Shown here piece by piece: positions 1-64,000 of a DNA stretch of 64,000 nt. The notes beneath the pieces are model-generated. The model saw only the letters and a program-made list of their open reading frames with translations, had not been told where the DNA came from and did not search any database. Origin of the DNA: Naegleria gruberi (lineage: Eukaryota); NCBI GenBank assembly GCA_000004985.1, contig GG738885.1. One strand, given 5' to 3'. Numbering within the stretch: the stretch's first letter is position 1; each line of letters opens with the position of its first letter. A program made the position numbers and the translations under genes.

Positions 1-261
1 TTTGAAAATAAGATCAAGATTGAGAAGCAATGGATTGCATTCTCATATTATGAATTGGCTGAATCACTCTACTTGACCAAATATAAGAAATGTGATGATT
101 CAGTTTCAAAGGATGATAAATTGAAACTCTTGCATGATGCCAAACACAACTTGGAAAAGTGTAACAAGATTAGTGGATATTCATTTGAGGAAGTATTGCA
201 CACAAGAGCCAAATTGGCACTTAAACAAGTCGAAGATGACATTAAACATTTGAAACATTAA
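1..261 (+). CDS. 3' end of an upstream gene (open frame from window edge to TAA at 259-261); hypothetical protein
   Basis: Frame 1 is open from position 1 (FENKIKIEKQWIAF...KHLKH*), continuous with ORF 55..261. No recognisable domain. Confidence 0.35.
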   Translation, partial: FENKIKIEKQWIAFSYYELAESLYLTKYKKCDDSVSKDDKLKLLHDAKHNLEKCNKISGYSFEEVLHTRAKLALKQVEDDIKHLKH

Positions 262-304
262 AGTGTTTTAATAAACTTTACAATAAATTAAAATATTTAA
301 AAAA

Positions 305-1261
305 ATGACGAGAATTATTCTAGATGAATTTCCCTTTCGGGATCGCAAAATACTCAACAAATTGACAAAAACACTTAGAAAACCAATTCGATATTCCTTT
401 CCCGAGGAATTTAATGTAACTGATTGTATTAATGTTTTGGAATTTGCAAATGTATCATCATTGAAAGGATTATACGTTTCTAACAAATGGCAGTTGATAC
501 TTGCCTGTGCAAAGACTCAAATTTTAATATTCGATCTTCATTCAAAGGAATTAAAATTGATTTTTGAGCCCGATCGAGGAGATCAACCTTATTACATTGA
601 TAATTTTAATCATGTGGTCATTGAAGAGGTGAGCCAAAAGGGAATGGAAGGTGATGCTCTGATTCTCTCGCATGCAGGAGTACATAATGGGTTTATTATT
701 AAATTTGATTTGAGGAGTATTTTGGAAAAGAGACAAGAAATAATAATTTGGAAAAGAACCCTCACACATGTTCCTTGTGGAATGGTTCTTCGGTACAATA
801 TCTTTTATGAGAATGAGTATCACAATTTCATTTACAGTGTAGATTTTAGTGAGATTGTAATTTTAAACTCAAAGGATTCAAATATTATTGCCAAGATTCG
901 GAAAGGTGCAGAGCTTTCACCTTTTTCTTTATGTTTCGCTGAGGAAGAACGTTTTATTTTTGTGTGTGAGTTTGTTATTGTAACAATGCTGAAAGAGGAA
1001 GGGCTTAAACGATGGACCAAGGTTGCAGAATTTAAAAATCCTTCCATGCTACTTCCCTCAAACATTATTGTAGATCCAATCACTAAACAATTCTTGGCTC
1101 TATCAGATAGCTATATGCATGTCTTTAATTGGGAAACCAAGGCACTGATTCATCAGTACAATCTTTCAATCAAGAACCCTTTAGGAGCATTCTGGTCTGA
1201 TAGGACTGGTGAACTGTTCGTTAGTGATGCCTTTTCCAAGAGAATATTCATTCTGAAATAG
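305..1261 (+). CDS. Hypothetical protein, possible beta-propeller (NHL-like) fold; weak paralog of the gene at 9287..10201
   Basis: 318-aa intact ORF with ATG in A-rich context. C-terminal ...GELFVSDAFSKRIFILK resembles ...GLMYLADGNKISILR of the 9287 gene. Similar length and alternating hydrophobic beta-strand-like segments. Confidence 0.45.
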   Translation: MTRIILDEFPFRDRKILNKLTKTLRKPIRYSFPEEFNVTDCINVLEFANVSSLKGLYVSNKWQLILACAKTQILIFDLHSKELKLIFEPDRGDQPYYIDNFNHVVIEEVSQKGMEGDALILSHAGVHNGFIIKFDLRSILEKRQEIIIWKRTLTHVPCGMVLRYNIFYENEYHNFIYSVDFSEIVILNSKDSNIIAKIRKGAELSPFSLCFAEEERFIFVCEFVIVTMLKEEGLKRWTKVAEFKNPSMLLPSNIIVDPITKQFLALSDSYMHVFNWETKALIHQYNLSIKNPLGAFWSDRTGELFVSDAFSKRIFILK

Positions 1262-1282
1262 TGACATATCTAGTTTTTTTCA

Positions 1283-3032
1283 TTAAGCATTCTTATGGGT
1301 GGGAGAGAGGAAAAGTTGAGGATATTCTCTGTCTGTTCTTGATTTTTTCAGGAGATTAAATTGTTCCTTTGATATTCTCCTCTCCATTAATAGACCATTC
1401 TGTGAAACTGCCTCCAAAAGGAAATCAAAATCTAACTGGAAATTATATGGAATTATTGGAAATATGCCTGCATCTCTCTTTAAAATATTAAAGAGAAATT
1501 CTCTGTCAAAGTTGTAATTGTAAAAGCGATAATGTAAAATGGATGGCATTTCATCTACCAATTCTAACACCAAAGAATTATCATTTTTCAACCTTTTAGA
1601 AATGTTTCTGTAAGAATTAGGGCTAATTTTTACAACTTGTTTGACAAAATCTCTGTCATCCTTTAATTCATAAGAGGCATACTCAAATAAATCAAACCGA
1701 TCTCCTGCATCTTTGGGAGGATTTCTTAATGCTTCCAAAATGGCTGTTCTATCAGAATGTAAATGAGGTAAATGAATTAATGCTGCTCCATTCTGTCTTA
1801 TTGAATCCATGGCAATATCCAAATCATTAAGTATATCCTTGTGAGCAAAGTGGATGGCATATCCACAATTGGATATTGCAATTCTTACAATCTCCTTATC
1901 AGCTCTCAATTCTTCATTTGACAAATTCAAGCAATTCTCCCCTCTTTTTCAGGGCTAAAACTGCCAGTTCTCTATCACTTCTCAATTCTTCTGATAAAAG
2001 TTCGTACGTTATCGGATTGAGATTAATCAACTCCCTCATAAAATCCTTATCATTGCATAGATTATCAGGTAAATTATTGAATGGAAGAGTGCCCAGGGTT
2101 ACCAAACTTTTTTTGAGAAATTCCTTGTCTCCTTGTAACTCCTTACTTAAACAATTAATGAAATATGGATTTGATTCAAGAGAAGCAATTAAAATCTCTC
2201 TGTCATTATAAAATTGCTTTACCATTTGTGAATCAATTGAGTAGCCAGTCTTACAAGCTGCTAACAGCAATTCCCTATCTTGCTTAAATTTATCAGTACT
2301 GATTTGATTCAACAACGAACCATTGATCTTGATTGCTTCATAAACTACATCTCTATCACGTTGCAAATTTGTTGGTAAATAAGGTAGAACATGAGGAAAC
2401 GCCTTCACTATTTCTATGGCTAGATCCTTATCTTTAACATCTCTGGCCTCTCTAGGATGCCTCAGAAGATACTCTTTTACAAACTCTTTATCACGAAGAA
2501 AGGCAAGAGGAATTGATCCTCCACTCCTCACAGATAACAATCCAATTTCTCTATCGCTGTCAAACATGCTTAATGAGTCCAATATTTCACCATTTGCCTG
2601 CACTAACATCTTAACCTTCTCTCTATCCTTAATAATACTTGCTGGCAAATGATCTGCAACTTTGGTATCATACTTGACCATCTCCAAGACAATTTCAAAA
2701 TCTTTGAGAAACTCCGAGCTTGCCCAGTCAAATACAGGACCAACCTTAGCAGCATGTAAGACCAATTCTCGATCCTTCTTCAATGAATCATTAAGGAATT
2801 CAGGAAAGATTGTATGTCCCTCCTCAAAGGCTCTCATCAAGACTTGCCTATCATCGTAGAATTCTATTGGGAATTTGTTTGATTCAGATGCAAAGAATTC
2901 ATCAATATGCTCCAGATACTTTTTCATACTCTTAGCTTGAAGTAGGAAGCGAGCTTGTAACTTGTCCAGTAAACAATTACTCTTCATACCACTCCAATCT
3001 TCATCCAATTGTAATACAACATTTTCCGACAT
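1283..3032 (-). CDS. DUF4116-repeat protein. The coding region is split into two overlapping ORFs (1914..3032 and 1283..1930) by an apparent 1-nt frame change; possible pseudogene or sequence indel
   Basis: Both ORFs carry repeated DRELVL/ELRxDREIV/QNGxAL modules typical of DUF4116. At the junction ...GELLEFVK* (frame A) continues as SNEELRADKEIV (frame B), exactly in repeat register. No intron fits. Confidence 0.5.
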
Positions 3033-3600
3033 TTTTTAAAAGGTAATAGAGCAAGTTCATCTTGTTAATATTAAGAAATGTTCTTGTCATTGGTAATTAT
3101 TCTTGTTGATGATGAATGATAGAGCCAATACTCTAACCATGGCAATGACTATGAAGATGACAAAAACATGATGAATATCACAGTATTTTTTGAAGTATTT
3201 TTTATTCTTATTCTCCGTCATGCTCTACATCAATGTTGAACAAGCTAGACATTATCACATCACATGCCGCAGAAGACAATTCAGACAAACCTTCTTTCCT
3301 CCCTCCTCTGTGCTCTGTGCTTCCTCAACCTCTGAATGTACTCTTCACAAGCAAATGCTTATTGTGTGAGGTACAATATTCATCTCTCCAACTCTGTTCA
3401 CTACCACACTCTCAAAAATGCCAATTCTCTTCAATATTTTCGCTGCTCTCCAGCTTGTAACCAGAGCGCAATTCATCAACAAATTCTTTGAAAAAAAATA
3501 AGCTATTCTAAAACCAATCACCGGCTCGATTTTTTTTTCATCATCACACGAATTTATTAAATAATAATCGTAGCCAACAAATAGTTGATAGTTATTTAGG

Positions 3601-5340
3601 ATGCCATCATATATTTTGTTTGAAAGTGCTTTGGGCTTTGCCATCTTTGAAAAGAAGAAGGTCGATGAAGTCGCCTACTCTAAAATTGAAAAACAAGTTG
3701 GAGAATATAGTCGCTTCAAGGATATGGTCAAATTCATTGCTTTCCAACCATTCGATACACCAGAACACGGTTTGGAAAACATGAACGCCATCTCTGAAGG
3801 TATTTTGACAGAGTTTTTACAAAACTTCTTGGAAGCTAATTTGAAAGCTAAGAATGACACCCAACTTGGTGTTTTGGAAAACAAATTGGGAGGTGCTATT
3901 CAAGAACACTTTGAAAAGAAGATTACCTGTTTCACTGATGATTCCGTATTGGGATTGTGCCGTGGTATTCGTATGCATATTCATAAATTCATTGATAACT
4001 TGAAGAAGGGTGATTTGGAAAAGGCTCAATTAGGTTTAGGTCACGCTTACAGTAGAGCTAAGGTGAAATTCAACGTTAACAAGTCCGATAACAACATTAT
4101 ACAATCTATTTCTATGCTCGATCAATTAGATAAGGATTTGAATACATTCACCATGAGATTGAAGGAATGGTACGGATGGCATTTCCCAGAACTTGTTAAG
4201 ATTGTAAAGAAGAATGATGCCTATGCTAAATGTGCACTTGCCATCAAGACTCGTTCCAGTCTTTCCAAGGATAGTGAAAAGTATGATGAATTGGTTCACC
4301 AACTTAATGATATAACAAAGGATGAAGAAGTCACTGAACAAGTTGTCAGAGCTGCTCGTTCTTCTATGGGTCAAGATGCTTCCGAATTCGACATGATGAA
4401 TATGGAATTGTTTGCCAAGAAGGTTGTCGATTTAACTGAATACAGAGCTCAATTGTTCGAATATTTGGAAACCAAGATGCACGACGTTGCTCCAAACTTG
4501 ACTTGTATTTTGGGTGAATCTGTTGGTGCTCGTTTGATTTCTAAGGCTGGTAGCTTGATGAACTTGTGTAAATGTCCTGCTTCAACTGTCCAAATTTTGG
4601 GTGCTGAAAAGGCTTTGTTTAGAGCTTTGAAGACCAGAGGTAAGACACCAAAGTATGGTTTGCTCTATCACTCTAGCTTTGTCTCAAAGGCTTCTAAGCA
4701 AAATAAGGGTAAGATTGCTAGATACTTGTCAAACAAGTGTGCTATGGCTGCTCGTATTGATGCTTTCCAAGATTTCCCAACTTCTAAATTCGGTGAATTG
4801 TTGAGAGATCAAATTGCTGAAAGATTAGAATTCTACGAAAAGAAGGCTTCATCTGGTAATGCTAAGATCACTGTCAAGCTCAAGAAGAATATTGAATTGA
4901 TGAGAGATGCTATCAAGCATGCCAAGAAGGACGAAAAGGAAGCTCCAAAGAAGGAAAAGAAGCCAGCTGAAAAGAGAAAGAGAGATGCTGTCGAAACTCC
5001 TGTTGAAGAAGAAAAGAAATCCAAGAAGGAAAAGAAGGACAAGAAGAAGGACAAGAAGGATAAGAAAGAAAAGAAGTCCAAGAAGGAAGAAGAAGTCATG
5101 GAAGATGAAAAGCCAGCCGAAGAAGAAAAGAAGTCCAAGAAGGAAAAGAAGGATAAGAAGAAGTCCAAGAAGGAAGAAGAAGTAGAAGAACCTGTTGCTG
5201 AAGAATCCAAGAAGGATAAGAAGAAGAAGGACAAGAAGGAAAAGAAGGAAAAGAAGGAAGAATCGGTAAAGGAAGAAAAAGAAGAAAAGAAAGAAAAGAA
5301 GGAAAAGAAAGATAAGAAAAAAGATAAGAAAAAGCATTAA
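3601..5340 (+). CDS. NOP56: Nucleolar protein Nop56 (box C/D snoRNP core protein, NOP5/NOP56 family), single exon
   Basis: N-terminus MPSYILFESALGFAIF... and FQPFDTPEHGLENMNAISEGIL match the Nop56 N-terminal domain (human NOP56: FSPFKSAQEALENANAVSEGIL). Central NOSIC/Nop domain present (WYGWHFPEL, ILGAEKALFRALKT, KYGLLYHSS). C-terminal KKD/KKE tail present. Confidence 0.85.
   Translation: MPSYILFESALGFAIFEKKKVDEVAYSKIEKQVGEYSRFKDMVKFIAFQPFDTPEHGLENMNAISEGILTEFLQNFLEANLKAKNDTQLGVLENKLGGAIQEHFEKKITCFTDDSVLGLCRGIRMHIHKFIDNLKKGDLEKAQLGLGHAYSRAKVKFNVNKSDNNIIQSISMLDQLDKDLNTFTMRLKEWYGWHFPELVKIVKKNDAYAKCALAIKTRSSLSKDSEKYDELVHQLNDITKDEEVTEQVVRAARSSMGQDASEFDMMNMELFAKKVVDLTEYRAQLFEYLETKMHDVAPNLTCILGESVGARLISKAGSLMNLCKCPASTVQILGAEKALFRALKTRGKTPKYGLLYHSSFVSKASKQNKGKIARYLSNKCAMAARIDAFQDFPTSKFGELLRDQIAERLEFYEKKASSGNAKITVKLKKNIELMRDAIKHAKKDEKEAPKKEKKPAEKRKRDAVETPVEEEKKSKKEKKDKKKDKKDKKEKKSKKEEEVMEDEKPAEEEKKSKKEKKDKKKSKKEEEVEEPVAEESKKDKKKKDKKEKKEKKEESVKEEKEEKKEKKEKKDKKKDKKKH
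4900..5340 (+). repeat. Low-complexity purine-rich (AAG/GAA)n-like coding repeat encoding the KKDKK/KKEKK tail of Nop56
   Basis: Runs of aagaag/gaaaag; it generates spurious antisense and alternate-frame ORFs (4907..5185+, 4833..5234-, 4849..5517-). Confidence 0.6.
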
Positions 5341-5486
5341 TTCTACCCAAAACTCAAAAACCCTATAAATATATATTTCTAAATTATTAGTTGGCCAATC
5401 TTTATTTGTATTATTTCCTCTTTTGGTAGATAAACACATATAATGTTTGAGTTTCAACCTTGTTATCAAAATCAAAGCAGAACAAA

Positions 5487-5860
5487 ATGAAAAAACTAAC
5501 AAAGAGCATCTTTGCAAACAATAAGAAACTATTCTCGAATCAAATTAGATTCGTTAGAGTAAGTAACACATTTGTGCTAGCTTTCCTAACATTCAACAAC
5601 AACCAAATTAGACTGAATTGGTTACAGAGAATGCAGAGAGGTATGAGAAGGAGGTACAGAAAACACTCAAAGGAGATGTTGCCAAAACCTTTGCAGATTT
5701 TGATGGATGGAATGAAACTGTAGGGTCATCGAGTGAGGCAATCATAAAGGCCGAACGTTCTGAGCAAGTGAAGAATGCACCAATTGAAGAACTTCAAAAG
5801 CAAACCATTGAAATCCTTCATGAAAGAGAGGAAAAGAAACAATTTCCATTTGATCAATAA
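5487..5860 (+). CDS. Small spliced gene (about 100 aa) of unknown function; N-terminus resembles a mitochondrial presequence
   Basis: ATG at about 5487 (MKKLTKSIFANNKKLFSNQIRFVR). GTAAGT donor at about 5559 and TTACAG acceptor ending about 5627 (69-nt intron) join to the ENAERYEKEVQK...QFPFDQ* frame ending at 5860. The exact donor phase is ambiguous (GT at 5559 or 5563). Confidence 0.3.
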
Positions 5861-5966
5861 CAAGTTATAATCAATAAATAACCGTGATAATTTGGAATTC
5901 GAATTGGCTTAAATGATCATGTGGCTTTTATTCTCTTTTATTCTCTTTTTATATCAATTATTAATT

Positions 5967-8900
5967 TCAATAAAAAGCACAGACAAGAGCAACCAACATC
6001 AAGATCAAACATTGTAAACCACTTCTTGAATTGAGTGAGTGAGCTGATGATACAGCACGTGCATTGTCACTCGATACAATAAAATTGGAAATTACAAAAC
6101 CTTCAGCTTGATCCAATTCATCTTGTAATGATCTTTTTGAAACTGAAGCCAAACCAATATTTGTCTGAACGAAACAAGATCTTGCTTGTGCACTTGATGA
6201 TGGGAAGAGAGAAGGTTCAAGGGCAAATGAAAAGGTGGAAACATAATTAGAACTTGATGGATAAATAATTGTGGAAACTTTGGAATTGGCAATATTATTG
6301 GAAATTATTGAATGTTGGACATCCATTGAGGAAGAATTGAATTTGGAGCATCCAAATTGACCAAGTGATGGATTATAAATCAATGAGAATATTGTCTCTT
6401 TGAAACAGCAGAAATAGGCATCAGTGACAGCTAGACGTGAGCTAGAACTTGTAAAGGTTGATGATTGTACATTGGAAAACACTCTGTCACCTGTTTTGAA
6501 GGTTGTTTTTGGAGACCAATCATTTCCTGCCAAGTACATTGATCCCTGTATTGTGATATTCTTTTCAGTTGGTGGGGTAACAATGGTATATTCGATTTGG
6601 ATTGGGAAATATATAGTTGTAATGTCTGTAACACCCTTTCTAGTGAATGTTCCAGTGAAATAGGTAAGAGCTCTATAATCATTGGATGTAGTAAGGGATT
6701 CGAATTGAATTTGATAGAAATTCGAATCACCATTTTGGAATAAAAAAGTAGATTCAGTAACTTGCATGGAATAAGCAGCTGTAGTATTGAAGAAAGTAAA
6801 CGAATTCAATGTCAAATTAGTTGCTTTCAATACAACTGAAATAGAGAGCTTTCCACTAGATGTAGTTGTTACCTCTTGTGGATAAACATTAGTTGCATAG
6901 CCATAGATTGGATTATACTGAGAGAATGATCCAATTACTGTTCCAGATTGAATGTAAACTAATTGATAAGTTTTGAATTCGTATGATCTACAGAATCCAC
7001 CATTTTGAGAACCATCTCTATCAAGGTAATTCATGGAAATAGGAAGCTTAAGAACCAACATATTTGAAGAGTATTGCTTAATCACGAGAGGATTTGAGAT
7101 TAAATCATCAATTGTGAATTCTGGAGTTGAGTAAATGGCTTGACATTTAGATTTACCAATCAAATTCAAGGCGATACTTTGATTTCCATTCACTGAACAA
7201 TTCTTGAACTTGGATTCACCAACAAAGAATAAATGTTCGTAAGGAACAGCATCAAGTTTGTACGAAACTGTAAATGAAATGGCCTTTCCAACAATGCTCG
7301 ATGAAATAATTGGACTTGGAGCACCAAATGCTTGAACATTAGTCCACAAACATTCAGAACCTACTACTGGAATACTACAATTCAATCCAGTAAATCCAGC
7401 ATTGCATGTACAATTATTACTTCCAGAGCAGTAACCTCTTCCCAAAGCAAAGGAGCAATTATTCAATGAAACATCATCACATGAGAAGGAGGAGCAATTG
7501 GTTGCTGATTTCCATCCAGAGCTGCAGTTACACTTGTTTGGAGCAAAACAATCACCATGTCCAGAGCAAACTGTTTGATTTGTACTGATCTTACCATCAC
7601 AAATAGGGAGATTACAATTGACACCACCATATCCAGTACTGCACACACAAGTGTATGGAGCTACACAAGATCCATGTCCAGAGCAAACTGTTGGATCTGT
7701 ACTGAGTTTACCATTACAAACTGGGATATTACATTGAACACCTGCATAACCGTTCAAACACCAACATGCACCAGGAGCAATACAAGCTCCATGTCCAGAA
7801 CAAACAGCACTTGCATTATTACTGAGCTTTCCATAACAAATAGGAAGACTACAATTGATACCACCATATCCAGTACTGCACACACAAGTGTATGGAGCGA
7901 CACAAGATCCATGTCCAGAGCAAACTGTTGGATCTGTACTGAGTTTACCATCGCAAACAGGCAGATTACATTCAGAACCTGCATAACCATTCTGGCAATA
8001 ACATGAATCTGGAGCCAGACAAATACCCCTTCCAGAACAAACACTTGCATTATTACTGAGTTTACCATAACAAATTGGAGTTTCACATTTAGAACCAGCA
8101 TATCCAGCATTACATGAACAAGTATCTGCTGCAACACATTGTCCATTTCCATTACAAACACTTGAATCATTTTGGAATTTACCATAACAGGAAGCTATTT
8201 CACATGAAGAACCATGGTAACCTGGTTTGCATGTGCAAATATTATTGGAAAGACAAGCACCTCTGGATGGTCCACCACAAGCATTACTCCCACTTTGACC
8301 AAAACAGGTAAAAGCAGAAGCACATTCACTTCCATAATATCCATCCTGACATTGACACTTATTATACGAAACACATGTACCCTTCGAACTGCATGCAGCA
8401 CTTCCAACCTTCAAGTAGCACATTGGCTTATCACAATTAGCACCACCATACATTACTGCACTTTCGGCCAATGGGAATACCAATTGTTGCCAACAAATTT
8501 TCCCCACTGAATCATAAACCATAAAATTTCTATCTGGTCTAACCACCAATCTGAAAGGACTAACACCTCCACTGCAACCAGAAGAGAATGTAAGATAATT
8601 CGAATTTCCATTATTTAGATTAAATGCTCCATTACTATTATCCAATTTAATGTAATAATTCGAATAACCTGGATAGTAACCTTGTGCCCAATCTGCATAT
8701 CCAGCACGTTGATACAGAACGAAATTACCATCATTTTGAAGAATAAGATATTCATCATTTTGTGGGTTGTAAATTTGTACTAATTTTGGGATGGATCCAT
8801 TGATGGAGGAGTGCATGTAATTTCCAGACGAAAGGTCAAGACATTCGCAGGTATCTTGAGCTTTGCAGAGACCGTTTCCACCACATACTTGCATGTCTGT

Positions 8901-8993
8901 TGGAAGCTTACCGAAACATGTGTGGGCGTGAGATTGGTGGATCAAGCAAAGCAAGAGTAGGACGAATGAGATTCGAACAACTATTTGCATCAT
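5967..8993 (-). CDS. Secreted bulb-type (B-)lectin domain protein with a long array of tenascin-type EGF-like repeats and a hydrophobic C-terminus (possible GPI anchor), 1008 aa
   Basis: Signal peptide MMQIVVRISFVLLLLCLIHQSHA. B-lectin motif LQNDGNFVLYQ. More than 10 repeats of CxxxGxCxxxxxCxCxxGYxGxxC. C-terminal LQCLILMLVALVCAFY. Confidence 0.7.
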   Translation of the reverse strand: MMQIVVRISFVLLLLCLIHQSHAHTCFGKLPTDMQVCGGNGLCKAQDTCECLDLSSGNYMHSSINGSIPKLVQIYNPQNDEYLILQNDGNFVLYQRAGYADWAQGYYPGYSNYYIKLDNSNGAFNLNNGNSNYLTFSSGCSGGVSPFRLVVRPDRNFMVYDSVGKICWQQLVFPLAESAVMYGGANCDKPMCYLKVGSAACSSKGTCVSYNKCQCQDGYYGSECASAFTCFGQSGSNACGGPSRGACLSNNICTCKPGYHGSSCEIASCYGKFQNDSSVCNGNGQCVAADTCSCNAGYAGSKCETPICYGKLSNNASVCSGRGICLAPDSCYCQNGYAGSECNLPVCDGKLSTDPTVCSGHGSCVAPYTCVCSTGYGGINCSLPICYGKLSNNASAVCSGHGACIAPGACWCLNGYAGVQCNIPVCNGKLSTDPTVCSGHGSCVAPYTCVCSTGYGGVNCNLPICDGKISTNQTVCSGHGDCFAPNKCNCSSGWKSATNCSSFSCDDVSLNNCSFALGRGYCSGSNNCTCNAGFTGLNCSIPVVGSECLWTNVQAFGAPSPIISSSIVGKAISFTVSYKLDAVPYEHLFFVGESKFKNCSVNGNQSIALNLIGKSKCQAIYSTPEFTIDDLISNPLVIKQYSSNMLVLKLPISMNYLDRDGSQNGGFCRSYEFKTYQLVYIQSGTVIGSFSQYNPIYGYATNVYPQEVTTTSSGKLSISVVLKATNLTLNSFTFFNTTAAYSMQVTESTFLFQNGDSNFYQIQFESLTTSNDYRALTYFTGTFTRKGVTDITTIYFPIQIEYTIVTPPTEKNITIQGSMYLAGNDWSPKTTFKTGDRVFSNVQSSTFTSSSSRLAVTDAYFCCFKETIFSLIYNPSLGQFGCSKFNSSSMDVQHSIISNNIANSKVSTIIYPSSSNYVSTFSFALEPSLFPSSSAQARSCFVQTNIGLASVSKRSLQDELDQAEGFVISNFIVSSDNARAVSSAHSLNSRSGLQCLILMLVALVCAFY
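7560..8010. repeat. Intragenic tandem duplication of an EGF-module pair, about 230 bp units with near-identical copies
   Basis: PVCDGKLSTDPTVCSGHGSCVAPYTCVCSTGYGGINCSL and PVCNGKLSTDPTVCSGHGSCVAPYTCVCSTGYGGVNCNL are encoded by near-identical DNA. This explains the spurious ORFs 7557..8006+ and 7754..8185-. Confidence 0.6.
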
Positions 8994-9286
8994 TTTTTTT
9001 CTGATGTTTAACTTGTGAAGTGCAACACTAATACGCTCGTGACAGTTGGCAGTCTCATTCCATGGTTAATTGTTGGGTTCTTTTCTATTGAATGAGAAAC
9101 TTCAAAATTGACCATAATTCCATTTTGGGAACTTATAACTTTAAGAAGATTTTATCATTGTAAAAACTGTTTCTTGTCTTTTTTGTCACTTATTACAAAC
9201 CACAAACTTCAAACTTGGTATGTAATAAAATTGTAAAACATTTAAACTTGAGATTTAAATATATTTAAATAATAATTACAAAAAAA

Positions 9287-10201
9287 ATGTTTACACATCA
9301 AGCAGATGAGGAAGATTATTGTGTGGTGGAATTAATTGATTTCTTGAGAGGGAGAAATGAACATTCTCCACTGATCGGAATGTTGAAACAAAAACTCAGA
9401 TCACCCAAGCGAATAGCCTTCTCCAACAAATTTGAAGAATTTAAATGTATTAATTGTACATGTGATGTGTATGATGTGAGGATTTCCCGAGCCTGTTCAG
9501 TGATTGTTGCCGTTACAGGTGAATATTTTTTATTTATTGATTATGAAACTTTGGAACCTAAGGGAAGGGTAGCAACGGAATCTTTTTATTTTGAATTGGA
9601 GGAGGATTATGATCAATGTGGGAATGATGCCTTGTTGCTTTTTTATGATAAGGAAATTTCAAAGTATGATTTGAAACAATTTATTGAAGAGAAGGGTTGT
9701 AAACCACTTTGGACCTACTCGAATGAGATTGGATATGATACGAGTGAGCCGATTAATGTGATGGTTTTGGATGGGAAGAAGGCTGTGGTTTTTAATAGTC
9801 AGAATAGTATGGGATTTCTTGATGCAAAGAATGGAACACTATTGGATTACACTATTAAATTGGAGGGTGCTATATCTGGATGCTTTGAAGCTGATCGTAA
9901 GAAACCAAATACCCTCTACATATTCTTGAAGGAAATGATAAAGTTTGAATATGAGAATGGGGATTGGAAACGTACCTCATTTTCTGTTAATATAAGGAGT
10001 GTTGATGGGTTGTGCATGGATAGAGAATCTGGTGTTCTTTATTTCAGTGGATATTGTGATGGTAAATGTTACATTTCTGCATATACAACATCAGGAGATC
10101 TTATTGCAATGCATTCTGTCAACTGTGCTGGGATATGTATTGACGAGAGAACAGGATTAATGTATTTAGCAGATGGAAACAAGATTTCAATTTTGAGATA
10201 A
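9287..10201 (+). CDS. Hypothetical protein (possible NHL/beta-propeller-like), weak paralog of 305..1261
   Basis: 304-aa intact ORF. C-terminal GICIDERTGLMYLADGNKISILR is NHL-like. Transcribed divergently from the lectin/EGF gene across a shared 290-bp promoter region. Confidence 0.45.
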   Translation: MFTHQADEEDYCVVELIDFLRGRNEHSPLIGMLKQKLRSPKRIAFSNKFEEFKCINCTCDVYDVRISRACSVIVAVTGEYFLFIDYETLEPKGRVATESFYFELEEDYDQCGNDALLLFYDKEISKYDLKQFIEEKGCKPLWTYSNEIGYDTSEPINVMVLDGKKAVVFNSQNSMGFLDAKNGTLLDYTIKLEGAISGCFEADRKKPNTLYIFLKEMIKFEYENGDWKRTSFSVNIRSVDGLCMDRESGVLYFSGYCDGKCYISAYTTSGDLIAMHSVNCAGICIDERTGLMYLADGNKISILR

Positions 10202-10320
10202 TTATTACTGGAACTTTTCATGACAATTATTATCTCTGTGGGAAAACACAATAAAATTTGGTTGTTACCACTGTTGAAATAAATTGTAAAACGCATTGAA
10301 ATTACATATTTTAATAAAAT

Positions 10321-10442
10321 GGATGGCTACGGCCATATCACGATGAATGCACCTCATCCCGTCCGATTTGAGAAGTTAAGCATCGTCGAGCCACATCAGT
10401 ACTGAGGTTGGAGACAACTTGGGAACCTGTGGTGCTGTAGTC
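10321..10442 (+). rRNA. 5S ribosomal RNA gene (dispersed chromosomal copy)
   Basis: GGATGGCTACGGCCATATCACGATGAATGCACC...GAGAAGTTAAGCATCG...GTACTGAGGTTGGAGACAACTTGGGAACCTGTGGTGCTGTAGTC aligns with eukaryotic 5S (GCCUACGGCCAUACCACC...AAGCUAAGCAGGG...GGGAAUACCGGGUGCUGUAGGCUUU). Helix I ends pair (GGCTAC/GTAGTC). About 120 nt. Ends are +-2 nt. Confidence 0.85.
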
Positions 10443-10447
10443 TTTTT
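10443..10447 (+). terminator. Pol III terminator T-run immediately after the 5S gene
   Basis: TTTTT directly follows the 3' end of the 5S gene. Confidence 0.5.
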
Positions 10448-10641
10448 GCTTTTGCCCAATTATAGTTTCTTTATTACTTGTCTTTAAGAAATAGAAATGA
10501 GTGGTAAGACGAATTGTTAAAGTTTCTCAGAGTGTAATTTTCCTTTCTCTTCCAAAAACACACAATTTTGAGCTAATTCGTTTAAACTGTTGTACCCACC
10601 ACCTTCACATAACGCGTTGATAGTCCAGTTGACAGAAAAAA

Positions 10642-12741
10642 ATGCGGCCACAAGTTACTGATGACAATTACTTTTCAGATGTTTACCTTGTAACGAGAGA
10701 AGGTGATCAGGATCAACATAATGATGAAATAATTCACAATTTATTTAAAAGTTTATTAAAATTGATGAAGAAAATATCTCACTCCCGATCTCTGCATCTC
10801 ACCAATGAAAATGTACAATATTTAAGAATGGCAGTTAGAGTAAAGAGAAGAAGTGCTTCGGAATTGTCTAAACTGGAATCAAAATATGAAAATGATCGGT
10901 TATTTGCTTGGTTGGCTGTTCGATCGTTTGGCACAAATGCATTGAAAACTATTCGAAATGAAAAGTTTAAATGTGATAGAGAAATTATAAAGGCAGGATT
11001 GGAAAGTGATGGAAGTATTCTATTTGCATGTACAATTCCAAGAGAAGAATTGAGAGAGGATGAGGAATTGATTTTGAAGGGATTGGAAACTTGTCCCAGA
11101 GTTTTGGAGTTGGCAAATGACAGAATTAGAAATGATCGTTCTGTTGTTGAATCTGTATTGAAAAGAGATGGAATGCAATTGAAATATTGTGGAGAATCTA
11201 TCAAAAATGATAGAAATATTATTGGAATAGCTCTCAAACAAAATATTGAATCGTGTAAATTTATTCCAGCAGGAATAGTTGATGAACAATTGGTATTTAG
11301 AGTAGTGTTAATTAATGGATTGTTATTGGTCCACTTTCCTGAATTCAATTCGAATAGAAAAGTTGTAATTGCTGCTGTGAAACAAAATGGGTTGGCATTG
11401 GAATTTGCATCCAATGAATTGAGATCGGATGAGGAAATTGTCAAATTGGCAATGGAAACACAGAAAGATGCTCTTTTGTTTGCTAGCCCAACTCTATTGA
11501 TCAGGAAAGAGTTTATGGATAATCTTGTGAGTAAAATGATAGATTGGAGAGATATTTCGTTTAAAATTTCTGAAATAATTAAGAAATATTATTCGGATTA
11601 TGAGGAGTTTATGTTAAGCAGATATGAGAGAGGATATGAATACCCAACTTATTTATCTAATAGTTTAAGTATCGATAATTGGATTCGAATATTGGCAAAG
11701 AATATAAATTTATTCCGGCCTTTCTTGGAATACTATTCAAAATCTAAGGAATTAGTTAAAGATGTGAGCTTTCTATTGAAACTAGCACAAAAAATGAAAA
11801 TTGATGCAGATTTCAAAGAATCCTATTCTGATTATTTGGAATTGCAGAAAGCAATGATTCTTAAACAGCCATACCTGTTATATCACTTTGATCCTAGTTT
11901 GAAATCTGACTTACCACTCATGTTTAGGATACTTAGAGAAACTTCTCTTTATATTGACCTCAAATATTTTGACAAGTCATTATTGGAAAACAGAGAATTT
12001 TTATTAGAAGTACTTAAAAAATATTCCTATAATTGGGATATCTTAACCACATTTGATGATGAGCTGTACGAATGTGGAGTGGTCGATTCTTCATACTGTT
12101 TTGGAAAATATTTGGAAAAATATTGTAATAATAAGGAATATTTAATAAGGGCCATCAATAGGAATTCTAATTTATTTGAACTTCTTTCTCATAAGTTAGA
12201 TGAAGAGGATCGTATGCAACTAAAAAACAAGTTAAAAGAGGTCAGAGCTACGAATCATTTGACAGATAGAATTGAGAAACTTTCTGATGAAGAAAAGAAA
12301 GATAAAGAGCTAATTATTGGCCACCTCAAAATATCACCCATGTCCTTCCCATTCATAGATCCATCTTTAAAAAACGATATAGATGTGGTAATGACAGCCG
12401 TAACCAAACATGGAGGTGTTCTAAAGTTTCTCTCTCCAGAAATGAAAAAGAATAAGGAAGTTGTAATGGCTAGCAAACATCAAGGTTTTGCCTATGCAGA
12501 TAAAACACTTCAGAGAGATAGACAAGCCATTCTTAATGCGGCTCAACATTATGGAGGAATTTTAGAGCTATTAGATAAGGATTTGAGAAATGATGAGGAA
12601 ATTGTTCTTCAATGCATCAAGACAACGCCCATGTCATTAGAATTTGCAAGTGAAACTCTGAGAAATAATCCAGAAATTGTGAGAGTAGCTTACAATTTAG
12701 ATCCAAAAGTTGTGGAATTTACTGATCTTGTTTCTTTTTAA
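10642..12741 (+). CDS. DUF4116-repeat protein (699 aa), second family member in the window
   Basis: Repeated ELRxDREIV/AVKQNGLALEFAS/NDRxVV modules throughout, similar to the gene at 1283..3032. Confidence 0.6.
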   Translation: MRPQVTDDNYFSDVYLVTREGDQDQHNDEIIHNLFKSLLKLMKKISHSRSLHLTNENVQYLRMAVRVKRRSASELSKLESKYENDRLFAWLAVRSFGTNALKTIRNEKFKCDREIIKAGLESDGSILFACTIPREELREDEELILKGLETCPRVLELANDRIRNDRSVVESVLKRDGMQLKYCGESIKNDRNIIGIALKQNIESCKFIPAGIVDEQLVFRVVLINGLLLVHFPEFNSNRKVVIAAVKQNGLALEFASNELRSDEEIVKLAMETQKDALLFASPTLLIRKEFMDNLVSKMIDWRDISFKISEIIKKYYSDYEEFMLSRYERGYEYPTYLSNSLSIDNWIRILAKNINLFRPFLEYYSKSKELVKDVSFLLKLAQKMKIDADFKESYSDYLELQKAMILKQPYLLYHFDPSLKSDLPLMFRILRETSLYIDLKYFDKSLLENREFLLEVLKKYSYNWDILTTFDDELYECGVVDSSYCFGKYLEKYCNNKEYLIRAINRNSNLFELLSHKLDEEDRMQLKNKLKEVRATNHLTDRIEKLSDEEKKDKELIIGHLKISPMSFPFIDPSLKNDIDVVMTAVTKHGGVLKFLSPEMKKNKEVVMASKHQGFAYADKTLQRDRQAILNAAQHYGGILELLDKDLRNDEEIVLQCIKTTPMSLEFASETLRNNPEIVRVAYNLDPKVVEFTDLVSF

Positions 12742-13300
12742 AGTGTCCAAAAGATGCAATAAAACAAGTATTATGTAATATTTAAAAAAGATAAAACTGC
12801 AGAGAACACTTCAGTCGTCGTATTTATTTGCCGTATGATTGCTACTAGATTATAAAACTCATCATCTACTCGATTAGTTTTATTGAAAAAGTTGTTTTAA
12901 CTTGTGGTTTCCAATATTTGAATTTTGTTTCCAAATTGAACTTTCATTGAGTCTATTGAAAACTGTTGAAATGGATCTTTCAATTCTTCAAGGTTTTGCT
13001 AAGTATTGAAACGCATTTTCATCCAATGAACGATAATGGTGAAATATTGAGAAATTGTACAAATTGTTTATCAAATGGAAATACAGAAATTATTAAATTC
13101 CGTAATATTGATTTTTGATTCTCTGGATTGTAATCTCAATAATTAATAAAAATCTGTAATTGAAAAAATCAAAAATTACATTTAAAAAAAATGTCTGAAA
13201 GCAATCAAGTAAATTTCCTTCCAATTTATTTTTAAGAAACTTTAATATCATCTTGTTTTAATAATATATTAAAATTATTTAATATTCTTACTATTTACTA

Positions 13301-14377
13301 ATGAAATTACAGAAAATTCTAATACTCGATGGAGGTATTTCTACATACATGACAGAATTAGGACTAGAATTGAATGGTTCCTTGTGGGGAGCAAATTATT
13401 TACTGGAAAATCCGAAAGCCATCGCGAAGGTACATTCCGATTATGTTCATGAGGGATTGTGTGATATTTGCACAAGTAGTAGTTATCAAATTTCTCAGGA
13501 GGGACTTGCTGCTGATCATGTTTCAATGAAGGAGGAGGAAAGAATTGAATTGGCCAGTAGGATGTTTCGGGATTCTGTTCAGATTGCTAGAAAAGTTGTT
13601 AGAGAGAAGGAGAAATTGGTGGCTGCAAGTGTTAGTTGTTTTGGAGCATCAATTTCAAATTTACTTGGAGAGGCAAAGGAATATTTTGGTGATTATTTGG
13701 ATGAGGATGCTGATTCGAATAGTGGACATTATGTTCACAAGTTTGTGAAACAATTGAGTGAAAAATTGGGTGAAACTTTGGAAAAATCTGGAATGGAACA
13801 AGTAATTTATGATTTTCACTATCCAAGAGTGAGAGAATTGATATTGGCTGAGCCAGATTTTATCTTGTTGGAGACAATGCCTGTTTTGAAGGAAGTTGAA
13901 ATTTTATGTGATCGAGTCATTCCAGATATTTTGAAGGAGTTGAATAAGAAAGGTATCAAAGTGATGATATCATTCTATTGTAAAGATGGCTTACACACTG
14001 GACATGGAGAAAGTATTGAGAAATGTGTCGAGTATGTCAATCAAGATAGGTTTAATCCATCATTATTTGAGATTTTTGCTGTTGGGGCAAACTGTATTTC
14101 TCCATCTATAGTTCCAATTTTAATTGAAAATATTCACACTCATCTCAGAAAGGATATTTCCATCATTCTCTATCCTAACAGTGGTGAAATTTACGATAAT
14201 CTCACAAAATCTTGGAGCATACCACAGGGTGGATTGGATTGGCTTTATGATAGAGATTTTATTCCATTCATCAAGAAATGGAGTGAAAACCATCCAGAAA
14301 GAAAGTTGGTAATTGGTGGCTGTTGTAGAACTAATCCAAGAAATATTAAGAAATTGGCCAATTCCTTAAACCATTAG
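13301..14377 (+). CDS. Homocysteine S-methyltransferase family protein (Pfam S-methyl_trans domain)
   Basis: N-terminal ILDGGISTYMTELG...WGANYLLENPKAIAKVHSDYVHEG matches the HMT domain. C-terminal GGCCRTNP is the conserved zinc-binding GGCC(G/R)T motif. Length 358 aa, typical for the family. Confidence 0.75.
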   Translation: MKLQKILILDGGISTYMTELGLELNGSLWGANYLLENPKAIAKVHSDYVHEGLCDICTSSSYQISQEGLAADHVSMKEEERIELASRMFRDSVQIARKVVREKEKLVAASVSCFGASISNLLGEAKEYFGDYLDEDADSNSGHYVHKFVKQLSEKLGETLEKSGMEQVIYDFHYPRVRELILAEPDFILLETMPVLKEVEILCDRVIPDILKELNKKGIKVMISFYCKDGLHTGHGESIEKCVEYVNQDRFNPSLFEIFAVGANCISPSIVPILIENIHTHLRKDISIILYPNSGEIYDNLTKSWSIPQGGLDWLYDRDFIPFIKKWSENHPERKLVIGGCCRTNPRNIKKLANSLNH

Positions 14378-14414
14378 ATATTGCAATATTATAAATAGAA
14401 AAACTTGAAAAAAA

Positions 14415-15626
14415 ATGGCAACAGATCCAACAGACTCATACCGATTCGACGAACCAGTACTTTTTGAAACTATAGAACTAGATGAAGCCTTACTTGTGGA
14501 AAAACATTCCGCCTTAATGACGACATCTTTGTCACCATTCAGGACCACAACAATACCCAAAATGCTCCCTTACACCGAACTACCAAGAGATTTTTCCAAA
14601 ATTTGCTTGGGCTCTGTGATAGTGAAGAGTATGTTTACACCACATGATGATGAGCACATTACTAATTTACCACTAATTGGTGCCGGGTCTTTACTTTCTC
14701 CAATTATGAAAAATTGTGGCTCAAAGGTTTTCATTTCAACTGCACTCCACAATGTTTTAAAGCTTGGAAATTCTTTGGTGAAGTTGGAGGTCCAGTTTGG
14801 TAAACAAGCAGCCCATCCATTATTTGTTTTGTGTGGAAAGATTGTTAGTCATGGAAGACCTTTGTTTCCACTGAAATGTTATCCGAATGAAGATTGGGCT
14901 ATTTTGGAAATACTTGAAAAAACAAGTGGGGAGATTTTTGAAATGTTTATAGATCACCACGATTATACTTTTGTACCAAGCTTTATGATTCCGAGACCTT
15001 CAAAAGTGGAGAAAACTATTCTCAATGATAGATATTCATTGGCTTTGTTCTCCTTTCTTTTGCACCATTATGGACCAACAAGTGAAGATATTGAGGTTTT
15101 GAAACGACAAGGTCATCATGATATTCCTCTCCTAAAGGAACAAATCATGGAATGGATTGAGACTGGTGTAATGTATGGAAGTTTTGGATATGGAACAAAA
15201 ATCTCCAAACAAACTCTCCTTCATTCAGTTGGAACTTTAAGTGCTTGTTCAGGAGCAATGGTTATTGGTGTAGATTTACCATTGGGTAAAGATATGGTTA
15301 TATTTAAGGACCATCTCAAGTCGGTTAGTTTCAATAAGATAAATGCTATTGGAATACATGTTGGTTATGGAGAGGACCAACAACATAATGTGTTGTGTCC
15401 AGTTAGTGTATGGTTTGAAAATTATTATAGAATTGTCTATCCAGAAATTTGTAATTATTTAACCAATGATGACAAAAGAAGAATTCAAAAAGAAGCCATA
15501 TTCATGCAGAGACTGGATAAATATCAAAGACATAAGATGATGACATTAGCATTTTGCGACGTGAAGATTATTTGTCAAGAAAAATCAAATAGCAGAGAAG
15601 ACGGAGCTTGTTGTAAAATAGTTTAA
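14415..15626 (+). CDS. Hypothetical protein (403 aa), no recognisable domain
   Basis: Intact ORF with ATG in A-rich context (aaaaaaaATGG). Converges on the 3' end of the VIT/VWA gene. Confidence 0.45.
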   Translation: MATDPTDSYRFDEPVLFETIELDEALLVEKHSALMTTSLSPFRTTTIPKMLPYTELPRDFSKICLGSVIVKSMFTPHDDEHITNLPLIGAGSLLSPIMKNCGSKVFISTALHNVLKLGNSLVKLEVQFGKQAAHPLFVLCGKIVSHGRPLFPLKCYPNEDWAILEILEKTSGEIFEMFIDHHDYTFVPSFMIPRPSKVEKTILNDRYSLALFSFLLHHYGPTSEDIEVLKRQGHHDIPLLKEQIMEWIETGVMYGSFGYGTKISKQTLLHSVGTLSACSGAMVIGVDLPLGKDMVIFKDHLKSVSFNKINAIGIHVGYGEDQQHNVLCPVSVWFENYYRIVYPEICNYLTNDDKRRIQKEAIFMQRLDKYQRHKMMTLAFCDVKIICQEKSNSREDGACCKIV

Positions 15627-15682
15627 GATTGCAATCGAACCCACAAGGGAGTATTTAAATCCAAGTTATCATCAAATTTTAT

Positions 15683-18600
15683 TTAAACAATTTCAATATC
15701 ACAAATTTCAATATTTTCCTTGTGTGAAGAAAGTCTAATGGTTACCATTTGTCTCTTTTCATCTGGTCTCATATAATTAGAAAAGAAGGTACACAAAATA
15801 GTTGTGCCACCAGTTAAGCTTTGGGAATGGCTACTGAAATAATTGGTTGTTGCCTTGTATGTTCCCTTTGGAGCTTTCTTTACCATGTATTCCTCAGGTC
15901 CGTAACCTTGTCTGAAATCTCTACTCACTAATTGGGATAGAGAAAATGAAATTTAACATAATACACCTTGTGAATTACTTACCGTATCCTCCAATTCTTG
16001 TTCTATTATGAGCAAAGTATGCATGTTCCCCGTGTGGAGCTGGCTCATTAACGTGCAAATCCTAATTGAATTATTAATACAAATATCTTACAATAAAACT
16101 TACAATATCCTATAAAGGTGTGATTAACATGTCAAAGTGATTAAAAATACTTACAACCATATCTGTATCCCATGCCATTGAGATACGAATATCCAAATCA
16201 AAGTTATGAATGAATCTCTTATCAATAATTGGAAGATCTGGATTCTTGAGTAAGAGATGGTTCATCTCAGTGGCAACTGTTAATTCAATTTCATCGAAAC
16301 GAGAATCCCATTTGTCAGTGATAACTCTATTGAATAATTTCATAGATTCTTCATACTTTCCCATTCTTTCCTTGACAAGGGCCAAATCTCTGTAAGATTG
16401 AGGCTCGTGTGGTGAAATCTTTTTAATCTTTTCGAATACCCATTCAGCAAGTTCCAATTCATCTGCTTGATCCAAACGATATCCAACAATACGATACAAT
16501 TGAACATTTTCCAATTCCAATTCAGCAACATTTGACAAAACTCTAACTCCCAACTCTCTAGAATTGAGTGATGTGAGGAACATGTCAGCAACATCCAAAT
16601 AGAAAGCTGGTGAATCTCTGTAGGATTTTCTTTGTTTAAGATATTCCTTGTATGGATTACTTGATGATTTGATCAATGAGTAATAAGTAGCATCTGGACT
16701 CCATGCTTTAATTGAGATTGATCCAGAAACACTAGATGATGATTCCTCAACTACACTAGCTACACTGGAGGATTGTTGCTCACTTGATGACAAAATATTT
16801 CTTTGTCTAATATCACCAAGTAATGATGAACTTGCAGTGACGCTACTCTCTGCACAACGAGATCTACTGAGTACAGGTGAAATAGCTGATCTACTTATAC
16901 TTTGTGATTGAGGAATACTTGACATGGAAGGTCTTGAAGGAGGGGGACCAGATGATAATGGTGGAGGAACTGCTGTAGACTGTTTTCCTGAAGAAGGTGG
17001 AGGTGGCAAACAGTCAGATCTCATCGATAGAGAAGGTGGAGGTGGAGGTGGACTTGACAAACATTCATCACGACTCATAATTAGTGAGTCGGCACTATTC
17101 TCAGTGCACCACTCTTCACACTCTTCGTCACAACATAACTCCACTTCTTCATTCAATGTAATAGGGCAAGAAACAGCATCCATTCCTGGAGGAGGAGGTG
17201 GAGGTAACAACAGATCATTGCTATTGTTATTATTATTATTATTATTGTAGATATTAATGGAACCAGTTGTTGTAATTTCACTTGTAGTACTTGTAATTGT
17301 ACTTGAAGGTAATTCATTGAGTCTAATTTCATTTACAGTTTGACGAATAGGTTGAATTTCTGGCAATTTAAAGTCAGTTTTGTGCCAATCGACACGTTGC
17401 TTCCACATTGAAAGAATTCTTTCAGTCTTTTGTTGTTCTTGTTTGAGTTTTGAATCAGCTTCTTCCTTCTTGAGCTTTTTAAACTCACCCAAAACAAGTG
17501 GAAGAGACTCTGGTGGAGTAATGTCATGTTTCAAGTATTGATCTAACTTTTCCAAAACTACAAGTGAAGAAGAATCAGTTACAATTCTGAAATCAAAGCC
17601 AATTTGTTTGATTTCTTCCTTAAATAAGTGTGGGAATGCTGAGAGACATTCAATTTTCTTTTGAGCCCACAAATAAGGAACAATTGGAGCATCAGTTTGA
17701 GTCATTTCACTAATTGGAAGGACAAGTTCTTGTACATGGAAGACGTTTGATCCGTATCTGAAGGAAACAGCAAGTTTTGTACTGGAATTGGTTGATTTCT
17801 TATTGAACATACCATAGAGTTTGAAGATTTCTCCTTCGACCAAGGTAATTGGTTCATTTGGATAAACTTCTGTCAAGTCTGCATCTTCAAAATCTGCAAC
17901 TGCAAATGAAAGCACTGGTTTACCAATGGAATTAATAAGTTCGTCATCGCTCAATTCATTAGCATTCAAATAAATGCCACCACTCTTTGTGGAAATGTGT
18001 TTCAATAGAGTTGAGTTGACAATTGAAGAAAAGTTGACAAAGTAAATTGGCTTTCCGAATGAGCACATTGGTCCAATTTCATGTCCAAATGTATGGACAC
18101 CATCTGTAAAGGCAATGCAGTAATCTACACTATCATTCAATAAATTCTTATCAAAGAGTAACATGTTAGATCCACCATCATAGACAAACTCTTCAGATTC
18201 GACATATTTCAATAAATCATCAATATTGGTGAATGTTTGACTCTTAATGGTGGTACAACTGAATTGAGTCAATTCAATAGAGGTAGCACCTACACCTTCA
18301 ATGATCTTTCTAAGTTTGGCAACTTTCTTTGAGTGTGCTGCTTCTTGAGAAAGAGAGCAATCCCAAACAAGTTGAATCTTGTCTCCAATTCTTGATTGAT
18401 TCTTCAATTGTTCTGGAATTTTAGGAACTGGAACTGATGTCATGAAATAACCATTCTCAACTGCCAAGAGAATGTCATTGACACTTGTGGCTTCCTTCTT
18501 GATTGAGAAATTGAAACCTGCCATGTTTTCGCTCATTTGGTTTTTAGTAATTTGGAAATAGGCGCTTCTCTTACTGACATTCTTGCTTGTCCACAATAAT

Positions 18601-19493
18601 TGATTTTCCTTCTCAATCTTTTCTCCACCAAATTTAGATAAACTCATTGACAATTCAGTTTCATATCCTTGTAGAGAAGTTTCATTCAATGTGAATTCAA
18701 TATTGGTATCAGAACGTAACTTTTCAAAATCCAAATATGCAACTGGAATGAAAACACTTCCTTGGAGAGTTCCTGTTTCTTGATCTTTAGATTCAACTTT
18801 TTCTTTCAACATCATTTGATATTTGACTTGAACTGTCTTGTCTTGATTTGGATGCATTGGATAAACCTTTGTCTTGAAACAATTAGAAGCTTGAGTCAAC
18901 TTTTCAACAATTGAAACAGTTCCTCCAGCTCTAACTTCACTTTCGAATACAGCTTTTGCCTTTTCCTTCTCAACTGGGACAGCATCAACCAATTTACCAT
19001 TCACTTCCATTGCATAACCCATCATAGTTGCTCCATCAGGCATTGGCAACACTAATTCACCTTCAATTGTTTTACCATGTGGACTATTAAATGTCATAGT
19101 AGAAACCACTTGAACAATAGGATAAGTAACATGACATTTAACATGATGAGAAACTAATGGCAACAATGTGGATGCTTTATCGGAAAACTTCTCTCCAGTT
19201 ACTTGGACATGAATAAAACTATCGGTTGGAAGATCCTTCTTGCTGGTAGTAGTTGTGGTTGCAATTTCTTTTTTGTCATCGGTTGCATTTGTGGTTGTAT
19301 TTGTAGTTGAACTAATTGATGGTTGACTTGTTTCTTGTGGTTTGTCCAAAACTTCAGTTTTTGCTGGAGTTGTTGCCGTTGGTTGTTTGCTGGATGTTGT
19401 TTCTGTGTTGTTTGGTGTCGTTGATGATTTTTCAAGTTCACTTATTTCTTCATCGACAGCAGCTGCTGATTTCTTACTTTTAAAAAAGCCCAT
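15683..19493 (-). CDS. VIT + von Willebrand factor A domain protein (inter-alpha-trypsin-inhibitor/VWA5A/vault-PARP-like architecture) with long low-complexity T/S/P/N-rich linkers. Main exon 16110..19493 plus three small 3' exons
   Basis: VIT-like N-terminal region (...HVQVTGEKF...VVSTMTFNSPHGKTIEGELVLPMPDGATMMGYAMEVNGK...), VWA (CIAFTDGVHTFG..., GGIYLNAN). Poly-N, poly-P tracts. 3' introns: GTAAGT at about 16150 to TTAG at about 16054; GTAAGT at about 15973 to AATTAG at about 15913. These join DLHVNEPAPHGEHAYFAHNRTRIGGY and VSRDFRQGYGPEEY...DIEIV* in frame. Confidence 0.65.
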
Positions 19494-19719
19494 TTTTTTT
19501 TTTTGATTTTCTGAGATTATGTTAACTCCATCTGTTCTTTTTATGATCTAAAGGAAGAAGGATGTGTGAACATGATCCAGGGAGTTACGATTAGTTCTTC
19601 GAGACCAAAAATTCACTAAAACAATGGCTTGTAAGCAAATGGTAATAGATAACTCCTCTATGACTTTTGATAATGAGAAATAATCATCATTTAAGTTTTT
19701 TTAATGCGAAAAAACTGCA

Positions 19720-19792
19720 TGCTGACGGACGGGATCGAACCGGCGACCAATGGCTTATTAGACCAACGCTCTACCGACTGAGCTACGCCAGC
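19720..19792 (-). tRNA. tRNA-Ile (anticodon AAU)
   Basis: Reverse complement GCTGGCGTAGCTCAGTCGGTAGAGCGTTGGTCTAATAAGCCATTGGTCGCCGGTTCGATCCCGTCCGTCAGCA folds as a 73-nt cloverleaf (7-bp acceptor, D arm GCTC/GAGC, anticodon loop CTAATAA, T loop TTCGATC). T-run (TTTTTT) follows on the minus strand. Two non-Watson-Crick pairs (27-43 T-T, 50-64 C-T). Confidence 0.75.
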
Positions 19793-19993
19793 TTCACAAT
19801 GATCTAACACCTTAATGAACTAGCCAAATACCTAATTTCCAATACAAATTATAGTTGTTTTCTTTTAGCTGGTGGGAATTATAAAAGATGTCACATTTCA
19901 AAGAACATCAGAAAACTTGCAAAAAAAATAGCAAACAAAGCAGACAAGATTTTGAAAATTAATTTCGGAGGATGAACTATTCATCAATACAAC

Positions 19994-21173
19994 ATGGAGA
20001 AAGCAAAAAAGAAAAAACTAGTGTCGCTCCAACGAGAAGAAATATTTTCCGATGATATTTGTTTTGAAATAATTTCCATGATTGATAATTCGTGGTTTAT
20101 TTTGAATAATTGTTCCTTGATTTCAAAACAATTCTTTAATGTGATCAAGGAACGTTCAAAACTTTTTATTAAATTTAAAAAGAAATTTACAGAGAAAAGA
20201 ATTAAATTATTCATGAAGAGTCAATTTATGAATAGTATTGTTAATGTTAAATTTTCTAAAAGGTTGTTTGATTCTATAGAAAAACCCACATTCATAACTG
20301 AAATGAAACAATTAACTTCACTTGATATTAGTAACAATCGAATTGGTTATGTAACAGCCGAATCAATAATAAGTGAAATGAAACAGTTAACATCATTTAA
20401 TATTAGTGGAAATAGCATTGATGATGAAACAGCCAAATCAATAACTGAAATGAAACAATTAACTTCACTTGATATTAGTAACAATGGAATTGGTGATGAA
20501 ACAGCCGAATCAATAATAAGTGAAATGAAACAATTAACATCATTTAATATTGGTGGAAATATCATTGGTGATGAAGGAGCCAAATCAATAAGTGAAATGA
20601 AACAATTAACATCACTTAGTGTTAATAACAGTGGAATTGGTGTAGCAGGAGCCAAATTTATAAGTGAAATGAAACAACTAACATTACTTGATATTGGTGA
20701 AAATTCAAGTGGTGTAGCAGGAGCCAAATTTATAAGTGAAATGAAACAATTAACATCACTTAATATTGGTGGAAATAGCGTTGGTGTAGAAGGAATCAAA
20801 TATATAAGTGAAATGAAACAATTAACATCACTTACTATTTATAACAGTGGAATTATTGAAATTAACACTACTTGATATTGGTAGAAATGATATTGGTGAT
20901 GAAGGAATCAAATCAATAATTGAAATGAAACAATTAACTAAACTTGATATTAGTGGAAATAGCATTGGTGTAGAAGGAGTAAAATCAATACGAAAACTGA
21001 AACAATTAATATCACTTGATATATGCTACAACGAAATTGGTGTAGAAGGAGCCAAATCAATACGTAAAATGAAACAATTAACATCACTTGCTATTCGTGA
21101 AAATGGTATTCGTGATGAAGGAGCCAAATTTATATTTGGAATGAAGCAATTAAAATCACTTGATATTCAGTAG
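19994..21173 (+). CDS. F-box-like/leucine-rich-repeat (RNI-type) protein encoded by about 12 tandem 72-bp (24-aa) repeat units; frame broken near 20850-20880 (ORFs 19994..20875 and 20847..21173)
   Basis: N-terminus EIFSDDICFEIISMIDNSWFILNNCSLISKQFF is F-box-like. Repeats of EMKQLTSLDISNNGIGDETAESIIS. One unit lost about 40 nt, shifting the frame. Confidence 0.55.
20290..21170. repeat. Tandem repeat array, period 72 bp, about 12 copies, highly homogenised (LRR coding repeats)
   Basis: Recurring gaaatgaaacaattaacatcacttgatattagt...ggaattggtgatgaaacagccgaatcaataataagt units. Confidence 0.7.
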
Positions 21174-21402
21174 TATTATACAGTCAATCTTTTTTGTTAA
21201 GCACTACATATGTCTAATTCTGAGCAATGTGAAGAATGGACTTGGTTGTTGAAAAAACTATGAAGTGGAGCTTGTCTAATTGATAAGAAAACCTAATACG
21301 GAAGTGAAAGTACCAACCGGCAGTATCTTCATCAGTTCAACCATTGTAAATAATTGTAAATAGTCCAAAAAAATCAAACAATCCACACAAAAAGCCAAAA
21401 AA

Positions 21403-22233
21403 ATGGGATCCCGATCTTCCACTCCTTCAAAACATAAATCAAACACAGCCACTCAACAACAAATGTCAGTCGCTAAACCTTCTGCAGAAGAGAAACCAGC
21501 CATCATTATTGATAATGACAAAATATCCTATCCAATAATTGCTCTCGGAGATTCCATTACTAAAGGTTACTATGCTCGGGGAACAAACTTTCATCCCTAT
21601 TCTGTTAAATTAAATCAATTAATTTCCAAGGCTAGTACAAGAGTTTATGAATTTGGATTATCGGGAGAAACAACAGAAAAGATGAAGGAAAGATTGAAAC
21701 GATTGATTGATAAAAAACCGAGTATTGATGATCAATTGGCGCACTTTATTGGAGATAATTATGATAATATTCCAGAAAATGATAGAGGACCAATGCACCT
21801 TCCTATTAATGAGTTTAGGGGTGCCATCATTATTGGAGGAACGAATGATCTTGCTTATGGATTTTCAAGTGAAAAGATTGCAAACAATATTATTGGAATG
21901 TATGAGTATTGTTTTTCGAGAAATGTAGATTGGATAGTTGCTTGCTCGATACCTTCTTCAAAATATGATGCAGATGATAGCCCTTCACTGGTGAAAGTGT
22001 TGGAAAAGAAGGCTAAAGTTAATGAACTAGTCAAGGAATATATAAGAGCTGAACAAGAATCAGGAAGAAAAATTATTCATGTTGATTTCATGAATGAATT
22101 GAACTATAGCACATGTTCAGAGGAGGATAAAAACCTGTGGGATGATTCTCTGCATTACACTCCCGCTGGTTCGGATAGAATTGCTGACATTCTCTTTCAA
22201 CATTTGGAAAAAACTGGATGGGTTACAAATTAA
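21403..22233 (+). CDS. SGNH/GDSL-family hydrolase (lipase/esterase/acetylhydrolase-like), possibly N-myristoylated
   Basis: Block I IIALGDSITKGY (GDS(L) catalytic Ser). Block III IIGGTNDL. Block V DDSLHYTPAGSDRIA (DxxH). N-terminal MGSRSS fits a myristoylation consensus. Confidence 0.65.
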   Translation: MGSRSSTPSKHKSNTATQQQMSVAKPSAEEKPAIIIDNDKISYPIIALGDSITKGYYARGTNFHPYSVKLNQLISKASTRVYEFGLSGETTEKMKERLKRLIDKKPSIDDQLAHFIGDNYDNIPENDRGPMHLPINEFRGAIIIGGTNDLAYGFSSEKIANNIIGMYEYCFSRNVDWIVACSIPSSKYDADDSPSLVKVLEKKAKVNELVKEYIRAEQESGRKIIHVDFMNELNYSTCSEEDKNLWDDSLHYTPAGSDRIADILFQHLEKTGWVTN

Positions 22234-23230
22234 TATAATTTGAATTAATTGAACAAATTGGATAATAATAATTTGTTTTTTTATGAGGTCATCTTCCCCT
22301 ACATAACACTTTCCTTTGATTCCATAAATTACAGAATAGTCAATACACTTGGAGAGGCACAATAAGAAACAAATTTGTAGAGCGATTGTTCGAATCTTAC
22401 TGTTTTTCAACATGAACGCAATGAAATGGATAATAACTCATATGGTCGTTCATTTTTGATACCATCTTTGTCATCCCCCTTGCGAGATATTCTTTCTTCA
22501 AGTTCCACCACCTTAAAAGACCACTCACTTGTTTATAGCTTCATCTCTGATTATAATTGATACTACTTCTCTCAATATAGCCACGCTTATTGATACCACA
22601 TTTGATGATCGCAAAGATACCACATCCACAATACACGATATCGAACATTAAGCGAATCTACCTGCGGTTCGAATACCTTAATAAGATTGTTCAATGGTTC
22701 TATTCCGTAGCTCTTTACAACCATATCAGAAAATTTTCGATAAATAAGGCTTGAGAAATTTGTCTGTTCACATGTTTTTGGCCTCCAAAAAACAAGTCTC
22801 CCATGTCGTGGTCTCAGTTCCAGTAGTCCCTTTCTTCCGCTCTAGCATCTTAAGCAAAGCAGGTGATAATGCATTTGTTGGTGAGGCAAAAAGGGGAAAT
22901 TGTTGGTGTTGATGATGTTTTGCTTAAGAAAAAATCAAACAAGGGGTATTCTTCATCATATCACCTTGATTCGCACTTACCATCATACTCATCATCACGT
23001 TCATCGATTAACTGAGGCAATATTATTGCTTAGTGGTGCGGTAATCCTAACATTATTGATTTTTTATTGTCGAAATTCAGATTTTATCTGAGAGAAAACA
23101 TACTTTCTAAAATAATTGGAGTCTAACACTCAGTCGTGTTGTGATTGATAGACTTACAAGGAATTCATTTTCTACTACTCTGCATACATATACTCTTTGA
23201 ATTTTTACAAATCATCTCACCTTAATATCA

Positions 23231-24841
23231 ATGGCATTGGTTATAGTGGATCCAGATGGAAAATCACCTTCCTATATAAATGATATTCGATCATCTCAAC
23301 AGCATCAACAACGGGAGCAGGTTTCCACCGATCATTTATTGATTCATCATCAACATTTATCCAACTCTGCATTAGATGCATCACCAACACAATGTGAGCT
23401 ATCATGCAACCACCCCATCTCTCGTACAATTCCAATGCATCATAATGTTACTATGGGAGCCTCAACTTTGTTAACAACACACTCAGTCGGCGCTCAAGAC
23501 AAATGCCCAGAGAAGGATATATCAAGAATGAATAGCTCCATAAATACGTATGACCTTAATCAATACTCACCTAGACCAAATATGCCCAGTGAACCCTCGC
23601 GCTCTGATGGCGAATTATCTAAAAACGAAGGCACGCAACTCTCAATCTCTGTTCATGGTCACTCTCAATTGTTTACTGTTGACAAAGTGGGGCAATATGT
23701 CCAACAAGTTTATAGCCAAGACCCTAAAAACAGTGAGGATTGCCTTCCAAAATCAGATACTCGAATCTGCACGTTCTCCAAATATCAAAGTAATTTCCAA
23801 TATTACGCAAAAAAAGAAAGTGAACATTATCGCAATCAATCAATGAACTGGGTTCATTCAAACAATCACCTCATGATGATGGATAATAATAAGGGTTCAC
23901 AATTAAACCCATTACAGAAAGATCAACCATCACACTCTTCAACACAGCAGCAGCAATTGTCCCAACATCATCACATAATTGACTCTACTCAGAAAAACAC
24001 CCTTAATTCTCCACAGCATTGCATCATGAACCAAGAGAATAAGTCCATGCCCACTACAATGCCAAATAATACTTCTAGTAGTAGTAGTAGGAGCAGTAAC
24101 ATGGTAAATCATTACATGTCTCCATCAAAGAATCACATCTTAACTCTTAATAATACTATTCCTCTCACAACTACCTCATCATGTACATCAACTAAAATCA
24201 TATCTACCTCTTCACTCTCTGAAACAAATCAACAAATCACATGTCCTACAAATCATCATGTTCTCCAGCAACACATGTACCCATCCTCTCAACATGCCTT
24301 AACAACATTGGGATCCTGCTCTGGTAGCTCATGTAACAACAGCTTGAGTGGAGGGGAAGAGAATAGTACCACAACAACCAGTGAAAAGGTTCAAAGCTCA
24401 CAAACCAAAACAAGCAATAGCAGGTCGAGAGCAACCAAAACTCCTCGTAAAAAGTACCGAAGAAGTCTATGTATTGAGGAGAGAGATTTACTTAGAGTAT
24501 TGCATTTACCACAAACTCAGGCATGTAGCTCGTTGGGGTGTAGTCTTTCAACTTTAAAGAGGAGATTTTACGAACTCAAAGATAAGATTGGTATTGATAA
24601 ATGGCCACAATTCTACAATGATATTAGACATTTAGAGGCCTTTCCACACATTTATCCAATGTCTTTGGAGTTTGTAATGAACGATGAACAAGCCAATGAA
24701 AAATATCTATCAACAGAATGTATGCATGCATTATCAAAAGCATTTGAATGTAGTACATTGGCAAAACCATCACAGAAGGGATATGCCAAATTGGTTTTTG
24801 CTGACCCTTCACATGGCATTTCTAAAAAGAAAAAGAAGTGA
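23231..24841 (+). CDS. Low-complexity S/T/Q/N/H-rich protein with a C-terminal RWP-RK-like putative DNA-binding domain
   Basis: C-terminal IEERDLLRVLHLPQTQACSSLGCSLSTLKRRFYELKDKIGIDKWP resembles the RWP-RK domain (LxxYFxLPIxxAAxxLGVxxTxLKRxCRxxGIxRWP). The assignment is tentative. Confidence 0.4.
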   Translation: MALVIVDPDGKSPSYINDIRSSQQHQQREQVSTDHLLIHHQHLSNSALDASPTQCELSCNHPISRTIPMHHNVTMGASTLLTTHSVGAQDKCPEKDISRMNSSINTYDLNQYSPRPNMPSEPSRSDGELSKNEGTQLSISVHGHSQLFTVDKVGQYVQQVYSQDPKNSEDCLPKSDTRICTFSKYQSNFQYYAKKESEHYRNQSMNWVHSNNHLMMMDNNKGSQLNPLQKDQPSHSSTQQQQLSQHHHIIDSTQKNTLNSPQHCIMNQENKSMPTTMPNNTSSSSSRSSNMVNHYMSPSKNHILTLNNTIPLTTTSSCTSTKIISTSSLSETNQQITCPTNHHVLQQHMYPSSQHALTTLGSCSGSSCNNSLSGGEENSTTTTSEKVQSSQTKTSNSRSRATKTPRKKYRRSLCIEERDLLRVLHLPQTQACSSLGCSLSTLKRRFYELKDKIGIDKWPQFYNDIRHLEAFPHIYPMSLEFVMNDEQANEKYLSTECMHALSKAFECSTLAKPSQKGYAKLVFADPSHGISKKKKK

Positions 24842-25180
24842 TTACAAAGTGTTGGGATTGAAAGGTGTAAAGTGAAATAATCGCAAAGTATCTCAAATAA
24901 TTTGAAATCAGATTATTTCCTTGTTAGATATTGGTATCCATCATCTTTTTGTGGTTATTTCATTAATTTTCATAATCATGATATTTCGAGAGATTGTATT
25001 GAGAAGAATTTGTTTGAATGAACATGGAACAAGATATGTCACCTGTTCATCTTCAAATTGAAAGTTCGACAGCAGTTAAAAACGCAAAATGAGGGATTTA
25101 ATGAGTCGACTCTGAAGTGGCGGAAAGAATAATATACAGTAGAGAGGAGAAGTTATAATAATAATAATGGTTTCAATTGT

Positions 25181-26201
25181 TTACAACAGACTACATTTGC
25201 CAGACTTCTTCTTTTCTGAGCTTTGATCTGGACTCTTTGGATCCAAAACACATTCGATAACATAGTTGAAAGTTTCCTTCAATCCTTCTTGTGATTTAGC
25301 AGAACATTCCGAATAGTATTGAGCTCCAACTTCCTTGGCTACTTTTTGTCCTTCTTCTGAAGACACTACTTGTAATCCTTCTCTTTGAAGATAGTCTTTA
25401 TCCTTACGAAGATCAGCCTTAGTTCCTGTGAGAACAATTGGCACTTTTGGACAGTGCTATTTAAATAATTTAAAGTTGTTTGTTTACATGCATGTAACAA
25501 CAGATATGTGTGCACACAAATTTCAACATATATTGATGTTCAACATGTTAAAAGTATAAAGAATAAATAAATCTTTTCAAGTGGTGTAGAGTACTACTTA
25601 CATGTTTAACTTCCGGAACCCACTTGGCCTTTACGTTCATTAAACTTGTATGATTGACAACAGAGAAGCAGACGAGGAAAACTTGAGCATCAGGATAAGA
25701 CAATGGTCGCAAACGATCATAGCTGAAAATTATTTAGCCTAAAAATTCTTCTACTAGAAGATTACTTACTCACTATTAGAAAGTACAATAAATATTGTTG
25801 ATGAAAATTTGAAATTACTTACTCTTGACCAGCTGTATCCCACAAACCCAAAGATACTGTTGTATTCTTGTACATTACGTTAGCAGACTGTATTTTCACA
25901 ATAAAATTGACGTCAAAATAAAGAGTTTGACAGGTAAATTGTCAAGTAAAAGATGATGAAATAAAGCAGCACCAGCAATGATATTAACAATAATTATTAG
26001 AAACACTCTAATCTCTCAAAATACTTACATAGTTATCAAAGACTGTTGGTACATAGTCTTCTGGGAAAGTATTCGAAGAGAAACTAAACAACATGTCAAG
26101 CTCTCAAAAACAAAACTCATCAACACTACTTACGAAATCAATAAACAAGTTTTACCGACAGCACCATCACCCACAACAACACACTTTATAGAGGTATCCA
26201 T
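25181..26201 (-). CDS. Rac/Rho-family small GTPase, 5 exons (about 26201-26134, 26083-26029, 25887-25823, 25722-25602, 25456-25181)
   Basis: Spliced product [23 protein letters not shown]|[18 protein letters not shown]|[22 protein letters not shown]|[41 protein letters not shown]|[19 protein letters not shown]...KSGKCSLL* aligns along the full length with Rac1, including the CAAX box CSLL. All four introns are GTAAGT...AG (50, 141, 100, 145 nt). Confidence 0.8.
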
Positions 26202-27047
26202 TCTTATTAATTTTTTTCAAGTTGCGCGCGAAAGAGTTTGAATTTTTTTTTGAGTTTTTTAAATTTCAACCGTCGCTGCGAGTTTTTCGCTTCACCCATC
26301 AAATCATTGAGAAAATTTTGTGCAGCCTGAAATTTTGGCTCTTCATAGAATGGCAGCTGTGATGATGATTGGAAATTGTTTGGGCAAATAGTGTGTTGGG
26401 GAAGTGCATTGTTCAGTTGATGTATTGAGTGCTGACTTTTTCTTGGAATGATAAAACACTCCCGAAAGGGGAAGCGTCTTTACAAAAAGAACTTGGAACA
26501 TGTAAGAGCTTATTTGATTGGTGTGGATTAAGGATCATTGTGGTGTAGTGAAGTGGTTTTTGAAATGAATTGTAAATAGCTTGTTCTAAGGGAGAGAAAA
26601 GTTTGGTATTGAGGAATTCGAATAGGCAAGACGAAAGTTGTAGACAATGATGATTTAAATTGGAAATTATTAGAAAAATATGTACGTTGATGAATAAACT
26701 AGTCGACAGGCATCTTTACACATCAAATTTTGGAAACATAGTGCATAATTTACTAACTGACTATTCGAAAGACCTATAATTATAATCAGAAACTGCCATT
26801 TATTCTTGAATTAGTTACCAAGGTCCATTTCCATTATTATGAGATCCTTTTTGCATTCGCTATCCATTGTGTTCGAAACAGGTCATTAGAATTTGCTCAT
26901 CATTTTGAGTTGTCAAAGTACTTTCTCTTCATCTATTAGAAAATGTCAGATCATTGAGACTCTTAACATTTCAAAGAATTTGCAAAGGCGGGAAATATTT
27001 CACATTACAATGATGAGCTAAAGCACAACCATAAAAAAAATCATCAC

Positions 27048-28739
27048 ATGATTTCGTCTGTGCCTCCTCCACAACCTTCTGCAACGGTTGCTGTTGAGGA
27101 TCTCCATCATCAGCCTAGGACCAAATTTACTAACCAGGGCAATAATGAATTGCCTCATCATCATCATCAGCATGATGGTATGGTGGATGATGAAGAGGAG
27201 AGTGTTATGATTCGTTATCATGATCGTCAGAATAATTTTGGAATTTCTGGTAAATTAATTCATGATCGAGATGATGATCAGCAGGGTGTTGGTGGTTCCG
27301 ATCATATGAAGAACAATATCGAATTTCAAAATGTTGAATTATCTTCAAATAATAATGGAAAAGTAATAATGGAGAGGAAGGAGAAGGAAATATTGAGTGA
27401 TCATGGAAATAGAATTGATAGTCAACAACAGGAAGTGGTAAATAATTCATCATTGGAACCAAAAGACAAATATCACATGATTACAATAATATTCTTCATT
27501 CAGGGAATGGGTGAATTATTTCCATGGAATGCAATGTTATCAGCTGTGGATTACTTGTTGGCTCTTTATTCTGAACAAAAAGTCATGTTGTGGATGACAT
27601 CTGTATATAGTTTGATTACTTTAGTGACATTGTTGCTATTGATTAAGTTTGGAACTCATATTAGGTACAGATATAGGATTTATATACCTTATGTAATATT
27701 GATTGGATTATTGATTGCTGTTCCATTACTTTATGTGATTATTGGAAATAGATTGGCTGAATTTATTATTCTAATGGCGATTGTCTCAGTAATGGCTGTT
27801 TGCACAGGATCTATTCAGTCTTCAGTTTATGGAATTTCCAGCAAGTTACCTCATCACTATATGAATACGGTAGTGTCTGGAAGTGCTTTTGCTGGTCTAT
27901 TTATTAGCTTATTGAGGATTTTAACAAAGGTTACCATAGAGAGTGGGTATGAGGAAGTTCCTATTGAGATATTATCAACCTCAACAATTATTTACTTTTC
28001 GTTTTGTGCAGCTCTCAACGTGGTTTGCATTGCTACCTTTATCATTTTGGAAAGGTCACCATTTGTTCAATATTATTTGAATCAGAAAGTGGAAGATCAA
28101 GCTGATGCTAATAGAGATCATGCTGAAATTACATCAATTAAGAACATTTTGACAAATATTTTCAAGAATGTTTGGATTAATTGCTTGACTATATTCTTGA
28201 ACTTTTTCGTATCATTAACAATTTTCCCAGGCCTTTCAAGTGCCATTCCATCCATTTATGTTGGAACCTCTATGGAAACATGGTTGCCAATTTGGTCAAA
28301 TTTGACATTTCAAATCTATGATTTTCTTGGAAGAATTGCATATTATTGGATTGATATATTACCATCTGGAAAATTCATCCCGATTGAGTCACTTCCACCA
28401 ACAACTTCCAAATACGAATTATTTAAAAGAAAATTGAGAGTTTCTACTCAAGAGATAATACTTCTCGTTTTGGTTTTGATGAGATTTATCTTGATACCTT
28501 TATTTATATTTTGCTTGAATCCAATGCTTTTTAAACATGATGCAATTCCATTGATATTCATGTTTGTCATGTCATTGTCAAATGGTTATTTCAACAGCAT
28601 ACTCATGTCGAGTGCTCCTAAGAAATTTGTAAATTTACATGAGAAGGAAATCACAGCAACAACAATGACATTCTTTTTATTGTTGGGAATTTCTGTGGGC
28701 TCAAATTTTGGTCTAATTTTAGGATTAATACTGCTTTAA
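27048..28739 (+). CDS. Equilibrative nucleoside transporter (ENT/SLC29 family) with an N-terminal His/Asp-rich extension
   Basis: ENT signature ...FFIQGMGELFPWNAMLSA... (GxGxLxPWN). About 11 predicted TM helices. 563 aa. Confidence 0.7.
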   Translation: MISSVPPPQPSATVAVEDLHHQPRTKFTNQGNNELPHHHHQHDGMVDDEEESVMIRYHDRQNNFGISGKLIHDRDDDQQGVGGSDHMKNNIEFQNVELSSNNNGKVIMERKEKEILSDHGNRIDSQQQEVVNNSSLEPKDKYHMITIIFFIQGMGELFPWNAMLSAVDYLLALYSEQKVMLWMTSVYSLITLVTLLLLIKFGTHIRYRYRIYIPYVILIGLLIAVPLLYVIIGNRLAEFIILMAIVSVMAVCTGSIQSSVYGISSKLPHHYMNTVVSGSAFAGLFISLLRILTKVTIESGYEEVPIEILSTSTIIYFSFCAALNVVCIATFIILERSPFVQYYLNQKVEDQADANRDHAEITSIKNILTNIFKNVWINCLTIFLNFFVSLTIFPGLSSAIPSIYVGTSMETWLPIWSNLTFQIYDFLGRIAYYWIDILPSGKFIPIESLPPTTSKYELFKRKLRVSTQEIILLVLVLMRFILIPLFIFCLNPMLFKHDAIPLIFMFVMSLSNGYFNSILMSSAPKKFVNLHEKEITATTMTFFLLLGISVGSNFGLILGLILL

Positions 28740-28865
28740 TATATTAAGGATTATAATCTTTGCAATATTTCATTCAATTAATCGTATGAAACCCAATTTA
28801 CCATTTTTTATTAAGATTATTAAGGCGAACTTGGTCTGTTATTGAAAATTTGAACACTACCAAGA

Positions 28866-28939
28866 GCGCCGTTAGATCAGTTGGTTAGATCGTCAGCTTT
28901 ACACGCTGAAGGTCAAGGGTTCGACTCCCTTACGGCGTA
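28866..28939 (+). tRNA. tRNA-Val (anticodon UAC)
   Basis: GCGCCGTTAGATCAGTTGGTTAGATCGTCAGCTTTACACGCTGAAGGTCAAGGGTTCGACTCCCTTACGGCGTA folds as a cloverleaf: D arm GATC/GATC, anticodon stem TCAGC/GCTGA, loop TTTACAC, T arm AAGGG-TTCGACT-CCCTT. G1:U72 wobble. Followed by ACTTTTTATC (Pol III terminator). Confidence 0.8.
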
Positions 28940-28964
28940 ACTTTTTATCATATTGATTATTTTA

Positions 28965-31900
28965 TTATTTGTGATTACAAAAATCTTGTGGTTTGGGTCT
29001 TTTACTTGGATCCCGTCTAACCATTTCTGTAATTTGTGTTATCAACTCGGCAGAATATTTGTTGCCAGAACCAGTATTCATTTGATTTTTCAAAATCTCT
29101 TCCACTTGTTCTTCATTCTTTGTCAGGAAATAGTGACTAATGGAGGTGCTTACATCTTTTGAAATAAGTTGATAAAGAGTCACTCCCAATGAATAAATAT
29201 CAGTCTCTGGTCCATAATTCGATCCAAGACCTAATTCAGGAGAGCAATACAATGGCGTTCCAGCGTATGATTTGTTTGAAGTGCTATTGTCTCTGGCCAA
29301 GCCAAAATCTGCCAAAACAATTTGAATGTTAGTATTGGAAATCTCCTTAATAAAAATATTGGACGGCTTAATATCTCTGTGAATTAGTTTCTTTTCATTG
29401 TGAATAAAATCGAGGGCCCTGCCCATTTGTTCAATGATTTGTCTCAAAATTTCCTCCGTACAAAACTCAGGGTTTTTAAGTAAATAGCTCAAATCTCCCT
29501 TCTCATAGTAATCCATTTCAATGAATAGAAGTTCTTCCTGATCAATAAAAAGATCATTCACCTTGACAATATTTGGATGATTCATATTCAATAATTGGAG
29601 ACCTTCCTTCATAAATAAACTCAATTCAGAGTATGAGTTAAATCTCATAGCTTTAAGAACTCTAGGATTATTGTTTTGATCTAAACATTTAAATACTGAT
29701 CCAAATCCTCCAGCTCCAATCTTTTGCAGATTAGAATATCTTGAAAGCGGATTAAAAGCATCTGTTATACTTGAGCTTGATCCGGATTTAACAGATCTAA
29801 CATTAGTTGAAGTTTTAAAGAAATACGAAACCTCGTCAGGATAATCTGAGAAAGTTCCAGTTGTGGTCGAAATATCCAATGTGGAAAGGTTTGAATTTTT
29901 CAATTCTACATCTGAAACTGTAGCAATGGAACTATTAGATTGTTTCTTCTTTTTCTTACATAGCACCACCACAGCAATGACAATTATTATAGCAATTAGT
30001 ACCAAAATCAATAGAATTGAGAGAATGGGCACGAGGGTTGCTATTAAAATGATTCTTGTTGTTGATTCCTCCACAGATGTATTTGAATTGATTTCACACT
30101 GAGTTCCATTCCAATTCTTTTGACAGGAGCAAGTATTTGGAGAAATACATTGTCCTTGATTGGCTCCTCCACAAGCTCCATCTTCAGTTTTTCCAAAACA
30201 AATTGGAATGCAAATTGTTGCATCAATTGAAGATACAGAAAAATTATCTGAGCAGTATGGACTCATTAAGGTAACTCGTTTTCTCAACTCAATCATGGCA
30301 AAAACACCAGTTTTCGAATTGAATGAAAGAGAGATTGGAGTTCCAATGCTAGTATTTGTTGGATACATTGTTGGGGAAGATAAAATATTTGATCCATTAC
30401 CTGCTATAGTAAAGAGTGTTCCATTGGTTGATATTTTCCTAACTCGACTCAATTCTATAAAAAAGACCTCTCCTATTGTATTGACAAAGATGGATTTGGG
30501 ACTTGTCAGCAATGTAGATGATGCAGCATTGACATTTTCTCCAGAATATCCATTACTTCCTTTCAGTCCAGCAATGGTTGAAATAGTTCCCTCTTTTGAG
30601 AATTTTCTAATTCGGTAGATATCTGAAAAGTAGAGTTCTGATTTTTGTTCATGGAAGAATAACCCAGCTGGTTTGTAAATCCCAACAAGAGATCGATCAA
30701 TTCCATCTGAAGTATCATCAGTTCCATTTCCTGAATAAACCTGAAAGTTATTTTCGAAACCGACATAAAGATAAGTTGTTGTGCTTTGAACAGCATCCAT
30801 AAAGTAAATCTTTCCACTTGAATCCACATGAATGAAATCTTTGACGATTGTGAATGAACTGAATAGTGTTTTCACATTTCCATCTTTCGAATATTTCAAC
30901 AATCGTGAATTGTCAATTACATAGAGATTATCATTATGTGAAAAAACAGCTGTCGGTGTCTGCATCTTGAATGAAGAGATGGATCCTTCAGCCATATTAA
31001 TTCCTCCAAGGAAAGGACCTGCATAGGTGTTGAATGTTTTTTGAGCTACATTTCCTTTGATAATTCTATTGTAAGTAATGTCAGTAACATAAAAATCACC
31101 TGTGGAAGCCAATGAAACTCCCACAATTATCTTCTTTCCTTTTGGATCGTTAACGATTCTGTCAGGAAGTCTCCTTGTTCCAAATCCTGCTATTGTTGTG
31201 AAAATAGTCGAATTGGTCGAGTATTTACGAATGACACTATTCAAAGTATCTCCTATTATATAATCTCCATTATTATCCAAACAAAATGAGTGTGGATATC
31301 TCATTCTCGCAAGTGTTCCTGATTGATAATCTCCTAAAAACCCCTTAGTTAATGTTCCAATAAGCTTTTGTTGTTTTATGCTTATATCTAGCACATAGTG
31401 TCCAAATGCATTGACATAATACTTTTCATTGGCATTGGTATAAACAATTGAGGTTGGGGTATGGATAGTGCTAAGAGTTTGAGAGTTTCCGTATACTGAT
31501 TGTGTTGAAATGTCAAAATCTCTAATTAAATAGTTTTTCGTATCAGCCACAGCCAATATTGTCCCTTTCAGAAGAGCAAATCTTGGAAATTTCAACATGA
31601 TATCAGATAAAACTAAAGTGCTAGGTGGTTCTTTGCCTCCGAATTGAGTTCCTAAAATGGTGGAACTGGTTGAATTGAAGACTTTTCGAATTCTATGATT
31701 GAAAGTATCTGAAACAATTAAAATATCTCCAGAAAAACTCAAACCTTGTGGATTATTCAATTGTAAATTCAGTAAATCACTTCCTTCACCATTATATCCA
31801 GGAATTCCACTTCCCATGAATCTATAAATTCGTCCACTTGTTGAATCAACTCTCAAAATCCGATGATTATGTGTATCTGAAATGAATAAATCTTGTGTGG

Positions 31901-33272
31901 AGGGTTGAATTGCAATTTCGTATGGGTAATTGAGTGAAACATCGGTGGCCAGTAATCCATCAATATTATTGTCGAAACCTGCAACTCCTTTTCCTGCCAC
32001 TTGTTTTAGTACTCCATTTTCAATCTTTACAATTCTGTGATTATAGGCATCAGAGAAGAATACTTCATTCTTTGAATTGGTGGCCACTCCATAGGTATAT
32101 TTAAGTTTGGCAATTGTTGGCTCTACGTTATCTATTGGAGAGGTTGATTCTTCAACATTCGAATAACCTGCAACCAAAGTAACTATTCCATTAGAATATT
32201 TCAATAACCTGTGGTGATTCGTATCAGAAATAAATAATTCGTTTTGATTATTCAACAAAATTTGAGTTGGATTATTGAGTTGAGCAGAAGTTCCTGATAT
32301 ACCATATCCTGTATTGAATCCTCCTCCAACAATTGTTTCAATCAATCCAGTAGTAGCAGATACTTTCCTTATCCTATGATTTCCTTTATCCACAATATAG
32401 AGATCTCCACTATCCGAAACTGTAATACCTGTTGGAAAATTTAGTTTTGATTCAGTTGCATTTATCGAGTCTTGATTGTATCCACATTGCCCTCCTACAC
32501 CAGCAACTGTTCCAATAATTCCCAAATTCGAAACCTTTCTAATCACACAATTAAACGTGTCAGCAATATAAATTTCACCTGAATTGCTCACATAAACACT
32601 GGAAGGATATCTCAATGAAGCAGAAGTTGCTTCTCCACCATCTCCACTATATCCCGCTACAACATTTCCTGCAACATTCGAAACAGTTCCATTTGCAATC
32701 ACCAACTTTCGAATCAATGAGTTGGATTCGTCTGCAAAATATAATTCTCCCTGGCTAGAGAATATTTCAGTGTAGAATAAACCAATAGGACGATTCAATG
32801 CTGTTAGAGTTCCTTTCAGATTATTTCCATTGTACAAACCAGTTATACTGGTCCCTACTACCTTGTTCGAAACTCCATTTTGAAATTTGTGAATTGCATT
32901 TAAATATTCATCAGAATAATAGATAATATTGTTGGGGGTTACGGCAATACCTGCCCATTGAACACCAATATCCGAATAAACAACTTCATAAAAATTAGTG
33001 TTCATCGAAACCTTTCCGATAGTTTTTACATCATGAATAAAGTACATGAAACTTGAATCATTTGATAGAGCCATTTGAAGTGGGTATTCCAGAAGGATAT
33101 CCACTGCCTTTGTTGTGGTAGATTCCTCTTCCACCAGAACTGAAATCTCATAACTTGCAGATTTCGTCTCCACACTTGTATTATTCGAAACTAACTGACC
33201 CACACATAAACCAACCATAAAACACCACAACAATACCGCCAACAACATAACAACCCTCGACTTGAAATTCAT
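28965..33272 (-). CDS. Receptor-like protein kinase: signal peptide, about 14 NHL repeats, EGF-like Cys-rich module, single TM, C-terminal Ser/Thr-type protein kinase domain (1435 aa, single exon)
   Basis: Signal peptide MNFKSRVVMLLAVLLWCFMVGLCVGQ. Repeated NHL signatures (...YIADTFNCVIRKV, YIVDKGNHRIRKV, FISDTNHHRLLKY, FFSDAYNHRIVKI, FISDTHNHRILRV, IVSDTFNHRIRKV). EGF-like CIPICFGKTEDGACGGANQGQCISPNTCSCQKNWNGTQC. TM IILIATLVPILSILLILVLIAIIIVIAVVVL. Kinase motifs IGAGGFGSVFKC, HRDIKPSNIFI, DFGLA, SPE. Confidence 0.8.
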   Translation of the reverse strand: MNFKSRVVMLLAVLLWCFMVGLCVGQLVSNNTSVETKSASYEISVLVEEESTTTKAVDILLEYPLQMALSNDSSFMYFIHDVKTIGKVSMNTNFYEVVYSDIGVQWAGIAVTPNNIIYYSDEYLNAIHKFQNGVSNKVVGTSITGLYNGNNLKGTLTALNRPIGLFYTEIFSSQGELYFADESNSLIRKLVIANGTVSNVAGNVVAGYSGDGGEATSASLRYPSSVYVSNSGEIYIADTFNCVIRKVSNLGIIGTVAGVGGQCGYNQDSINATESKLNFPTGITVSDSGDLYIVDKGNHRIRKVSATTGLIETIVGGGFNTGYGISGTSAQLNNPTQILLNNQNELFISDTNHHRLLKYSNGIVTLVAGYSNVEESTSPIDNVEPTIAKLKYTYGVATNSKNEVFFSDAYNHRIVKIENGVLKQVAGKGVAGFDNNIDGLLATDVSLNYPYEIAIQPSTQDLFISDTHNHRILRVDSTSGRIYRFMGSGIPGYNGEGSDLLNLQLNNPQGLSFSGDILIVSDTFNHRIRKVFNSTSSTILGTQFGGKEPPSTLVLSDIMLKFPRFALLKGTILAVADTKNYLIRDFDISTQSVYGNSQTLSTIHTPTSIVYTNANEKYYVNAFGHYVLDISIKQQKLIGTLTKGFLGDYQSGTLARMRYPHSFCLDNNGDYIIGDTLNSVIRKYSTNSTIFTTIAGFGTRRLPDRIVNDPKGKKIIVGVSLASTGDFYVTDITYNRIIKGNVAQKTFNTYAGPFLGGINMAEGSISSFKMQTPTAVFSHNDNLYVIDNSRLLKYSKDGNVKTLFSSFTIVKDFIHVDSSGKIYFMDAVQSTTTYLYVGFENNFQVYSGNGTDDTSDGIDRSLVGIYKPAGLFFHEQKSELYFSDIYRIRKFSKEGTISTIAGLKGSNGYSGENVNAASSTLLTSPKSIFVNTIGEVFFIELSRVRKISTNGTLFTIAGNGSNILSSPTMYPTNTSIGTPISLSFNSKTGVFAMIELRKRVTLMSPYCSDNFSVSSIDATICIPICFGKTEDGACGGANQGQCISPNTCSCQKNWNGTQCEINSNTSVEESTTRIILIATLVPILSILLILVLIAIIIVIAVVVLCKKKKKQSNSSIATVSDVELKNSNLSTLDISTTTGTFSDYPDEVSYFFKTSTNVRSVKSGSSSSITDAFNPLSRYSNLQKIGAGGFGSVFKCLDQNNNPRVLKAMRFNSYSELSLFMKEGLQLLNMNHPNIVKVNDLFIDQEELLFIEMDYYEKGDLSYLLKNPEFCTEEILRQIIEQMGRALDFIHNEKKLIHRDIKPSNIFIKEISNTNIQIVLADFGLARDNSTSNKSYAGTPLYCSPELGLGSNYGPETDIYSLGVTLYQLISKDVSTSISHYFLTKNEEQVEEILKNQMNTGSGNKYSAELITQITEMVRRDPSKRPKPQDFCNHK

Positions 33273-33600
33273 CTTTTGTTTTGTGCTGATTTTTTGTGTT
33301 TAGTTTATTACCGAGGCGTTGGGCTCTTTTGAGTTCATGATGCACAACAACTAAAAATCAAGATCCAAGTTTGTGTCGTGAAAGATGCACTTACTATGTG
33401 GACAAAAGGATAATTGTGTTTGGTAGGTGGTAACATTTTGAATTGGGATGTCTTTCACTTTATTTTTTGGCGGGAATTTAATTTGGTCTTGGCATTGCGT
33501 TTTGGTTATCATGATATTGTAATCGATTTATCCATTTCATCTTGAAAATTCAACATGATGAATGAGAGAACTCTAGTTTGTTATTTTTTTATCTAATTCC

Positions 33601-34224
33601 TTATTTGGAACTTTCAATTATTAACATTTCTACAAATTTTTCATAATTAATCTTTCCACTCGAGTAGGGATCGAGAATGGTTAACAATTTGGTGTATTCC
33701 TCGTGTGAAATAATTGATTTCGAATAGGCGAAATGGGTGGAATGTTCTGAGTTTTCTGAAGGTTTGGTGAGTGGACTGAATTCGAATAAATATCTTTCTA
33801 AATCTTGAATGTAGATGAACCCTCTCTGAACTGGTTTGCCATTAGATGGTTTTTCCGAAAGTATTCTAAAGGATTCCAATAATTGTTCTCTTCCAAAATC
33901 TAGTTCTGGTTCATCATGAATCAAGTGGAGAAACTGTTTGAAATTTATAGAATCTACTGGCCCATCCATCCTTCCCAAACCAAGAGAAGAGAAACTTTCG
34001 TGAATGTTTCGAATAATTGCTTTCAATTCCTCATTCGAAATCTTGTATCCTATTCTTCTAAATAAACTTTTTAAATCCTTCATGGTCATCCTCTGTTGAT
34101 TTATTGGTTTCACTGGTTTCTTCTCATTGTCCGTGTTTCGAACAAGTAAATGAAACAAGGCAATCGAGTCATTCATTTCACTTTCAGATAATGTCATTGC
34201 ATCAATTATTCTTGTTGGAGCCAT
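33601..34224 (-). CDS. EF-hand-like (calmodulin-fold) protein, 207 aa
   Basis: Paired helix-loop-helix segments (MTMKDLKSLFRRIGYKISNEELKAIIRNI; ILDPYSSGKINYEKFVEMLII) resemble degenerate EF hands. Confidence 0.4.
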   Translation of the reverse strand: MAPTRIIDAMTLSESEMNDSIALFHLLVRNTDNEKKPVKPINQQRMTMKDLKSLFRRIGYKISNEELKAIIRNIHESFSSLGLGRMDGPVDSINFKQFLHLIHDEPELDFGREQLLESFRILSEKPSNGKPVQRGFIYIQDLERYLFEFSPLTKPSENSEHSTHFAYSKSIISHEEYTKLLTILDPYSSGKINYEKFVEMLIIESSK

Positions 34225-34700
34225 TTTTTATAATACTATTAATTTTAAAGTATTCAATTCGAGATCTCTTTCAATGCCTTTAAATATATTAAATTTGGAT
34301 TTTTTTCACAATTCCATCAGAAACTGTCAACCCTCAAAAGAGATAACTGATTATTTAAGTTATGCACATTCCCTTGTTCATTCTCCTAAATATGTGTTAT
34401 TACTCAATAGTTTACAAAAGTTGTGTTGAAAAATGAAAATTAATTGAAGACTGCAAGAATCCTCTACAGTACAATGATCACAATGGACTTTGTAAACAGA
34501 TGCACAAATATGAGAAGTTTCAAAAGGGTATGAGAGGACAAAAGGATTAAAAATCGATCAACCAATAGGAATTTTTCTCTGGTCAACCTTACTCATCCAA
34601 AAGGAGTTTTTTTAACCCTCACACCAACCATATACGATTCTTTAAAACTCCTTTTGGCTCCACAGCAATTTGTTGCTACAGATAAAAAAACACTTTACTC

Positions 34701-35027
34701 ATGGCCATTCTAACTAGCAGAGTTTTTCAACTCTCAATGTCAATACTGTCAAGTGTCTTTGCGTTGTTTGTTGGCAGTTTGATAGCTGTGGTTGTTATTG
34801 TAACTTTAAAGTCAACTAATCAGTATGGAATACCTTCTTCGATTGCTTTAGGATTATTTTCCTTGTTGTTAATATCCATAGGTTTCTCTTGTCTGGTAAT
34901 TGGTATTCGAAACTATTTGAAAAACAAGGAATTAAACTCTGAAAATCAGGATAATTCGAAAGTCATTGTCATTAACGATTCCTGTCTAATTGCTCCAATT
35001 AATTATATGGCACATGCTAAAATTTAA
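34701..35027 (+). CDS. Small putative membrane protein (2 TM helices), 108 aa; weak call
   Basis: ORF with two long hydrophobic segments. No homology recognised. Confidence 0.25.
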   Translation: MAILTSRVFQLSMSILSSVFALFVGSLIAVVVIVTLKSTNQYGIPSSIALGLFSLLLISIGFSCLVIGIRNYLKNKELNSENQDNSKVIVINDSCLIAPINYMAHAKI

Positions 35028-35109
35028 CTCTTCCTAACACAAATAAACTAACCTGAACAATTTCTTAAATAATCCAATACATGCATGTTAAATAAACCCA
35101 AAAATCAAT

Positions 35110-35330
35110 TAAACTCAAAAACACAAAAGCGAAGGTGTTATCACCCACTGGTAACAGAACCTACAGAAATCGAACCAGATGAATGACACTTTCCCCCGCC
35201 CTTTAAGAGTAGTGGTATTTCATTAACGCCATAAGCTCCCACCTATTCTACACCTCTATAATAAGCAAGATGTTTGCTGTGTGATATCTATGCGGTTCTG
35301 TCAAATTTTAATAGAGTATTGTGGTATGAG
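35110..35330 (-). other. LSU rRNA-like fragment (domain IV, bacterial/organellar type, compact); probable rDNA or mitochondrial-rDNA-derived pseudogene fragment (NUMT-like)
   Basis: Minus strand reads ...TATAGAGGTGTAGAATAGGTGGGAGCTTATGGCGTTAATGAAATACCACTACTCTTAAAGGGCGGGGG...GTTACCAGTGGGTGAT.... It matches the conserved 23S/28S blocks GUGUAGGAUAGGUGGGAG and GAAAUACCAC(C/U)... and the GGUGGGUAGUUUGA region. Spacing is much shorter than in cytosolic 28S. No flanking rDNA. Confidence 0.5.
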
Positions 35331-36081
35331 AACTGATCCTCAAAGGAGAGAATGTGTTGGTTGTGGTTTTGAAAATATGAAGCAATATTATTTCATTTCA
35401 GTTCTGAAATTGATCTTCTAATAGATTTTAACTAAATTATGATTTTTAAAAAAATGAAGAGAGTGAGTATTGACTGAATTTGGATGTGTATGTGGCTATT
35501 TATCAACATAAACTCATAATTCAAATTTATGGTATTGATTATTGAATATTGGGTGGAATGGATTAAGTCTTGTTAGATACCAAAACTCTTTGGATACATT
35601 GTACTTTTTGGAACTAATCTTGAGAAACAAATTGTTAACAAGAAAATTCATATCAAGCTAAGAAGTATCAACACTAATCTCCACAGATAAAGCACTCAAT
35701 TGCATCGAAGTGTTCCCATTAGACAAAAGGATAACGTTATCCAAAAAATACTTTACAATAATCGAGAAGCAACTCCTCTCAACAAAAACCAATAACAAAT
35801 CCTAGTAATATTGTATAAACAGTAAGATTCCCTATCCAACCATCTGTTAAAAGCTTCTCAAATGATAATGACAACCCTTTTAACAATGAAAGATCTTAAA
35901 CTATTCGTAAGCCACGTGGAGTTGAATTTTTATTTTAAAAAATCAGAAGAAAAAAATTTGCTAATCTTCTCTCCGCACGGACAACAACTTTGGTTCTTCT
36001 CCACAACCCGACCAAAGAAAACAAATAGATTGTTTTGATCATCAAAAAAGTTTCTTTTAGTTTTTTATAAACAAGTGTGTA

Positions 36082-37908
36082 ATGAGAGCAAATTCTAGAT
36101 TCGTGTTTGCCTTGTTGCTTGTTTTGTTTCTTGTTCCTTTTATTTTGGAATCAATAGACCAAACAGCATCGAGCCTTTTAACAAAATCAAATAGTAATAT
36201 TAATCGTTATGAATCAACCTCGATTTCTTCATCATCAATTTTTGTAGAGGCCCAAAGAAGAAGACGAAGACTCAACAAGATTTTAAAGAAGAAGAAGAGA
36301 TATGAAGAAGAAGAAGACGATGATGATGACGAAGATGACGACAATCAACAACAACAACAACAACCACCTCAACAAGTCGACCAAGATGATGAAAGTTCTG
36401 GCGACAATGATAGTAGTAATGATAAAGTTGTAATGGAAAAACACACTTTCAGACCACCTTTCCTCTTTGGTGGACAACAATCTGTTCCTCATTGGGAATA
36501 TGGTGGAAGTTCTATTGCTACTGAATCTTACATTAGAGTTGTTCCAAACATCAAGTCTAGAACTGGTTATTTGTGGAATCTTGAACCTGTTCACATGAAG
36601 AGTTGGCAAGTTGAATTTGATATTCACATTCACAATAATCATAATCCTGGTGCGGATGGTATGGCTTTCTGGTATGCCAAAGAGCCATTCAAGACTGGTA
36701 CTTTAATGGGTTATACTGATAGTTTTGAAGGATTGGGTATTTTGTTTGATACCTATGACAATAACATGGATGGTGATAATCCAGCTGTTATTGCTATTTC
36801 CGGAAATGGTCAACATGTTAACTATGATGTAGATCATGATTTCAAGGCTAATCAATTGGACCGTTGTCGTGCTGATATTAGAAATCCAAGTGCTGGAAAG
36901 ACTTCAGTTCGTGTTACTTATCAAAATTCCATGTTAGGAGTTTATTTGGATACAGCAAACTCTGGTAGCTTTGTTAAATGTTTTGAACTTAACAATATTC
37001 ATTTGAAGGAAGGATTCTACTTTGGTCTTACTGCTGCTACTGGTGGTTTGGCTGATAATCATGATGCTTTGAACTTTATTACTTATGATCTTAATCCTGC
37101 CCCAGTTTCAAATGAAGGAATTCAACCACCATCTCATCATCACAGAGGTTGGTACGATCCATATGAGGAATTCCAAAAGTATCTCGATAAGCAAAAGCAA
37201 GACGAAGAAGCCATGAATCATGGTAAGCCAGCCGAACATCATCAACAACAACAACAAGTCAACTTGCAACACGAAGTTCATAGTGAAATTGAAAGAAAGA
37301 AGAAGGAAACTGAACAAGCTTGGGAGGAAGAACAAAAGATCTTTAATCAACTCAAGGAAAAGATGAAACATGTAGATGAAAGCCAAGATGCAAGCTCAAA
37401 GGATCAACCACCAGTTCAACATCATGAAGGTGGTCATGTTACCTTTAATATGCAAACTGGTTTACTTATTTTGGAAGCTCTCGAGGAAGTTACCAGAACT
37501 ATTAAGAAGTCATCTACTAAGAGCGATATTATTAATATTTTGGAATTTGTTAATGAAGTTTCAAAGAAGCAAGAAGAAGTACAAGCCAAATTTACTGAAT
37601 TCAGTGAAAATACCAAGAGAGATGTTAGTGGAACCCTTCAAGAATTGAAGAGAGATACTGATACATTGAATGTTCAATTACGTAAATTGGATTCTCTCAT
37701 TACAAACATCTATAATGATGTCAACAATATTCAACGTTCTCATGGTGAAATCCACTCTGGTATTTCCAAGCAAACAGAATCATTAGGAGAAATGCAAAGA
37801 TTTGGCAATGGATGGCTGTTGGTCATTTTCATCTTATTCCAAGTTGTTTTTACTGTTGGTTTCATCTATTATAGAAAGTTCCAAGAAAGTAAGAGCAAGT
37901 TCTACTAA
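36082..37908 (+). CDS. ERGIC-53/LMAN-like L-type (legume-like) lectin cargo receptor: signal peptide, L-type lectin domain, coiled-coil stalk, TM, short cytosolic tail
   Basis: The lectin domain HWEYGGSSIATESYIRVVPNIKSRTGYLWNLEP...GADGMAFWYAKEPFKTGTLMGYTDSFEGLGILFDTYDNN matches ERGIC-53/VIP36 (DGLAIW...GLGV(F/I)(V/F)DTY). TM GWLLVIFILFQVVFTVGFIYY followed by RKFQESKSKFY* (di-aromatic ER-exit-like C-terminus). An unusual acidic/poly-Q insert follows the signal peptide. Confidence 0.75.
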   Translation: MRANSRFVFALLLVLFLVPFILESIDQTASSLLTKSNSNINRYESTSISSSSIFVEAQRRRRRLNKILKKKKRYEEEEDDDDDEDDDNQQQQQQPPQQVDQDDESSGDNDSSNDKVVMEKHTFRPPFLFGGQQSVPHWEYGGSSIATESYIRVVPNIKSRTGYLWNLEPVHMKSWQVEFDIHIHNNHNPGADGMAFWYAKEPFKTGTLMGYTDSFEGLGILFDTYDNNMDGDNPAVIAISGNGQHVNYDVDHDFKANQLDRCRADIRNPSAGKTSVRVTYQNSMLGVYLDTANSGSFVKCFELNNIHLKEGFYFGLTAATGGLADNHDALNFITYDLNPAPVSNEGIQPPSHHHRGWYDPYEEFQKYLDKQKQDEEAMNHGKPAEHHQQQQQVNLQHEVHSEIERKKKETEQAWEEEQKIFNQLKEKMKHVDESQDASSKDQPPVQHHEGGHVTFNMQTGLLILEALEEVTRTIKKSSTKSDIINILEFVNEVSKKQEEVQAKFTEFSENTKRDVSGTLQELKRDTDTLNVQLRKLDSLITNIYNDVNNIQRSHGEIHSGISKQTESLGEMQRFGNGWLLVIFILFQVVFTVGFIYYRKFQESKSKFY

Positions 37909-37935
37909 GGTATTAAATAAATAATTTACTAAAAA

Positions 37936-38721
37936 TTACAATTCTAGCTCATCAAAATCAGTCCATACTGTAATATTTAACCTCCGTAAGAATGAAGAAA
38001 CAAGTCTTACAAATGGTCTAATCACATCATGTAATTCATTACTATAGAGAACAATTGCCAATAATAAGAGAATCAATAAAAGAGCAATATTCAAACTAGG
38101 TATCATGTCAGCTACAACTCCTTTAGTTTCCTCTTCTTTCAATAATAAAGTTGCTCTTCTTAAGCCTCTCTTTCCAGGATCTTGGAGTGGTTCATAACAA
38201 GGAGGCATAGATCTTACAGACATGGTTGTTCTAGTTGTTCTGGTAGTTCTTGTTGTTCGTCCTGAAATAAAGCTGTCACTAGGTGATTGCAATAGATTTG
38301 TTCTATCGGATCTATTAGATGTGAAAGATGTATTAATTGTTGTGCTAGTTTTGTTTGTGGCAAATGATGTGTTAATAGAAGTACGGGTTGTGTTAAAACT
38401 ATTGTGAAGAGGTTGTTGTTGAATCTGGTCATCATCGGCATCCTCCGGATAGTCTTCATAATCCAAAATATCTTCATTTCCATCCCCAAATGGATCTTCT
38501 TCAGTTTCACCGAATGGATCATCAAGAATAACTTGTTCTTCTTCATCATATTCACCCTCCTCTAATTCTTCTTGATAATCTTGTGAGTTGGCATATTCTT
38601 GAGCTGTAATAAATTTAGTTTCTCCCTTTAGATTGTAGAATGGTGATGTTGGGGTTTTCAGTTCTGAATCATCACTTGTAAAACTAATATCTTTTTGTGG
38701 TGTCGAGTTTTGTTGAGACAT
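37936..38721 (-). CDS. Hypothetical acidic protein with DPFG motifs, S/T/N-rich region and a C-terminal TM segment (tail-anchor-like)
   Basis: 261-aa ORF. Acidic DPFGETEEDPFGDGNEDILDYEDYPED. C-terminal IPSLNIALLLILLLLAIVLYS. Converges with the ERGIC-53-like gene (28-bp gap). Confidence 0.4.
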   Translation of the reverse strand: MSQQNSTPQKDISFTSDDSELKTPTSPFYNLKGETKFITAQEYANSQDYQEELEEGEYDEEEQVILDDPFGETEEDPFGDGNEDILDYEDYPEDADDDQIQQQPLHNSFNTTRTSINTSFATNKTSTTINTSFTSNRSDRTNLLQSPSDSFISGRTTRTTRTTRTTMSVRSMPPCYEPLQDPGKRGLRRATLLLKEEETKGVVADMIPSLNIALLLILLLLAIVLYSNELHDVIRPFVRLVSSFLRRLNITVWTDFDELEL

Positions 38722-38809
38722 TTTTTAATTTAATAAATAATAATATTCTGGCGCCAAAGATTTTGATGATTAGAACCTTCTGTAATTATCAATTAAACAA
38801 AAGATAAAA

Positions 38810-39789
38810 ATGAAGAAGCAGATGGTATCTTCAGCCTCTTCATCCAATGTGATTAGTACTCGAAAAGAAACCTCCATTAAATTAAAAACAAATACAAAGC
38901 AATCAGAAATTCGACAATTAATCAAAGATGACAAAATTCGGAAAGATAACCAAAGTTTGTTGGTTCGGAATCATCAACAACAAGCACTAGTTGCTATTGA
39001 TGATCATCGATGTAATGGAGGTCCCCTCATTGTTTCTCATTCATCAAATGAACAATCTGAAATGGCATTGGAAAATAACAAATCAAATTTTCACATGAAT
39101 GCTCTTCAAGGAGTAATTCATAACATTCAATTCAATGGCTTAACTCCCACTTCGCAATCAGTAATGGATGGACAAATGGAAGCAGCCTTATTTTCCATTG
39201 AATCAGGTCTTTACGGTGTATGGAGGTCAAATAGAAAAGATGAAAAATTTGGAACTATTCAAGATTGTTCAAGGATTGGTCCGAATTCTACATGTTTTTG
39301 TGGTCATTCCCTCAAGGAACATTTCAAAAAGGGGCACAACTATAAGGTAGATCAATGTTTATCATGTAAGGAATGTAAACGATTCGAATTTATTCCTACA
39401 ACTCCTGAGGAAATTGGAGAAGTTTGGCTTGTGAGAAGAAGTAACTGTAAGTAATTACTGTAAGGTTTAAAGAAATTAATGGAATGAACCAAGTTGATGC
39501 AAGCAAATTCTCCGTAAAATGCAAATGCAAACATACATTTAAGGATCATCAACCAAACGGCTCAAAACGATGCAAGCATGCCTCATGTAAATGCCAAATG
39601 TTTAACAGTGATTTCCTTTGTGTTGTTTGTGATGGTCATTTCGAGGAGCATGAGACTGTCTTTGAGACATCCAAAGAGAGGAAAGAGATGGGACTTCCTG
39701 TTGGACAAGATTACATTCCCTTTGCAGAGGTTAAGGAACTCCAAAATGTTGTTTTTAATTCCGGAACGAATGTACCAACAAATCGGTAG
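38810..39789 (+). CDS. Cys/His-rich putative zinc-binding protein; ORFs 38810..39454 and 39484..39789 are probably exons of one gene joined by a 47-nt intron (about 39447..39493)
   Basis: Both parts carry CxCxH(x4-6)H...CxxC...C modules (CFCGHSLKEHFKKGHNYKVDQCLSCKECKRF; CKCKHTFKDHQPNGSKRCKHASCKCQMF...CVVCDGHFEEH). GTAAGT donor at about 39447 and ...ACCAAG acceptor at about 39493 keep the frame. Confidence 0.45.
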
Positions 39790-39912
39790 AAGTGCACCTT
39801 ATCTGGAGCAGCTCTCCTATTTACCGGAGCTTGTCTCCGTAAAACTCCTGCTGACAGCTATTTATACCAACTGGATCAACATGTTAATGATATCCAACAA
39901 CAAAAAAACAAA

Positions 39913-41793
39913 ATGATTAAGAATAGCATCTTTATTGCACTCTTTGTGTGTATATATTTAACATGTACAGTCTATTCACAAGGAGCTCCTTGTGTGTTCA
40001 ATACACCATTGCCAATTAATCCAGATTATTATTGGACAAGTCTTGCCTCCTTCCGAGCATGCTTGCCAAATATTCCTGCTGACAAGGATATGATTGCAAA
40101 CACCCTTGATATTGCTGTTGCTACTTCTAATGGTTATTCTTATGAATATATGGTTCAAAATAGCACATACTCTGGATCTGCATATTCTATTTCTGTAAAT
40201 TTGAAGAATAGAATTCAACAAATCAGAAACAAGAATTATGATTTCGACTATCAATTCCACAAAGAATTGATGGGTCTCTTCTTCAGTCTCTATGATGCTC
40301 ACACAATTTACATGCCTCCAAATCCATACAAGAATTCTTACTTGGTATTCCCATTCGATTTGACTAGCTCAATTACTAATGTTGGACAAGTTATTAGTGT
40401 AAAGGCTGACAATCGTCTCTATAGTGCCATTACTGGTTCTAATTCCGGTGCTGCTGGTAAAACTATTAGAACTATCAATGGAGTCAAGCCAAAGGACTTT
40501 TTAGATAGCATTGCTAATACTATTTTCATGTCAAAGGAAGCTGCTTCCAGATTCAATGAAGTTATCAAGATGCAAGAAATGTCTCTTGGTGCTTTGATTA
40601 TGCCAGAATTTGATTCATTGAACTATGTTTTCAGTGATGGTTCCTCTCTCAATCTCCCATTGGTTGTTTTGCTCTCTCAACAAATTAATGGTCCAAAAGA
40701 TTTCAAGAATTTAATGGCTGCTCAACCTTCCAAGTCAAGAATTGAAGTCAGAGTTAACAATAATCAAAAACGTGCACCAACTATGGCTGTTGATCCAAGA
40801 ATGGTCATTCCAGAATTGTCAATTCCAAAGATTGTTTACAAGAAAACTGGTTTTGAAAGCAAGCTTAGAGGAATGGCTGCTGGTAATCTCAAACTCCTTT
40901 ACTCTGCTTCTGATAAGTCTATCGCATACTTGTACCACACAACTCGTAAGATTTCAGTTTTCAAGATTGAATCATTTGCTCCAAATTATCCATACAGTCA
41001 ATATCCATGGGATGAATTCAAGAGTATTGTTGAAAGAGGAGTTGCTCATGCTCAATCTGTTGGTGTCAAGTCACTCGTTCTTGATTTACAAGGAAATGGT
41101 GGTGGATATGTTTGCTTATCGATTGCTTTGGCCAGACTTTTGATTGCCGAATATTCTGATCTGTCAAAACTCTATCAACCTTTTGAATTCAAGAAAAATC
41201 CACTTGTTGATTCTGCTCGTCCATTCTTCATTCAACCAAACTCAATGCTTAATGCTACAAATCTTCAACTATTGCCAAATGCTGATTTCTATGAGAGAGG
41301 TGTAACAAAGAAACTTGGTGGAGTTATTGCTAGTTACTCTCAACAATTCTATCTTGATTGTGCCAGTGAAGGTAACTTCTTCTTCAAGCCAGCCACTCAT
41401 TACTTTAACAAGTTTATTATCTTGACTGATGGTTTGTGCGGATCTAGTTGTTCTCAATTTGCTTCCAAATTGATTTATAATAAGAAGGCATTGGCTGCTA
41501 ATGTTGGTGGTTATGATTCTACTTTTGAAACAACTGCATTCAATGGTGGTGCTGTTCTTCACTATGATGACCTTGTCAAAAGAGGAGCTCCAATTCCAAG
41601 ATTAACCAAATCCAATGCTGTATTTACTTTCAATGAATTCCACATGTACTTGAATGCACAACAACCAATTCCAAGAGAATTCCAAATATTGAGAGGTGAT
41701 ATCAAGATTAACTCTTGGGACTTTGATGATTTGGAAGGATTGGTTGATACTGTTGCTCCTCAATTCGACAAGATGACTCCACTCAATCAATAA
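39913..41793 (+). CDS. Secreted peptidase S41 (tail-specific/C-terminal processing protease)-like protein
   Basis: Signal peptide MIKNSIFIALFVCIYLTCTVYS. S41-like blocks LVLDLQGNGGGYVCLSIALARLL and ILTDGLCGSSCSQFASKL (compare CtpA VLVDRGTASASEI). Confidence 0.55.
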   Translation: MIKNSIFIALFVCIYLTCTVYSQGAPCVFNTPLPINPDYYWTSLASFRACLPNIPADKDMIANTLDIAVATSNGYSYEYMVQNSTYSGSAYSISVNLKNRIQQIRNKNYDFDYQFHKELMGLFFSLYDAHTIYMPPNPYKNSYLVFPFDLTSSITNVGQVISVKADNRLYSAITGSNSGAAGKTIRTINGVKPKDFLDSIANTIFMSKEAASRFNEVIKMQEMSLGALIMPEFDSLNYVFSDGSSLNLPLVVLLSQQINGPKDFKNLMAAQPSKSRIEVRVNNNQKRAPTMAVDPRMVIPELSIPKIVYKKTGFESKLRGMAAGNLKLLYSASDKSIAYLYHTTRKISVFKIESFAPNYPYSQYPWDEFKSIVERGVAHAQSVGVKSLVLDLQGNGGGYVCLSIALARLLIAEYSDLSKLYQPFEFKKNPLVDSARPFFIQPNSMLNATNLQLLPNADFYERGVTKKLGGVIASYSQQFYLDCASEGNFFFKPATHYFNKFIILTDGLCGSSCSQFASKLIYNKKALAANVGGYDSTFETTAFNGGAVLHYDDLVKRGAPIPRLTKSNAVFTFNEFHMYLNAQQPIPREFQILRGDIKINSWDFDDLEGLVDTVAPQFDKMTPLNQ

Positions 41794-42029
41794 TTTTCTT
41801 CCTGAACCATAAAATTTTGTAAATATCCGAGTTTTGTAAATAAAAAAGTTTTGGTTGATTAATGAAATTTTCAAATCATTTTTATTAAAAAAGATCAGCA
41901 ACAAAAGATATTCAAAACCAGAGTGAATTCACTTACAATTTCACTACGCCATCAATTTACCATACTCAAAATAACCTAAAATTATCAAAACAAAAAAAAT
42001 AGAATCACATCTAATAATTATTAGAAGAA

Positions 42030-42425
42030 ATGTCCAACTTTAGAGGCCTTCCAGGATTTCCATCGTCATCAAGAGGAATCACAAGAGACGTTATTCGATC
42101 ACATATGCAAACAATGTTCTCTGTGACGTATCCATTGGATTCTACCTCTCCAACTTCTCCTTTGGATTTACCAATTTTTTCATCTATTGGTGCTGCTGGT
42201 AACAGTTTGAGTAATGCCTATCATGCCTACAATGGTAGACATAGCAAGGATTCTGATTGTATTCCGAGGGATATTATTTCTTTGAAACAAGTAACTGATT
42301 GTCCATTAGATCCAATCTTTGATATGCTCGGAGAAAGAGAATTTTTGATCAAGAAATTACATTTAAAACGAACACCACACAGAGTTGGACGTGCAAGACG
42401 TAACTTGCTAAGTCAAATTAGATAA
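42030..42425 (+). CDS. Hypothetical small protein (131 aa)
   Basis: Intact ORF. No domain recognised. Confidence 0.3.
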   Translation: MSNFRGLPGFPSSSRGITRDVIRSHMQTMFSVTYPLDSTSPTSPLDLPIFSSIGAAGNSLSNAYHAYNGRHSKDSDCIPRDIISLKQVTDCPLDPIFDMLGEREFLIKKLHLKRTPHRVGRARRNLLSQIR

Positions 42426-42616
42426 TGTAAATAATATTATAATTGTAAAATATTAAATCAAAATGTTTCAATATAAAATAGTTAATAAAACAACTAACTT
42501 GTTCCACAACAAAACATTTTGGAATTCTTTGCTTGGTATTTCCAATATTTTCTGGACTTGTTTTGGCGCTAAAAAGCCACAAATTATTTTTATCATTTTT
42601 GAATTTTTTAAAAAAA

Positions 42617-44853
42617 ATGTCGCTTCTCCTTATCCTTCTTATCACCCTTTGCATTCTCTTATTTACCACTTTATATATTAGATTTAGAAACTCTGTGCCC
42701 AGGTCTAATAGGAAAGTTTGGAATAGGAAAGATACATCTTCATTGGAAAATACTCTTCAAAAAATTATTGGAAAGAATATGACATCATACATTGTAGATA
42801 CATCGTCATCACAGAGGAAAAAGTCTTGGTCTCCGTATATTCCTCCTTCTTATAAGTTTAATAATAATTCATCAAATGTTGTTTTACAACAAAATGAAGT
42901 GACTCAACAACAAGAAGGAATGGCCAATAATAATAATATCAATGTTGAATATTCAAATAATAACAATAATATTTCAACATTTAATATTCAACAAAATAAT
43001 CAACAGAACTTGAATGTTAGCACCATTCCAATAGCATCACAATCTACAATTCTTTCAATTCACCCAAATACTTTAAATTCCGAGACCGACCTGACAAGCA
43101 CAATTTATAGAAAACCTACAGTAGACCGTTTGGACAAGAAACCAATTTATAAGAGCCCACAATTAAAGAAAAAACTATCTACTCCAAACAGCTCTGCCTC
43201 TAAGAAGAAAGTTATTTATTTCAATAATTCAAAATTTTTGGAGGGGGTGGGAGTTTCTCCAATTCTTCCAGATAAGAAAATTAGAGAAGAACCTATTCAC
43301 TTACCAAACTCGAGTTTTATGAACCAATCTACAATTGTATTGGAACCTATTACAGAAATGGAAAATAAGCCACAAGAACCTATTCAAGTTGTTAACACTA
43401 GTGAGGGAGAAACTACAGGAATGTTAGCAGATGCATCCATGATATCTGTCGGTGATAATAAGAAGTCGCCAAAAGGTATTTTAAGAAAGAGAGATCCCCT
43501 AGGAAATTTTGCAAATCAATCTATGAATTTGTCTACTCAGTTAAATGAGAGTGACATTCTAAATTCTAGCATTTTGAAGAAGAAAAAGGTGGAATTTGAT
43601 CAAGCAGTGAAAAATCAAAATTTAAAGAGGTCAGACCATTAGGATTTGAAAGGGCTGCTCCTCCACCTTCTGAAACTAGCTTTTCTAGAGAGGCTCAAAA
43701 AAGAACCAAAACAAGTGATATTGTCATGTCCAATACTACACCTACTTTAGTATCTCCTAAGCCTAAACCATTAATATTACCAACCACTCCTCCTTCTTCT
43801 AATATTGATGACTCTTTAATGATGGACAATTCAATGATTAGAGAATCAGAGCTGGATAAGAATGATAGTATCATTTTGGATTGTATAATTTCTGAAAAGA
43901 AACCTAAGAAAAAGTTTGGTAGAGTTGGTTTCTCCACACCAAGTACATTTAGAAATCAAAAGATTTTGAGATACAGTGAGGATATTGCACAAAGAAAAGA
44001 GTTGGCTTTCTATTTATTAAAGGGTGAACCATCTCCAGAAAAAAAGGTTTCCACACAAAATGCCAACAAGGCTGATGATAGCAATTTGGGATCTTCCTTT
44101 AACTTGTCAAGTTTGGCAAAGAGAAGCACAGATACTATTTCAGAAGGGCAACCACCAAAACCTACAACCTCTTCCTCAGAAACTTCTTCTACTACTGCTG
44201 GTTTTACTTTCACTGCAGGAGCAGTTTCTTCTTCCACTGAAAATAAGACTGAAGAAAAATCTAATCCTCCAACATTTGTACTTCCAACAACCAACACTTC
44301 CAAAAGAGAGGAAAGACCATCCCAAAAACCAGCCACAATCGAAACCCCAGTAATAGCACCTGACACAAACAAACAGACCCCACAATTGGATCTTTCTGCT
44401 TTCAAACAACCGGAACCTAAACCAATTGACAATGCTCAACCAACAGTAAAGCTAGGAACAGAAACCAAATCAACAGGTCCTACTGCTACGTTAAACATTC
44501 CAAGTGTTGGATCACATCAAGATAATGTAAATAAGGAAAATGAATCAGATTCCAATCCGTTTGCATCTATCATAATTCCTTCCAGTTCATCATCATCCAC
44601 AGATAATCCACCTGCTACTGAGACAACCAATCCATTTGCAAATCTCAAAGTTGCAACTCCAACAGAACAGAAAAAGAATGTCTTTAATCCATTTGCTAAT
44701 ACAACCAGCTCAAGCATGTTTGGAACACCATCTTCAAGAAATACCTTCAACAAAACAACACCATCAAAACCTGCTGATTCAGTTTCAGATTTTGCAAAGA
44801 TGGATCCCTCAATCTTCCAACGAGAAGCTCTTTCATTTGGATATCAAAAATAA
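42617..44853 (+). CDS. S/T/N/P-rich protein with N-terminal signal-anchor TM, multiple NPF motifs and FG-like dipeptides; two ORFs (to 43642, and 43726..44853) probably joined by a short intron (donor about 43607 or 43630; acceptor TTTTCTAGAG about 43688-43692)
   Basis: MSLLLILLITLCILLFTTLYI TM. NPFASI, NPFANL, NPFANT (EH-domain-binding motif). The second ORF's frame is open upstream to 43600 and overlaps the end of the first ORF. Confidence 0.4.
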
Positions 44854-45049
44854 ACTTTCATCCAAAAGCTTTCCCTTCTAGCTGGGGTTAATCAAAATAA
44901 AAGACAGATCTGATGAACTGGAACTTTCTACTTTGTGATGTTGCTAAATCGGGTTACCTATGATCTTCGAATATGGAACACCTCTAACTTAATAGACAAC
45001 AGGCCAAATCACAACCCACACATCTCTTTTCTCAAAAGAAGAAAACAAA

Positions 45050-45751
45050 ATGACAATTCTGTTGCTGCAACTTGCTGTTACATTGATGACATTGGCTTTT
45101 GTGAAGGGAATTAGTATTCTCAAGCTTGTTTCCTTCTTGATCTGTTGGAATGTGACTGGTCTCAATATGCTCAAGTTCTCAAACACTGAGTGGGTCTTCT
45201 GTGTGCTTGTATGTGCTTGCTTCACTGTGTTAAATTACAACTCTTTAAGTATTGGCATATTCAAGTTTGCCAAAGAAGATATTTTACTGCAACCCTATTG
45301 GGAATTTATCATGTGGCCATTCTACACTTTACACACTCTTCGAGTGATAAAAGCCATTCTCCCATCAAAGGATGAAGAAGCTGATAAGCCTTCCATATTT
45401 TCAGAAACCAATCGTTCAGACTTGCTTTTCAACCTTGTTGCTGCTTTGCTCATGTCTTGTCTGTTTGGTGTAATCAGAGATTCATCTACTCTTTTCATTA
45501 CCTCATCGTTGTTGCTCTCACTTATCTTGATCAAGTTCCACTCTGTACATGATGTGGCACATGTTGTTTACATGCAATTATTAGGTTACCTCATCGAAAT
45601 CACTGGTGTATTGAGTGGAGAGTGGCATTATCCATCGAACCCAATTGGAAGAATTCCTCTCTGGTTTTTGACAATGTGGGGAAGTGTTGGATTCTTCTCT
45701 TATAAATTGGTTTATCCAATTATTGCAGAATTAACAAAACCAAAGAAGTGA
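45050..45751 (+). CDS. Hypothetical multi-pass membrane protein (about 6 TM), 233 aa
   Basis: Hydrophobicity pattern only. Confidence 0.45.
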   Translation: MTILLLQLAVTLMTLAFVKGISILKLVSFLICWNVTGLNMLKFSNTEWVFCVLVCACFTVLNYNSLSIGIFKFAKEDILLQPYWEFIMWPFYTLHTLRVIKAILPSKDEEADKPSIFSETNRSDLLFNLVAALLMSCLFGVIRDSSTLFITSSLLLSLILIKFHSVHDVAHVVYMQLLGYLIEITGVLSGEWHYPSNPIGRIPLWFLTMWGSVGFFSYKLVYPIIAELTKPKK

Positions 45752-46225
45752 TTAAAATCTTAGCTTCCTTTATCCTTTGAACAACTTGTCCACTTTGTTG
45801 AAGACACTTTGATTTGGGTAAGGTTAAATAAGTGAATTTCTGGTCTTGTGGAAGAAAATAGAAAACAGAATAGTGATCAATTACCTTATACTTACTTGAA
45901 AAGTAAATCAGAAAAGGAAATTCTCAAGATGGAAAATGGGTTGGAAAAAAGAGTTATGGAAAGGGAAGAGAAGAAACTTGAAAGAATCAAAGATGTTAAA
46001 AACCAATTGCAAAATCAATAAATTCAACAATAATAGACATTCATTGCTCATGCCTTTCAAATGTAGAATGCTACCTTTCTAATAGCAAGGTCCTTGATGA
46101 CAATTTCCACCTATTTGCTCTTTGCAAAATGTGAGAGGTTCCATTTAATAATGTTTATTTGGTTGCTAGTGGTGATATGGAAGTTGTGACTTTCTCAGTT
46201 GGGAACCAACATCTTTTAAGGAGAA

Positions 46226-46257
46226 GCAAAGTACCTTACCTATTTAAGGTACTTTGC
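46226..46257. repeat. Perfect 13-bp inverted repeat (hairpin) with 6-nt loop, followed by a T-rich run on the + strand
   Basis: GCAAAGTACCTTA cctatt TAAGGTACTTTGC then ttttatttcc. Confidence 0.6.
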
Positions 46258-46432
46258 TTTTATTTCCATTCCCTAACAATCCAATGTTTCCTTATTTTTT
46301 AGAGCACCATCTCAAAACATTCACATATGGAAGGGTAAACAGATGCTGATAGAAATAAATATTTATTATATTACAATTTAAACCTCAATCTCTTGGTAAC
46401 AACAATTTGGTCCAGTATCATGTGACAGGCAT

Positions 46433-48193
46433 CTAGTCTGATTTTTTGATAGGTAGTTGCAGATATGAGGCGTGTGATTTGCCTGTGTGAATAATGTGCT
46501 TTCCTTTGTTTTCTGGAATATAAGCAGGTGTTCCTGGCATAATTGCTCCCAAATCGTTTTTAGAGCTAACCACCAATCGCAACTGTTCGCCAGGATAGAA
46601 GACCATACCAATTGGGAAAAGATCAATTTCGATTTCTGCAATCTCTCCCGCTTGAAGTTTCTCTACACGATCAAAGCTGTGGGCTGGAACAATATTGGTT
46701 GATAGTTTTTCGTCCAAATGACGTGCCGAAACACGCAGACGTCCATTTGATCCCTTGTATCTTAATACAGACCCACCGTGCTCAGTGAGATCTTGCATCA
46801 TAGCACCTTGATTAGGCACGATAAATTGTTGCAGATGATTGCCATGAACGTCCAGTTTTTGAACGAGAATAAACAAATCCATATCGTCTGCTCCCTCAGC
46901 TTCAACCCAAAGATGCACTTTAGGATAGCCGACCATAACAGTTTCTGTGTCGAAACGTACAATGAAAGAAGCAAGTCCCGGATCAGATTCAGTGTCATAG
47001 ATAACCTTTGCTTCTTGTGGAGGAATCTCAGTGGTAAGCTTACGGAATCTGCCATCAAGGTAATACTTTTGATTTGTAACATCATTCGGTGGAAATTCGC
47101 TTGCTGGTTGATTAATAAGGTCGCCACCTTCAAAGTCGTGTATTGCATAACGAACACGAGGTGTTTGTTCCCAACCATTGTTCTCTCCTTTGAGATAGTG
47201 ATTGAAAAAACGGCGTAAGTCTTCCATATTCTCATCTGTGTAATAATCGGGCCACTCCTGGGTATTATGGATACGAAGCCATTTTTCTGTAGATGCCATT
47301 CCTCGCCAAGCTCTGAATGTACCAGCTGTATGTAGAGTGTTGGAATAACTTGCAACAACGTAGGCGGGTACAGTAATTTTGTCTAAGCGTGCAGTCTTAT
47401 CTTCCCAAATAGCATTATTAGCCAAAGGATAACTAATTGCCTCTTCATAAACATCTTCACGCATCGTGTTTTTAGCACTGACGTGATTGACTTGTAGACG
47501 TTTTGTAAAGTTAAGATCTGGCATCCCACCACGCATAGATAGATCACGATAAGCATCGCTTAAACCTTCCCATGGGTTGATTGCAGCCAGATGAGGTGGT
47601 TGCTCGGCAGCAGTAAACCACTGTGAGATGGCTAGATAAGATGTTCCACTCATCGCTACTTTGCTGTTGCACCATTCCTGAATGGCTAGCCATTCGATTA
47701 AATCGGCACAGTCTCTTCCTTCCTGAGTTCCAATCATATTAATGTCGCCTTCTGAATGTGCAATTCCTCGTGCATCAGGATTGCAGACGGCATAGCCCTG
47801 AGCACACCAATGGGCAGGATCTGGTCCCTCGAACTTGGCTAATCCAGAGAGCATACCGTTATTAAGACCCAACATATTGAAAAGGTTTGTAGTTCTTGGG
47901 GCCGATCCTCCACTTTTGCCATAGGGACTCCATGCAATGATAACTGGGACTTTTTCTGTGACAACTGGTCGAAAAACATCGACATAAATTGTTTTCCCGT
48001 CACGCAAAGTTACTGCAACATCCTTTTCTAAAACTATATCTACTGGTAGAGTACGAAACATTGGGGCAAGCTGATAGCCTTTTGGCAATACCCGTGTGCC
48101 TGGTTCAAATTTACTCAATAGCCCATGTTCTTTTCCGTCATCAATGTAGTTGTAAGCAGGTTCGAAAATTTGAATTTCTTTCAGAGTTGTCAT
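46433..48193 (-). CDS. CocE/NonD-family alpha/beta hydrolase (peptidase S15, Xaa-Pro dipeptidyl-peptidase-like), 586 aa, single exon
   Basis: N-terminal alpha/beta-hydrolase region with GxSYxG nucleophile motif (AMSGTSYLAISQW). Domain order and length typical of CocE/NonD. Coding GC noticeably higher than most neighbours. Confidence 0.75.
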   Translation of the reverse strand: MTTLKEIQIFEPAYNYIDDGKEHGLLSKFEPGTRVLPKGYQLAPMFRTLPVDIVLEKDVAVTLRDGKTIYVDVFRPVVTEKVPVIIAWSPYGKSGGSAPRTTNLFNMLGLNNGMLSGLAKFEGPDPAHWCAQGYAVCNPDARGIAHSEGDINMIGTQEGRDCADLIEWLAIQEWCNSKVAMSGTSYLAISQWFTAAEQPPHLAAINPWEGLSDAYRDLSMRGGMPDLNFTKRLQVNHVSAKNTMREDVYEEAISYPLANNAIWEDKTARLDKITVPAYVVASYSNTLHTAGTFRAWRGMASTEKWLRIHNTQEWPDYYTDENMEDLRRFFNHYLKGENNGWEQTPRVRYAIHDFEGGDLINQPASEFPPNDVTNQKYYLDGRFRKLTTEIPPQEAKVIYDTESDPGLASFIVRFDTETVMVGYPKVHLWVEAEGADDMDLFILVQKLDVHGNHLQQFIVPNQGAMMQDLTEHGGSVLRYKGSNGRLRVSARHLDEKLSTNIVPAHSFDRVEKLQAGEIAEIEIDLFPIGMVFYPGEQLRLVVSSKNDLGAIMPGTPAYIPENKGKHIIHTGKSHASYLQLPIKKSD

Positions 48194-48297
48194 ATTGTCT
48201 CAATTTAATTTTTTTGCTTAAAGTTTCAAACTCTCAAATACAATCAAATCTTTTAAAGGTACTGGCAAACGAAAGTTCACGTCGCTTAACAAAATAG

Positions 48298-48311
48298 CCG
48301 CCATATGGCGG
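48298..48311. promoter_or_regulatory. GC-rich perfect 14-bp palindrome CCGCCATATGGCGG about 105 bp upstream of the CocE/NonD start codon; candidate transcription-factor site
   Basis: Isolated GC-rich palindrome in an otherwise AT-rich divergent promoter region. Confidence 0.2.
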
Positions 48312-48912
48312 AGGTGTTGTTTAAACATTCTCAAGTGCGTTAGTGGGTCGCATGTTTAGAGAGACAAGAGATTCACATCAGTACACTTAGTAATTGAATG
48401 ATTGAAGTGAAATCTCTTTTCTAAACATGAAGTGTTTCTTTTAAAGTCAGATAACAGAACTAATTTTTGGATTATCTTCCTGCCAAATAATGCTCCATCA
48501 AACACTGACTGAGTCCAACAATGTTTGATATTTGGAATTCTGTTCATGCAAACATTTAAGAAAAACATTTAAGAAAGCTGGATCTGTGTTCTTGTTTCGA
48601 ACACTTGCGGTATTATTGAAATGTGTTCGAAATCTTGTCTTTGGTTTTAGAAGTCTTGTTTTACCTTCATTCACCTGAATTTCTGATTTGTTGATTCATT
48701 CTTGCCAATGTTCTCCTCTTATTTAATCGAATCGAAGCATGGAGGCAATAAGAGTATTCAATAGTAATAGAATAAATACGGCAGGCTTTTAATTTATTTT
48801 TAGCAGCAATAGTTAAGAACAAATTTTTTCGTTGAGGATTGGCTAACAATTATGGCGCCCTTGTCTACCTAAAAAAGCTGTCCAAAAATAACTTTAAAAA
48901 AATATCATCGCC

Positions 48913-49554
48913 ATGATTAGAGGAGACAATTTGGTGCCTACCTCTTGGAGTGATGAAGAACGGTTTGTTGATGATCTGTTGAACACTTCTTCTTCATCAT
49001 CAATTTGTACACAAGCAGCAACGACATCAACAGTTGCTAATTCATCTTCTTCTAATAGCTTTTCATCATCCGAAATTATAGTCATCAGTGACGATGAAGA
49101 TTTACAAGAAGTGGATCGTTTTCCAACCGATTATCATGTGCAGACTCGATCTTCTAAGAAAAAGTCAACTCCCAAAGGTATAAAAAAGAACAAGAGGGAG
49201 ACTAGAAAGTCATCTAAAATTCAAAATGCTGAAAATATGAAGCATCCAGAAGATATAATTCCTCTGGATGTATTCAGACAATTTGTTAATTCTTCCAAGG
49301 ATGATTTACTTCACCAAGTACTTGGTGAACAGTTGGAAAGTCTCGAATCATCATTTAATAATAGTGAGAAGAAGCTTAAAAAGAAGGCCAGGAAGAAGTT
49401 CAACCCTCCAACCACAGTGGAATTTGATGAGGAGGCAATTCGAGTATTGAGAGATGGAGTTTCCTATTTACTAATTGAAAAATTGAAAAAAACAAAAGAA
49501 ATTGCAAATGCCAAAAATTTATCCCAAGCTCTTTCCCTAGCTATGGATTTGTAG
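48913..49554 (+). CDS. Hypothetical S-rich/basic protein (213 aa)
   Basis: Intact ORF. SSS tracts, IVISDDEDLQEV (SIM-like), KKK tracts. Confidence 0.35.
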   Translation: MIRGDNLVPTSWSDEERFVDDLLNTSSSSSICTQAATTSTVANSSSSNSFSSSEIIVISDDEDLQEVDRFPTDYHVQTRSSKKKSTPKGIKKNKRETRKSSKIQNAENMKHPEDIIPLDVFRQFVNSSKDDLLHQVLGEQLESLESSFNNSEKKLKKKARKKFNPPTTVEFDEEAIRVLRDGVSYLLIEKLKKTKEIANAKNLSQALSLAMDL

Positions 49555-50048
49555 CGCCAACAATTGATCATTCAACTCTCAAACTTCTCAATTTAATGTA
49601 TTTGTTCATTGATGAAGAATAAAAATTTCAAATATTTTTAAAAAAACAAAAATCCCACAACAATCAGCAAATCACACCTACAAATTTTTGGAGAAGAGAA
49701 AAACCAAAACTCTGAAGACTAAGATAGGACGCCATTCTCGAAGGTCAGACTCTAACGACAAGCCTGTCCTATTAGAGTTCGATTCAAAAGAAGGGAGCAA
49801 TAGCATAGAGTGCTTCTTAAGTGGCAAGTGCAACACGGAATGTTGCATTAATGTCAATCCAGATTCACACACTTATTTTTCAATCAAAATGTTGATGAAT
49901 CATTTTGATTGTAGAGCTATTTTAAACCGACTACAATGATGATAAACACGTGTGCTAATTGGAAGGGAAGATAACTCACCCGTAACACTTTGTGATGACC
50001 ATTTTAACTTGAAAACCTTCAATCTTTATTTTTGAAAATTCAAAAAAA

Positions 50049-50489
50049 ATGTCTCAATCAATGAAAGGATTCAACCTGACCAAACTCTCGGAAGGAAATG
50101 CTCATTTTGGAGAGCAAGTTGGCAATCAGCTCTATGAAGATTATCTCCCATCGTTGATGGCTACCCAACTTAATTGTGCTAAATATTTTGATCTTAAAGT
50201 TGATGATGAAAAGACAAAGAATGATCCAGAAAGAACACACATTTCCGAAAGTGAATATATGAAATCAGTTACAGGATGTATTGCTGAAAGTTTATGTCCA
50301 AAGACATTCAGTGAACAAAATAAGAGTAACAAGGATTGTGTATCAAAGCTGATTCAAATGAATGCTGATTGGAAAGCAAACGTTCCTCAAGATAAAGAAG
50401 TACAATTCAAAAAGGATCTCAAAGATTGCATGACAGAGGTAAAGAAATGTGCAGCAGAATTTATTTTGCACGGAAGCTCTGGAAACTAA
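50049..50489 (+). CDS. Hypothetical protein (146 aa)
   Basis: Intact ORF with ATG in aaaaaaATGT context. Confidence 0.35.
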   Translation: MSQSMKGFNLTKLSEGNAHFGEQVGNQLYEDYLPSLMATQLNCAKYFDLKVDDEKTKNDPERTHISESEYMKSVTGCIAESLCPKTFSEQNKSNKDCVSKLIQMNADWKANVPQDKEVQFKKDLKDCMTEVKKCAAEFILHGSSGN

Positions 50490-50546
50490 GCATAATGTAC
50501 ATTATATTTGTAAATATAAAAATCATCCACGTGTATGATGTGGCTA

Positions 50547-51387
50547 TCATTTAACTTGATAACTAAGGAAACCTCTTCTTTCCAAAAGACAAAACCTCAA
50601 TGGCTTCTCACTCCAATCATCAGCATAATCAATATTAATTCTGGGACAGGCCGCTAATGTAAAGTTTCCAAATTTGAACGATTTTACATCAGTCCTAGTG
50701 TAGGGAATTAGTTCAGGCTCAAAATCTTCTAAAAATACTGTTTCCGAACTCTTTAGATCAACTCCATCAAATTCCTCCCTAGTTAAATTCAAAGCATGAG
50801 AAATTCTAGCTGGTCCAGAACAAACATTATGAATGATGATATTATTTGGATTGATTTGAGATTTGGGCGATAACAATTGATTCATTGTAATTCTATTTTG
50901 TTTCATTTCCTCAAATCCTTCAATTGGTTCAATTGCCCTAATCAATACTGCAGCTCCACTCTCATTACTAGTTATATTGAAACAATCATTGTGTCCCTTA
51001 AATGATTTATAGATATAGGAATGACCATATGGCAAGTACATGTTCCTATTCTTTTCTGTTTGTTTACCTTCATAGGTATGAGAAGCCTTGTCCAATACTC
51101 CTAGATAGGCCTCTTTGGTTCATGAACAATAATTCAAAACAAATAATTATAATTTGTTTTCATTCCAATATAAACTCACCAACCTCTACAATCATGCCAG
51201 ACAATCGTTTATCTCCATCAATTCTAACCAACAACTTTCCGATGAGTTGTTTTGCCAATTCCTCACATCCTCTATTGTAAAATTCAGCATCCACTCGTTT
51301 TGATCCATCACAACTACTATCCTGCATGATTTGTTCGATTAAATTATTACTACTATTATCAAATGATTCGTTTGTACTGGCCATCAC
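50547..51387 (-). CDS. MPG: DNA-3-methyladenine glycosylase (MPG/AAG family, Pur_DNA_glyco), 2 exons (51387-51180 and 51102-50547; 77-nt intron)
   Basis: Spliced product ...LLVRIDGDKRLSGMIVEV|EAYLGVLDKASHTYEGKQTEKNRNMYLPYGHSYIYKSFKGHNDCFNITSNESGAAVLIRAIEPIEGFEEM...KPLRFCLLERRGFLS matches human MPG (RIVETEAYLG...GRQTPRNRGMF...GTLYVY...GACVLLRALEPLEGLE...KPLRFY). GTGAGT donor and CAAAG acceptor. Confidence 0.75.
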
Positions 51388-51532
51388 ACTGAGGTAGTAG
51401 TACCTTCTTGTTGTCTTTCTATTTTTTAATATATTTAATAATAGATTGATGAATCATCTCTTACGTATGAATTATTGGAATTTACAATGAATGTTCTTCT
51501 CCTTGACAAAGAAAATTCCAATCTTGAAAAAA

Positions 51533-52975
51533 ATGTCTTCACACCACACAATTCATCATCTTCACTCGGATGTAATTCATGGGATTTTGAGCTTTTTGGA
51601 TGGAAGATCTATCATTCTCACTCGCTCAAGTTGTAAAATATTTAACGAATGCTATATGAATCATAGAGAAAGAATATGGAAAGAGTTGTGGAGAAGGGAA
51701 TTTCCATCACTTTCCGAAAAGATTAATTATTTTATTGAAAATAGAGGAGACGGTGAATTTACAAATATAATAGAGAAGAAAGTTGCTAATTGGTCGGATT
51801 ACTTTGATCTTTTTTTTAATGCCAAATTACATCATGAGAGAAAGGGACAATATAAATTGAATATTCTCAAGTCAGACAAATTGGAAGATAAACAAGAGAG
51901 TAATCCGAATGACATATTGACACAGACTCTCCCTGTTTCATTCTGTTGTTTCATGAAAAAGTATAGAAATTTAGAAGGATATCTACCAAATGAAAATGTG
52001 CTTTCAAGACTTACCAACGAAGAAAGAGGTGTATTGAATATCATGACCGATAAGAATAGGTATTTATTCTTTTCGAGATTTAATGATCCAGTATTTTCTC
52101 TAGTGGATGTTAAAAATAATAGAATTGCTAAGAAATTCGTAGGTCACAAAGGAACTGTTCTGGACATTAAATGTCTCTTTACTGACCCATTCAATTTAAA
52201 GTCGACCAATGTAGGAGCAGGCACTTTCTACCTCAATACTACAAGTACATCCTTCAATAATAGAGTTGTTAGTGCTTCAAGTGATAAAACTATCAAAATT
52301 TGGAACTTTACAACTGGAAGTTGCATTGAAAGCTTGACAGAACACAAAGGAAGTGTTGTCTCCATTGAAATGATCAATGAGAATGTTCTCTGTAGCGCCT
52401 CTCATGATTTATCCATTAAGCTGTGGGACTTGAATCATGGAGCATCTCTTTCAACATTGGACAATGTACATGAAAAGTTGATTTACAAAATTCAATATAA
52501 TTCATGGAATAATTTCCTTGCATCATGTGGAAAGGATGGTACCACTAATCTATTTGACATGAGAACTATTAGTAATGCTTCTAAACCTTTCAAAACCTTG
52601 GATCATATCAAGGATGGAGACACTGAAAAATTGTCAGTCTATTCAATTGCTATGAATTCACACACTCTGTGTTGCGGAGGAAAGGATGGCTTATTTACCA
52701 TGTATGATTTGAGAAATCTCGAAAAGCCACTCTTAAAGAAGAATTTCACATCTTCCATTGACAGAATTTATTCGGATGAGTTTAAGGCAGTACTTTTTGA
52801 AGGATTCACTTGTAAAGTTCTCGATTTAAATACAATGCAAGAAGAAACCATCACCGAGTTGGAAAATAGACAAGCTACCTATTGTGTTGCCCTAGGAAAT
52901 GAACCATTCATTGATTATAACACAATGGTCACTCAGATTGATAATCAAAATCTATGCCTCGTCGACATGTTGTAA
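51533..52975 (+). CDS. F-box-like/WD40-repeat protein
   Basis: N-terminal IHGILSFLDGRSIILTRSSCKIFNECYMNHRERIWKELW (F-box-like). WD repeats (SASSDKTIKIWNFTTG...; SASHDLSIKLWDL...; SCGKDGTTNLFDM...). Confidence 0.65.
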   Translation: MSSHHTIHHLHSDVIHGILSFLDGRSIILTRSSCKIFNECYMNHRERIWKELWRREFPSLSEKINYFIENRGDGEFTNIIEKKVANWSDYFDLFFNAKLHHERKGQYKLNILKSDKLEDKQESNPNDILTQTLPVSFCCFMKKYRNLEGYLPNENVLSRLTNEERGVLNIMTDKNRYLFFSRFNDPVFSLVDVKNNRIAKKFVGHKGTVLDIKCLFTDPFNLKSTNVGAGTFYLNTTSTSFNNRVVSASSDKTIKIWNFTTGSCIESLTEHKGSVVSIEMINENVLCSASHDLSIKLWDLNHGASLSTLDNVHEKLIYKIQYNSWNNFLASCGKDGTTNLFDMRTISNASKPFKTLDHIKDGDTEKLSVYSIAMNSHTLCCGGKDGLFTMYDLRNLEKPLLKKNFTSSIDRIYSDEFKAVLFEGFTCKVLDLNTMQEETITELENRQATYCVALGNEPFIDYNTMVTQIDNQNLCLVDML

Positions 52976-53011
52976 TTTTATAAAGCAAGCAAATATTAGA
53001 ACCTTAAAAAA

Positions 53012-54928
53012 ATGATTAAAAAGCTCGACCAAGCAACAGAGTTTCATTTGAGAAGTGGTGTTCAGTTGCCGGATATTCAGACAATTTTAGGGAAATTGAT
53101 CGATAATGGTGAGTTTGGTTATTTAATATATTCCTTCTGAATTATGTTTGTAAAGCAATTGAGGCTAAAAGTACTTTTATTCGTATTAATATCAAATCGA
53201 AGCCTTCTTTTTCCATTGAGGTTAAAGATGATGGAGTAGGAATTGATTTCTCTGGATTGAAAACAATCGGAGAGTGTAGAAATGGTAAGTAATTAAGAGT
53301 ATTACAATATATAAAACCAATGAAATATAGTTTCTTCTAAAACTGATTTGAAAGGAGAGTCTCTTCATTCAATAATTACAGCCTGCTCTACTGTCAAGAT
53401 TACCTCCAAAGGGAATAATTATCCTCTCTGTTTCTCTTCAATATTTGTAAATGGTCAAAGGAAAAGCCTTGAACAAGCTCCCATCACAACTTTCCAAAGA
53501 GGAGGAACCTCTGTAATGGTTGAAGGAATTTTCAGTAATTATCCAGTGAGGAAGAAACAATTAGAAGAGCATCCTGATCAATACTTGAGATCAATTGTAG
53601 ACTTTATAGAGGTAGAAAGCTTCAAATTGGTTGATATTCAAATTGCATTGGTTTGTGATGGAATGTCAATCTTTGATTTGTCCAACTCGGAAAAGGAACA
53701 AGCCTTACATCAAAGAATAAGGAAACGATATGAAGAGTTGACGAGAAGGAGAAACTTATTTCCAATAGAAGACATCAAGTTTGGAGAATTGCAAGTCAGT
53801 GGCATTGTTGATAAGAATGACATAACTTCAAAGATCAAGATTGTAATTGTAAACAATAGGGTTTATCCAATAGAAACATTAATTAAGAAAGGAGAAGAGT
53901 TTGGAAGTTTTGTACTCTGTGCTTCTATATTGAAAGCTCCACCACATAACTCTGAAATGATTAACTCTGAGCTTCGCAATGCTCTGTTCTATAGTAAGCT
54001 ACATAATGAATCAAGCACTATTCAAATATACAATGAAGAATCAGAACAGAGAAAAGAGTTTGCACCACTATCTTCTTCCCTTTATGATAAGATGTACAAT
54101 AGAAAACCAAGTGAAAACAAAATTAAGGGTGACCGTTTAAATATTAACCAACTAATTAACAAATCGAAAGAGATTAATGGCATCAAAACCATTCCAAAAC
54201 CTCAACCCAAGTTTATGAGCTCTCCAAAAAAGAAGAAGCTGTTGAATATTTCTCTTGACAAGAACCAAATGAAACAATTGAAATTTATCAATCAATGGGA
54301 GAAGAAGTTTATTCTCACATCCTTAAAGACAGAGAACAGTCTCCTACTTATTGCTATTGATCAACATGCAGCAGATGAGAGAGTTCGCATGGAGATGATT
54401 CAACAAAATATATTAGATTATGCGCAGCAGTCTCCTGGCCCATGGGTACAACCACTCTCGAAGCAAACACTAAACTCCACCAAGGTTGAGGGATCGAAAA
54501 CCATATCCTTATTGAAACAGAACAAAGACAAATTATCCAAATGGTATTGGAATTTTATTATCATTCATGAAGAGTCAACAAACGCATTTTTAAAACTCAA
54601 TACTATACCTTGTTTATTCGTCGAGAAAGACTCTATTGAGCTTGGTTTTGAATCTATGATGTCATTTTTATCTGAACTGGAATTTGATTCAACCTGTTGG
54701 TATCCAAAACGAGTTTTAGAACTCATTCAATCCAAAGCATGCCGTGGAGCCATTATGTTTGGAGATGTGCTATCCACTGAGAAATGTAATCAACTGTTAC
54801 AACAATTATCAAATTGTCAACTGCCTTTCCAGTGTGCTCATGGAAGACCTAGTAAGTAGTTCCAACTTTGCAATTTTTTAAACAACCATTTCAAAATAGC
54901 AACTGGAATCCTGACTTCGATCAATTAG
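53012..54928 (+). CDS. MutL homolog of the PMS2/MLH3 (endonuclease-motif) type. Exons about 53012-53108, 53157-53285, 53355(or 53331)-54851, with a probable terminal micro-exon 54900-54928
   Basis: GHKL N-terminus MIKKLDQATEFHLRSGVQLPDIQTILGKLIDN|AIEAKSTFIRINIK...EVKDDGVGI...|...KGESLHSI. C-terminal DQHAADERVRME (DQHA(x)2E(x)4E endonuclease motif), RVLELIQSKACRGAIMFGDVLS, and CAHGRP (compare PMS2 CPHGRPT) continuing ...TTGILTSIN* after a 48-nt intron. Confidence 0.7.
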
Positions 54929-55006
54929 GTAGTAATATTGAGATTAACAATAATGAAGAAATAAAATGCCATTTTGAACAGTTCAATTGACTAATAAATT
55001 ATTTAT

Positions 55007-56470
55007 TTAATATTCTTCAGTCTTAATATCATTCAAACCAAGATCTTCATTTTGTTCGAAAGTTCTCTCATATTGTTCAACAGTAAGGAATGGATCAACA
55101 TCTGGAGCAAACAAGTTTTGAATATAACTGTTTGACACTGGATCATCAATAATCAAAGTCCAAGGCATACGACCACCAGTTTGCATTTCATCAATACCAG
55201 TCAAGAATTTTTGGAATGATTCCTTTTCCTCAGCTGAGTCACCAACTCTAAATTGGTTGACTTCGGTCAGCTTGTCCTTAATATTCATTAATAAACCTTC
55301 AACAGTTGTAAATTTACCACCAAGAGAACCAGTAGCAACCTGGAGGTCGAGTTCTGGAATTTCCAATGAAGCAGTTTCACTCTTCAAAACATCTCTACTC
55401 AAATCTTCTGGGTTAGTGACACGAAGAGTTAATTTAGTGGCGTATGGAGATATTTGACCACCAGCTCTAACTTCAGTAGTCTTGTAACCACACTTGTCAC
55501 AAGTGAATGACATTAAAATAATATCTTTAAAGAATGGAACAACCAACGGCATCATCTTCAAGTTACCTGAAACACCACAACCGTAACATGGTTCATTAAA
55601 TGTGAAAACTTCCTCTGGTGCAGACATCTTTTCTTGCAATAATTCAATTTCTCTCTCGTTAGAAATAATTGATGTTGGAATATTAGCAGCAAGTCTACTC
55701 TTTGGTTTTTCTTGACCTCCTTCAGTGTAATTTTGAGCACCTAGTGAGAGACCAAGTCTTTCAGTTTGTTCATCAGATCTTTGATAATATCTAGTGAAAA
55801 CTTGAGGATCATTTGGTACTGTTAATTTTTCAACATTTGAATTTCCAGAATAATCATCAATAACAATAGTGAATGGGAATCCTTCTCCACTAATTAATTT
55901 TTGTGCCTTTTCAATAAAGTTATCAATAGCAGAAGCAAGAGAAGGGTCCAAAACTCTTCTAGCTGCTTGTCCATCCAATAAATTATCAATTGCTCTATTA
56001 ATAACACCCTCAACAGTTGTAAGTGTACCCTTTTGAGTATTTTCTGGAATTTCAAAATCAATTTCTGGAATACTCAAAGTAGCAAAGTCAGACTTGACAA
56101 TTTGTCTATCCAAATCTTCCTTCTTTTCAACCTTTAAAGTGTAACAAACACCAAAATCACCATAAGAACCACCAAATTGAATTTCTTGATTTCTCATTCC
56201 ACAATGTGGGCAGCTGAAACTAGTAATAATAACTTCTCTAAAGTGAGGAATTTTAGTGAACAACATTCTAGTAACACCATTCTTCTCACAATTTACACAA
56301 AAGCTTTCCAATTCCAAAGGAGCAGAATCATTCAAGCCAATAGTATGGAAAATAGGTTCCGATGAAGTAGAAAATTGTTGTTGCTTTGGTTCTTCAGTGG
56401 TGGCGGTTGTACTATTAGTTTCTTCAGTACTAGTATTTTCGTGGTTATCAACGTCGTTGAGGGTAATCAT
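55007..56470 (-). CDS. ZPR1: ZPR1 zinc-finger protein (two ZPR1-type zinc-finger/A-domains)
   Basis: Two copies of ESFCVNCEKNGVTRMLFTKIPHFREVIITSFSCPHCGMRNQEIQFGG / EPCYGCGVSGNLKMMPLVVPFFKDIILMSFTCDKCGYKTTEVRAGG followed by ...TLTTVEG... blocks, matching ZPR1 ([44 protein letters not shown]). Confidence 0.8.
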   Translation of the reverse strand: MITLNDVDNHENTSTEETNSTTATTEEPKQQQFSTSSEPIFHTIGLNDSAPLELESFCVNCEKNGVTRMLFTKIPHFREVIITSFSCPHCGMRNQEIQFGGSYGDFGVCYTLKVEKKEDLDRQIVKSDFATLSIPEIDFEIPENTQKGTLTTVEGVINRAIDNLLDGQAARRVLDPSLASAIDNFIEKAQKLISGEGFPFTIVIDDYSGNSNVEKLTVPNDPQVFTRYYQRSDEQTERLGLSLGAQNYTEGGQEKPKSRLAANIPTSIISNEREIELLQEKMSAPEEVFTFNEPCYGCGVSGNLKMMPLVVPFFKDIILMSFTCDKCGYKTTEVRAGGQISPYATKLTLRVTNPEDLSRDVLKSETASLEIPELDLQVATGSLGGKFTTVEGLLMNIKDKLTEVNQFRVGDSAEEKESFQKFLTGIDEMQTGGRMPWTLIIDDPVSNSYIQNLFAPDVDPFLTVEQYERTFEQNEDLGLNDIKTEEY

Positions 56471-56896
56471 TTTTTTTCAAACAATTTTTGAATTGATGAT
56501 TTTTATGCTTGAAGATTAAGATAAATTATGCTGAAGGAATGCTCAAGGAAAATTCCGAAATTGCACTTTAATATTATTTACTATCATGATGATTAATTCT
56601 TTAATTTATTGTACAAATATTAATACTTGAAGCTAATTAAAATTCAACATTTCGGAATCAATATTATTTTATAAACCATATGATGATTTGCCTCTCAACC
56701 TATGAAATACATAATAGGATATTATAATAAGGATCCAAACAATCAGTAATCAGTGTCTCTAAATCAATATTAATCTAGGAGTATTAACATGATGAACTAT
56801 CAAAATGCTATAATTCTTCCGAAATAGCATGATGATGCTCCAGAAACACCTAAGAACTCAAAACTTCTCCGTCAGCCAAATCTCTCAAAAGAAAAA

Positions 56897-58084
56897 ATGT
56901 TCACCATTGCTGCTTCACTGGTGTTGGCCTATGTGGGTGTCTGTTTCATTTGGGATCAAATTCCGTATGTTTCTTCAAATTTCTAATTGTTGACTGTTGA
57001 TTTTTGTGTGATTGTTGCTAATTTGTTGATGATGAACTGTTTAATGAACATTCCTTTGATATGAAATTTGTTACCGATCACAATGATGATGACTATGATT
57101 TGATAATGATGATTCTACTATTATATTAACTATTACATAGTCCTAGAATGAGTGCTAGAAGAAAGATTTCAATGAGTGGATGGGGAGCCCCTTCAGAGCC
57201 AGCCACTTATGGATGTGTCACTATTGATCTAGAGAAAATTGAAGATTTATTGACCAAGGTTTCCGAAAAAATTGGTCAAAAGATTACAATTACTCATTTC
57301 ATGAGTAGAGCTGCTGGTTTGGCAATTGAGGCATGTCCTGAAATTAACTGTAGAATGGTTTTGGGTAAATTGCTTCCAAACAAGACTATTGATGTCAGTT
57401 TGCTTGTTGCTTGTGAAGATCCAAAAACTAAGAAGAATGATTTATCCAATGTCACAATTAGATCAATTAACAAAAAGACTTTGAAAGACATTTCCGATGA
57501 AGTTGTTAAAGGAGCTGAAAAATTGAGAAGTGGAAAAAACGAAAATCACAAAAAGACAAATCAACCAATGTCTTTCTTGCCAACCCTTATTGCTGGTCCA
57601 ATTATTAGCTTTATGGCTTGGTTGGCTTGTGCTTTGCAAATGAATATTCCTGCATTGGGACTTCAAGCCCATCCATTTGGTACTTGTATCATTACATCGT
57701 AAGTATTGATTGTGTTGACATGGTTTGGATGAACTAATATTTCATAGAGTTGCTGGTTTTGGAATTGAGGAAGGATTTGTTCCATTAGCTCCATTCACAA
57801 GATGTCCATTCTTCATTTGTATTGGGTAAGTTTTTTCTCCACCTCAAATGAATTTTAATTTCATTTCGGATAGTTTGGCCAAGAGTCAACCAGCTGTCAA
57901 TGAACAAACTGGACAAATTGAAGCTAGAAGACAAGTTAAAGTTACTGCCACCACTGACCATCGTTTCGTAGATGGTAAGGAAGTTGGAAAATTAGTTAAG
58001 AAATTTGTGGACGTCTGTACTAATGTTGAAAAGTACTTTACTGTTGATGAGGAATCTAAAAACTTTGTTGAAAAGAAGCACTAA
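56897..58084 (+). CDS. Membrane-anchored protein with a 2-oxoacid dehydrogenase acyltransferase (E2-type) catalytic domain and no lipoyl domain. 4 exons (about 56897-56964, 57140-57698, 57748-57825, 57874-58084)
   Basis: N-terminal TM MFTIAASLVLAYVGVCFIW. Catalytic-domain blocks ITITHFMSRAAGLAIEACPEIN (compare [22 protein letters not shown]) and the DHRFVDG active-site motif (DHRVIDG in E2). Introns GTATGT...CATAG (175 nt), GTAAGT...CATAG (49 nt), GTAAGT...GATAG (48 nt) keep the frame. Confidence 0.55.
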
Positions 58085-58150
58085 TTTAGTTATAATTTAT
58101 TATAAACATAAAAATATTAATCTAGTTAGATGATTTAATCTGTTGTAATC

Positions 58151-59374
58151 CTAGTTGAATTTGAAAAATTGTTGAAAGTGATCCTTAAGTAACTCTTCAC
58201 ACTTTTCTCTGCTTAATTCCTCCTCTATGGTCGCACCTATTTCGGATAGAAATGATTTTACAATCAATAAATTGTCATTCATGCTCTCTATTGATTGGAA
58301 ATCAACAATTGGTCTTGCATCCAATTCCAATTCGTCATCAATTAATTGGAAGGTAAATGTTGTAGACCACACAAATTTGCACACCTCCTCAATACCAGAT
58401 GATACTCTAGGTGTGCTGGTACTGCTGATTTCTTGACCAATTTTACTGCCACTACTGCATAACTTTTCTGTTCTGTAGTGAACTACCTCTATTGAGGAAT
58501 TATTAAAGTACAATTCTACAACCCACATTCTTCCATCAAATAATCGAACCTTTCCTCCAAACTCTGATTTGAATTTAGATTTGACATCCATCACTGATTG
58601 TGAGATTGATTCTTGTTGCATGCAACTCAATATCTTTAAAATGTTTTTAAAAGTATTCAATCTGTGGGGTTTTAATTCCAATTCCTTCCAAACATTCTCC
58701 ATTGTTGAAATCATATCATTCTTAATAGTTTCAACAGATAGTTCCTCACCCTCATCCTGACTATTAGTATTGAATAAATCTGCTCGGCAACACTCTACTA
58801 AACCTAGATTTTGAAATAATTGACCAAAAAGTCTCAGAATTGCCTCTTCAATTTCATAATTTGATGGAGAAGATGATTCAACAAGTTCAATTCCATCAAC
58901 TTTCATTTTTGGAATTAATCTCACAATATCTGATGCTATTAATTTAAAAGTATCACCAGTCATGGATACATCACTCGCATTATCAATCAGATCAAATCTT
59001 GATGATATTATTGCATTCTCAATTTTGCTATTTTTCGAAATGGTAACATTATCCTCTGGTTGATCCTCTACTTTCTGATATTGAAGTGAATTTGATAGTG
59101 TTCTAACTGATTTTCGTATAGTTTCCGATTGATTAGCAATCATTTTGGCATTCGAATCAGAGACATCATCCACCACTACAAGACTTTGTTTTAAATCAAT
59201 TGTAATAATTGATGAATCGTTAGAATTAGAATGAGAGTGAGTTCCTGTTGATGATGATGAAGATTTATCAACGTGTGATTGTTGTTGTTGTTCCTCACCT
59301 TGATCTAATTCATCCTCCTCCTCTTGATCTTCCTTTCGGTTAGAAGAACAAACAACCATAGCTTTGAGAAACAT
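58151..59374 (-). CDS. Hypothetical protein (407 aa) with acidic/Q-rich N-terminus
   Basis: Intact ORF. No domain recognised. Confidence 0.4.
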   Translation of the reverse strand: MFLKAMVVCSSNRKEDQEEEDELDQGEEQQQQSHVDKSSSSSTGTHSHSNSNDSSIITIDLKQSLVVVDDVSDSNAKMIANQSETIRKSVRTLSNSLQYQKVEDQPEDNVTISKNSKIENAIISSRFDLIDNASDVSMTGDTFKLIASDIVRLIPKMKVDGIELVESSSPSNYEIEEAILRLFGQLFQNLGLVECCRADLFNTNSQDEGEELSVETIKNDMISTMENVWKELELKPHRLNTFKNILKILSCMQQESISQSVMDVKSKFKSEFGGKVRLFDGRMWVVELYFNNSSIEVVHYRTEKLCSSGSKIGQEISSTSTPRVSSGIEEVCKFVWSTTFTFQLIDDELELDARPIVDFQSIESMNDNLLIVKSFLSEIGATIEEELSREKCEELLKDHFQQFFKFN

Positions 59375-60024
59375 TTTTTTTATCGGAAAGAGAAGTTTGA
59401 TGACTTTTGGATTAATATGAATGTGTTATTGTCATCTGTTTTGCTGACTTAGTATTCTTGGTTATGATCATGCCAATTGTTTAGAATCATTATTGGTTGT
59501 GTTTTGTTACTGGTGTAATATCTTTACCCTCTTGCTTTTGGTACCAATCAATGATGAACGGTATTATGATTTATAAAGAGTGGAATTATGTGGTTTAACA
59601 CTTTCTTGTGTAGAAGATTATTGGTAGCAATACCATTGAGCAATTATTATATCATCCATTATTGCAAAGTCTTCTTTGTCTAATAATTTTTTTAATTATT
59701 GTTAAATGGTGATGATGAAATTTCTTGTTATTGTTTCTAAAGCAAATGATGAAGTTTTTGTTGTTGCTAACTCAGCTTCAAGGAATGACATCATATACAA
59801 ATCGGTATGAGATCGGCGAGTAGAATGTTATTATTCTTTTGTTGTGTTGTGTGTTGAATGCAATTTTGAAAGCAGGCAAGAAGGTCAAAAAATATTCATT
59901 GTAAAATTCACTAATGTGGTTGCCAACCAGAAATTTGCATAAAATTTGTTGAAAAAAAAATCATTAATTCGTAAGTATCACTCACGTTAATGGAGATTGC
60001 TAAACCACCTCATCTTACTAGAAA

Positions 60025-60453
60025 ATGGGTAAAGTCAGAACCAAGACTGTCAAGAAGGCATCAAAGATCATCGTCGAAAAGTATTACAATTCTCTTACTA
60101 CCGACTTCGATACCAACAAGAAGGTCTGTCAAGAAATCGCCACCATTCCAACTAAGAGAATGAGAAACAAGATTGCCGGTTTCACTACTCACTTGATGGC
60201 CAGAATCAAGAAGGGTACCGTCAGAGGTATCTCCTTGAAGTTGCAAGAAGAAGAAAGAGAAAGAAGAATGGACTACGTTCCAGAAGTTTCTTATGTCGAT
60301 GAAATTATCAACAGAGGTATTGAAGTTTCTGATGAAGTCTCTGACATGTTGAAGACTATTGGTTTCGGTGATTTGAAGAGCGTCACTAAGGTCTCTCACT
60401 CAACAGGCCACCACCAACACCACAATAAGAGAAGAGGTAACAAGTCTTATTAA
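60025..60453 (+). CDS. RPS17: 40S ribosomal protein eS17 (RPS17)
   Basis: [81 protein letters not shown] is near-identical to eukaryotic eS17 ([81 protein letters not shown]). Confidence 0.85.
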
Positions 60454-60486
60454 ATAAATCCAATATAAAACTATTTAAAATTACCT

Positions 60487-62101
60487 TTAATTCTTTTTTA
60501 AAATTATTATTTGTCTTCCTATTCTAGAATCATGAGTTAAGTGCATATGGAAGAATCGTTGATGTAGAGTAAAGTTGTGTTGTTGGATGAGAAATTCGGC
60601 AACAGATTGAACACTGTGATGATCATACATTACTACATAATGTGCTTCTTTGTGTGTCTTGGATACTTTCTGTACAAACTCTAGAGGATTATTGTAGAAT
60701 CTATCAGCTTGTGAATCATCTCCATCAAAAGGAGAGCAGTCCAAGTGGAATAGCTTAATATGTCTCGTGGATTGTCTTCCTTCAAATAAGAATGCATGAC
60801 CAGGCAAATGGTGACAAGGCATTAATAAATGAACTACCATATCCTTTTCTTGCCCAGTAACAGGCAATTGTTGTTTGAAGAATTGTTGACTCTCACTTCT
60901 CAAATGATTGACCACCTTAATTGGAGCACTTTGATGAATTCTTCCAAGATAAAATACAGCACCCAGTTGAACAATGGTCATAATTACAAGTAAGAGTCTG
61001 TATCCTCTATCAGTGATATGAACCTTATTGTGAATAAAATCTCCAATTGAAATAAAACAGAGTGGTAAAATTGGATAGATAAATCTAAACTCCTTATGAG
61101 CTTGTAATGAATAGACCAATACTGGTAAGAGAATGACACAATTAAGTTTCCAATATTTTCTACTATATTCCCTATTCACAAAATTAATCCACACATAGAG
61201 AGGGAAATGTGTTAATAACATGACAGGAAATCCCTGAGTAAAATACCAATGCCATGGTTGAGTTCCATATACTAATAAAATCAAGAACAGTAATTATTTA
61301 AAAGAAATGATGAGAAAACATACAATGGGCAAGATTTTCAACAATGTTAAATTTCAAAAAGTTCAAAATTACAATGGTGAATTGTCCATACATATTTGAG
61401 TCAATCTGGATTGAAATTGCAAGCCAAATTATACTATTCAATTAAATATTCCGTTTCCAATAATTATTTTAAGCTCTTAATTATATAATTTCACTTACAC
61501 ATATCCAATGAATGTTAATAAATATTTGAAAATATTCTTCTCCTTAAATAATTGAAACAAAAACAATGGAATATAAATAATGGTACTTGTTGGTCTCACA
61601 ACACATCCAAATCCTGCAAAAAACATCCAGTAATGCCTAAATTTCTTTGAATGATCATGATTATGATGATGGGAGTGACATTTATCATCGTGACATTCAT
61701 CTTGTTGAATTAGATCAACAGGGAATAAATAAATAGCAATTAACACAATATTCATTTCCATAGTATTTGAAAAAGTCCTCACTCCACAATATAAATTAAA
61801 CCAATTAGTCAATGAAATCAATAACTACAAATTCCACAATTGCAATTAAATTAACACATACAGTCAAATAGGCAGTCATTTTCGATTTTAAATACTTGGC
61901 AACAATTAAAAAGAGAAAATAATCTGACAATGCTGTGCACACTGACTGAACAGCAATTGGCATCCAATACGATAAGAAACCCATCAATGATTCATCATTT
62001 CCATATAATTTCTCCACAAAATCCATCACATAATATCCACTAGATAGAATCATTGGATGAAGATATCCTCGGAGAGAGTGTTTAGCATCCCATTCCCATG
62101 G
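60487..62101 (-). CDS. PIGB: GPI mannosyltransferase 3 (PIG-B/Gpi10; GT22 family). 4 identified exons (about 62101-61862, 61824-61501, 61405-61324, 61271-60487); N-terminal exon not found
   Basis: PWEWDAKHSLRGYLHPMI (GT22 TWEW...RSYxHP motif). AYLT|LLISLTNWFNLYCGVRTFSNTMEM (human [28 protein letters not shown]). YGQFTIVILNFLKFNIVENLAH|LYGTQPWHWYFTQGFPVMLLTHFP (human [46 protein letters not shown]). HKEFRFIYPILPLC (human HKEFRFIYPVLPFC). GT-AG introns of 37, 95 and 52 nt. Confidence 0.7.
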
Positions 62102-62104
62102 TAT

Positions 62105-63382
62105 TTATGTGGATGATCGGGAAAGTTCTCTAGCTGCCAAATATTTTGGATGGCTTCTATTGATATTTGTCACAAAGAAAGTTCCCTTAACATCCTTCAT
62201 CTTGACAAGATTTTCCTTTTGCATTTGTTTGAGGAATTTACTCCACTTCTTGTATGTTGATTTCTTAATATCCAAAACTATGTCCTCGCTAAATTCAAAC
62301 ATTTTAGTATAGAATCCACTTCCTTCCATTGGTAATTGATCATCCTCAACACTACTCTTTAAAGCAGTGAGGAAGTATGATTCCAAGAGAGAGTCCATCT
62401 CTTCTGGCTTGATATCAGAAGAACCTTCACCACTTGGCTCTGCTTCATCATCACTACCTTCTACAGTTGACTTTCCTTCTGTAGCCAATGGCGTCACTTC
62501 AACCTTTTCAGTGGTTGGCTGTTCACCATCTTCATCTTCTTCCACAGATAAGATTTCAATAATTTGTGATGTAAATCCAACTGGTTGAGAGTATGTCGAA
62601 GGGGCATGATTCACGCCAAATTGCCACATAAAGTCATTGAAAATATGAACTGTTTCAAAACATTTCCCCTTATCTGCTTTTGAAAATTCATCAAAATCCA
62701 TAATCATGTCACCGATGGCAAATGGGATGGGATTTCCTCTCACTTGAATGCTTCTAATGTCACCCTTCTTGAATGGACCAATTCCTCCATGACTTCCCTT
62801 ATTATTCAATCTTTCTCCTCCAATTAAATTCATATTTTGATTCTTTTGATTTTTACTCACACCAGGTTTCATTAAATCAGCACCTTGCAAAAGATAATGA
62901 GAAACTGGTTGAGCAATATAAATAGTATCCACTAAATTAGGTGCAATTTGAAGAGCAAATATTGTTGGATAGTAAATTTCCTCTTTTTCAATCGAAAAGA
63001 ACATTGGAACATTATCTACAGTAATTACATTAAAAGTTTGAACATCTGATGCTGCTCTCAATTGTTGTTTTTGCAATTGTTGTTGTTTCTTTTTCTTATT
63101 AGGAACATTCTTTCCGACCTGAATTTCCTCTAAAATTGCCTCCGAAGCAGCAGTTTGATGATAAATAACAAACTTTGATAATTCCACATTTTGATTCTTT
63201 GTTGGTACGAGTAATCTCCATGGATTTATTTCATCACTACTAGCACTACCACCCTCTTCATCATCAGCATTAGAAGGTGCTGGAATATTTCGATATTGTT
63301 CTTGTAATTGTTTTAATAATTTTCTACGATCCGAAGATTTTAAATTGTGTGATTGAGTTTGCTTGAGTGTCTTTTTAAACAT
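62105..63382 (-). CDS. eIF2D/ligatin-like protein (N-terminal DUF1947/PUA region through SWIB-like domain), ORF ends before any SUI1 domain
   Basis: MFKKTLKQTQSHNLKSSDRRKLLKQL (human eIF2D MFAKAFRVKSNTAIKGSDRRKLRADV). PUA-like GADLMKPGV. SWIB-like DIKKSTYKKWSKFLKQMQKENLVKMKDVKGTFFVTNINRSHP (human DVKKSSHKKLSKFLQVMQKEGIIKVKELSKGVESIVAVDWKHP). The stop TAA at 62105-62107 is immediately followed, in the same frame, by PIG-B coding sequence. Confidence 0.6.
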   Translation of the reverse strand: MFKKTLKQTQSHNLKSSDRRKLLKQLQEQYRNIPAPSNADDEEGGSASSDEINPWRLLVPTKNQNVELSKFVIYHQTAASEAILEEIQVGKNVPNKKKKQQQLQKQQLRAASDVQTFNVITVDNVPMFFSIEKEEIYYPTIFALQIAPNLVDTIYIAQPVSHYLLQGADLMKPGVSKNQKNQNMNLIGGERLNNKGSHGGIGPFKKGDIRSIQVRGNPIPFAIGDMIMDFDEFSKADKGKCFETVHIFNDFMWQFGVNHAPSTYSQPVGFTSQIIEILSVEEDEDGEQPTTEKVEVTPLATEGKSTVEGSDDEAEPSGEGSSDIKPEEMDSLLESYFLTALKSSVEDDQLPMEGSGFYTKMFEFSEDIVLDIKKSTYKKWSKFLKQMQKENLVKMKDVKGTFFVTNINRSHPKYLAARELSRSST

Positions 63383-63666
63383 TTTTTTACTTTCTTTTAT
63401 TAGTATATTAATATTAGAATAAGTTCAATTTTACATTTGTACAACTACTTCAAAACAATTTTGTAAGTTGGTGTTAAACAATTCACCTTAACATCAACAA
63501 TATCTATTTGAATCATCATTTTGTATTCATCTTCCAAAAGGTTTGAAAGCCTTCAAAAAAAATATTAAAAAATATTATTGTATAAAAAATTACCCATAAC
63601 ATTTAGTAGAATAAAATGTTCGGTCTGGGGGCAATTAATAAGCGAGGAAGTGCTTCTTGTTTTTAA

Positions 63667-63784
63667 ACAGTTGTCTTACCATTCTTATAAGCAGACAATG
63701 TCTTTCGCCTTTTACTAAAGACATCCGTGTGAGAATGGACAAATAGATAACGCTAATTTTTTCTGCCTCTTCTCAAGAGGTCTG
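63667..63784 (+). ncRNA. U5: U5 spliceosomal snRNA
   Basis: Contains the invariant U5 loop I sequence CGCCTTTTACTAAAGACATCCGTG (consensus CGCCUUUUACUAAAGAUUUCCGUG), closed by the stem ATGTCTTT/AAAGACAT and the extended stem CCATTCT/AGAATGG and TTGTC/GACAA. Sm site AATTTTTTC at about 63755-63763. 3' hairpin CCTCTTctcAAGAGG. Overall length about 118 nt. Ends are +-5 nt. Confidence 0.7.
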
Positions 63785-64000
63785 TTCTTAATAGAAATTC
63801 AACCTTTTTTCTTTCGGCCTGATTGGCTTGATTTCATATATATTTGAGCTAATGTTCAATTGCTATTTCTCCACAAATTCAGGAATTACAATTTCTTGCG
63901 TAATAAGAAATATTTTTAATGATTGACAGTTGCCAAAAAGCGCATATTTTAGGAGTTTAAATTGCATCACTAACGAAATCTTTTTGAATGGGCAGCTAGT

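What the first reader, a model, noticed from the sequence alone, without database searches (positions are those of the whole stretch)
28965..33272. Large receptor-like kinase combining about 14 NHL repeats, an EGF-like module, one TM and a cytoplasmic protein kinase
NHL beta-propellers in the ectodomain of a transmembrane Ser/Thr-type kinase is an uncommon architecture, and protist lineages rarely have bona fide receptor kinases. The kinase has all catalytic motifs (GxGxxG, HRD, DFG). The NHL repeats are well conserved (H/N-R-I-R-K-V). Two smaller NHL-like/beta-propeller-like paralogous genes (305..1261 and 9287..10201) and a secreted lectin/EGF protein lie in the same 35 kb. This may point to a family of extracellular sensing proteins.
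Basis: partly seen in the sequence, partly recalled or inferred. Interest (0 to 1): 0.55.

Follow-up and report, generated by a model that had tools for sequence, protein, structure and literature searches.

The report
NHL-propeller receptor kinase of Naegleria
One uninterrupted Naegleria gruberi gene encodes a cell-surface-type receptor with about 18 NHL beta-propeller blades and an EGF-like module outside and an apparently active Ser/Thr kinase inside; it belongs to an undescribed receptor-kinase family that I found only in Naegleria and Willaertia, and it is not part of a local gene cluster.

Summary
Window 28965..33272 (-) is one 1435-aa ORF, identical to an NCBI "predicted protein" of Naegleria gruberi. 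Its order is signal peptide, NHL array, six-Cys EGF-like module, one TM helix, Ser/Thr-rich juxtamembrane segment, C-terminal kinase.

The NHL array has 14 statistically recognisable units and 18 in register. AlphaFold2 models show four-stranded blades that match six-bladed NHL propellers. All catalytic kinase motifs are present.

The fusion is real. The same collinear layout recurs in at least 10 N. gruberi paralogs, in N. fowleri and N. lovaniensis proteins, and in one uninterrupted ORF of an unrelated assembly.

The kinase belongs to a discrete subfamily found only in Naegleriidae. It is marginally NEK-like and not TKL/RLK. The subfamily is also fused to RCC1-like and GPS-containing ectodomains.

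The ectodomain's nearest relatives are bacterial NHL arrays. M. tuberculosis PknD is a bacterial precedent for an NHL-sensor kinase, but with the opposite domain order.

Three side claims fail. The two small ORFs are not NHL paralogs. The lectin is an ERGIC-53-type cargo receptor. Receptor kinases are not rare in protists.

Function is inferred: ligand or contact sensing through the propellers, then kinase trans-activation. I rate it a moderately interesting new variant of a known kind.

The parts
28965..33272 (-). Complete intron-less CDS, 1435 aa plus TAA stop, of the receptor kinase
   Evidence: Single ORF. 100% identical and full-length to an NCBI N. gruberi predicted protein. Coordinates re-translated and checked.
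33198..33272 (-). Signal-peptide-like N-terminus, aa 1-25 (MNFKSRVVMLLAVLLWCFMVGLCVG|QL)
   Evidence: Basic n-region, hydrophobic core (KD peak 2.7), small residues at -3/-1. Based on hydropathy only; no dedicated signal-peptide predictor was available.
32958..33197 (-). N-terminal ectodomain segment, aa 26-105, containing the weakest candidate blade (unit 1, aa ~52-92)
   Evidence: Self-profile E 0.04-0.05. AF2 pLDDT about 30, so not modelled. Status as a blade is uncertain.
31209..32957 (-). NHL units 2-12, aa 106-688; ten of them are strongly conserved and carry the D-x-x-N-H/x-R-I-R-K-V motif
   Evidence: Pfam NHL and TEN_NHL. Self-profile E 1e-15 to 1e-27 for the strong units. AF2 pLDDT 80-95 with regular four-stranded blades. 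Foldseek matches six-bladed NHL propellers.
30297..31124 (-). NHL units 13-18, aa 717-992; the degenerate, membrane-proximal blades
   Evidence: Self-profile E 8e-5 to 0.27. BLASTP of aa 585-1070 against bacterial NHL arrays gives E down to 9e-27 over about 400 aa. The focused AF2 model shows eight blades at aa ~606-1003. Foldseek hits on NHL propellers include Pizza6 at TMt about 0.62.
30096..30254 (-). Cys-rich stalk, aa 1007-1059, with one EGF-like module (six Cys, aa 1025-1059)
   Evidence: Cys positions. Sub-threshold Pfam EGF_2, DUF7949 and EGF_DL_JAG hits. The Cys pattern is conserved in an alignment with paralogs, and several of those pass the EGF_2 or EGF_Teneurin cut-offs.
29958..30056 (-). 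Single transmembrane helix, aa 1073-1105
   Evidence: The only internal hydrophobic segment (KD peak 3.95), followed by KKKKK, which fits the positive-inside rule. A TM helix sits at the equivalent position in all family members.
29739..29957 (-). Cytoplasmic juxtamembrane segment, aa 1106-1178; Ser/Thr-rich, ending in the family-conserved (N/D)P-x-SRY motif
   Evidence: P173, S175, R176 and Y177 are invariant columns in alignment A1. Sequence shown.
28968..29738 (-). Protein kinase domain, aa 1179-1435, running to the C-terminus with all catalytic residues
   Evidence: Pfam Pkinase E 1.6e-50, profile positions 1-261 of 263. Motif positions. Best solved relatives are NEK1, MST3/STK24, ULK3, NEK2/7 and MARK.

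Best explanation
The gene encodes a type-I single-pass receptor Ser/Thr kinase of Naegleria gruberi.

Shown: after a signal peptide, the extracellular part consists of 17-18 NHL blades followed by one EGF-like module. One TM helix follows. The cytoplasmic part is a Ser/Thr-rich juxtamembrane segment and a complete, RD-type, catalytically competent-looking kinase.

Inferred from length and fold matches: the blades most likely form three six-bladed beta-propellers.

Inferred mechanism: the NHL propellers act as a binding surface for an extracellular ligand or contact partner. For a bacterivorous amoeba the obvious candidates are bacterial or prey surface molecules, substrate, or other cells. Binding clusters or dimerises receptors. 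The kinase domains then trans-phosphorylate their activation loops (the Ser/Thr-containing segment between DFG and SPE) and possibly the Ser/Thr-rich juxtamembrane segment. They then phosphorylate cytoplasmic targets that control feeding, motility or differentiation.

Evolution: the gene is one member of a multigene receptor-kinase family found here only in Naegleriidae. A single kinase lineage has been combined with different ectodomains: NHL arrays, RCC1-like propellers and GPS/EGF modules. The same kind of NHL array is also wired to other outputs, namely a 7TM-RGS protein and an anchor-only protein.
For: Architecture.

Fold: AF2 models have pLDDT 80-95 over most blades. There are 16 blades in the full ectodomain model and 8 of 8 in the focused model of the membrane-proximal half, mapping one-to-one onto the sequence units. 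Foldseek top hits are six-bladed NHL domains: bacterial teneurin-like protein 9ifo, SOQ1, NHLRC2, Pizza6 and teneurins. PDB sequence hits agree: 9ifo E 6.5e-56 and the PknD sensor E 2e-6.

Kinase competence: every catalytic residue is invariant across four family members. HRDIKPSN is the Ser/Thr-type catalytic loop. Pkinase at 172 bits outscores PK_Tyr_Ser-Thr at 100 bits.

Reality of the fusion and family: an exhaustive profile search finds long proteins matching the whole EGF-TM-JM-kinase profile at their C-termini. My NHL/TM scan and Pfam confirm NHL-(EGF)-TM-kinase in N. gruberi P0242, P0246, P0249, P0250, P0259, P0286, P0296 and P0395, in N. fowleri P0241/P0389, and in N. lovaniensis P0244, P0245 and P0312. 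Family kinase domains score 170-550 bits against 125 or less for most other kinases in the list, with two intermediates at 136 and 150. The family is monophyletic in 94 of 100 NJ bootstraps against the available outgroups.

Module reuse: P0077 is SP-NHL-GPS-7TM-RGS and P0046 is NHL plus a hydrophobic tail. RCC1-like and GPS ectodomains occur on the same kinase lineage.
Against: There is no experimental evidence of any kind: no expression, localisation, kinase activity or ligand data. No paper on these proteins was found.

The signal peptide and TM helix rest on hydropathy only.

The 3x6 propeller partition is inferred from 18 units of about 56 aa and from roughly 300-350-column matches to six-bladed propellers. 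Model coordinates could not be inspected. Unit 1 (aa 52-92) is not significant and was not modelled, and unit 10 was not modelled confidently.

The overall AF2 confidence is moderate (mean pLDDT 65-67).

The ligand class is a guess. NHL-type propellers also include enzymes, although only a sub-threshold Vgb_lyase hit is seen here (E 0.035).

The destination could be an internal membrane such as the phagosome rather than the cell surface.
Confidence: 0.72

Rival explanations
1. Adhesion receptor rather than ligand sensor. The three propellers plus EGF stalk mainly mediate cell-substrate or cell-cell/prey adhesion, as teneurin-type ectodomains do, and the kinase only reports or regulates attachment.
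For: The ectodomain is built from the same module types as teneurin ectodomains, NHL plus EGF (Pfam TEN_NHL; Foldseek teneurin hits). An anchor-only NHL paralog, P0046, exists that cannot signal by itself.
Against: Sequence cannot separate this from the sensing model, and the two overlap. The kinase is fully conserved across paralogs and species, so signalling output is under selection.
Confidence: 0.15
2. Endomembrane (phagosome, lysosome or ER lumen) sensor. The NHL domain faces the lumen of an internal compartment and the kinase reports lumenal content, in the manner of IRE1.
For: A type-I topology is equally compatible with a lumenal orientation. In protist TM-kinase surveys IRE1-like proteins are a recurrent class (PMC10463195).
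Against: There is no KEN/RNase domain; the protein ends with the kinase. No retention motif was seen. EGF-like modules and heavy sequon content (14) are typical of surface proteins. Related NHL arrays sit on a GPS-7TM protein of adhesion-GPCR type.
Confidence: 0.07
3. The NHL region is an extracellular enzyme, of the NHL/SGL-type propeller hydrolase or lyase kind, tethered to a kinase rather than a binding domain.
For: Weak Pfam hits to propeller enzyme families: Vgb_lyase E 0.035 in this protein, and SGL, Arylesterase and Vgb_lyase below cut-off in paralogs. Foldseek also lists streptogramin B lyase.
Against: All such hits are below the curated cut-offs and overlap the generic NHL blades. The repeats are highly self-similar arrays like bacterial surface NHL arrays, not a single specialised catalytic propeller. 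The best matches are non-enzymatic NHL domains.
Confidence: 0.04
4. Annotation or assembly artefact: two adjacent genes (a secreted NHL protein and a kinase) read through as one ORF, or an inactive pseudokinase remnant.
For: Three kinase-only N. gruberi models of 281-290 aa exist (P0122, P0123, P0247), about 50% identical to this kinase. The kinase might therefore exist on its own, or those models might be truncated. Their loci could not be retrieved.
Against: The frame is continuous, with the TM helix and a conserved juxtamembrane motif between the parts. The identical collinear order occurs in 13 or more independent gene models from three Naegleria species and in one ORF of contig L001. All catalytic residues are intact.
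Confidence: 0.02

Closest known systems
Mycobacterium tuberculosis PknD (receptor Ser/Thr kinase with an NHL beta-propeller sensor; PDB 1RWI/1RWL)
   Same: A single-pass membrane Ser/Thr kinase whose extracellular sensor is a six-bladed NHL propeller (PMC1847690). The PknD sensor is a detectable sequence relative of this ectodomain (E 2e-6). The Pizza6 proteins score 59-71 bits and are structural matches at TMt about 0.6; from my own knowledge they were designed from the PknD sensor. The ligand is unknown in both cases.
   Different: The domain order and topology are opposite: in PknD the kinase is N-terminal and cytoplasmic and the sensor is C-terminal. PknD has one propeller, against about three here. 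PknD has no EGF module. The kinase here is closest to eukaryotic NEK/STE20/ULK/MARK kinases, and no bacterial kinase appears among the top 60 PDB hits. This is an analogous architecture, not orthology.
Naegleriidae paralogs and homologs of this gene (e.g. N. gruberi XP_002672252 / P0246, XP_002678153 / P0242; N. fowleri XP_044565022; N. lovaniensis XP_044550582)
   Same: The same SP-NHL array-(EGF)-TM-juxtamembrane-kinase order. Kinase identity is 47-56%, with the conserved (N/D)PxSRY and KDxxTSIS motifs. Ectodomain identity is 24-34% over long stretches.
   Different: Blade numbers, EGF numbers and total lengths differ (831-2807 aa). No member is characterised; all are 'predicted' or 'hypothetical' proteins. 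No clear 1:1 ortholog above 60% identity was seen in the other species.
Entamoeba histolytica transmembrane kinases (TMK family, e.g. PATMK)
   Same: A lineage-specific expansion of type-I single-pass receptor Ser/Thr kinases in a phagocytic amoeba. PATMK is implicated in phagocytosis (cited in PMC4053784; clade II of PMC10463195). This is a plausible functional analogue.
   Different: From my own knowledge, Entamoeba TMK ectodomains are Cys-rich (CXXC/CXC) repeats, not NHL propellers. Their kinase clade is reported as Evosea-specific. Relationship to the Naegleria kinases was not tested here.
Plant RLK/Pelle and animal TGF-beta-type receptor Ser/Thr kinases (TKL group)
   Same: The general logic: ectodomain, one TM helix, cytoplasmic Ser/Thr kinase. 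The Ser/Thr-rich juxtamembrane segment is reminiscent of regulatory juxtamembrane regions.
   Different: The kinase is not TKL-like. Pkinase (172 bits) far outscores PK_Tyr_Ser-Thr (100 bits), and no TKL, RLK or RTK chain appears in the top 60 PDB matches. The ectodomain type also differs. This is convergent.
Teneurins and bacterial teneurin-like proteins (TLPs)
   Same: The best solved relative of the ectodomain is the NHL domain of Bacillus inaquosorum TLP (9ifo, E 6.5e-56; NHL region 929-1255 per PMC13018210). Pfam TEN_NHL matches. NHL is combined with EGF modules in one ectodomain.
   Different: There is no FN-plug, YD/RHS shell or toxin domain. The topology is type I rather than type II. 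The propellers are multiple and tandem. The output is a kinase.
NEK family kinases
   Same: The best single PDB match is NEK1 (E 1.5e-26, 97 bits), with NEK2 and NEK7 close behind. The activation segment ...GTPLYCSPE resembles the NEK GTPYYxSPE.
   Different: The margin over STE20 (MST3, 90 bits), ULK3 (89) and MARK (86) is small. The family forms its own clade, apart from a NEK-labelled outgroup, in the rough tree. NEKs are cytoplasmic and are not receptors.

Membership tests
NHL-repeat six-bladed beta-propeller (Pfam PF01436 / PF25021) | Repeated units matching the NHL profile above the curated cut-off | tested here: met
   NHL 123.7 bits (cut-off 20); TEN_NHL 112.7 bits (cut-off 27.1). 14 units at E<0.01 with the self-profile, against about 0.05 per shuffled sequence.
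NHL-repeat six-bladed beta-propeller (Pfam PF01436 / PF25021) | Four-stranded antiparallel blades closing into six-bladed propellers | tested here: inconclusive
   The AF2 models show four-stranded blades for 16 of the 18 units (units 1 and 10 were not modelled confidently). Foldseek aligns about 300-350 columns to six-bladed NHL domains at TMt 0.56-0.67. Ring closure and the 3x6 partition could not be inspected because no coordinates were available, and mean pLDDT is only 65-67.
Eukaryotic protein kinase, catalytically active (ePK) | Gly-rich loop, VAIK Lys, alphaC Glu, HRD, catalytic Asn, DFG, APE, and subdomain IX Asp / XI Arg all present | tested here: met
   GAGGFG 1186-1191, K1207, E1223, HRD 1298-1300, N1305, DFG 1322-1324, SPE 1344-1346, D1358, R1425. 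All are invariant in the four-sequence family alignment. Pkinase profile positions 1-261 of 263 are matched.
Eukaryotic protein kinase, catalytically active (ePK) | Demonstrated phosphotransfer activity | not testable with these tools
   This needs a recombinant cytoplasmic domain and a kinase assay.
Type-I single-pass receptor kinase | N-terminal signal peptide, one TM helix, ectodomain N-terminal and kinase C-terminal to it | tested here: met
   Two hydrophobic segments only, aa 1-25 and 1073-1105. KKKKK lies after the TM. 14 sequons and the EGF Cys residues lie before it. This is hydropathy-based; no SignalP or TMHMM was available.
Type-I single-pass receptor kinase | Surface localisation and ligand-dependent activation | not testable with these tools
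   No experimental data were found in the searchable literature.
PknD-type bacterial receptor Ser/Thr kinase | Extracellular NHL beta-propeller sensor linked by one TM helix to a Ser/Thr kinase | tested here: met
   (1rwi E 2e-6). PknD is described in PMC1847690.
PknD-type bacterial receptor Ser/Thr kinase | N-terminal cytoplasmic Hanks-type kinase with a C-terminal sensor; kinase of bacterial lineage | tested here: not met
   The order is reversed here: the sensor is N-terminal and the kinase C-terminal. The top 60 PDB kinase matches are all eukaryotic or eukaryote-derived chains.
TKL-group receptor kinases (plant RLK/Pelle, animal STKR) and receptor tyrosine kinases | Kinase domain of TKL/TK type (PF07714-type profile preferred; HRDLAARN/HRDLRAAN loop for TKs) | tested here: not met
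   PF00069 at 172.4 bits against PF07714 at 100.1 bits. The catalytic loop is HRDIKPSN. No TKL or TK chain is in the top 60 PDB hits. No full kinome phylogeny was done.
Teneurin / teneurin-like protein | FN-plug + NHL + YD/RHS shell 'superfold' (PMC13018210) | tested here: not met
   Only NHL, with sub-threshold EGF, is detected in Pfam. No YD, RHS or FN-plug hit is present.
NEK kinase family | Kinase domain clusters specifically with NEKs | tested here: inconclusive
   NEK1 is the best PDB hit, but only 6-10 bits ahead of MST3, ULK3 and MARK. In the rough NJ tree the family is separate from one NEK-labelled sequence.
Naegleriidae TM-kinase family (defined here) | Kinase domain scoring 170 bits or more with profile A1, a conserved (N/D)PxSRY juxtamembrane motif, and a TM helix about 70-100 aa upstream | tested here: met
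   This protein scores 786 bits. Family members score 170-550 and most others 125 or less, with two intermediates at 136 and 150. The motif is invariant in A1. Monophyly is recovered in 94 of 100 NJ bootstraps. All named members are Naegleria or Willaertia.

The most novel reading that the evidence does not exclude
Naegleriidae independently invented a receptor-kinase system. They captured bacterial-type NHL arrays, possibly by lateral gene transfer, since the nearest relatives of the ectodomain are overwhelmingly bacterial. They used the array as a common extracellular recognition module wired to at least three outputs: a lineage-specific NEK-like kinase, a GPS-7TM-RGS protein, and anchor-only proteins. 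On this reading the family is a pattern-recognition repertoire for bacterial prey or contact surfaces. Its N. fowleri members would be candidate host-contact sensors.
Probability: 0.15. Interest if true: 0.65.

Novelty: new variant of a known kind. Interest (0 to 1): 0.4.

Why it matters
Receptor kinases have arisen repeatedly in eukaryotes: in animals, plants, oomycetes and Entamoeba. This locus documents another independent origin, in Discoba/Heterolobosea. It pairs a multi-propeller NHL ectodomain otherwise typical of bacterial surface proteins with a kinase lineage seen only in this clade.

The work provides a defined gene family: at least 10 members in N. gruberi, with counterparts in the pathogen N. 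fowleri. These can now be examined for roles in prey or host recognition, feeding, or the amoeba-to-flagellate switch.

It also offers a case study of domain shuffling, with the same kinase on NHL, RCC1-like or GPS ectodomains and the same NHL array on kinase or 7TM-RGS outputs. It does not overturn any principle, and its function is still untested.

Tried and rejected
1. The word-indexed homolog search with the EGF-TM-kinase part found only three close relatives, which suggested an orphan. The exhaustive profile search showed that this was a sensitivity artefact and that a sizeable family exists.

2. I tried to fetch the loci of the kinase-only N. gruberi models P0122 and P0123 to see whether NHL exons lie upstream. 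They are not on record, so it remains open whether they are truncated models or true soluble kinases.

3. The Naegleria genome paper (doi 10.1016/j.cell.2010.01.032) is not held. Literature searches for Naegleria with NHL, kinome, receptor kinase or transmembrane kinase returned nothing on these proteins.

4. The 'small NHL paralogs' were tested by Pfam, BLASTP, a six-frame scan with the blade profile and hhalign. Only one marginal blade was found, at nt 1148-1255. The paralog claim is rejected.

5. The local 'extracellular sensing cluster' idea is rejected. The neighbours are a nucleoside transporter, an EF-hand protein, Nop56/58, a DUF4116 protein, a VIT protein, an RWP-RK protein and an ERGIC-53-like lectin. 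Only the EGF-repeat protein at 5967..8993 looks extracellular.

6. The first AF2 model left the membrane-proximal half patchy. A focused second model resolved it.

7. The propeller partition could not be read because model coordinates are not exposed.

8. Membership of PknD-like, TKL/RLK, teneurin and IRE1-like families was considered and rejected (see membership tests).

9. The frame breaks in the L001 homolog cannot be called introns, because the contig has only 1.4x coverage.

10. The third homolog search was not used.

Full report
IDENTITY AND OBSERVATION. The window has low G+C (31-41% across 2-kb windows, mostly 32-37%) and comes from Naegleria gruberi. The 1435-aa translation of 28965..33272 (-) is 100% identical, end to end, to an NCBI/UniRef/EukProt 'predicted protein [Naegleria gruberi]'. 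N. gruberi belongs to Discoba; Heterolobosea; Naegleriidae. The ORF is a single uninterrupted frame from ATG to TAA, so the deposited gene model and the ORF coincide.

Pfam supports the two major claims far above curated thresholds. Pkinase matches aa 1179-1435 at E 1.6e-50. NHL scores E 9.6e-37 and TEN_NHL E 2.4e-32.

ANATOMY. Hydropathy shows exactly two hydrophobic segments. The first is an N-terminal signal-peptide-like segment (aa 1-25...GLCVG|QL). The second is one long TM helix (aa 1073-1105), immediately followed by KKKKK. Fourteen N-x-S/T sequons and the clustered cysteines lie on the N-terminal side. Together with the positive-inside rule, this gives a type-I orientation with the NHL part outside and the kinase inside.

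A profile built from the protein's own strong repeats detects 18 units of about 56 aa in strict register between aa 50 and 992. Ten have E between 1e-17 and 1e-27, four lie between 8e-5 and 2.5e-3, and four lie between 0.016 and 0.27. A second iteration returns the same 18 positions, and 200 shuffled ectodomains give only 9 hits at E<0.01 in total.

The degenerate membrane-proximal half is nevertheless genuine NHL. Residues 585-1070 align with bacterial NHL arrays at E down to 9e-27 over about 400 residues.

AlphaFold2 on the whole ectodomain gave mean pLDDT 65, with 80-95 over aa ~105-525, and regular four-stranded blades. A focused model of aa 585-1070 (pTM 0.64) resolved eight blades that map one-to-one onto sequence units 11-18. 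Foldseek places both models on six-bladed NHL propellers: the bacterial teneurin-like protein 9ifo, SOQ1, NHLRC2, the Pizza6 designer propellers at TMt about 0.6, and teneurins.

Six units of about 56 aa span about 336 aa, which equals the aligned length on six-bladed targets. The NHL region spans about 940 aa. From this I infer three tandem six-bladed propellers. I could not inspect coordinates, so this partition remains an inference. Unit 1 (aa 52-92) is neither significant nor modelled.

Between the last blade and the TM helix lies a Cys-rich stalk. Its last six cysteines (aa 1025-1059) follow an EGF pattern. Pfam EGF models are sub-threshold in this protein. The module aligns cysteine for cysteine with paralogs and homologs whose EGF_2 or EGF_Teneurin hits pass threshold, so 'EGF-like' is justified by homology.

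KINASE. All catalytic residues are present and are invariant across four family members:
- GAGGFG 1186-1191, K1207, E1223
- HRDIKPSN 1298-1305, DFG 1322-1324, SPE 1344-1346
- D1358, R1425

It is an RD kinase with Ser/Thr residues in the activation segment. The cytoplasmic juxtamembrane segment (aa 1106-1178) is Ser/Thr-rich and ends in a family-conserved (N/D)P-x-SRY motif.

The closest solved kinases are NEK1 (97 bits), MST3/STK24 (90), ULK3 (89), NEK2/7 and MARK. The margin is small, so I call the kinase marginally NEK-like and not a NEK. It is not TKL/RLK-like. PF00069 outscores PF07714 by 172 to 100 bits, and no TKL, RLK or RTK chain appears among the top 60 PDB matches.

IS THE FUSION REAL? 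Yes. The continuous frame is one line of evidence. An ENA contig from another organism (L001) also carries a homolog. There, a signal peptide and NHL-bearing ORFs are followed by one uninterrupted 659-aa ORF containing the last NHL units, two EGF modules, the TM helix and the kinase, about 35% identical to aa 854-1431. The frame breaks upstream in L001 may be introns or errors, since coverage is 1.4x.

More importantly, an exhaustive profile search of 1.84 billion representatives with the EGF-TM-JM-kinase alignment found many long proteins matching the whole profile at their C-termini. My NHL/TM scan, Pfam and source look-ups show NHL-(EGF)-TM-kinase in the following:
- N. gruberi: XP_002678153, XP_002672252, XP_002673894, XP_002675547, XP_002676275, XP_002674574, XP_002676784, XP_002674840, and probably XP_002672884
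- N. fowleri: XP_044565022
- N. lovaniensis: XP_044550582, XP_044542747, XP_044549156, XP_044543693

All are 'predicted' or 'hypothetical' proteins.

THE FAMILY. Kinase domains of this family score 170-550 bits with the family profile, against 125 or less for most other kinases in the list, with two intermediates at 136 and 150. The family is monophyletic in 94 of 100 NJ bootstraps against the few outgroups available (this is a rough tree, not a kinome phylogeny). Every named member is from Naegleria or Willaertia magna, both Naegleriidae.

This gene groups with two N. gruberi paralogs, P0246 and P0242. Their kinases are 56% identical to it and their ectodomains 30-33% identical. That points to species-level expansion and fast ectodomain divergence.

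The same kinase lineage also carries other ectodomains:
- RCC1-like propeller plus EGF: P0260, and W. magna P0358
- GPS-containing ectodomains: N. lovaniensis P0271, N. fowleri P0396
- ectodomains with no recognised domain

Conversely, the same kind of NHL array occurs in N. gruberi on a GPS-7TM-RGS protein (P0077) and on an anchor-only protein (P0046). This is modular shuffling of an extracellular recognition module and of a receptor kinase chassis.

ORIGIN OF THE ECTODOMAIN. In the first homolog search, all 120 listed hits other than N. gruberi proteins were bacterial or metagenomic NHL arrays, up to 40% identical over one propeller's length. Among solved structures, the NHL domain of Bacillus inaquosorum teneurin-like protein scores 193 bits. 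Eukaryotic NHL domains score lower: 76 for SOQ1, 66 for NHLRC2 and about 50 for teneurins. This is compatible with a bacterial origin. It is not proof, because bacterial sequences dominate the database and long arrays accumulate score.

MECHANISM (INFERRED). By analogy with single-pass receptor kinases in general, the propellers provide ligand- or contact-binding faces and the EGF module acts as a stalk. Ligand-induced clustering would bring the RD kinase domains together for activation-loop trans-phosphorylation. The Ser/Thr-rich juxtamembrane segment would offer regulatory or docking sites.

For a bacterivorous amoeba, prey or surface recognition is the most natural input. Entamoeba TMKs implicated in phagocytosis are the nearest functional analogy. 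None of this is shown experimentally.

COMPARISON WITH KNOWN SYSTEMS. The closest architectural precedent is M. tuberculosis PknD, a receptor Ser/Thr kinase with a beta-propeller sensor (PMC1847690). Its sensor is a detectable sequence relative here. However, PknD has the opposite domain order, a single propeller and a bacterial kinase, so this is analogy and not membership.

Plant RLKs and animal receptor Ser/Thr kinases share the logic but not the kinase group. Teneurins share the NHL and EGF modules but not the topology, the YD shell or the output.

That survey does not mention Naegleria, NHL or propellers.

NEIGHBOURHOOD CLAIMS. ORFs 305..1261 and 9287..10201 have no Pfam hit and no signal peptide. 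They show only marginal similarity to each other and to the receptor. A six-frame scan of the window with the blade profile finds, outside the gene, one marginal unit at nt 1148-1255 (E 0.007; hhalign probability 52%).

The 'lectin' (36082..37908) is Lectin_leg-like, the ERGIC-53/VIP36 type. The EGF protein (5967..8993, -) is a signal-peptide-bearing array of teneurin-type EGF repeats with a hydrophobic C-terminal tail. It is plausibly extracellular but unrelated to NHL. There is no local cluster of sensing genes, and the real family is dispersed over many scaffolds.

VERDICT. The rarity premise and the local-paralog idea are wrong. The sequence is already in public databases with automatic domain annotation, but I found no description of this family. 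I rate it a new variant of a known kind: a convergent receptor Ser/Thr kinase with a bacterial-type multi-propeller NHL ectodomain, so far seen only in Naegleriidae. Interest is moderate (0.4).

Noticed in passing
Not in the window: N. gruberi protein P0077 (2103 aa), returned: Signal peptide, long NHL array, GPS motif (aa 1542-1581), seven hydrophobic segments (aa ~1609-1917) and a C-terminal RGS domain (aa 1952-2081). This is an adhesion-GPCR-like 7TM-RGS protein using the same NHL ectodomain type as the receptor kinase.
   Followed up: partly
Not in the window: proteins P0260, P0358 (Willaertia magna), P0271 (N. lovaniensis), P0396 (N. fowleri): The same Naegleriidae kinase lineage is fused to RCC1-like propeller plus EGF ectodomains and to GPS-containing ectodomains. 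RCC1 repeats on the extracellular side of a TM kinase are unusual.
   Followed up: partly
window 5967..8993 (-): A 1008-aa protein with a signal peptide, many teneurin-type EGF repeats (EGF_Teneurin, EGF_2, EGF_TEN) and a hydrophobic C-terminal tail that may be a GPI or TM anchor. It is likely a surface protein.
   Followed up: partly
window 305..1261 (+) and 9287..10201 (+): Two ORFs of about 310 aa with no Pfam family. They are weakly similar to each other (23% over 134 aa, E 1e-4) and lack signal peptides. The first ends in a single marginal NHL-like blade (nt 1148-1255). Their family and fold are unknown.
   Followed up: partly
window 36082..37908 (+): A 608-aa protein with a Lectin_leg-like domain (E 1e-57), i.e. 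an ERGIC-53/VIP36-type cargo-receptor homolog and not an extracellular lectin.
   Followed up: no
window 10642..12741 (+), 16110..19493 (-), 23231..24841 (+), 27048..28739 (+), 33601..34224 (-), 3601..5340 (+): Other neighbours, none related to the receptor: a DUF4116 repeat protein (9 stretches), a VIT-domain protein of 1127 aa, an RWP-RK domain protein, an equilibrative nucleoside transporter, an EF-hand protein and a Nop56/58-type snoRNP protein.
   Followed up: no
L001 6536..11818 (+) (ENA ERZ2098899, NODE_78): A homolog of the receptor kinase in an unidentified eukaryote with 37% G+C. The NHL part is split over several frames and ORFs, while NHL-EGF-TM-kinase sits in one ORF. Contig coverage is only 1.4x, so the breaks may be sequencing errors rather than introns. 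The organism was not identified.
   Followed up: partly
Not in the window: N. gruberi P0122, P0123, P0247 (281-290 aa): Kinase-only gene models of the same subfamily that start just upstream of the conserved (N/D)PxSRY motif. They may be truncated annotations of further receptor genes. Their loci could not be retrieved.
   Followed up: partly

Follow-up and report, generated by a model that had tools for sequence, protein, structure and literature searches.

An intronless CocE/NonD-family hydrolase gene of probable Bacteroidota-like origin in Naegleria gruberi

A 64,000-nucleotide stretch of Naegleria gruberi DNA (contig GG738885.1; hereafter the window) carries an open reading frame for a CocE/NonD-type hydrolase, which the original prediction, made from the letters alone, took for a candidate gene of bacterial origin. 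Several hundred bacterial genes have been reported in Naegleria gruberi. We asked whether this gene is one of them, from which bacteria it came, and whether it still encodes a working enzyme.

Results

The locus encodes a two-domain CocE/NonD hydrolase

The reading frame lies on the minus strand, runs uninterrupted from an ATG to a TAG, and corresponds by exact sequence match to N. gruberi NAEGRDRAFT_58783 / XP_002674303, one of five proteins of the window that match NEG-M entries exactly. Its features are:

46433..48193, minus strand: intronless CDS, 586 aa plus TAG, CocE/NonD-family serine hydrolase (ORF listing, Pfam/NCBIfam matches)
47264..48001, minus strand: Peptidase_S15 (PF02129), alpha/beta-hydrolase catalytic domain, residues 65-310 (Pfam profile)
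46457..47179, minus strand: PepX_C (PF08530), C-terminal beta-sandwich domain, residues 339-579 (Pfam profile)
47639..47641, minus strand: codon of Ser185, predicted nucleophile in G-T-S-Y-L-A, aligning with Ser117 of cocaine esterase (HMMER alignments)
47267..47269, minus strand: codon of His309, predicted catalytic histidine, invariant in homologue alignment A1
47339..47341, minus strand: codon of Asn285, at the canonical catalytic Asp position, D259 of CocE (MAFFT alignment with CocE and 3ib3)
47201..47203, minus strand: codon of Asn331 (AAT), Asp in the 127 bacterial homologues examined

Membership of the CocE/NonD family (MEROPS S15-type fold) is indicated by three profiles that score above their cut-offs: PF02129 (133.5 bits against 23, E = 1.4e-38), PF08530 (125.6 against 22.5) and, over the whole protein, TIGR00976 CocE_NonD (224.3 against 66.3). 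The Naegleria frame is colinear with bacterial homologues across 98-100% of its length, so it contains no intron, and the predicted intronless 586-aa CocE/NonD ORF was borne out. According to the N. gruberi genome paper, the majority of the genes of this species reportedly lack introns as well, and intronlessness is therefore weak evidence for transfer. The UniProt name of the protein, 'Xaa-Pro dipeptidyl-peptidase C-terminal domain-containing protein', reflects the PepX_C domain only; we rejected Xaa-Pro dipeptidyl-peptidase (PepX proper) as its identity, since NF003780, NF003781 and NF003782, whose cut-offs are 642, 881 and 711 bits, gave it scores of 45, 26 and 32.

Among solved structures, the S. 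aureus CocE/NonD hydrolase 3ib3/3iii matches the Naegleria protein at E = 2e-90 with the single sequence and 6e-122 with a profile, residues 52-582 aligning to its 37-558. The two proteins share the two-domain layout and the Ser and His positions, but the S. aureus enzyme is far less similar than the Bacteroidota homologues described below. Cocaine esterase CocE of Rhodococcus sp. MB1 (1ju3 and others) belongs to the same family, and its N-terminal strand and C-terminal jelly-roll segments align; however, it aligns in patches only (E about 1e-18 to 1e-24), leaving the helical insert region unaligned, and we see no reason to regard cocaine as a substrate of the Naegleria enzyme.

The nucleophile elbow G-x-S-Y-x-G/A is present, with G183-T-S185-Y-L-A aligned to G-V-S117-Y-L-G of CocE, and Ser185 is unchanged in 22 of 22 homologues. 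For the other active-site positions we used a MAFFT alignment of the Naegleria protein with 3ib3 and CocE. His309, which is kept in 3ib3, lies in this alignment at most two columns from CocE His287. Asn285, which is invariant throughout the subfamily (alignment A1), corresponds to Thr in 3ib3 and apparently to Asp259 in CocE. Since the canonical Asp position is Asn across the subfamily, any full catalytic triad is putative; the acid partner may come from elsewhere, for example from the invariant Asp316. Position 331 sets the three eukaryotic copies apart: they all have Asn there, where each of the 127 bacterial homologues examined has Asp. When we searched JGI metagenomes with a degenerate DNA pattern for a donor lineage carrying Asn331, the sole match was L028, a distant bacterial homologue (42% identical).

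Base composition misleads; codon choice is atypical

The CDS had been described as richer in GC than its neighbours, which is correct: its GC content is 42.9%, whereas 29 other ORFs average 35.0% (sd 2.2; z = 3.6), it is the highest-GC 1.76-kb stretch of the window, and only stretches of this length that overlap it exceed 40%. Per 60 nt, its GC content is 33-55% (median 42%), a range that starts below the 43-55% first given. Similarly, GGC (11) and GCC (12) are frequent in frame, as predicted, while CGG (1) and CCG (2), named alongside them, are rare. The excess resides in codon position 1 (0.56) and position 2, whereas GC3 is close to that of the host (0.334 against a mean of 0.288, z = 0.9). 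High GC1 is common to the bacterial homologues, which come from genomes of 37-71% GC, and the GC excess thus largely reflects amino-acid composition. We therefore rejected GC content as a sign of foreignness.

Synonymous codon usage, which the original prediction had proposed comparing with that of the genome, is a different matter, being the most atypical of 30 ORFs in the window (z = -8.0). Arginine is encoded by CGT in 57% and by AGA in 18% of cases in the hydrolase gene, versus 10% and 63% in the host, and glycine by GGC in 25% versus 5%. This atypical usage could partly reflect an expression-linked bias. The third codon positions have drifted to a host-like GC content while codon choice is still atypical. 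Two highly expressed genes had also been named in the window; Nop56/58 is indeed there (3601-5340), and a conserved-motif search of the window did not find RPS17. Use of CGT is raised in the Nop56/58 gene too (32%).

The closest relatives are bacterial, mostly Bacteroidota

We searched a database that includes NCBI nr and EukProt. Of the best 120 matches (69-83% identity), only a gregarine protein and the Naegleria copy itself are not bacterial, and no further Naegleria or heterolobosean proteins are among them. The closest homologues come from bacteria and share 80-83% of their amino acids with the Naegleria protein; those with names are mostly Bacteroidota, the named top matches being Bacteroides, Fibrivirga, Mucilaginibacter, Tannerella, Sunxiuqinia, Chryseolinea and Sphingobacteriales; the contig of the nearest bacterial match (P0002) carries SusC/SusD genes. 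A protein phylogeny, a check that had been proposed for the prediction, gave the same answer. In a neighbour-joining (NJ) tree of 130 sequences with 200 bootstraps, the only tree method used, the neighbours are bacterial and the Naegleria pair (N. gruberi and the related Naegleria of metagenome contig L001) falls inside a clade of 94% bootstrap whose named members are mainly Bacteroidota. The same clade also includes Gregarina, Lactobacillaceae and, from a 3.7-kb contig, one Sedimentisphaerales MAG, and the placement within the Bacteroidota-type clade has bootstraps of at most 27% in this distance-based tree. Of 12 diagnostic alignment columns, chosen with a relaxed criterion after a strict one had yielded a single column, Naegleria agrees with Bacteroidota at 11. 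The comparison with Amoebozoa that had been suggested does not fit the host, as Naegleria gruberi NEG-M is a heterolobosean.

The AraC-linked homologues of Bacteroidota, for example those of Fibrivirga algicola (P0015), Mucilaginibacter gilvus (P0028), Tannerella sp. (P0038) and the metagenomic P0002, are 78-83% identical to the Naegleria protein over 98-100% of the length. They begin and end where it does, like it lack a signal peptide, and share with it all near-invariant residues but one. They differ in having an AraC-type gene directly upstream, where Naegleria has host intergenic DNA; the Naegleria gene for its part has Asn331 rather than Asp and AT-shifted third codon positions. One further candidate for the closest donor was rejected: a bacterial contig (L022) holds a 185-aa C-terminal fragment with 90% identity along 163 aa, but the matching part belongs to the conserved C-terminal domain and is only 78% identical in nucleotides, so the match is uninformative.

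The best-match survey, the NJ tree, the diagnostic columns and the atypical synonymous codons support the bacterial-origin reading. We consider it very likely that a single bacterial gene moved horizontally from a Bacteroidota-like source into the nuclear genome of the N. gruberi lineage and was kept functional there. The source would most probably have been a Bacteroidota-like bacterium, plausibly prey. Synonymous sites are saturated relative to every bacterial homologue (pS 0.72-0.82), which implies that the transfer was not recent.

The reading frame appears to be maintained by selection

A transferred gene can also persist as a functionless relic, unexpressed or catalytically dead, and three observations would fit this: Asn at the canonical Asp position, the replacement of an otherwise invariant Asp by Asn331, and codon usage poorly adapted to the host. 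The first is not a lesion, since Asn285 is present in all bacterial members, and Asn331 is also found in the bacterial homologue L028. Moreover, the 586-codon frame is unbroken in two strains, and Naegleria preserves 171 of the 172 columns whose invariance among 127 bacterial sequences is at least 98%; the saturation of synonymous sites relative to bacteria indicates that the frame has survived for a long time. Between N. gruberi and the copy on contig L001 the CDS is 99.0% identical, with 10 synonymous and 7 non-synonymous differences (dN/dS = 0.20, binomial P = 0.001). This comparison of coding sequences points to purifying selection, on an estimate from just 17 substitutions. The relic explanation is thus improbable, and the hydrolase appears, from these patterns of conservation, to have been kept functional in Naegleria.

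A Lactobacillus donor is contradicted by current data

That the gene is a lateral transfer in N. gruberi has been known since a genome-wide screen of 2013, in which XP_002674303 appears in the table of 'LGT-derived genes' with Lactobacillus hilgardii as the putative donor (Clarke et al., 2013, Genome Biol 14:R11, PMC4053784, Additional file 2). Our literature search found no mention of the gene ID in the main text of papers, and the gene is not listed in the supplements of the Naegleria comparative-genomics papers searched. A real transfer from Lactobacillales would agree with this published assignment and with the presence of Lactobacillaceae sequences in the same 94% NJ clade. However, the Lactobacillaceae homologues are 62-63% identical to the Naegleria protein versus 80-83% for Bacteroidota, they carry the Bacteroidota state at 2 of the 12 diagnostic columns versus 11 in Naegleria, and they sit on long branches distant from Naegleria in the NJ tree. 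A donor among the Lactobacillales is accordingly very improbable; the published donor is contradicted by the sequences now available, by which the gene is of Bacteroidota type, and the databases available in 2013 probably constrained that assignment.

Beyond the published record, our analysis revises the donor and adds the stable integration of the gene with its presence in a second Naegleria strain, as well as an apparently separate acquisition in an apicomplexan. We regard the gene as a solid, ordinary example of horizontal transfer that changes no general view but is of use to curators and for testing HGT pipelines.

A second eukaryotic copy is probably an independent acquisition

The one gregarine protein among the best matches (P0058) is encoded by Gregarina niphandrodes on scaffold KK211485. 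Like the Naegleria gene, it is bacterial-type, intronless and located among eukaryotic genes, and it shows the identical Asp-to-Asn change at 331; its GC3 is 0.62, in a genome of 52% GC. Vertical descent from an ancient eukaryotic gene that most eukaryotes have since lost would explain both this 74%-identical copy and the Asn331 common to the two lineages, against Asp in 127 of 127 bacterial sequences. Yet the Naegleria protein is 83% and the Gregarina protein 78% identical to bacterial ones (Bacteroidales-type in the latter case), more than they are to each other, they group together in none of the 200 bootstraps, each copy is nested in the Bacteroidota-type clade, and no additional eukaryotic sequences occur among the best 120 matches. 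We therefore regard vertical inheritance as very improbable. As judged from the sequence relationships, the Gregarina copy appears to be an independent acquisition.

The gene is embedded in the Naegleria genome

The gene lies within a 362-kb scaffold with eukaryotic genes on either side, namely those encoding Nop56/58, an EGF protein, a VIT protein, an NHL-kinase, RWP-RK, a nucleoside transporter, an ERGIC-type lectin, a WD40 protein, ZPR1 and eIF2D. On contig L001, which comes from an independent assembly, the hydrolase gene is in place together with both downstream neighbours, and its dS between N. gruberi and L001 (0.026) is in line with those of flanking native genes (0.014 and 0.033). In a nucleotide comparison with 25 bacterial loci, similarity reached the ends of the Naegleria CDS and no further, and no remnants of AraC, TetR or downstream bacterial genes were found around it. 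Bacterial contamination or a chimeric assembly, with the gene absent from the real Naegleria genome, might be suspected from the very high identity to bacterial proteins and from the GC-rich CDS, but is effectively refuted by the flanking genes, the linkage to the same two neighbours in L001, the abrupt end of bacterial similarity without bacterial neighbour genes, the host-like GC3 and the dS, and has next to no probability left. Under a transfer from a Bacteroidota-like source, the coding sequence alone was retained and the adjoining bacterial regulator lost, and the gene now stands amid ordinary eukaryotic genes, behind host intergenic DNA.

Bacterial gene neighbourhoods suggest a catabolic or detoxifying role

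The subfamily is very strongly conserved, with at least 70% identity across bacterial phyla. An AraC/HTH_18 regulator gene is found immediately upstream of the homologue in seven Bacteroidota loci, and a TetR regulator gene in Acidocella, Herpetosiphonaceae, Psychrobacter, Streptosporangium and Cystobacter. A stand-alone enzyme gene beside an AraC- or TetR-type regulator is typical of the inducible breakdown or detoxification of specific small molecules. From this regulator-coupled arrangement we infer such a role in bacteria, and the use in Naegleria is probably alike. The protein is a CocE/NonD serine hydrolase, probably cytosolic, in which an alpha/beta-hydrolase domain is joined to a PepX_C beta-sandwich domain; with the help of His309, Ser185 would attack a small molecule at an ester or amide bond, and the amoeba would probably hydrolyse an ester or amide compound that it meets while feeding on bacteria. 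A literature search found no report on the function of the subfamily or of 3ib3, and the substrate of the subfamily would be a more interesting result than the transfer itself.

The bacterivorous Naegleria and the insect-gut parasite Gregarina, unrelated protists that both live among bacteria, might have independently taken the same regulator-coupled hydrolase of Bacteroidota type, both changing the otherwise invariant Asp331 to Asn, through recurrent adaptive capture followed by convergent adjustment. We offer this as a speculative idea that is unlikely to hold. If true, the dual capture and the shared substitution would represent recurrent adaptive uptake of a detoxifying or digestive enzyme, with convergent eukaryotic adjustment.

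Sequence elements in the flanking DNA

Four features flank the CDS (none assigned to a strand):

48194..48912: intergenic region of 719 bp, shared with the divergent ORF 48913-49554; presumed host promoter and 5′ UTR
48298..48311: perfect 14-bp palindrome CCGCCATATGGCGG, 105-118 nt upstream of the ATG (sequence search)
45752..46432: 3′ intergenic region, shared with the convergent gene 45050-45751; contains the 3′ UTR
46224..46259: perfect 15-bp inverted repeat with a 6-nt loop (arms 46224-46238 and 46245-46259)

The original prediction gave the gene an AT-rich promoter region of its own, with a unique GC palindrome, and a strong hairpin about 180 bp past the stop. The 5′ intergenic region turned out not to be specially AT-rich, its 33.2% GC being the genome average, and it shows no bacterial similarity. 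The palindrome is real and is the sole site in the window within 2 mismatches (0 of 100 shuffles matched). It is also present in L001, where the whole 184-nt upstream stretch is 99.5% identical, so its presence there says little about conservation; it is possibly a protein-binding site. As a recurring motif it was rejected, since its half-site ATGGCGG is found nowhere else within the window.

The hairpin, too, is real: its near end lies 174 nt beyond the stop codon, and it folds at -28.6 kcal/mol (z = -4.65). The 3′ intergenic region is indel-rich between strains (82.7% identity to L001 including indels, versus 99.0% for the CDS), and the hairpin is strain-specific, as unrelated sequence replaces the arm nearer the stop codon in L001. 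Given this difference, and as bacterial similarity stops at the stop codon, we rejected it as a conserved 3′ element or a relic of a bacterial terminator. An Rfam scan of 45.5-49.2 kb gave no matches. On the plus strand the hairpin scores as terminator-like, which is meaningless in a eukaryote.

A predicted CocE/NonD-family hydrolase

The original prediction of a 586-aa ORF of the CocE/NonD family at 46433-48193 was borne out in coordinates, length and family. The gene corresponds to NAEGRDRAFT_58783 (XP_002674303, EFC41559), whose annotation reads hypothetical protein, and its product scored 224 bits against the NCBIfam model TIGR00976 'CocE/NonD family hydrolase' (cut-off 66). Assignment to the Xaa-Pro dipeptidyl-peptidases proper was rejected, as the protein falls far under the cut-offs of those NCBIfam models. 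The features discussed below are:

46433..48193, minus strand: hydrolase CDS, ATG to TAG, 586 aa (ORF listing)
Residues 65-310 of the hydrolase: Peptidase_S15 (Pfam, 133.5 bits)
Residues 339-579 of the hydrolase: PepX_C (Pfam, 125.6 bits)
47339-47341, minus strand: codon 285 (Asn285), at the position of the canonical CocE catalytic Asp (D259)
47201-47203, minus strand: codon 331, Asn in the hydrolase

Among solved structures, the Staphylococcus aureus CocE/NonD hydrolase 3ib3 gave the best match (full length, 2e-90); the cocaine esterase CocE of Rhodococcus sp. MB1 came next (about 1e-18), with a patchy alignment. Against the CocE sequence, which has S, D and H at residues 117, 259 and 287, Ser185 (G-T-S-Y-L-A) aligned with the nucleophile Ser117, the invariant His309 was adjacent to His287, and Asn285 aligned with the acid Asp259. 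Since residue 285 is Asn in every subfamily member (Thr in 3ib3), the alignment identifies Asn285 as a subfamily trait and not as Naegleria damage, and the triad assignment covers Ser185 and His309 as predicted catalytic residues. The N-terminus is hydrophilic and matches the bacterial start position, and therefore the protein is probably cytosolic.

Probable bacterial origin and donor

In a search of 5.8 billion proteins, the best 120 matches showed 69-83% identity, with 95-100% of the length aligned. Among these, the named matches of at least 75% identity were all from Bacteroidota (Bacteroides reticulotermitis, Fibrivirga algicola, Mucilaginibacter gilvus, Tannerella, Sunxiuqinia and Carboxylicivirga) except for one Sedimentisphaerales MAG, while those under about 73% came from Chloroflexota, Actinomycetota, Myxococcota, Pseudomonadota and Acidobacteriota. 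The best match, P0002 (83%), is encoded on a contig with SusC/SusD genes, a hallmark of Bacteroidota. When GTDB species genomes were scanned, the result agreed: identity was 80% for Sphingobacteriales, 79% for Bacteroides and 78% for both Tannerella and Chryseolinea.

In a neighbor-joining tree of 130 sequences (578 columns, Kimura distances, 200 bootstraps), the hydrolase paired at 100% bootstrap with its counterpart from a second, related Naegleria, and the pair was nested in a clade with 94% bootstrap, whose named members are Bacteroidota, three long-branch Lactobacillaceae, the Sedimentisphaerales MAG (a 3.7-kb contig) and Gregarina. Placement of Naegleria inside this clade had bootstrap values of 27% or less. 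In a check independent of tree method, 12 alignment columns were chosen in which named Bacteroidota differ from the other named phyla; at 11 of them Naegleria has the Bacteroidota residue, and at none the alternative one. Thus, the search and the phylogeny both returned bacterial neighbours and the interpretation of horizontal transfer (HGT) is supported, with several details corrected; one of these is the host, which had been taken as amoebozoan and is a heterolobosean (Discoba). One further bacterial contig (L022; 41% GC, with UxaC, LacI and SPOR genes) carries at 1684-2241 a truncated hydrolase gene, a 185-aa C-terminal fragment with 90% identity to the Naegleria protein across 163 aa.

N. 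gruberi is known for many laterally transferred genes. XP_002674303 is present in the sheet 'LGT-derived genes' of Additional file 2 of a phylogenomic LGT screen of this species (Clarke et al., 2013, Genome Biol 14:R11, PMC4053784), where its nearest neighbour and putative donor is Lactobacillus hilgardii ATCC 8290; among nearby accession numbers, the list has none besides the hydrolase. The HGT status of the gene is therefore already published. The published donor is contradicted by the identities, which are 62-63% for Lactobacillaceae homologues vs 80-83% for Bacteroidota.

The gene is integrated in the Naegleria genome

Five proteins of the window are exact N. gruberi NEG-M entries, all on one 362,555-bp scaffold, and the other genes are plainly eukaryotic (Nop56/58, an EGF-repeat protein, a VIT-domain protein, an NHL-repeat protein kinase, RWP-RK, an equilibrative nucleoside transporter, an ERGIC-53-type lectin, a WD40 protein, a MutL-C protein, ZPR1 and eIF2D). 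The metagenome contig of the second Naegleria (L001; ERZ929261, 4.5 kb), corresponding to window 43907-48377, encodes a 99%-identical protein and the same two downstream neighbours. Between the two copies the hydrolase has a dS of 0.026, compared with 0.014 and 0.033 in its two native neighbours. This divergence is equal for the hydrolase and its neighbours, and therefore the gene was already at this locus in the common ancestor of the two copies. Nucleotide similarity to 25 bacterial loci ended at the CDS ends, and beside the Naegleria CDS we found no genes resembling the neighbours in these loci. Contamination is effectively ruled out by the eukaryotic neighbours, the same linkage in L001, the neighbour-like dS and the confinement of bacterial similarity to the CDS. 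The convergent neighbour (45050-45751, plus strand) encodes a multi-pass membrane protein, whose match to DUF817 stays below threshold (21.5 bits vs 25.9); the L001 version of this gene is longer (269 aa) and without a Pfam match.

The two Naegleria copies differ by 10 synonymous and 7 non-synonymous changes (dN/dS = 0.20, binomial P 0.001 against neutrality), and of the 172 columns with at least 98% invariance across 127 bacterial homologues, Naegleria retains 171.

Base composition, codon usage and age

The claim that the CDS is more GC-rich than its neighbours held: at 42.9% GC it is the most GC-rich 1.76-kb stretch of the window (29 other ORFs: mean 35.0%, sd 2.2; z = 3.6), and GC exceeded 40% only in windows overlapping it. 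The excess sits in codon positions 1 (0.56) and 2 (0.39). Because these values recur in homologues whose genomes range from 37% to 71% GC, the excess reflects the amino-acid composition of the protein. GC3 is host-like at 0.334 (host mean 0.288, z = 0.9). Synonymous codon choice was the most atypical of the 30 ORFs (z = -8.0), the next being the RWP-RK ORF at 23231-24841 (plus strand, z = -5.2) and the MutL_C ORF at 53348-54859 (plus strand, z = -5.1). CGT and AGA make up 57% and 18% of its Arg codons (host 10% and 63%), and GGC 25% of its Gly codons (host 5%); the frequent CGG and CCG codons that had been described are both rare in frame (CGG 1, CCG 2). Codon tables of low-GC Bacteroidota fitted marginally better than the host table (log-likelihood per codon -1.09 to -1.12 vs -1.14). 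Against each of the bacterial homologues the gene is saturated at synonymous sites (pS 0.72-0.82), and therefore an old date applies to the transfer, or at minimum to the divergence from any donor sampled. Amelioration of the gene is advanced yet incomplete.

A second eukaryotic copy and residue 331

In Gregarina niphandrodes, an intronless copy encoding 596 aa lies on a 156-kb scaffold, adjoining V-ATPase G:

L027 (scaffold KK211485) 10001-11791: Gregarina copy, Bacteroidales-type, amid eukaryotic genes, GC3 0.62

This protein is 74% identical to Naegleria and 78% to Bacteroidales-type sequences, and a grouping of Naegleria with Gregarina appeared in 0/200 bootstraps; it looks like an independent acquisition. 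Residue 331 is Asp in 127/127 bacterial sequences, as well as in 3ib3 and CocE, and in the alignment it is Asn only in the three eukaryotic sequences, i.e., both Naegleria copies and Gregarina. A metagenome scan for the Asn331 variant retrieved only one distant bacterial homologue (42% identical; L028 1908-3878), a secreted-type protein with a twin-arginine-like leader that adjoins MarR and TetR regulators and natively has FFNHYLKG at this position; Asn is therefore tolerated there in the wider family. We estimated that sharing of Asn331 by chance coincidence is very improbable. The substitution may have arisen convergently after two separate acquisitions by eukaryotes.

Bacterial gene context and proposed role

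Directly upstream of the hydrolase gene, Bacteroidota have a conserved AraC-family (HTH_18) regulator (Fibrivirga, Tannerella, the P0002 contig and loci L003, L004, L007 and L009). In L003, L004, L007, L009, L023, L024 and L026 the AraC-family regulator is of about 290 aa, on the same strand and about 150 nt before the hydrolase gene. A TetR-family regulator takes this place in Acidocella, Herpetosiphonaceae, Psychrobacter, Streptosporangium and Cystobacter, divergently transcribed in most such loci. Other than these regulators, no recurring partner gene was found in the bacterial loci compared. Inducible hydrolysis of one specific small molecule is usually organised in this way, with a lone enzyme controlled by a ligand-sensing regulator, and such self-sufficient units are of the kind that works after transfer. 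Since the bacterial gene is such a single enzyme with a ligand-sensing regulator, we propose that the Naegleria protein might be a cytosolic serine esterase or amidase; its putative substrate would be an ester- or amide-bearing small molecule met while the amoeba feeds on bacteria. Our literature search returned nothing on what this hydrolase subfamily or 3ib3 does.

Flanking DNA and other ORFs of the window

Two elements predicted beside the gene, a unique palindrome and a strong hairpin past the stop, are both present:

48298-48311: palindrome CCGCCATATGGCGG, perfect, unique in the window
46224-46238 and 46245-46259: hairpin arms, perfect 15-bp stem, -28.6 kcal/mol, z = -4.65

The 184 nt upstream of the ATG, palindrome included, are 99.5% identical in L001, and at such a small evolutionary distance this presence is uninformative on conservation. 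The half-site ATGGCGG has no other occurrence in the window. The 5′ intergenic region, described earlier as an AT-rich promoter, has 33% GC, equal to the genome average. The hairpin is not conserved, as its stop-proximal arm is present only in the window strain, with unrelated sequence in L001, and it resembles a local inverted duplication specific to that strain. The 3′ intergenic region (46224-46300 vs L001 about 2130-2200) is indel-rich between the two copies, with 82.7% identity vs 99% in the CDS. An Rfam scan of 45.5-49.2 kb gave zero matches.

Elsewhere in the window, the 626-aa ORF at 39913-41793 (plus strand) has a borderline Peptidase_S41 match (25.1 bits, cut-off 24) and a weak CPAF-like PDZ match. 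Because tail-specific proteases are largely bacterial, this ORF may be another foreign gene. At 19994-21173 (plus strand), a tandem array of leucine-rich-type repeats, each about 24 aa long (…EMKQLTSLDISNN.IG…), spans two adjacent ORFs, which may belong to a single gene interrupted by a frameshift or an intron.

What the first reader, a model, noticed from the sequence alone, without database searches (positions are those of the whole stretch)
62050..62200. eIF2D-like ORF runs in-frame into PIG-B (GT22) across a single TAA; both genes appear truncated at the junction
On the minus strand the eIF2D-like ORF ends ...SHPKYLAARELSRSST-TAA. The very next codons, in the same frame, encode IPWEWDAKHSLRGYLHPMIL, the conserved TWEW...RSYLHP motif that lies about 45 residues into GT22 mannosyltransferases. 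eIF2D here lacks the C-terminal SUI1 domain that defines the family. PIG-B lacks its N-terminal exon (first TM and DEYWQ region). No AG acceptor exists between the TAA and PWEW, and no candidate exon is present in the other frames for 300 bp upstream. Possible explanations: a deletion or rearrangement fusing the two loci (both then defective), an assembly chimera, or an unconventional gene structure. Two essential housekeeping genes broken at one point is unusual.
Basis: partly seen in the sequence, partly recalled or inferred. Interest (0 to 1): 0.6.

Follow-up and report, generated by a model that had tools for sequence, protein, structure and literature searches.

The report
One-kilobase deletion joining two Naegleria genes
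In the Naegleria gruberi reference sequence about 1 kb has dropped out between two neighbouring genes (eIF2D and PIG-B), so both look broken. At least 0.4 kb of the missing piece sits on a small unplaced scaffold of the same genome project, so this is a deletion copy or an assembly fault, not a new gene structure.

Summary
On the minus strand a 425-aa eIF2D-like ORF without a SUI1 domain ends at TAA (62107-62105). The next codon, in the same frame, starts PIG-B at IPWEW, so PIG-B lacks its first ~67 residues.

The window is Naegleria gruberi NEG-M. In N. fowleri, N. lovaniensis and an environmental Naegleria, a full eIF2D (648-682 aa, with SUI1) is followed after 18-116 nt by a full PIG-B. N. 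gruberi lacks the equivalent 0.84-1.0 kb.

The breakpoint is at 62126-62123, not at the TAA. Six to seven more PIG-B codons (NFPDHPH, 62127-62107) are read out of frame, and a 1-nt deletion there creates the TAA and the frame coincidence.

The retained parts of both genes show no decay. An exhaustive protein search found the missing eIF2D C-terminus: NAEGRDRAFT_60091, 131 aa, SUI1, 72-74% identical to the other Naegleria C-termini. It lies on a separate 3,525-bp N. gruberi scaffold.

So the genome still has the "lost" sequence. The window shows either a deletion-bearing haplotype chosen by the assembler or a misassembly or cloning deletion. Interest is low.

The parts
62123..63382 (-). 5' two-thirds of the eIF2D gene, corresponding to N. 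fowleri residues 1 to about 449: Pre-PUA, PUA_eIF2D and the eIF2D winged-helix domain. It is intronless and intact up to the breakpoint.
   Evidence: ORF. Pfam. 100% identical to N. gruberi XP_002674307.1 / NAEGRDRAFT_58788. 63-67% identical to Naegleria orthologues over N. fowleri residues 1-451. Identity to the outgroup is only 2-3 points below that of the other Naegleria.
62123..62126 (-). Deletion breakpoint. The eIF2D register ends here and the PIG-B register begins. 2-4 nt (A/CTT) are ambiguous and may be microhomology.
   Evidence: Base-by-base match maps against three relatives in the eIF2D and PIG-B registers, and codon alignments. The segment missing from N. gruberi corresponds to 1001 nt in N. 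fowleri, 973 nt in N. lovaniensis and 843 nt in the environmental Naegleria, computed from the coordinates.
62107..62124 (-). PIG-B-derived codons FPDHPH. They are read in the eIF2D frame as (L)SRSST plus stop, so the apparent eIF2D C-terminal tail is out-of-frame PIG-B sequence.
   Evidence: (tblastn HSP 62127-62107, NFPDHPH against HFPKHPH). 15 of 18 nt are identical to N. fowleri.
62102..62106 (-). Site of a 1-nt deletion. AAATA stands where relatives have 6 nt (ATC ATT / ATC ATA / ATC ATC, Ile-Ile). The deletion creates the TAA at 62107-62105 and brings the rest of PIG-B into the eIF2D frame.
   Evidence: the PIG-B register shifts by one base between 62106 and 62104.
61862..62104 (-). PIG-B exon remnant starting at IPWEW, which is residue 68 of N. 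fowleri PIG-B and residue 67 of N. lovaniensis PIG-B.
61499..61824 (-). PIG-B exon 2. It follows a 37-nt GT-AG intron at 61861-61825.
61324..61433 (-). PIG-B exon 3. It follows a 65-nt intron at 61498-61434.
60487..61271 (-). PIG-B last exon with its stop codon. It follows a 52-nt intron at 61323-61272. The deposited model NAEGRDRAFT_70642 (284 aa) covers only part of exon 3 and exon 4.
   Evidence: Identity to the outgroups equals that of the intact orthologues.

Best explanation
The main-scaffold sequence of the N. gruberi NEG-M assembly carries a simple deletion of about 0.85-1.0 kb within the conserved tandem eIF2D -> PIG-B. The deletion removes:
- the last ~230 codons of eIF2D (linker and SUI1 domain);
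- the short intergenic spacer, which presumably carries the PIG-B promoter;
- the first ~60 codons of PIG-B (TM1 and the conserved DEYYQ loop motif).

A 1-nt deletion lies about 17-21 nt downstream of the breakpoint. On this DNA molecule eIF2D would end after five out-of-frame PIG-B codons, and PIG-B would be a null allele.

The deleted sequence is not lost from the genome. Its eIF2D SUI1 portion is present on a separate 3.5-kb scaffold of the same assembly.

My preferred reading is that NEG-M, described as heterozygous, carries this deletion on one chromosome copy only. The assembler threaded the deletion haplotype into the large scaffold and left reads from the intact haplotype as a small unplaced scaffold. 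The cell would then make normal eIF2D and PIG-B from the intact copy.

Shown: the deletion relative to three other Naegleria, the position of the breakpoint, the absence of decay in the retained parts, and the existence of the SUI1 fragment elsewhere in the assembly.

Inferred: that the small scaffold is the allelic intact version, that it also carries the PIG-B 5' end, and that the deletion exists in vivo.

The confidence of 0.5 is for the heterozygous-allele reading specifically. The broader claim, that the missing DNA exists elsewhere in this genome and this is neither gene loss nor a novel gene structure, I put at about 0.85.
For: - Organism: the window ORF is 100% identical to an N. gruberi predicted protein on a 362,555-bp scaffold.
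- Synteny: N. fowleri, N. lovaniensis and an environmental Naegleria contig all have eIF2D (680/682/648 aa, with SUI1), then an 18-116-nt spacer, then PIG-B. In N. fowleri and N. lovaniensis, RPS17e and the 407-aa (410-aa in N. lovaniensis) gene follow, as in the window.
- Collinearity breaks only at the junction: window 62111 corresponds to L001 11353 and window 62104 to L001 12364.
- Breakpoint and 1-nt deletion are mapped.
- No decay: the eIF2D part is an intact ORF, and PIG-B has three canonical GT-AG introns in correct phase.
- Identity to outgroups is close to or the same as for the intact orthologues: eIF2D 0.42 against 0.44-0.45, PIG-B 0.39/0.42 against 0.39/0.41-0.42. The event is therefore very recent or not fixed.
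- Missing piece found: P0139 is NAEGRDRAFT_60091 / XP_002668203.1 from N. gruberi, 131 aa, on a 3,525-bp contig. It matches Pfam SUI1 at 1.4e-11. It is 72-74% identical and collinear to the very C-terminus, including the poly-K tail, of the eIF2D of the three other Naegleria. It has no match in the window.
- Heterozygosity of N. gruberi is reported in the literature (PMC9928731, citing Fritz-Laylin 2010).
Against: - I could not read the DNA of the 3.5-kb scaffold; the N. gruberi assembly is not in any DNA collection reachable here. So it is not shown that the scaffold overlaps the window's flanks, or that it carries the ~100 eIF2D codons between the breakpoint and P0139, or the PIG-B 5' end.
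- The deposited model on that scaffold starts at an internal Met, which suggests a gap or low-coverage sequence there.
- No read-level, RNA-seq or independent assembly data for N. gruberi were available, so a true in-vivo allele cannot be told apart from an assembly or cloning artefact.
Confidence: 0.5

Rival explanations
1. Pure assembly or cloning artefact. No chromosome copy carries the deletion. A deleted or chimeric plasmid clone, or a wrong join of Sanger reads, produced the junction in the consensus. The reads that truly cover the ~1-kb segment were left over as the 3.5-kb scaffold.
For: - The missing SUI1 part exists on a tiny unplaced scaffold of the same assembly.
- Both gene remnants are undecayed.
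- A 1-nt indel about 17-21 nt from the junction would fit low-quality read ends.
- 2-4 nt of possible microhomology at the breakpoint fits recA-independent deletion in E. coli clones.
- The genome is AT-rich, about 33% GC.
Against: - There are no N bases in the 64-kb window, so the junction is not a scaffold gap.
- At the ~8x Sanger coverage I recall for this project (own knowledge, not checked), a path supported by a single faulty clone should normally lose to the majority path.
- Clone deletions usually give clean junctions without a nearby extra indel.
- None of this is decisive.
Confidence: 0.35
2. A real deletion that is fixed (homozygous) in NEG-M. The strain makes an eIF2D without SUI1, resembling MCT-1, and has no functional PIG-B at this locus. 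The SUI1 fragment on the small scaffold is a separate locus, from a duplication or a gene fission.
For: - The junction is in the deposited sequence without gaps.
- From general knowledge, not tested here: eIF2D is dispensable in yeast, and PIG-B is dispensable in cultured mammalian cells.
- From general knowledge: NEG-M is a long-cultured axenic laboratory strain.
Against: - The SUI1 fragment is collinear with the eIF2D C-terminus of the other Naegleria. Its divergence from them (72-74% identity) is similar to that of the N-terminal part (67-68%). That is what an allelic remainder of the same gene would look like.
- A fission would not also cut PIG-B inside conserved codons.
- There is no start codon or promoter arrangement for a separate SUI1 gene other than an internal conserved Met.
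- There is no sign of relaxed constraint in either remnant.
Confidence: 0.1
3. An unconventional but functional gene structure, such as stop-codon readthrough giving an eIF2D-PIG-B fusion, a bicistronic mRNA, or a distant or trans-spliced PIG-B first exon together with a separately encoded SUI1 subunit.
For: Only the shared reading frame across a single TAA.
Against: - The shared frame results from a 1-nt deletion inside PIG-B codons.
- The 18 nt before the TAA are PIG-B codons read out of frame.
- No exon encoding the DEYYQ motif or TM1 occurs in any frame of the 64-kb window.
- There is no splice acceptor at the junction.
- Three other Naegleria have two ordinary separate genes here.
- A fusion would place a cytosolic translation factor on a multi-pass ER membrane protein that lacks its first helix.
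Confidence: 0.03

Closest known systems
The intact eIF2D -> PIG-B gene pair of other Naegleria: N. fowleri FDP41_002322 plus the adjacent GT22 gene, N. lovaniensis C9374_012628 / C9374_012629, and environmental contig ERZ27315067 k141_2141520
   Same: The gene order, the strand arrangement and, in N. fowleri and N. lovaniensis, the downstream neighbours (RPS17e and the 407-aa gene; 410 aa in N. lovaniensis) are the same. Identity is 63-67% for eIF2D and about 50-59% for PIG-B.
   Different: The N. gruberi main scaffold lacks the 843-1001 nt that span the eIF2D 3' third, the spacer and the PIG-B 5' end. It has an extra 1-nt deletion.
Haplotype-specific indels and leftover small scaffolds ('haplotigs') in draft assemblies of heterozygous genomes
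   Same: One large scaffold carries the short version, and a tiny unplaced scaffold (3,525 bp) carries sequence that belongs inside it. The organism is reported to be heterozygous.
   Different: The allelic relationship is inferred, not shown, because the small scaffold's DNA could not be read here.
MCT-1 (MCTS1) / DENR, the naturally split counterpart of eIF2D
   Same: The window ORF keeps the N-terminal PUA-type module without SUI1, and a separate N. gruberi model holds only SUI1. On paper this resembles the MCT-1 + DENR division of labour (general knowledge of these families).
   Different: The window ORF also keeps the eIF2D-specific winged-helix domain. It ends in out-of-frame PIG-B codons rather than at a natural C-terminus. 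The SUI1 piece is the orthologous eIF2D C-terminus, not a DENR orthologue. This is a resemblance only, produced by a deletion.

Membership tests
eIF2D (ligatin / Tma64) | N-terminal DUF1947/Pre-PUA plus PUA module | tested here: met
   Pfam Pre-PUA 1.8e-10. The precomputed PF26292 PUA_eIF2D is listed for the identical protein P0001.
eIF2D (ligatin / Tma64) | eIF2D winged-helix (SWIB-like) middle domain | tested here: met
   PF25304 WH_eIF2D 2.6e-25, ORF residues 330-416.
eIF2D (ligatin / Tma64) | C-terminal SUI1 domain on the same polypeptide | tested here: not met
   There is no SUI1 in the 425-aa ORF or anywhere in the window. The orthologous SUI1 segment is on another N. gruberi scaffold: P0139, PF01253 at 1.4e-11. 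The gene family assignment holds, but the copy in the window is truncated.
eIF2D (ligatin / Tma64) | Orthology with full-length eIF2D of close relatives at the syntenic position | tested here: met
   63-67% identity over N. fowleri residues 1-451, with conserved neighbours.
PIG-B / GPI mannosyltransferase 3 (GT22, GT-C fold) | Match to the Alg9-like GT22 family over the membrane core | tested here: met
   PF03901 matches on three exon pieces, 2.9e-07 to 2.3e-30, covering profile positions 43-413.
PIG-B / GPI mannosyltransferase 3 (GT22, GT-C fold) | Closest named relatives are PIG-B rather than ALG9, ALG12 or PIG-Z | tested here: met
   The named hits are almost all GPI mannosyltransferase 3, PIGB, APTG1 or 'phosphatidylinositol glycan class B' at about 1e-47 to 1e-82; one weak hit (P0136) is annotated as an ALG9-type enzyme. 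PDB ALG9 scores only 5e-09.
PIG-B / GPI mannosyltransferase 3 (GT22, GT-C fold) | N-terminal TM1 followed by the conserved acidic loop motif (ADEYYQ in Naegleria), thought to be catalytic in GT-C enzymes | tested here: not met
   The window copy starts at IPWEW. No [PAS]DE[YFW][YFW]Q motif occurs in any frame of the window. Relatives have the motif at residues ~27-52.
Haplotype-specific deletion with allelic leftover scaffold | The deleted sequence is present elsewhere in the same assembly | tested here: met
   NAEGRDRAFT_60091 on a 3,525-bp contig. This holds for the last 131 codons of eIF2D only.
Haplotype-specific deletion with allelic leftover scaffold | The small scaffold overlaps both flanks of the junction, and reads support both versions | not testable with these tools
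   N. gruberi DNA other than the window is not in any searchable collection, and no read data are available.

The most novel reading that the evidence does not exclude
The deletion is real and fixed, or at least expressed, in NEG-M. The strain would then run on an eIF2D split into an MCT-1-like N-terminal protein (PUA + winged helix) and a separately encoded SUI1 piece, and would have lost PIG-B function at this locus. That would be a natural experiment on eIF2D modularity and on GPI-anchor dependence in a free-living amoeba.
Probability: 0.07. Interest if true: 0.4.

Novelty: not a real feature. Interest (0 to 1): 0.08.

Why it matters
The value is mostly practical. Two N. gruberi reference gene models are truncated fragments: NAEGRDRAFT_58788 (eIF2D without SUI1) and NAEGRDRAFT_70642 (a 284-aa PIG-B tail). 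A third model, NAEGRDRAFT_60091, is the orphaned eIF2D C-terminus.

Comparative studies that score gene or domain presence from this proteome would wrongly record N. gruberi as lacking a complete eIF2D and a catalytically competent PIG-B. If the deletion is a true heterozygous allele, it is an ordinary structural variant in a heterozygous laboratory strain.

Tried and rejected
- Exact-sequence look-ups for contigs encoding the window's eIF2D ORF, RPS17e, P0001 and P0139 all returned nothing. The N. gruberi assembly and N. gruberi read sets are not in that index. I could therefore not find independent contigs across the junction or read the 3.5-kb scaffold.
- A word-indexed search used a chimeric alignment of the missing segment, made of the eIF2D C-terminus plus the PIG-B N-terminus from three species. 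It found no N. gruberi protein. The exhaustive HMMER search then found the SUI1 fragment.
- tblastn of full-length orthologues, of P0139 and of PIG-B N-termini against the whole window, plus a motif scan, found no relocated exon.
- A PDB sequence search could not separate PIG-B from ALG9 and ALG12. The names of database relatives did.
- Literature searches for eIF2D or PIG-B in Naegleria and for the locus tags and accessions returned nothing. The 2010 genome paper and the 2011 review are not held. A haplotype/scaffold search gave nothing relevant.
- An alternative genetic code with TAA as a sense codon was considered and rejected. Long standard-code ORFs are found throughout, and the orthologues end with ordinary stops.
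Full report
**What is in the sequence.** On the minus strand, ORF 63382..62105 encodes 425 aa ending ...SHPKYLAARELSRSST, with TAA at 62107-62105. The next codons in the same frame read IPWEWDAKHSLRGYLHPMIL. Pfam finds Pre-PUA and the eIF2D winged-helix domain (residues 330-416) and no SUI1. The downstream pieces match the GT22 family only from profile position 43.

**Organism and normal arrangement.** The ORF is 100% identical to a Naegleria gruberi predicted protein (NAEGRDRAFT_58788, XP_002674307.1) on a 362,555-bp scaffold. The orthologues are 680 aa in N. fowleri, 682 aa in N. lovaniensis and 648 aa on an environmental Naegleria contig. All three carry SUI1.
- In all three, eIF2D is followed on the same strand by a full-length GT22 gene after only 116, 97 or 18 nt.
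- In N. fowleri and N. lovaniensis the next genes are RPS17e on the opposite strand and a 407-aa gene (410 aa in N. lovaniensis), exactly as in the window.
- In Willaertia the two genes are not adjacent.
- tblastx shows the window is collinear with N. fowleri and N. lovaniensis except at one point. Window 62111 pairs with L001 11353 and window 62104 with L001 12364, so 6 nt stand against about 1 kb.

**Anatomy of the junction.** Codon and base-level comparison with the three relatives gives this picture:
- The eIF2D register holds down to about 62124.
- The PIG-B register begins at about 62126-62125 and runs through 62106 in a different frame: (N)FPDHPH against HFPKHPH, HFPQHPH and YFPNTTH in the relatives. 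15 of 18 nt match N. fowleri, and tblastn found the match independently.
- The register then slips by one base. AAATA (62106-62102) stands where the relatives have six bases for Ile-Ile.
- From 62104 the register continues in the frame of IPWEW.

So the breakpoint is at 62126-62123, with 2-4 ambiguous bases that may be microhomology. The apparent eIF2D tail "SRSST*" is PIG-B sequence read out of frame. The TAA and the frame coincidence both result from the 1-nt deletion.

The missing segment corresponds to 1001 nt in N. fowleri, 973 nt in N. lovaniensis and 843 nt in the environmental contig (from the coordinates). It comprises about 230 eIF2D codons (linker and SUI1), the spacer, and about 60 PIG-B codons (TM1 and the ADEYYQ motif). 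None of it is elsewhere in the window: there is no SUI1-like match, no DE[YFW][YFW]Q motif in any frame, and no N bases.

**State of the remnants.** The GT22 gene is a PIG-B orthologue. Its named relatives are almost all GPI mannosyltransferase 3, PIGB or APTG1. Its remaining four exons splice cleanly through three canonical GT-AG introns of 37, 65 and 52 nt, giving a 487-aa open frame.

Relative-rate comparisons show no meaningful extra divergence on the N. gruberi branch:
- eIF2D part: 0.42 identity to Willaertia, against 0.44-0.45 for the other Naegleria.
- PIG-B part: 0.39/0.42 to two outgroups, against 0.39/0.41-0.42.

Two genes that had been dead for long would not look like this. The event is very recent, not fixed, or not real.

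**The missing piece exists in the same genome project.** An exhaustive HMMER search with N. fowleri eIF2D against 1.84 billion representative proteins returned a 131-aa protein, P0139, matching residues 553-680 at 72% identity.
- It is NAEGRDRAFT_60091 / XP_002668203.1, "SUI1 domain-containing protein [Naegleria gruberi]", on a contig of only 3,525 bp.
- It matches Pfam SUI1 at 1.4e-11.
- It is collinear to the very C-terminus, including the poly-lysine tail.
- Its identities to N. fowleri, N. lovaniensis and the environmental species are 0.72-0.74. The N-terminal part shows 0.67-0.68.
- It has no match in the window.

It is therefore the orthologous eIF2D C-terminus of N. gruberi, stranded on a small unplaced scaffold.

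**Interpretation.** The window does not show a new gene structure or the loss of two genes from the organism. It shows a ~1-kb deletion that is specific to the sequence placed in the large scaffold. Two readings remain that I cannot separate with the tools at hand.
- *(a) Heterozygous deletion allele; I give this about 0.5.* The assembler threaded the deletion haplotype into the main scaffold, and the intact haplotype survived as the 3.5-kb scaffold. N. gruberi is reported to be heterozygous (PMC9928731). A large deletion with short microhomology and a nearby 1-nt indel is a typical end-joining scar.
- *(b) Assembly or cloning artefact; about 0.35.*

A fixed deletion with the SUI1 piece at a separate locus is possible but poorly supported (about 0.1). 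Functional readthrough, fusion or trans-splicing models are contradicted by the out-of-frame PIG-B codons before the TAA and by the lack of any alternative first exon (about 0.03).

On the deleted molecule, eIF2D would lack SUI1. PIG-B would lack its promoter, start codon, first helix and the conserved acidic motif, which makes it a null allele.

**Limits.** I could not read the 3.5-kb scaffold or any N. gruberi reads. The following are therefore inferred: that the scaffold overlaps the window's flanks, that it holds the ~100 eIF2D codons between the breakpoint and P0139, and that it holds the PIG-B 5' end. The capped word-indexed search for these pieces was uninformative. The literature searches found nothing on this locus.

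**Verdict.** The finding is ordinary. Its use is as an annotation warning for three N. gruberi gene models.

Noticed in passing
window 57848-59374, compared with L001 16819-17811 and L003 16692-17687: In N. fowleri and N. lovaniensis a DnaJ gene lies between the 407-aa gene and the 2-oxoacid dehydrogenase gene. It has no counterpart in the N. gruberi window, where only about 70 nt separate the two flanking ORFs. This is a clean whole-gene presence/absence difference.
   Followed up: no
window 61499-62104 (minus strand): The deposited N. gruberi PIG-B model (NAEGRDRAFT_70642, 284 aa) starts at an internal Met in exon 3, which leaves the two upstream exons unannotated. An N. fowleri nr entry (P0021, 288 aa) is cut at the same Met.
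   Followed up: partly
window 61825-61861 (minus strand): The PIG-B intron is only 37 nt long (GTATGT...TTTGTAG). The neighbouring introns are 65 and 52 nt. The splice phase and exon junctions agree with the N. lovaniensis protein.
   Followed up: partly
window ~61650-61700 (minus strand): There is a histidine-rich insert (HDDKCHSHHHNHDHS) in a loop of N. gruberi PIG-B. The relatives have unrelated sequence at this position.
   Followed up: no
L004 7101-7120 (environmental Naegleria contig ERZ27315067 k141_2141520): In this species the eIF2D stop codon and the PIG-B start codon are only 18 nt apart, against 97-116 nt in N. lovaniensis and N. fowleri. The PIG-B promoter must therefore lie inside the eIF2D coding region, or the two genes are co-transcribed.
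   Followed up: no

Follow-up and report, generated by a model that had tools for sequence, protein, structure and literature searches.

U5 is universal among intron-containing eukaryotes, and the sequence GCCUUUUAC in its loop I touches the exon ends during splicing; the Sm sites of snRNAs follow a RAU4-6GR-like pattern. Naegleria gruberi has introns and a spliceosome and, being an intron-containing eukaryote, requires a U5 RNA. The promoters of snRNA genes differ between lineages. Animal genes carry a PSE at about -55, plant genes a USE (RTCCCACATCG) at about -70 together with a TATA element at -30, and a 3' box lies downstream. In trypanosomatids, Pol III transcribes the U-snRNA genes, driven by the A and B boxes in a tRNA gene that lies upstream and points away; this tRNA gene or its A/B boxes, in opposite orientation, are found at a distance of approximately 100-150 nt.

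The snRNAs of N. gruberi were covered by the survey of Dávila López, Rosenblad and Samuelsson (2008; PMC2396436), in which 149 eukaryotic genomes were screened with Rfam covariance models, the organism and the family of methods being the same as in the present study. In that article, an unfiltered Infernal search of N. gruberi is described for U1 only, U1 is given as the only snRNA lacking in this species, and snRNAs of the U2 type are reported from virtually all species, C. merolae and G. lamblia being the exceptions. The same text states that in several groups other than animals and plants (fungi, heterokonts and Apicomplexa are named) the snRNAs have a single gene or only a few, and that such genes are then probably genuine (PMC2396436). 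Because U1 alone needed the unfiltered search and the U2-type snRNAs are near-universal in the survey, it is very probable that a U5 had been predicted there for N. gruberi. Our literature search found no paper with experimental work on Naegleria U5. The finding described here holds; it is an ordinary one, and its kind was known before. U5 is routinely detected by its Rfam model, and the importance of one more gene reaches little beyond completeness of annotation. Its practical value is a correct ncRNA annotation of the scaffold, and it contributes one data point on the promoters of heterolobosean snRNA genes and on the mobility of such genes.

Identity and extent of the U5 gene

The window analyzed is the whole 64,000-nt (64-kb) stretch, in which a first-pass annotation had proposed an unannotated U5 snRNA gene at 63667-63784. 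Judged from its sequence, the segment delimited by the Rfam U5 model on the plus strand (63671-63781) is read with high confidence as a U5 small nuclear RNA gene of N. gruberi, and its ends agree to about 4 nt with those first proposed. The coordinates of this gene, its parts and its neighbours are collected in Table 1.

In the scan of the whole window RF00020 scored 69.0 bits, where 40 is the gathering score (E=1.5e-9, an E-value that refers to 64 kb, both strands and 4227 Rfam families searched at gathering thresholds). The match covers model positions 1-117 out of 117 without truncation and lies 29 bits over the threshold with the full model. This search had been named beforehand as a check by which the U5 reading could be refuted, and the reading withstood it. 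All other U5s compared in this study score higher, though 69.0 bits is far over the threshold. In a permissive local rescan of 701 nt (63300-64000) the E-value of the same match was 1.7e-11, and the only other matches on either strand of this segment were three of 16-18 bits with E>1, which are sub-threshold noise. Only four Rfam matches were found in the whole window, namely a 5S rRNA gene, two tRNA genes and the U5 gene; no further snRNA was found in the 64 kb among the 4227 families, and the U5 gene is solitary.

The minimum free energy (MFE) fold of positions 63667-63784 matches the Rfam U5 structure and has an energy of -30.5 kcal/mol compared to -19.1 +/- 3.1 kcal/mol for shuffled sequences (z=-3.66), with none of the 200 shuffles being as stable. 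The gene is full-length; a poly(A) tract and a 5' truncation, as expected of a retropseudogene, are both absent. No ORF had been noted in the region, and the only ORFs that overlap it are TTG-initiated ones of 23-46 aa. The transcript is predicted to start probably at an A within 63667-63671 and to end near 63781-63784.

Table 1. Positions of the U5 gene, its structural elements, candidate upstream elements and neighbouring genes in the window
Feature	Position	Strand	Basis or remark
5S rRNA gene	10325-10443	+	Rfam, 105 bits
tRNA-Ile(AAT)	19720-19792	-	Rfam
tRNA-Val(TAC)	28866-28939	+	Rfam; nearest tRNA to U5
eIF2D-like ORF	62105-63382	-	Divergent from U5 gene, 289 nt apart
Candidate promoter region	63581-63642	+	Inference only
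Perfect TATAAAAA	63581-63588	+	About -88; possible promoter element
17-mer TTACCCATAACATTTAG	63590-63606	+	About -79 to -63; possible promoter element
TATA-like TTAATAAG, weak	63635-63642	+	About -34 to -27; possible promoter element
U5 spliceosomal snRNA gene	63671-63781	+	Rfam RF00020 extent
Stem Ia 5' strand GUUGUCU	63670-63676	+	Pairs with AGAUAAC (63745-63751); Rfam alignment, MFE fold
Stem Ib 5' strand CCAUUCUUAUA	63679-63689	+	Rfam alignment, MFE fold
Internal loop 2 (IL2) 5' side AGCAGACA	63690-63697	+	Rfam alignment
Stem Ic 5' strand AUGUCUUU	63698-63705	+	Rfam alignment, MFE fold
Loop I CGCCUUUUACU, 11 nt, contains invariant GCCUUUUAC	63706-63716	+	Exact match to Rfam consensus
Stem Ic 3' strand AAAGACAU	63717-63724	+	Rfam alignment, MFE fold
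IL2 3' side, conserved CCG	63725-63727	+	Rfam alignment
Stem Ib 3' strand UGUGAGAAUGG	63728-63738	+	Rfam alignment, MFE fold, RNAalifold
Stem Ia 3' strand AGAUAAC	63745-63751	+	Rfam alignment, MFE fold, comparative alignment
Sm site AAUUUUUUC	63755-63763	+	Aligned to Rfam consensus AAUUUUUG
3' terminal hairpin GCCUCUU/AAGAGGU, 7 bp, CUC triloop	63765-63781	+	Rfam alignment, MFE fold

Anatomy of the RNA and comparison with metagenomic U5s

Every U5 part is present and in canonical order (stem I and its internal loops, loop I, Sm site, 3' hairpin), which bears out the canonical U5 architecture first described for this element. Stem I consists of three helices of 4-7, 11 and 8 bp (Ia, Ib and Ic), and all twenty-three of its pairs are standard in the Rfam alignment. 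The Rfam core of stem Ia pairs 63673-63676 with 63745-63748 and can be extended by three pairs to the full strands listed in Table 1. The basal pairing is the one point of structure where the first-pass annotation had to be corrected, as alignment to the Rfam model and MFE folding agree on GUUGUCU/AGAUAAC in place of TTGTC/GACAA; the latter was rejected as the basal helix because it reuses G63738, which is already paired in the middle helix, stem Ib. Internal loop IL1 (UA on the 5' side and ACAAAU on the 3' side) separates stem Ia from stem Ib, an 11-bp helix with all pairs standard including G-U. The pairing CCATTCT/AGAATGG noted earlier (63679-63685 with 63732-63738) is part of this longer helix.

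In IL2, both cytosines of the CCG on the 3' side are invariant in our alignment (A1) and the guanine is nearly so; N. gruberi has CA in this internal loop where CG is found in most U5s. The 8-bp stem Ic corresponds to the upper stem ATGTCTTT/AAAGACAT reported before, and the loop-containing motif CGCCTTTTACTAAAGACATCCGTG is present at 63706-63729. Downstream of stem I, the Sm site was found as it had been described (AATTTTTTC); the MFE fold leaves it unpaired between stem I and the terminal hairpin. The base that follows its U-run is a C and not a G, as is also the case in Rfam-confirmed U5s from two metagenome contigs (L022 and L033). The terminal hairpin first given as CCTCTT-ctc-AAGAGG is likewise present (63766-63780) and gains one pair at its base in our annotation.

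From what is known of U5 in general, the gene would produce an RNA of approximately 111-118 nt, most likely as a Pol II transcript, on which a heptameric Sm ring would assemble at AAUUUUUUC and whose cap would be hypermethylated. Together with Prp8, Snu114 and Brr2 the RNA is expected to form the U5 snRNP, which would join U4/U6 in the tri-snRNP, with IL1, IL2 and stem I presumably serving as a protein-binding scaffold. The uridines of loop I would tether the exons through both catalytic steps, keeping the 5' exon in place once the first is over and lining it up with the 3' exon to be ligated.

For comparison, JGI metagenome contigs were scanned with the 23-mer GTCTTTCGCCTTTTACTAAAGAC, which spans the U5 loop and stem and was chosen to favour Naegleria-like U5s. 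The 23-mer occurs exactly in thirty-one independent contigs; by eye, all of them are U5-like and come from unrelated, mostly marine eukaryotes, with none being Naegleria-like. Eleven distinct contigs among the thirty-one, each confirmed as U5 by Rfam (72.5-91.9 bits on RF00020), were taken as comparators, and many of these U5s adjoin U1, U2, U4 or U6 genes. Their 5' domains align to the N. gruberi element without gaps, and they served to assess covariation at the level of the family, though not to compare promoters.

In this ungapped alignment of twelve U5s, 86.2% of the stem I cells form standard pairs under the Rfam structure, compared to 66.4 +/- 1.8% after column shuffling, where none of 500 shuffles reached the observed value, and 38-54% when the partners were slid by 1-3 columns. 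Changes on both sides were found in seventeen of the twenty-three stem I pairs. Stem Ib, which was left unconstrained by the 23-mer search pattern, shows compensatory change in all eleven of its pairs among the twelve U5s with 83% of its cells paired, and the core of stem Ia shows changes on both sides in all four pairs with 69% of cells paired. All the cells of stem Ic are paired and its two outer pairs alternate between A-U and U-A; the other six pairs carry no weight because they were fixed by the 23-mer that selected the comparison set. Stems Ib and Ic were also found by RNAalifold unaided.

Very dense ncRNA clusters were observed in three marine contigs (L006, 45-2921 on the minus strand; L008, 59-4767 on the minus strand; and L020, 418-4528). 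In L006 and L008 the genes lie on one strand only, with approximately 20-35 tRNAs being followed by SRP RNA, U5, U2, U6 and U4, and L020 carries a tandem repeat with a unit of approximately 2.56 kb that contains U6, a tRNA, U5, U2 and U1. The U5 gene is thus clustered in these contigs whereas it is solitary in Naegleria.

Genomic setting and upstream region

The window has a G+C content of approximately 34%, and the U5 gene lies in AT-rich intergenic DNA that reaches from the eIF2D-like gene to the window edge. The distance to this gene on the opposite strand had been put at about 290 bp, and it measures 289 nt from the start of the ORF at 63382 to the Rfam start of U5. Over 425 aa the eIF2D-like ORF matches an N. 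gruberi 'predicted protein' at NCBI with 100% identity, which marks the window as nuclear DNA of this species, and its next relatives are found in N. lovaniensis (64%), N. fowleri (63%) and Willaertia magna (37%).

The eIF2D loci of N. fowleri (L001 and L002), N. lovaniensis (L003), W. magna (L004) and a Naegleria-like ENA contig (L005) were compared with the window. No U5 was found in these five loci by Rfam, by the loop motif or by blastn with a word size of 7, and no U5 remnant was found upstream of eIF2D in the segments L001 9257-10000, L003 9577-10000, L004 8927-10000 and L005 4821-5154. The position of the U5 gene is therefore not conserved, since U5 is absent from the eIF2D loci of the relatives, and for the same reason covariation among close relatives could not be used. 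On the other side of eIF2D, the gene order (eIF2D, GT22, RPS17) is kept within Naegleria. In Willaertia, the region upstream of eIF2D contains two tRNA genes instead of U5.

The eIF2D-like ORF itself is short in N. gruberi, with 425 aa against 648-728 aa in the orthologues. Only residues 1-451 of the N. fowleri eIF2D protein were matched by tblastn, which found no match to the C-terminal part with the SUI1 domain anywhere in the window, and a GT22 glycosyltransferase gene begins approximately 50 nt past the stop codon of the ORF. The short ORF could reflect a genuine loss of the C-terminus, a split of the gene in two or an error of the assembly.

The first-pass annotation had suggested looking for a PSE-like promoter upstream of the U5 gene, and a motif scan turned up no consensus element of either animals or plants there. 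Neither the plant USE nor the human PSE gave a match upstream within the mismatch limits, no match to the 3' box was found downstream of the gene, and the only perfect TATA upstream on the gene strand is located at -88; the scan thus found neither form of the animal or plant type of Pol II snRNA promoter (PSE, or USE with TATA, and 3' box). The failure to see these motifs says little, since the consensi scanned are those of animals and plants and may not be those of Naegleria.

Trypanosomatids and Naegleria both belong to Discoba and both are without the animal or plant PSE/USE. The trypanosomatid arrangement does not apply here because there is no tRNA near the U5 gene: Rfam found none within approximately 34 kb of it in the window. 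In the motif scan of the 370 nt upstream, no A box was matched, and the only B-box-like match is a weak 11-mer with two mismatches at -129 (63540-63550, plus strand). The N. gruberi U5 RNA also differs in being of full size (approximately 115 nt) and in carrying an internal T6. A T6 run is a terminator for Pol III in most eukaryotes, and we infer that Pol II is favoured, because the T6 within the Sm site would terminate Pol III. A second T6 run (63805-63810), located 24 nt past the 3' hairpin, is a possible termination signal.

Three possible promoter elements were located in the candidate region upstream (Table 1). The 17-mer TTACCCATAACATTTAG has a single occurrence in the window, and at least one match with up to three mismatches was obtained in 24 of 100 shuffles. 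The assignment of the three elements to a promoter is speculative. A broader proposal, that snRNA genes of Naegleria move easily and depend on a lineage-specific, undescribed promoter, possibly with TTACCCATAACATTTAG and TATAAAAA at -90 to -63, is tentative and rather doubtful.

Alternative readings and comparison with described U5s

The element might also be a silent or decaying duplicate, that is, a U5 pseudogene with the functional gene or genes being located elsewhere in the N. gruberi genome, which we consider improbable. Such a duplicate would fit a locus that is not syntenic in three related heteroloboseans and in one Naegleria-like metagenome contig, the lack of a recognizable snRNA promoter element and the lowest bit score of the comparison, but the missing motifs weigh little for the reason given above. 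Decay is difficult to reconcile with an exact and intact loop I, standard pairing throughout the 23 pairs of stem I and the presence of both Sm site and 3' hairpin in an element of full length with neither a poly(A) tract nor a 5' truncation. The 2008 survey bears on both sides: true snRNA genes are said to be hard to separate from pseudogenes computationally, whereas snRNA genes that are single or few in some groups are taken as likely bona fide, a statement which is an extrapolation when applied to Naegleria (PMC2396436).

It is vanishingly unlikely that the resemblance to U5 is a matter of chance, in an intergenic hairpin of AT-rich sequence or in an element that regulates the divergent eIF2D-like gene. 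The AT-richness of the intergenic region is in favour of such a resemblance, but we exclude it because of the Rfam E-value, which is corrected for the full length, two strands and all families searched, the exact match of 23 nt across the U5 loop and stem in the metagenome contigs, and the stem pairs that remain in register with compensatory changes. The fold z-score also argues against it.

Taken as a U5 gene of N. gruberi, the element is closely similar to the U5s of RF00020 (e.g., human RNU5A). It is about as long as the model (117 positions) and has the identical 11-nt loop I including the invariant GCCUUUUAC, and it shares the three-part stem I with IL1 and with an IL2 that carries CCG on its 3' side, followed likewise by a single-stranded Sm site and a terminal hairpin. 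Compared to other U5s, the 3' hairpin is short (7 bp and a triloop) and the stem sequences are lineage-specific, yet compensated. These differences from the described U5s, together with the C in the Sm site and the CA in IL2, are minor and lie inside the variation of the family.
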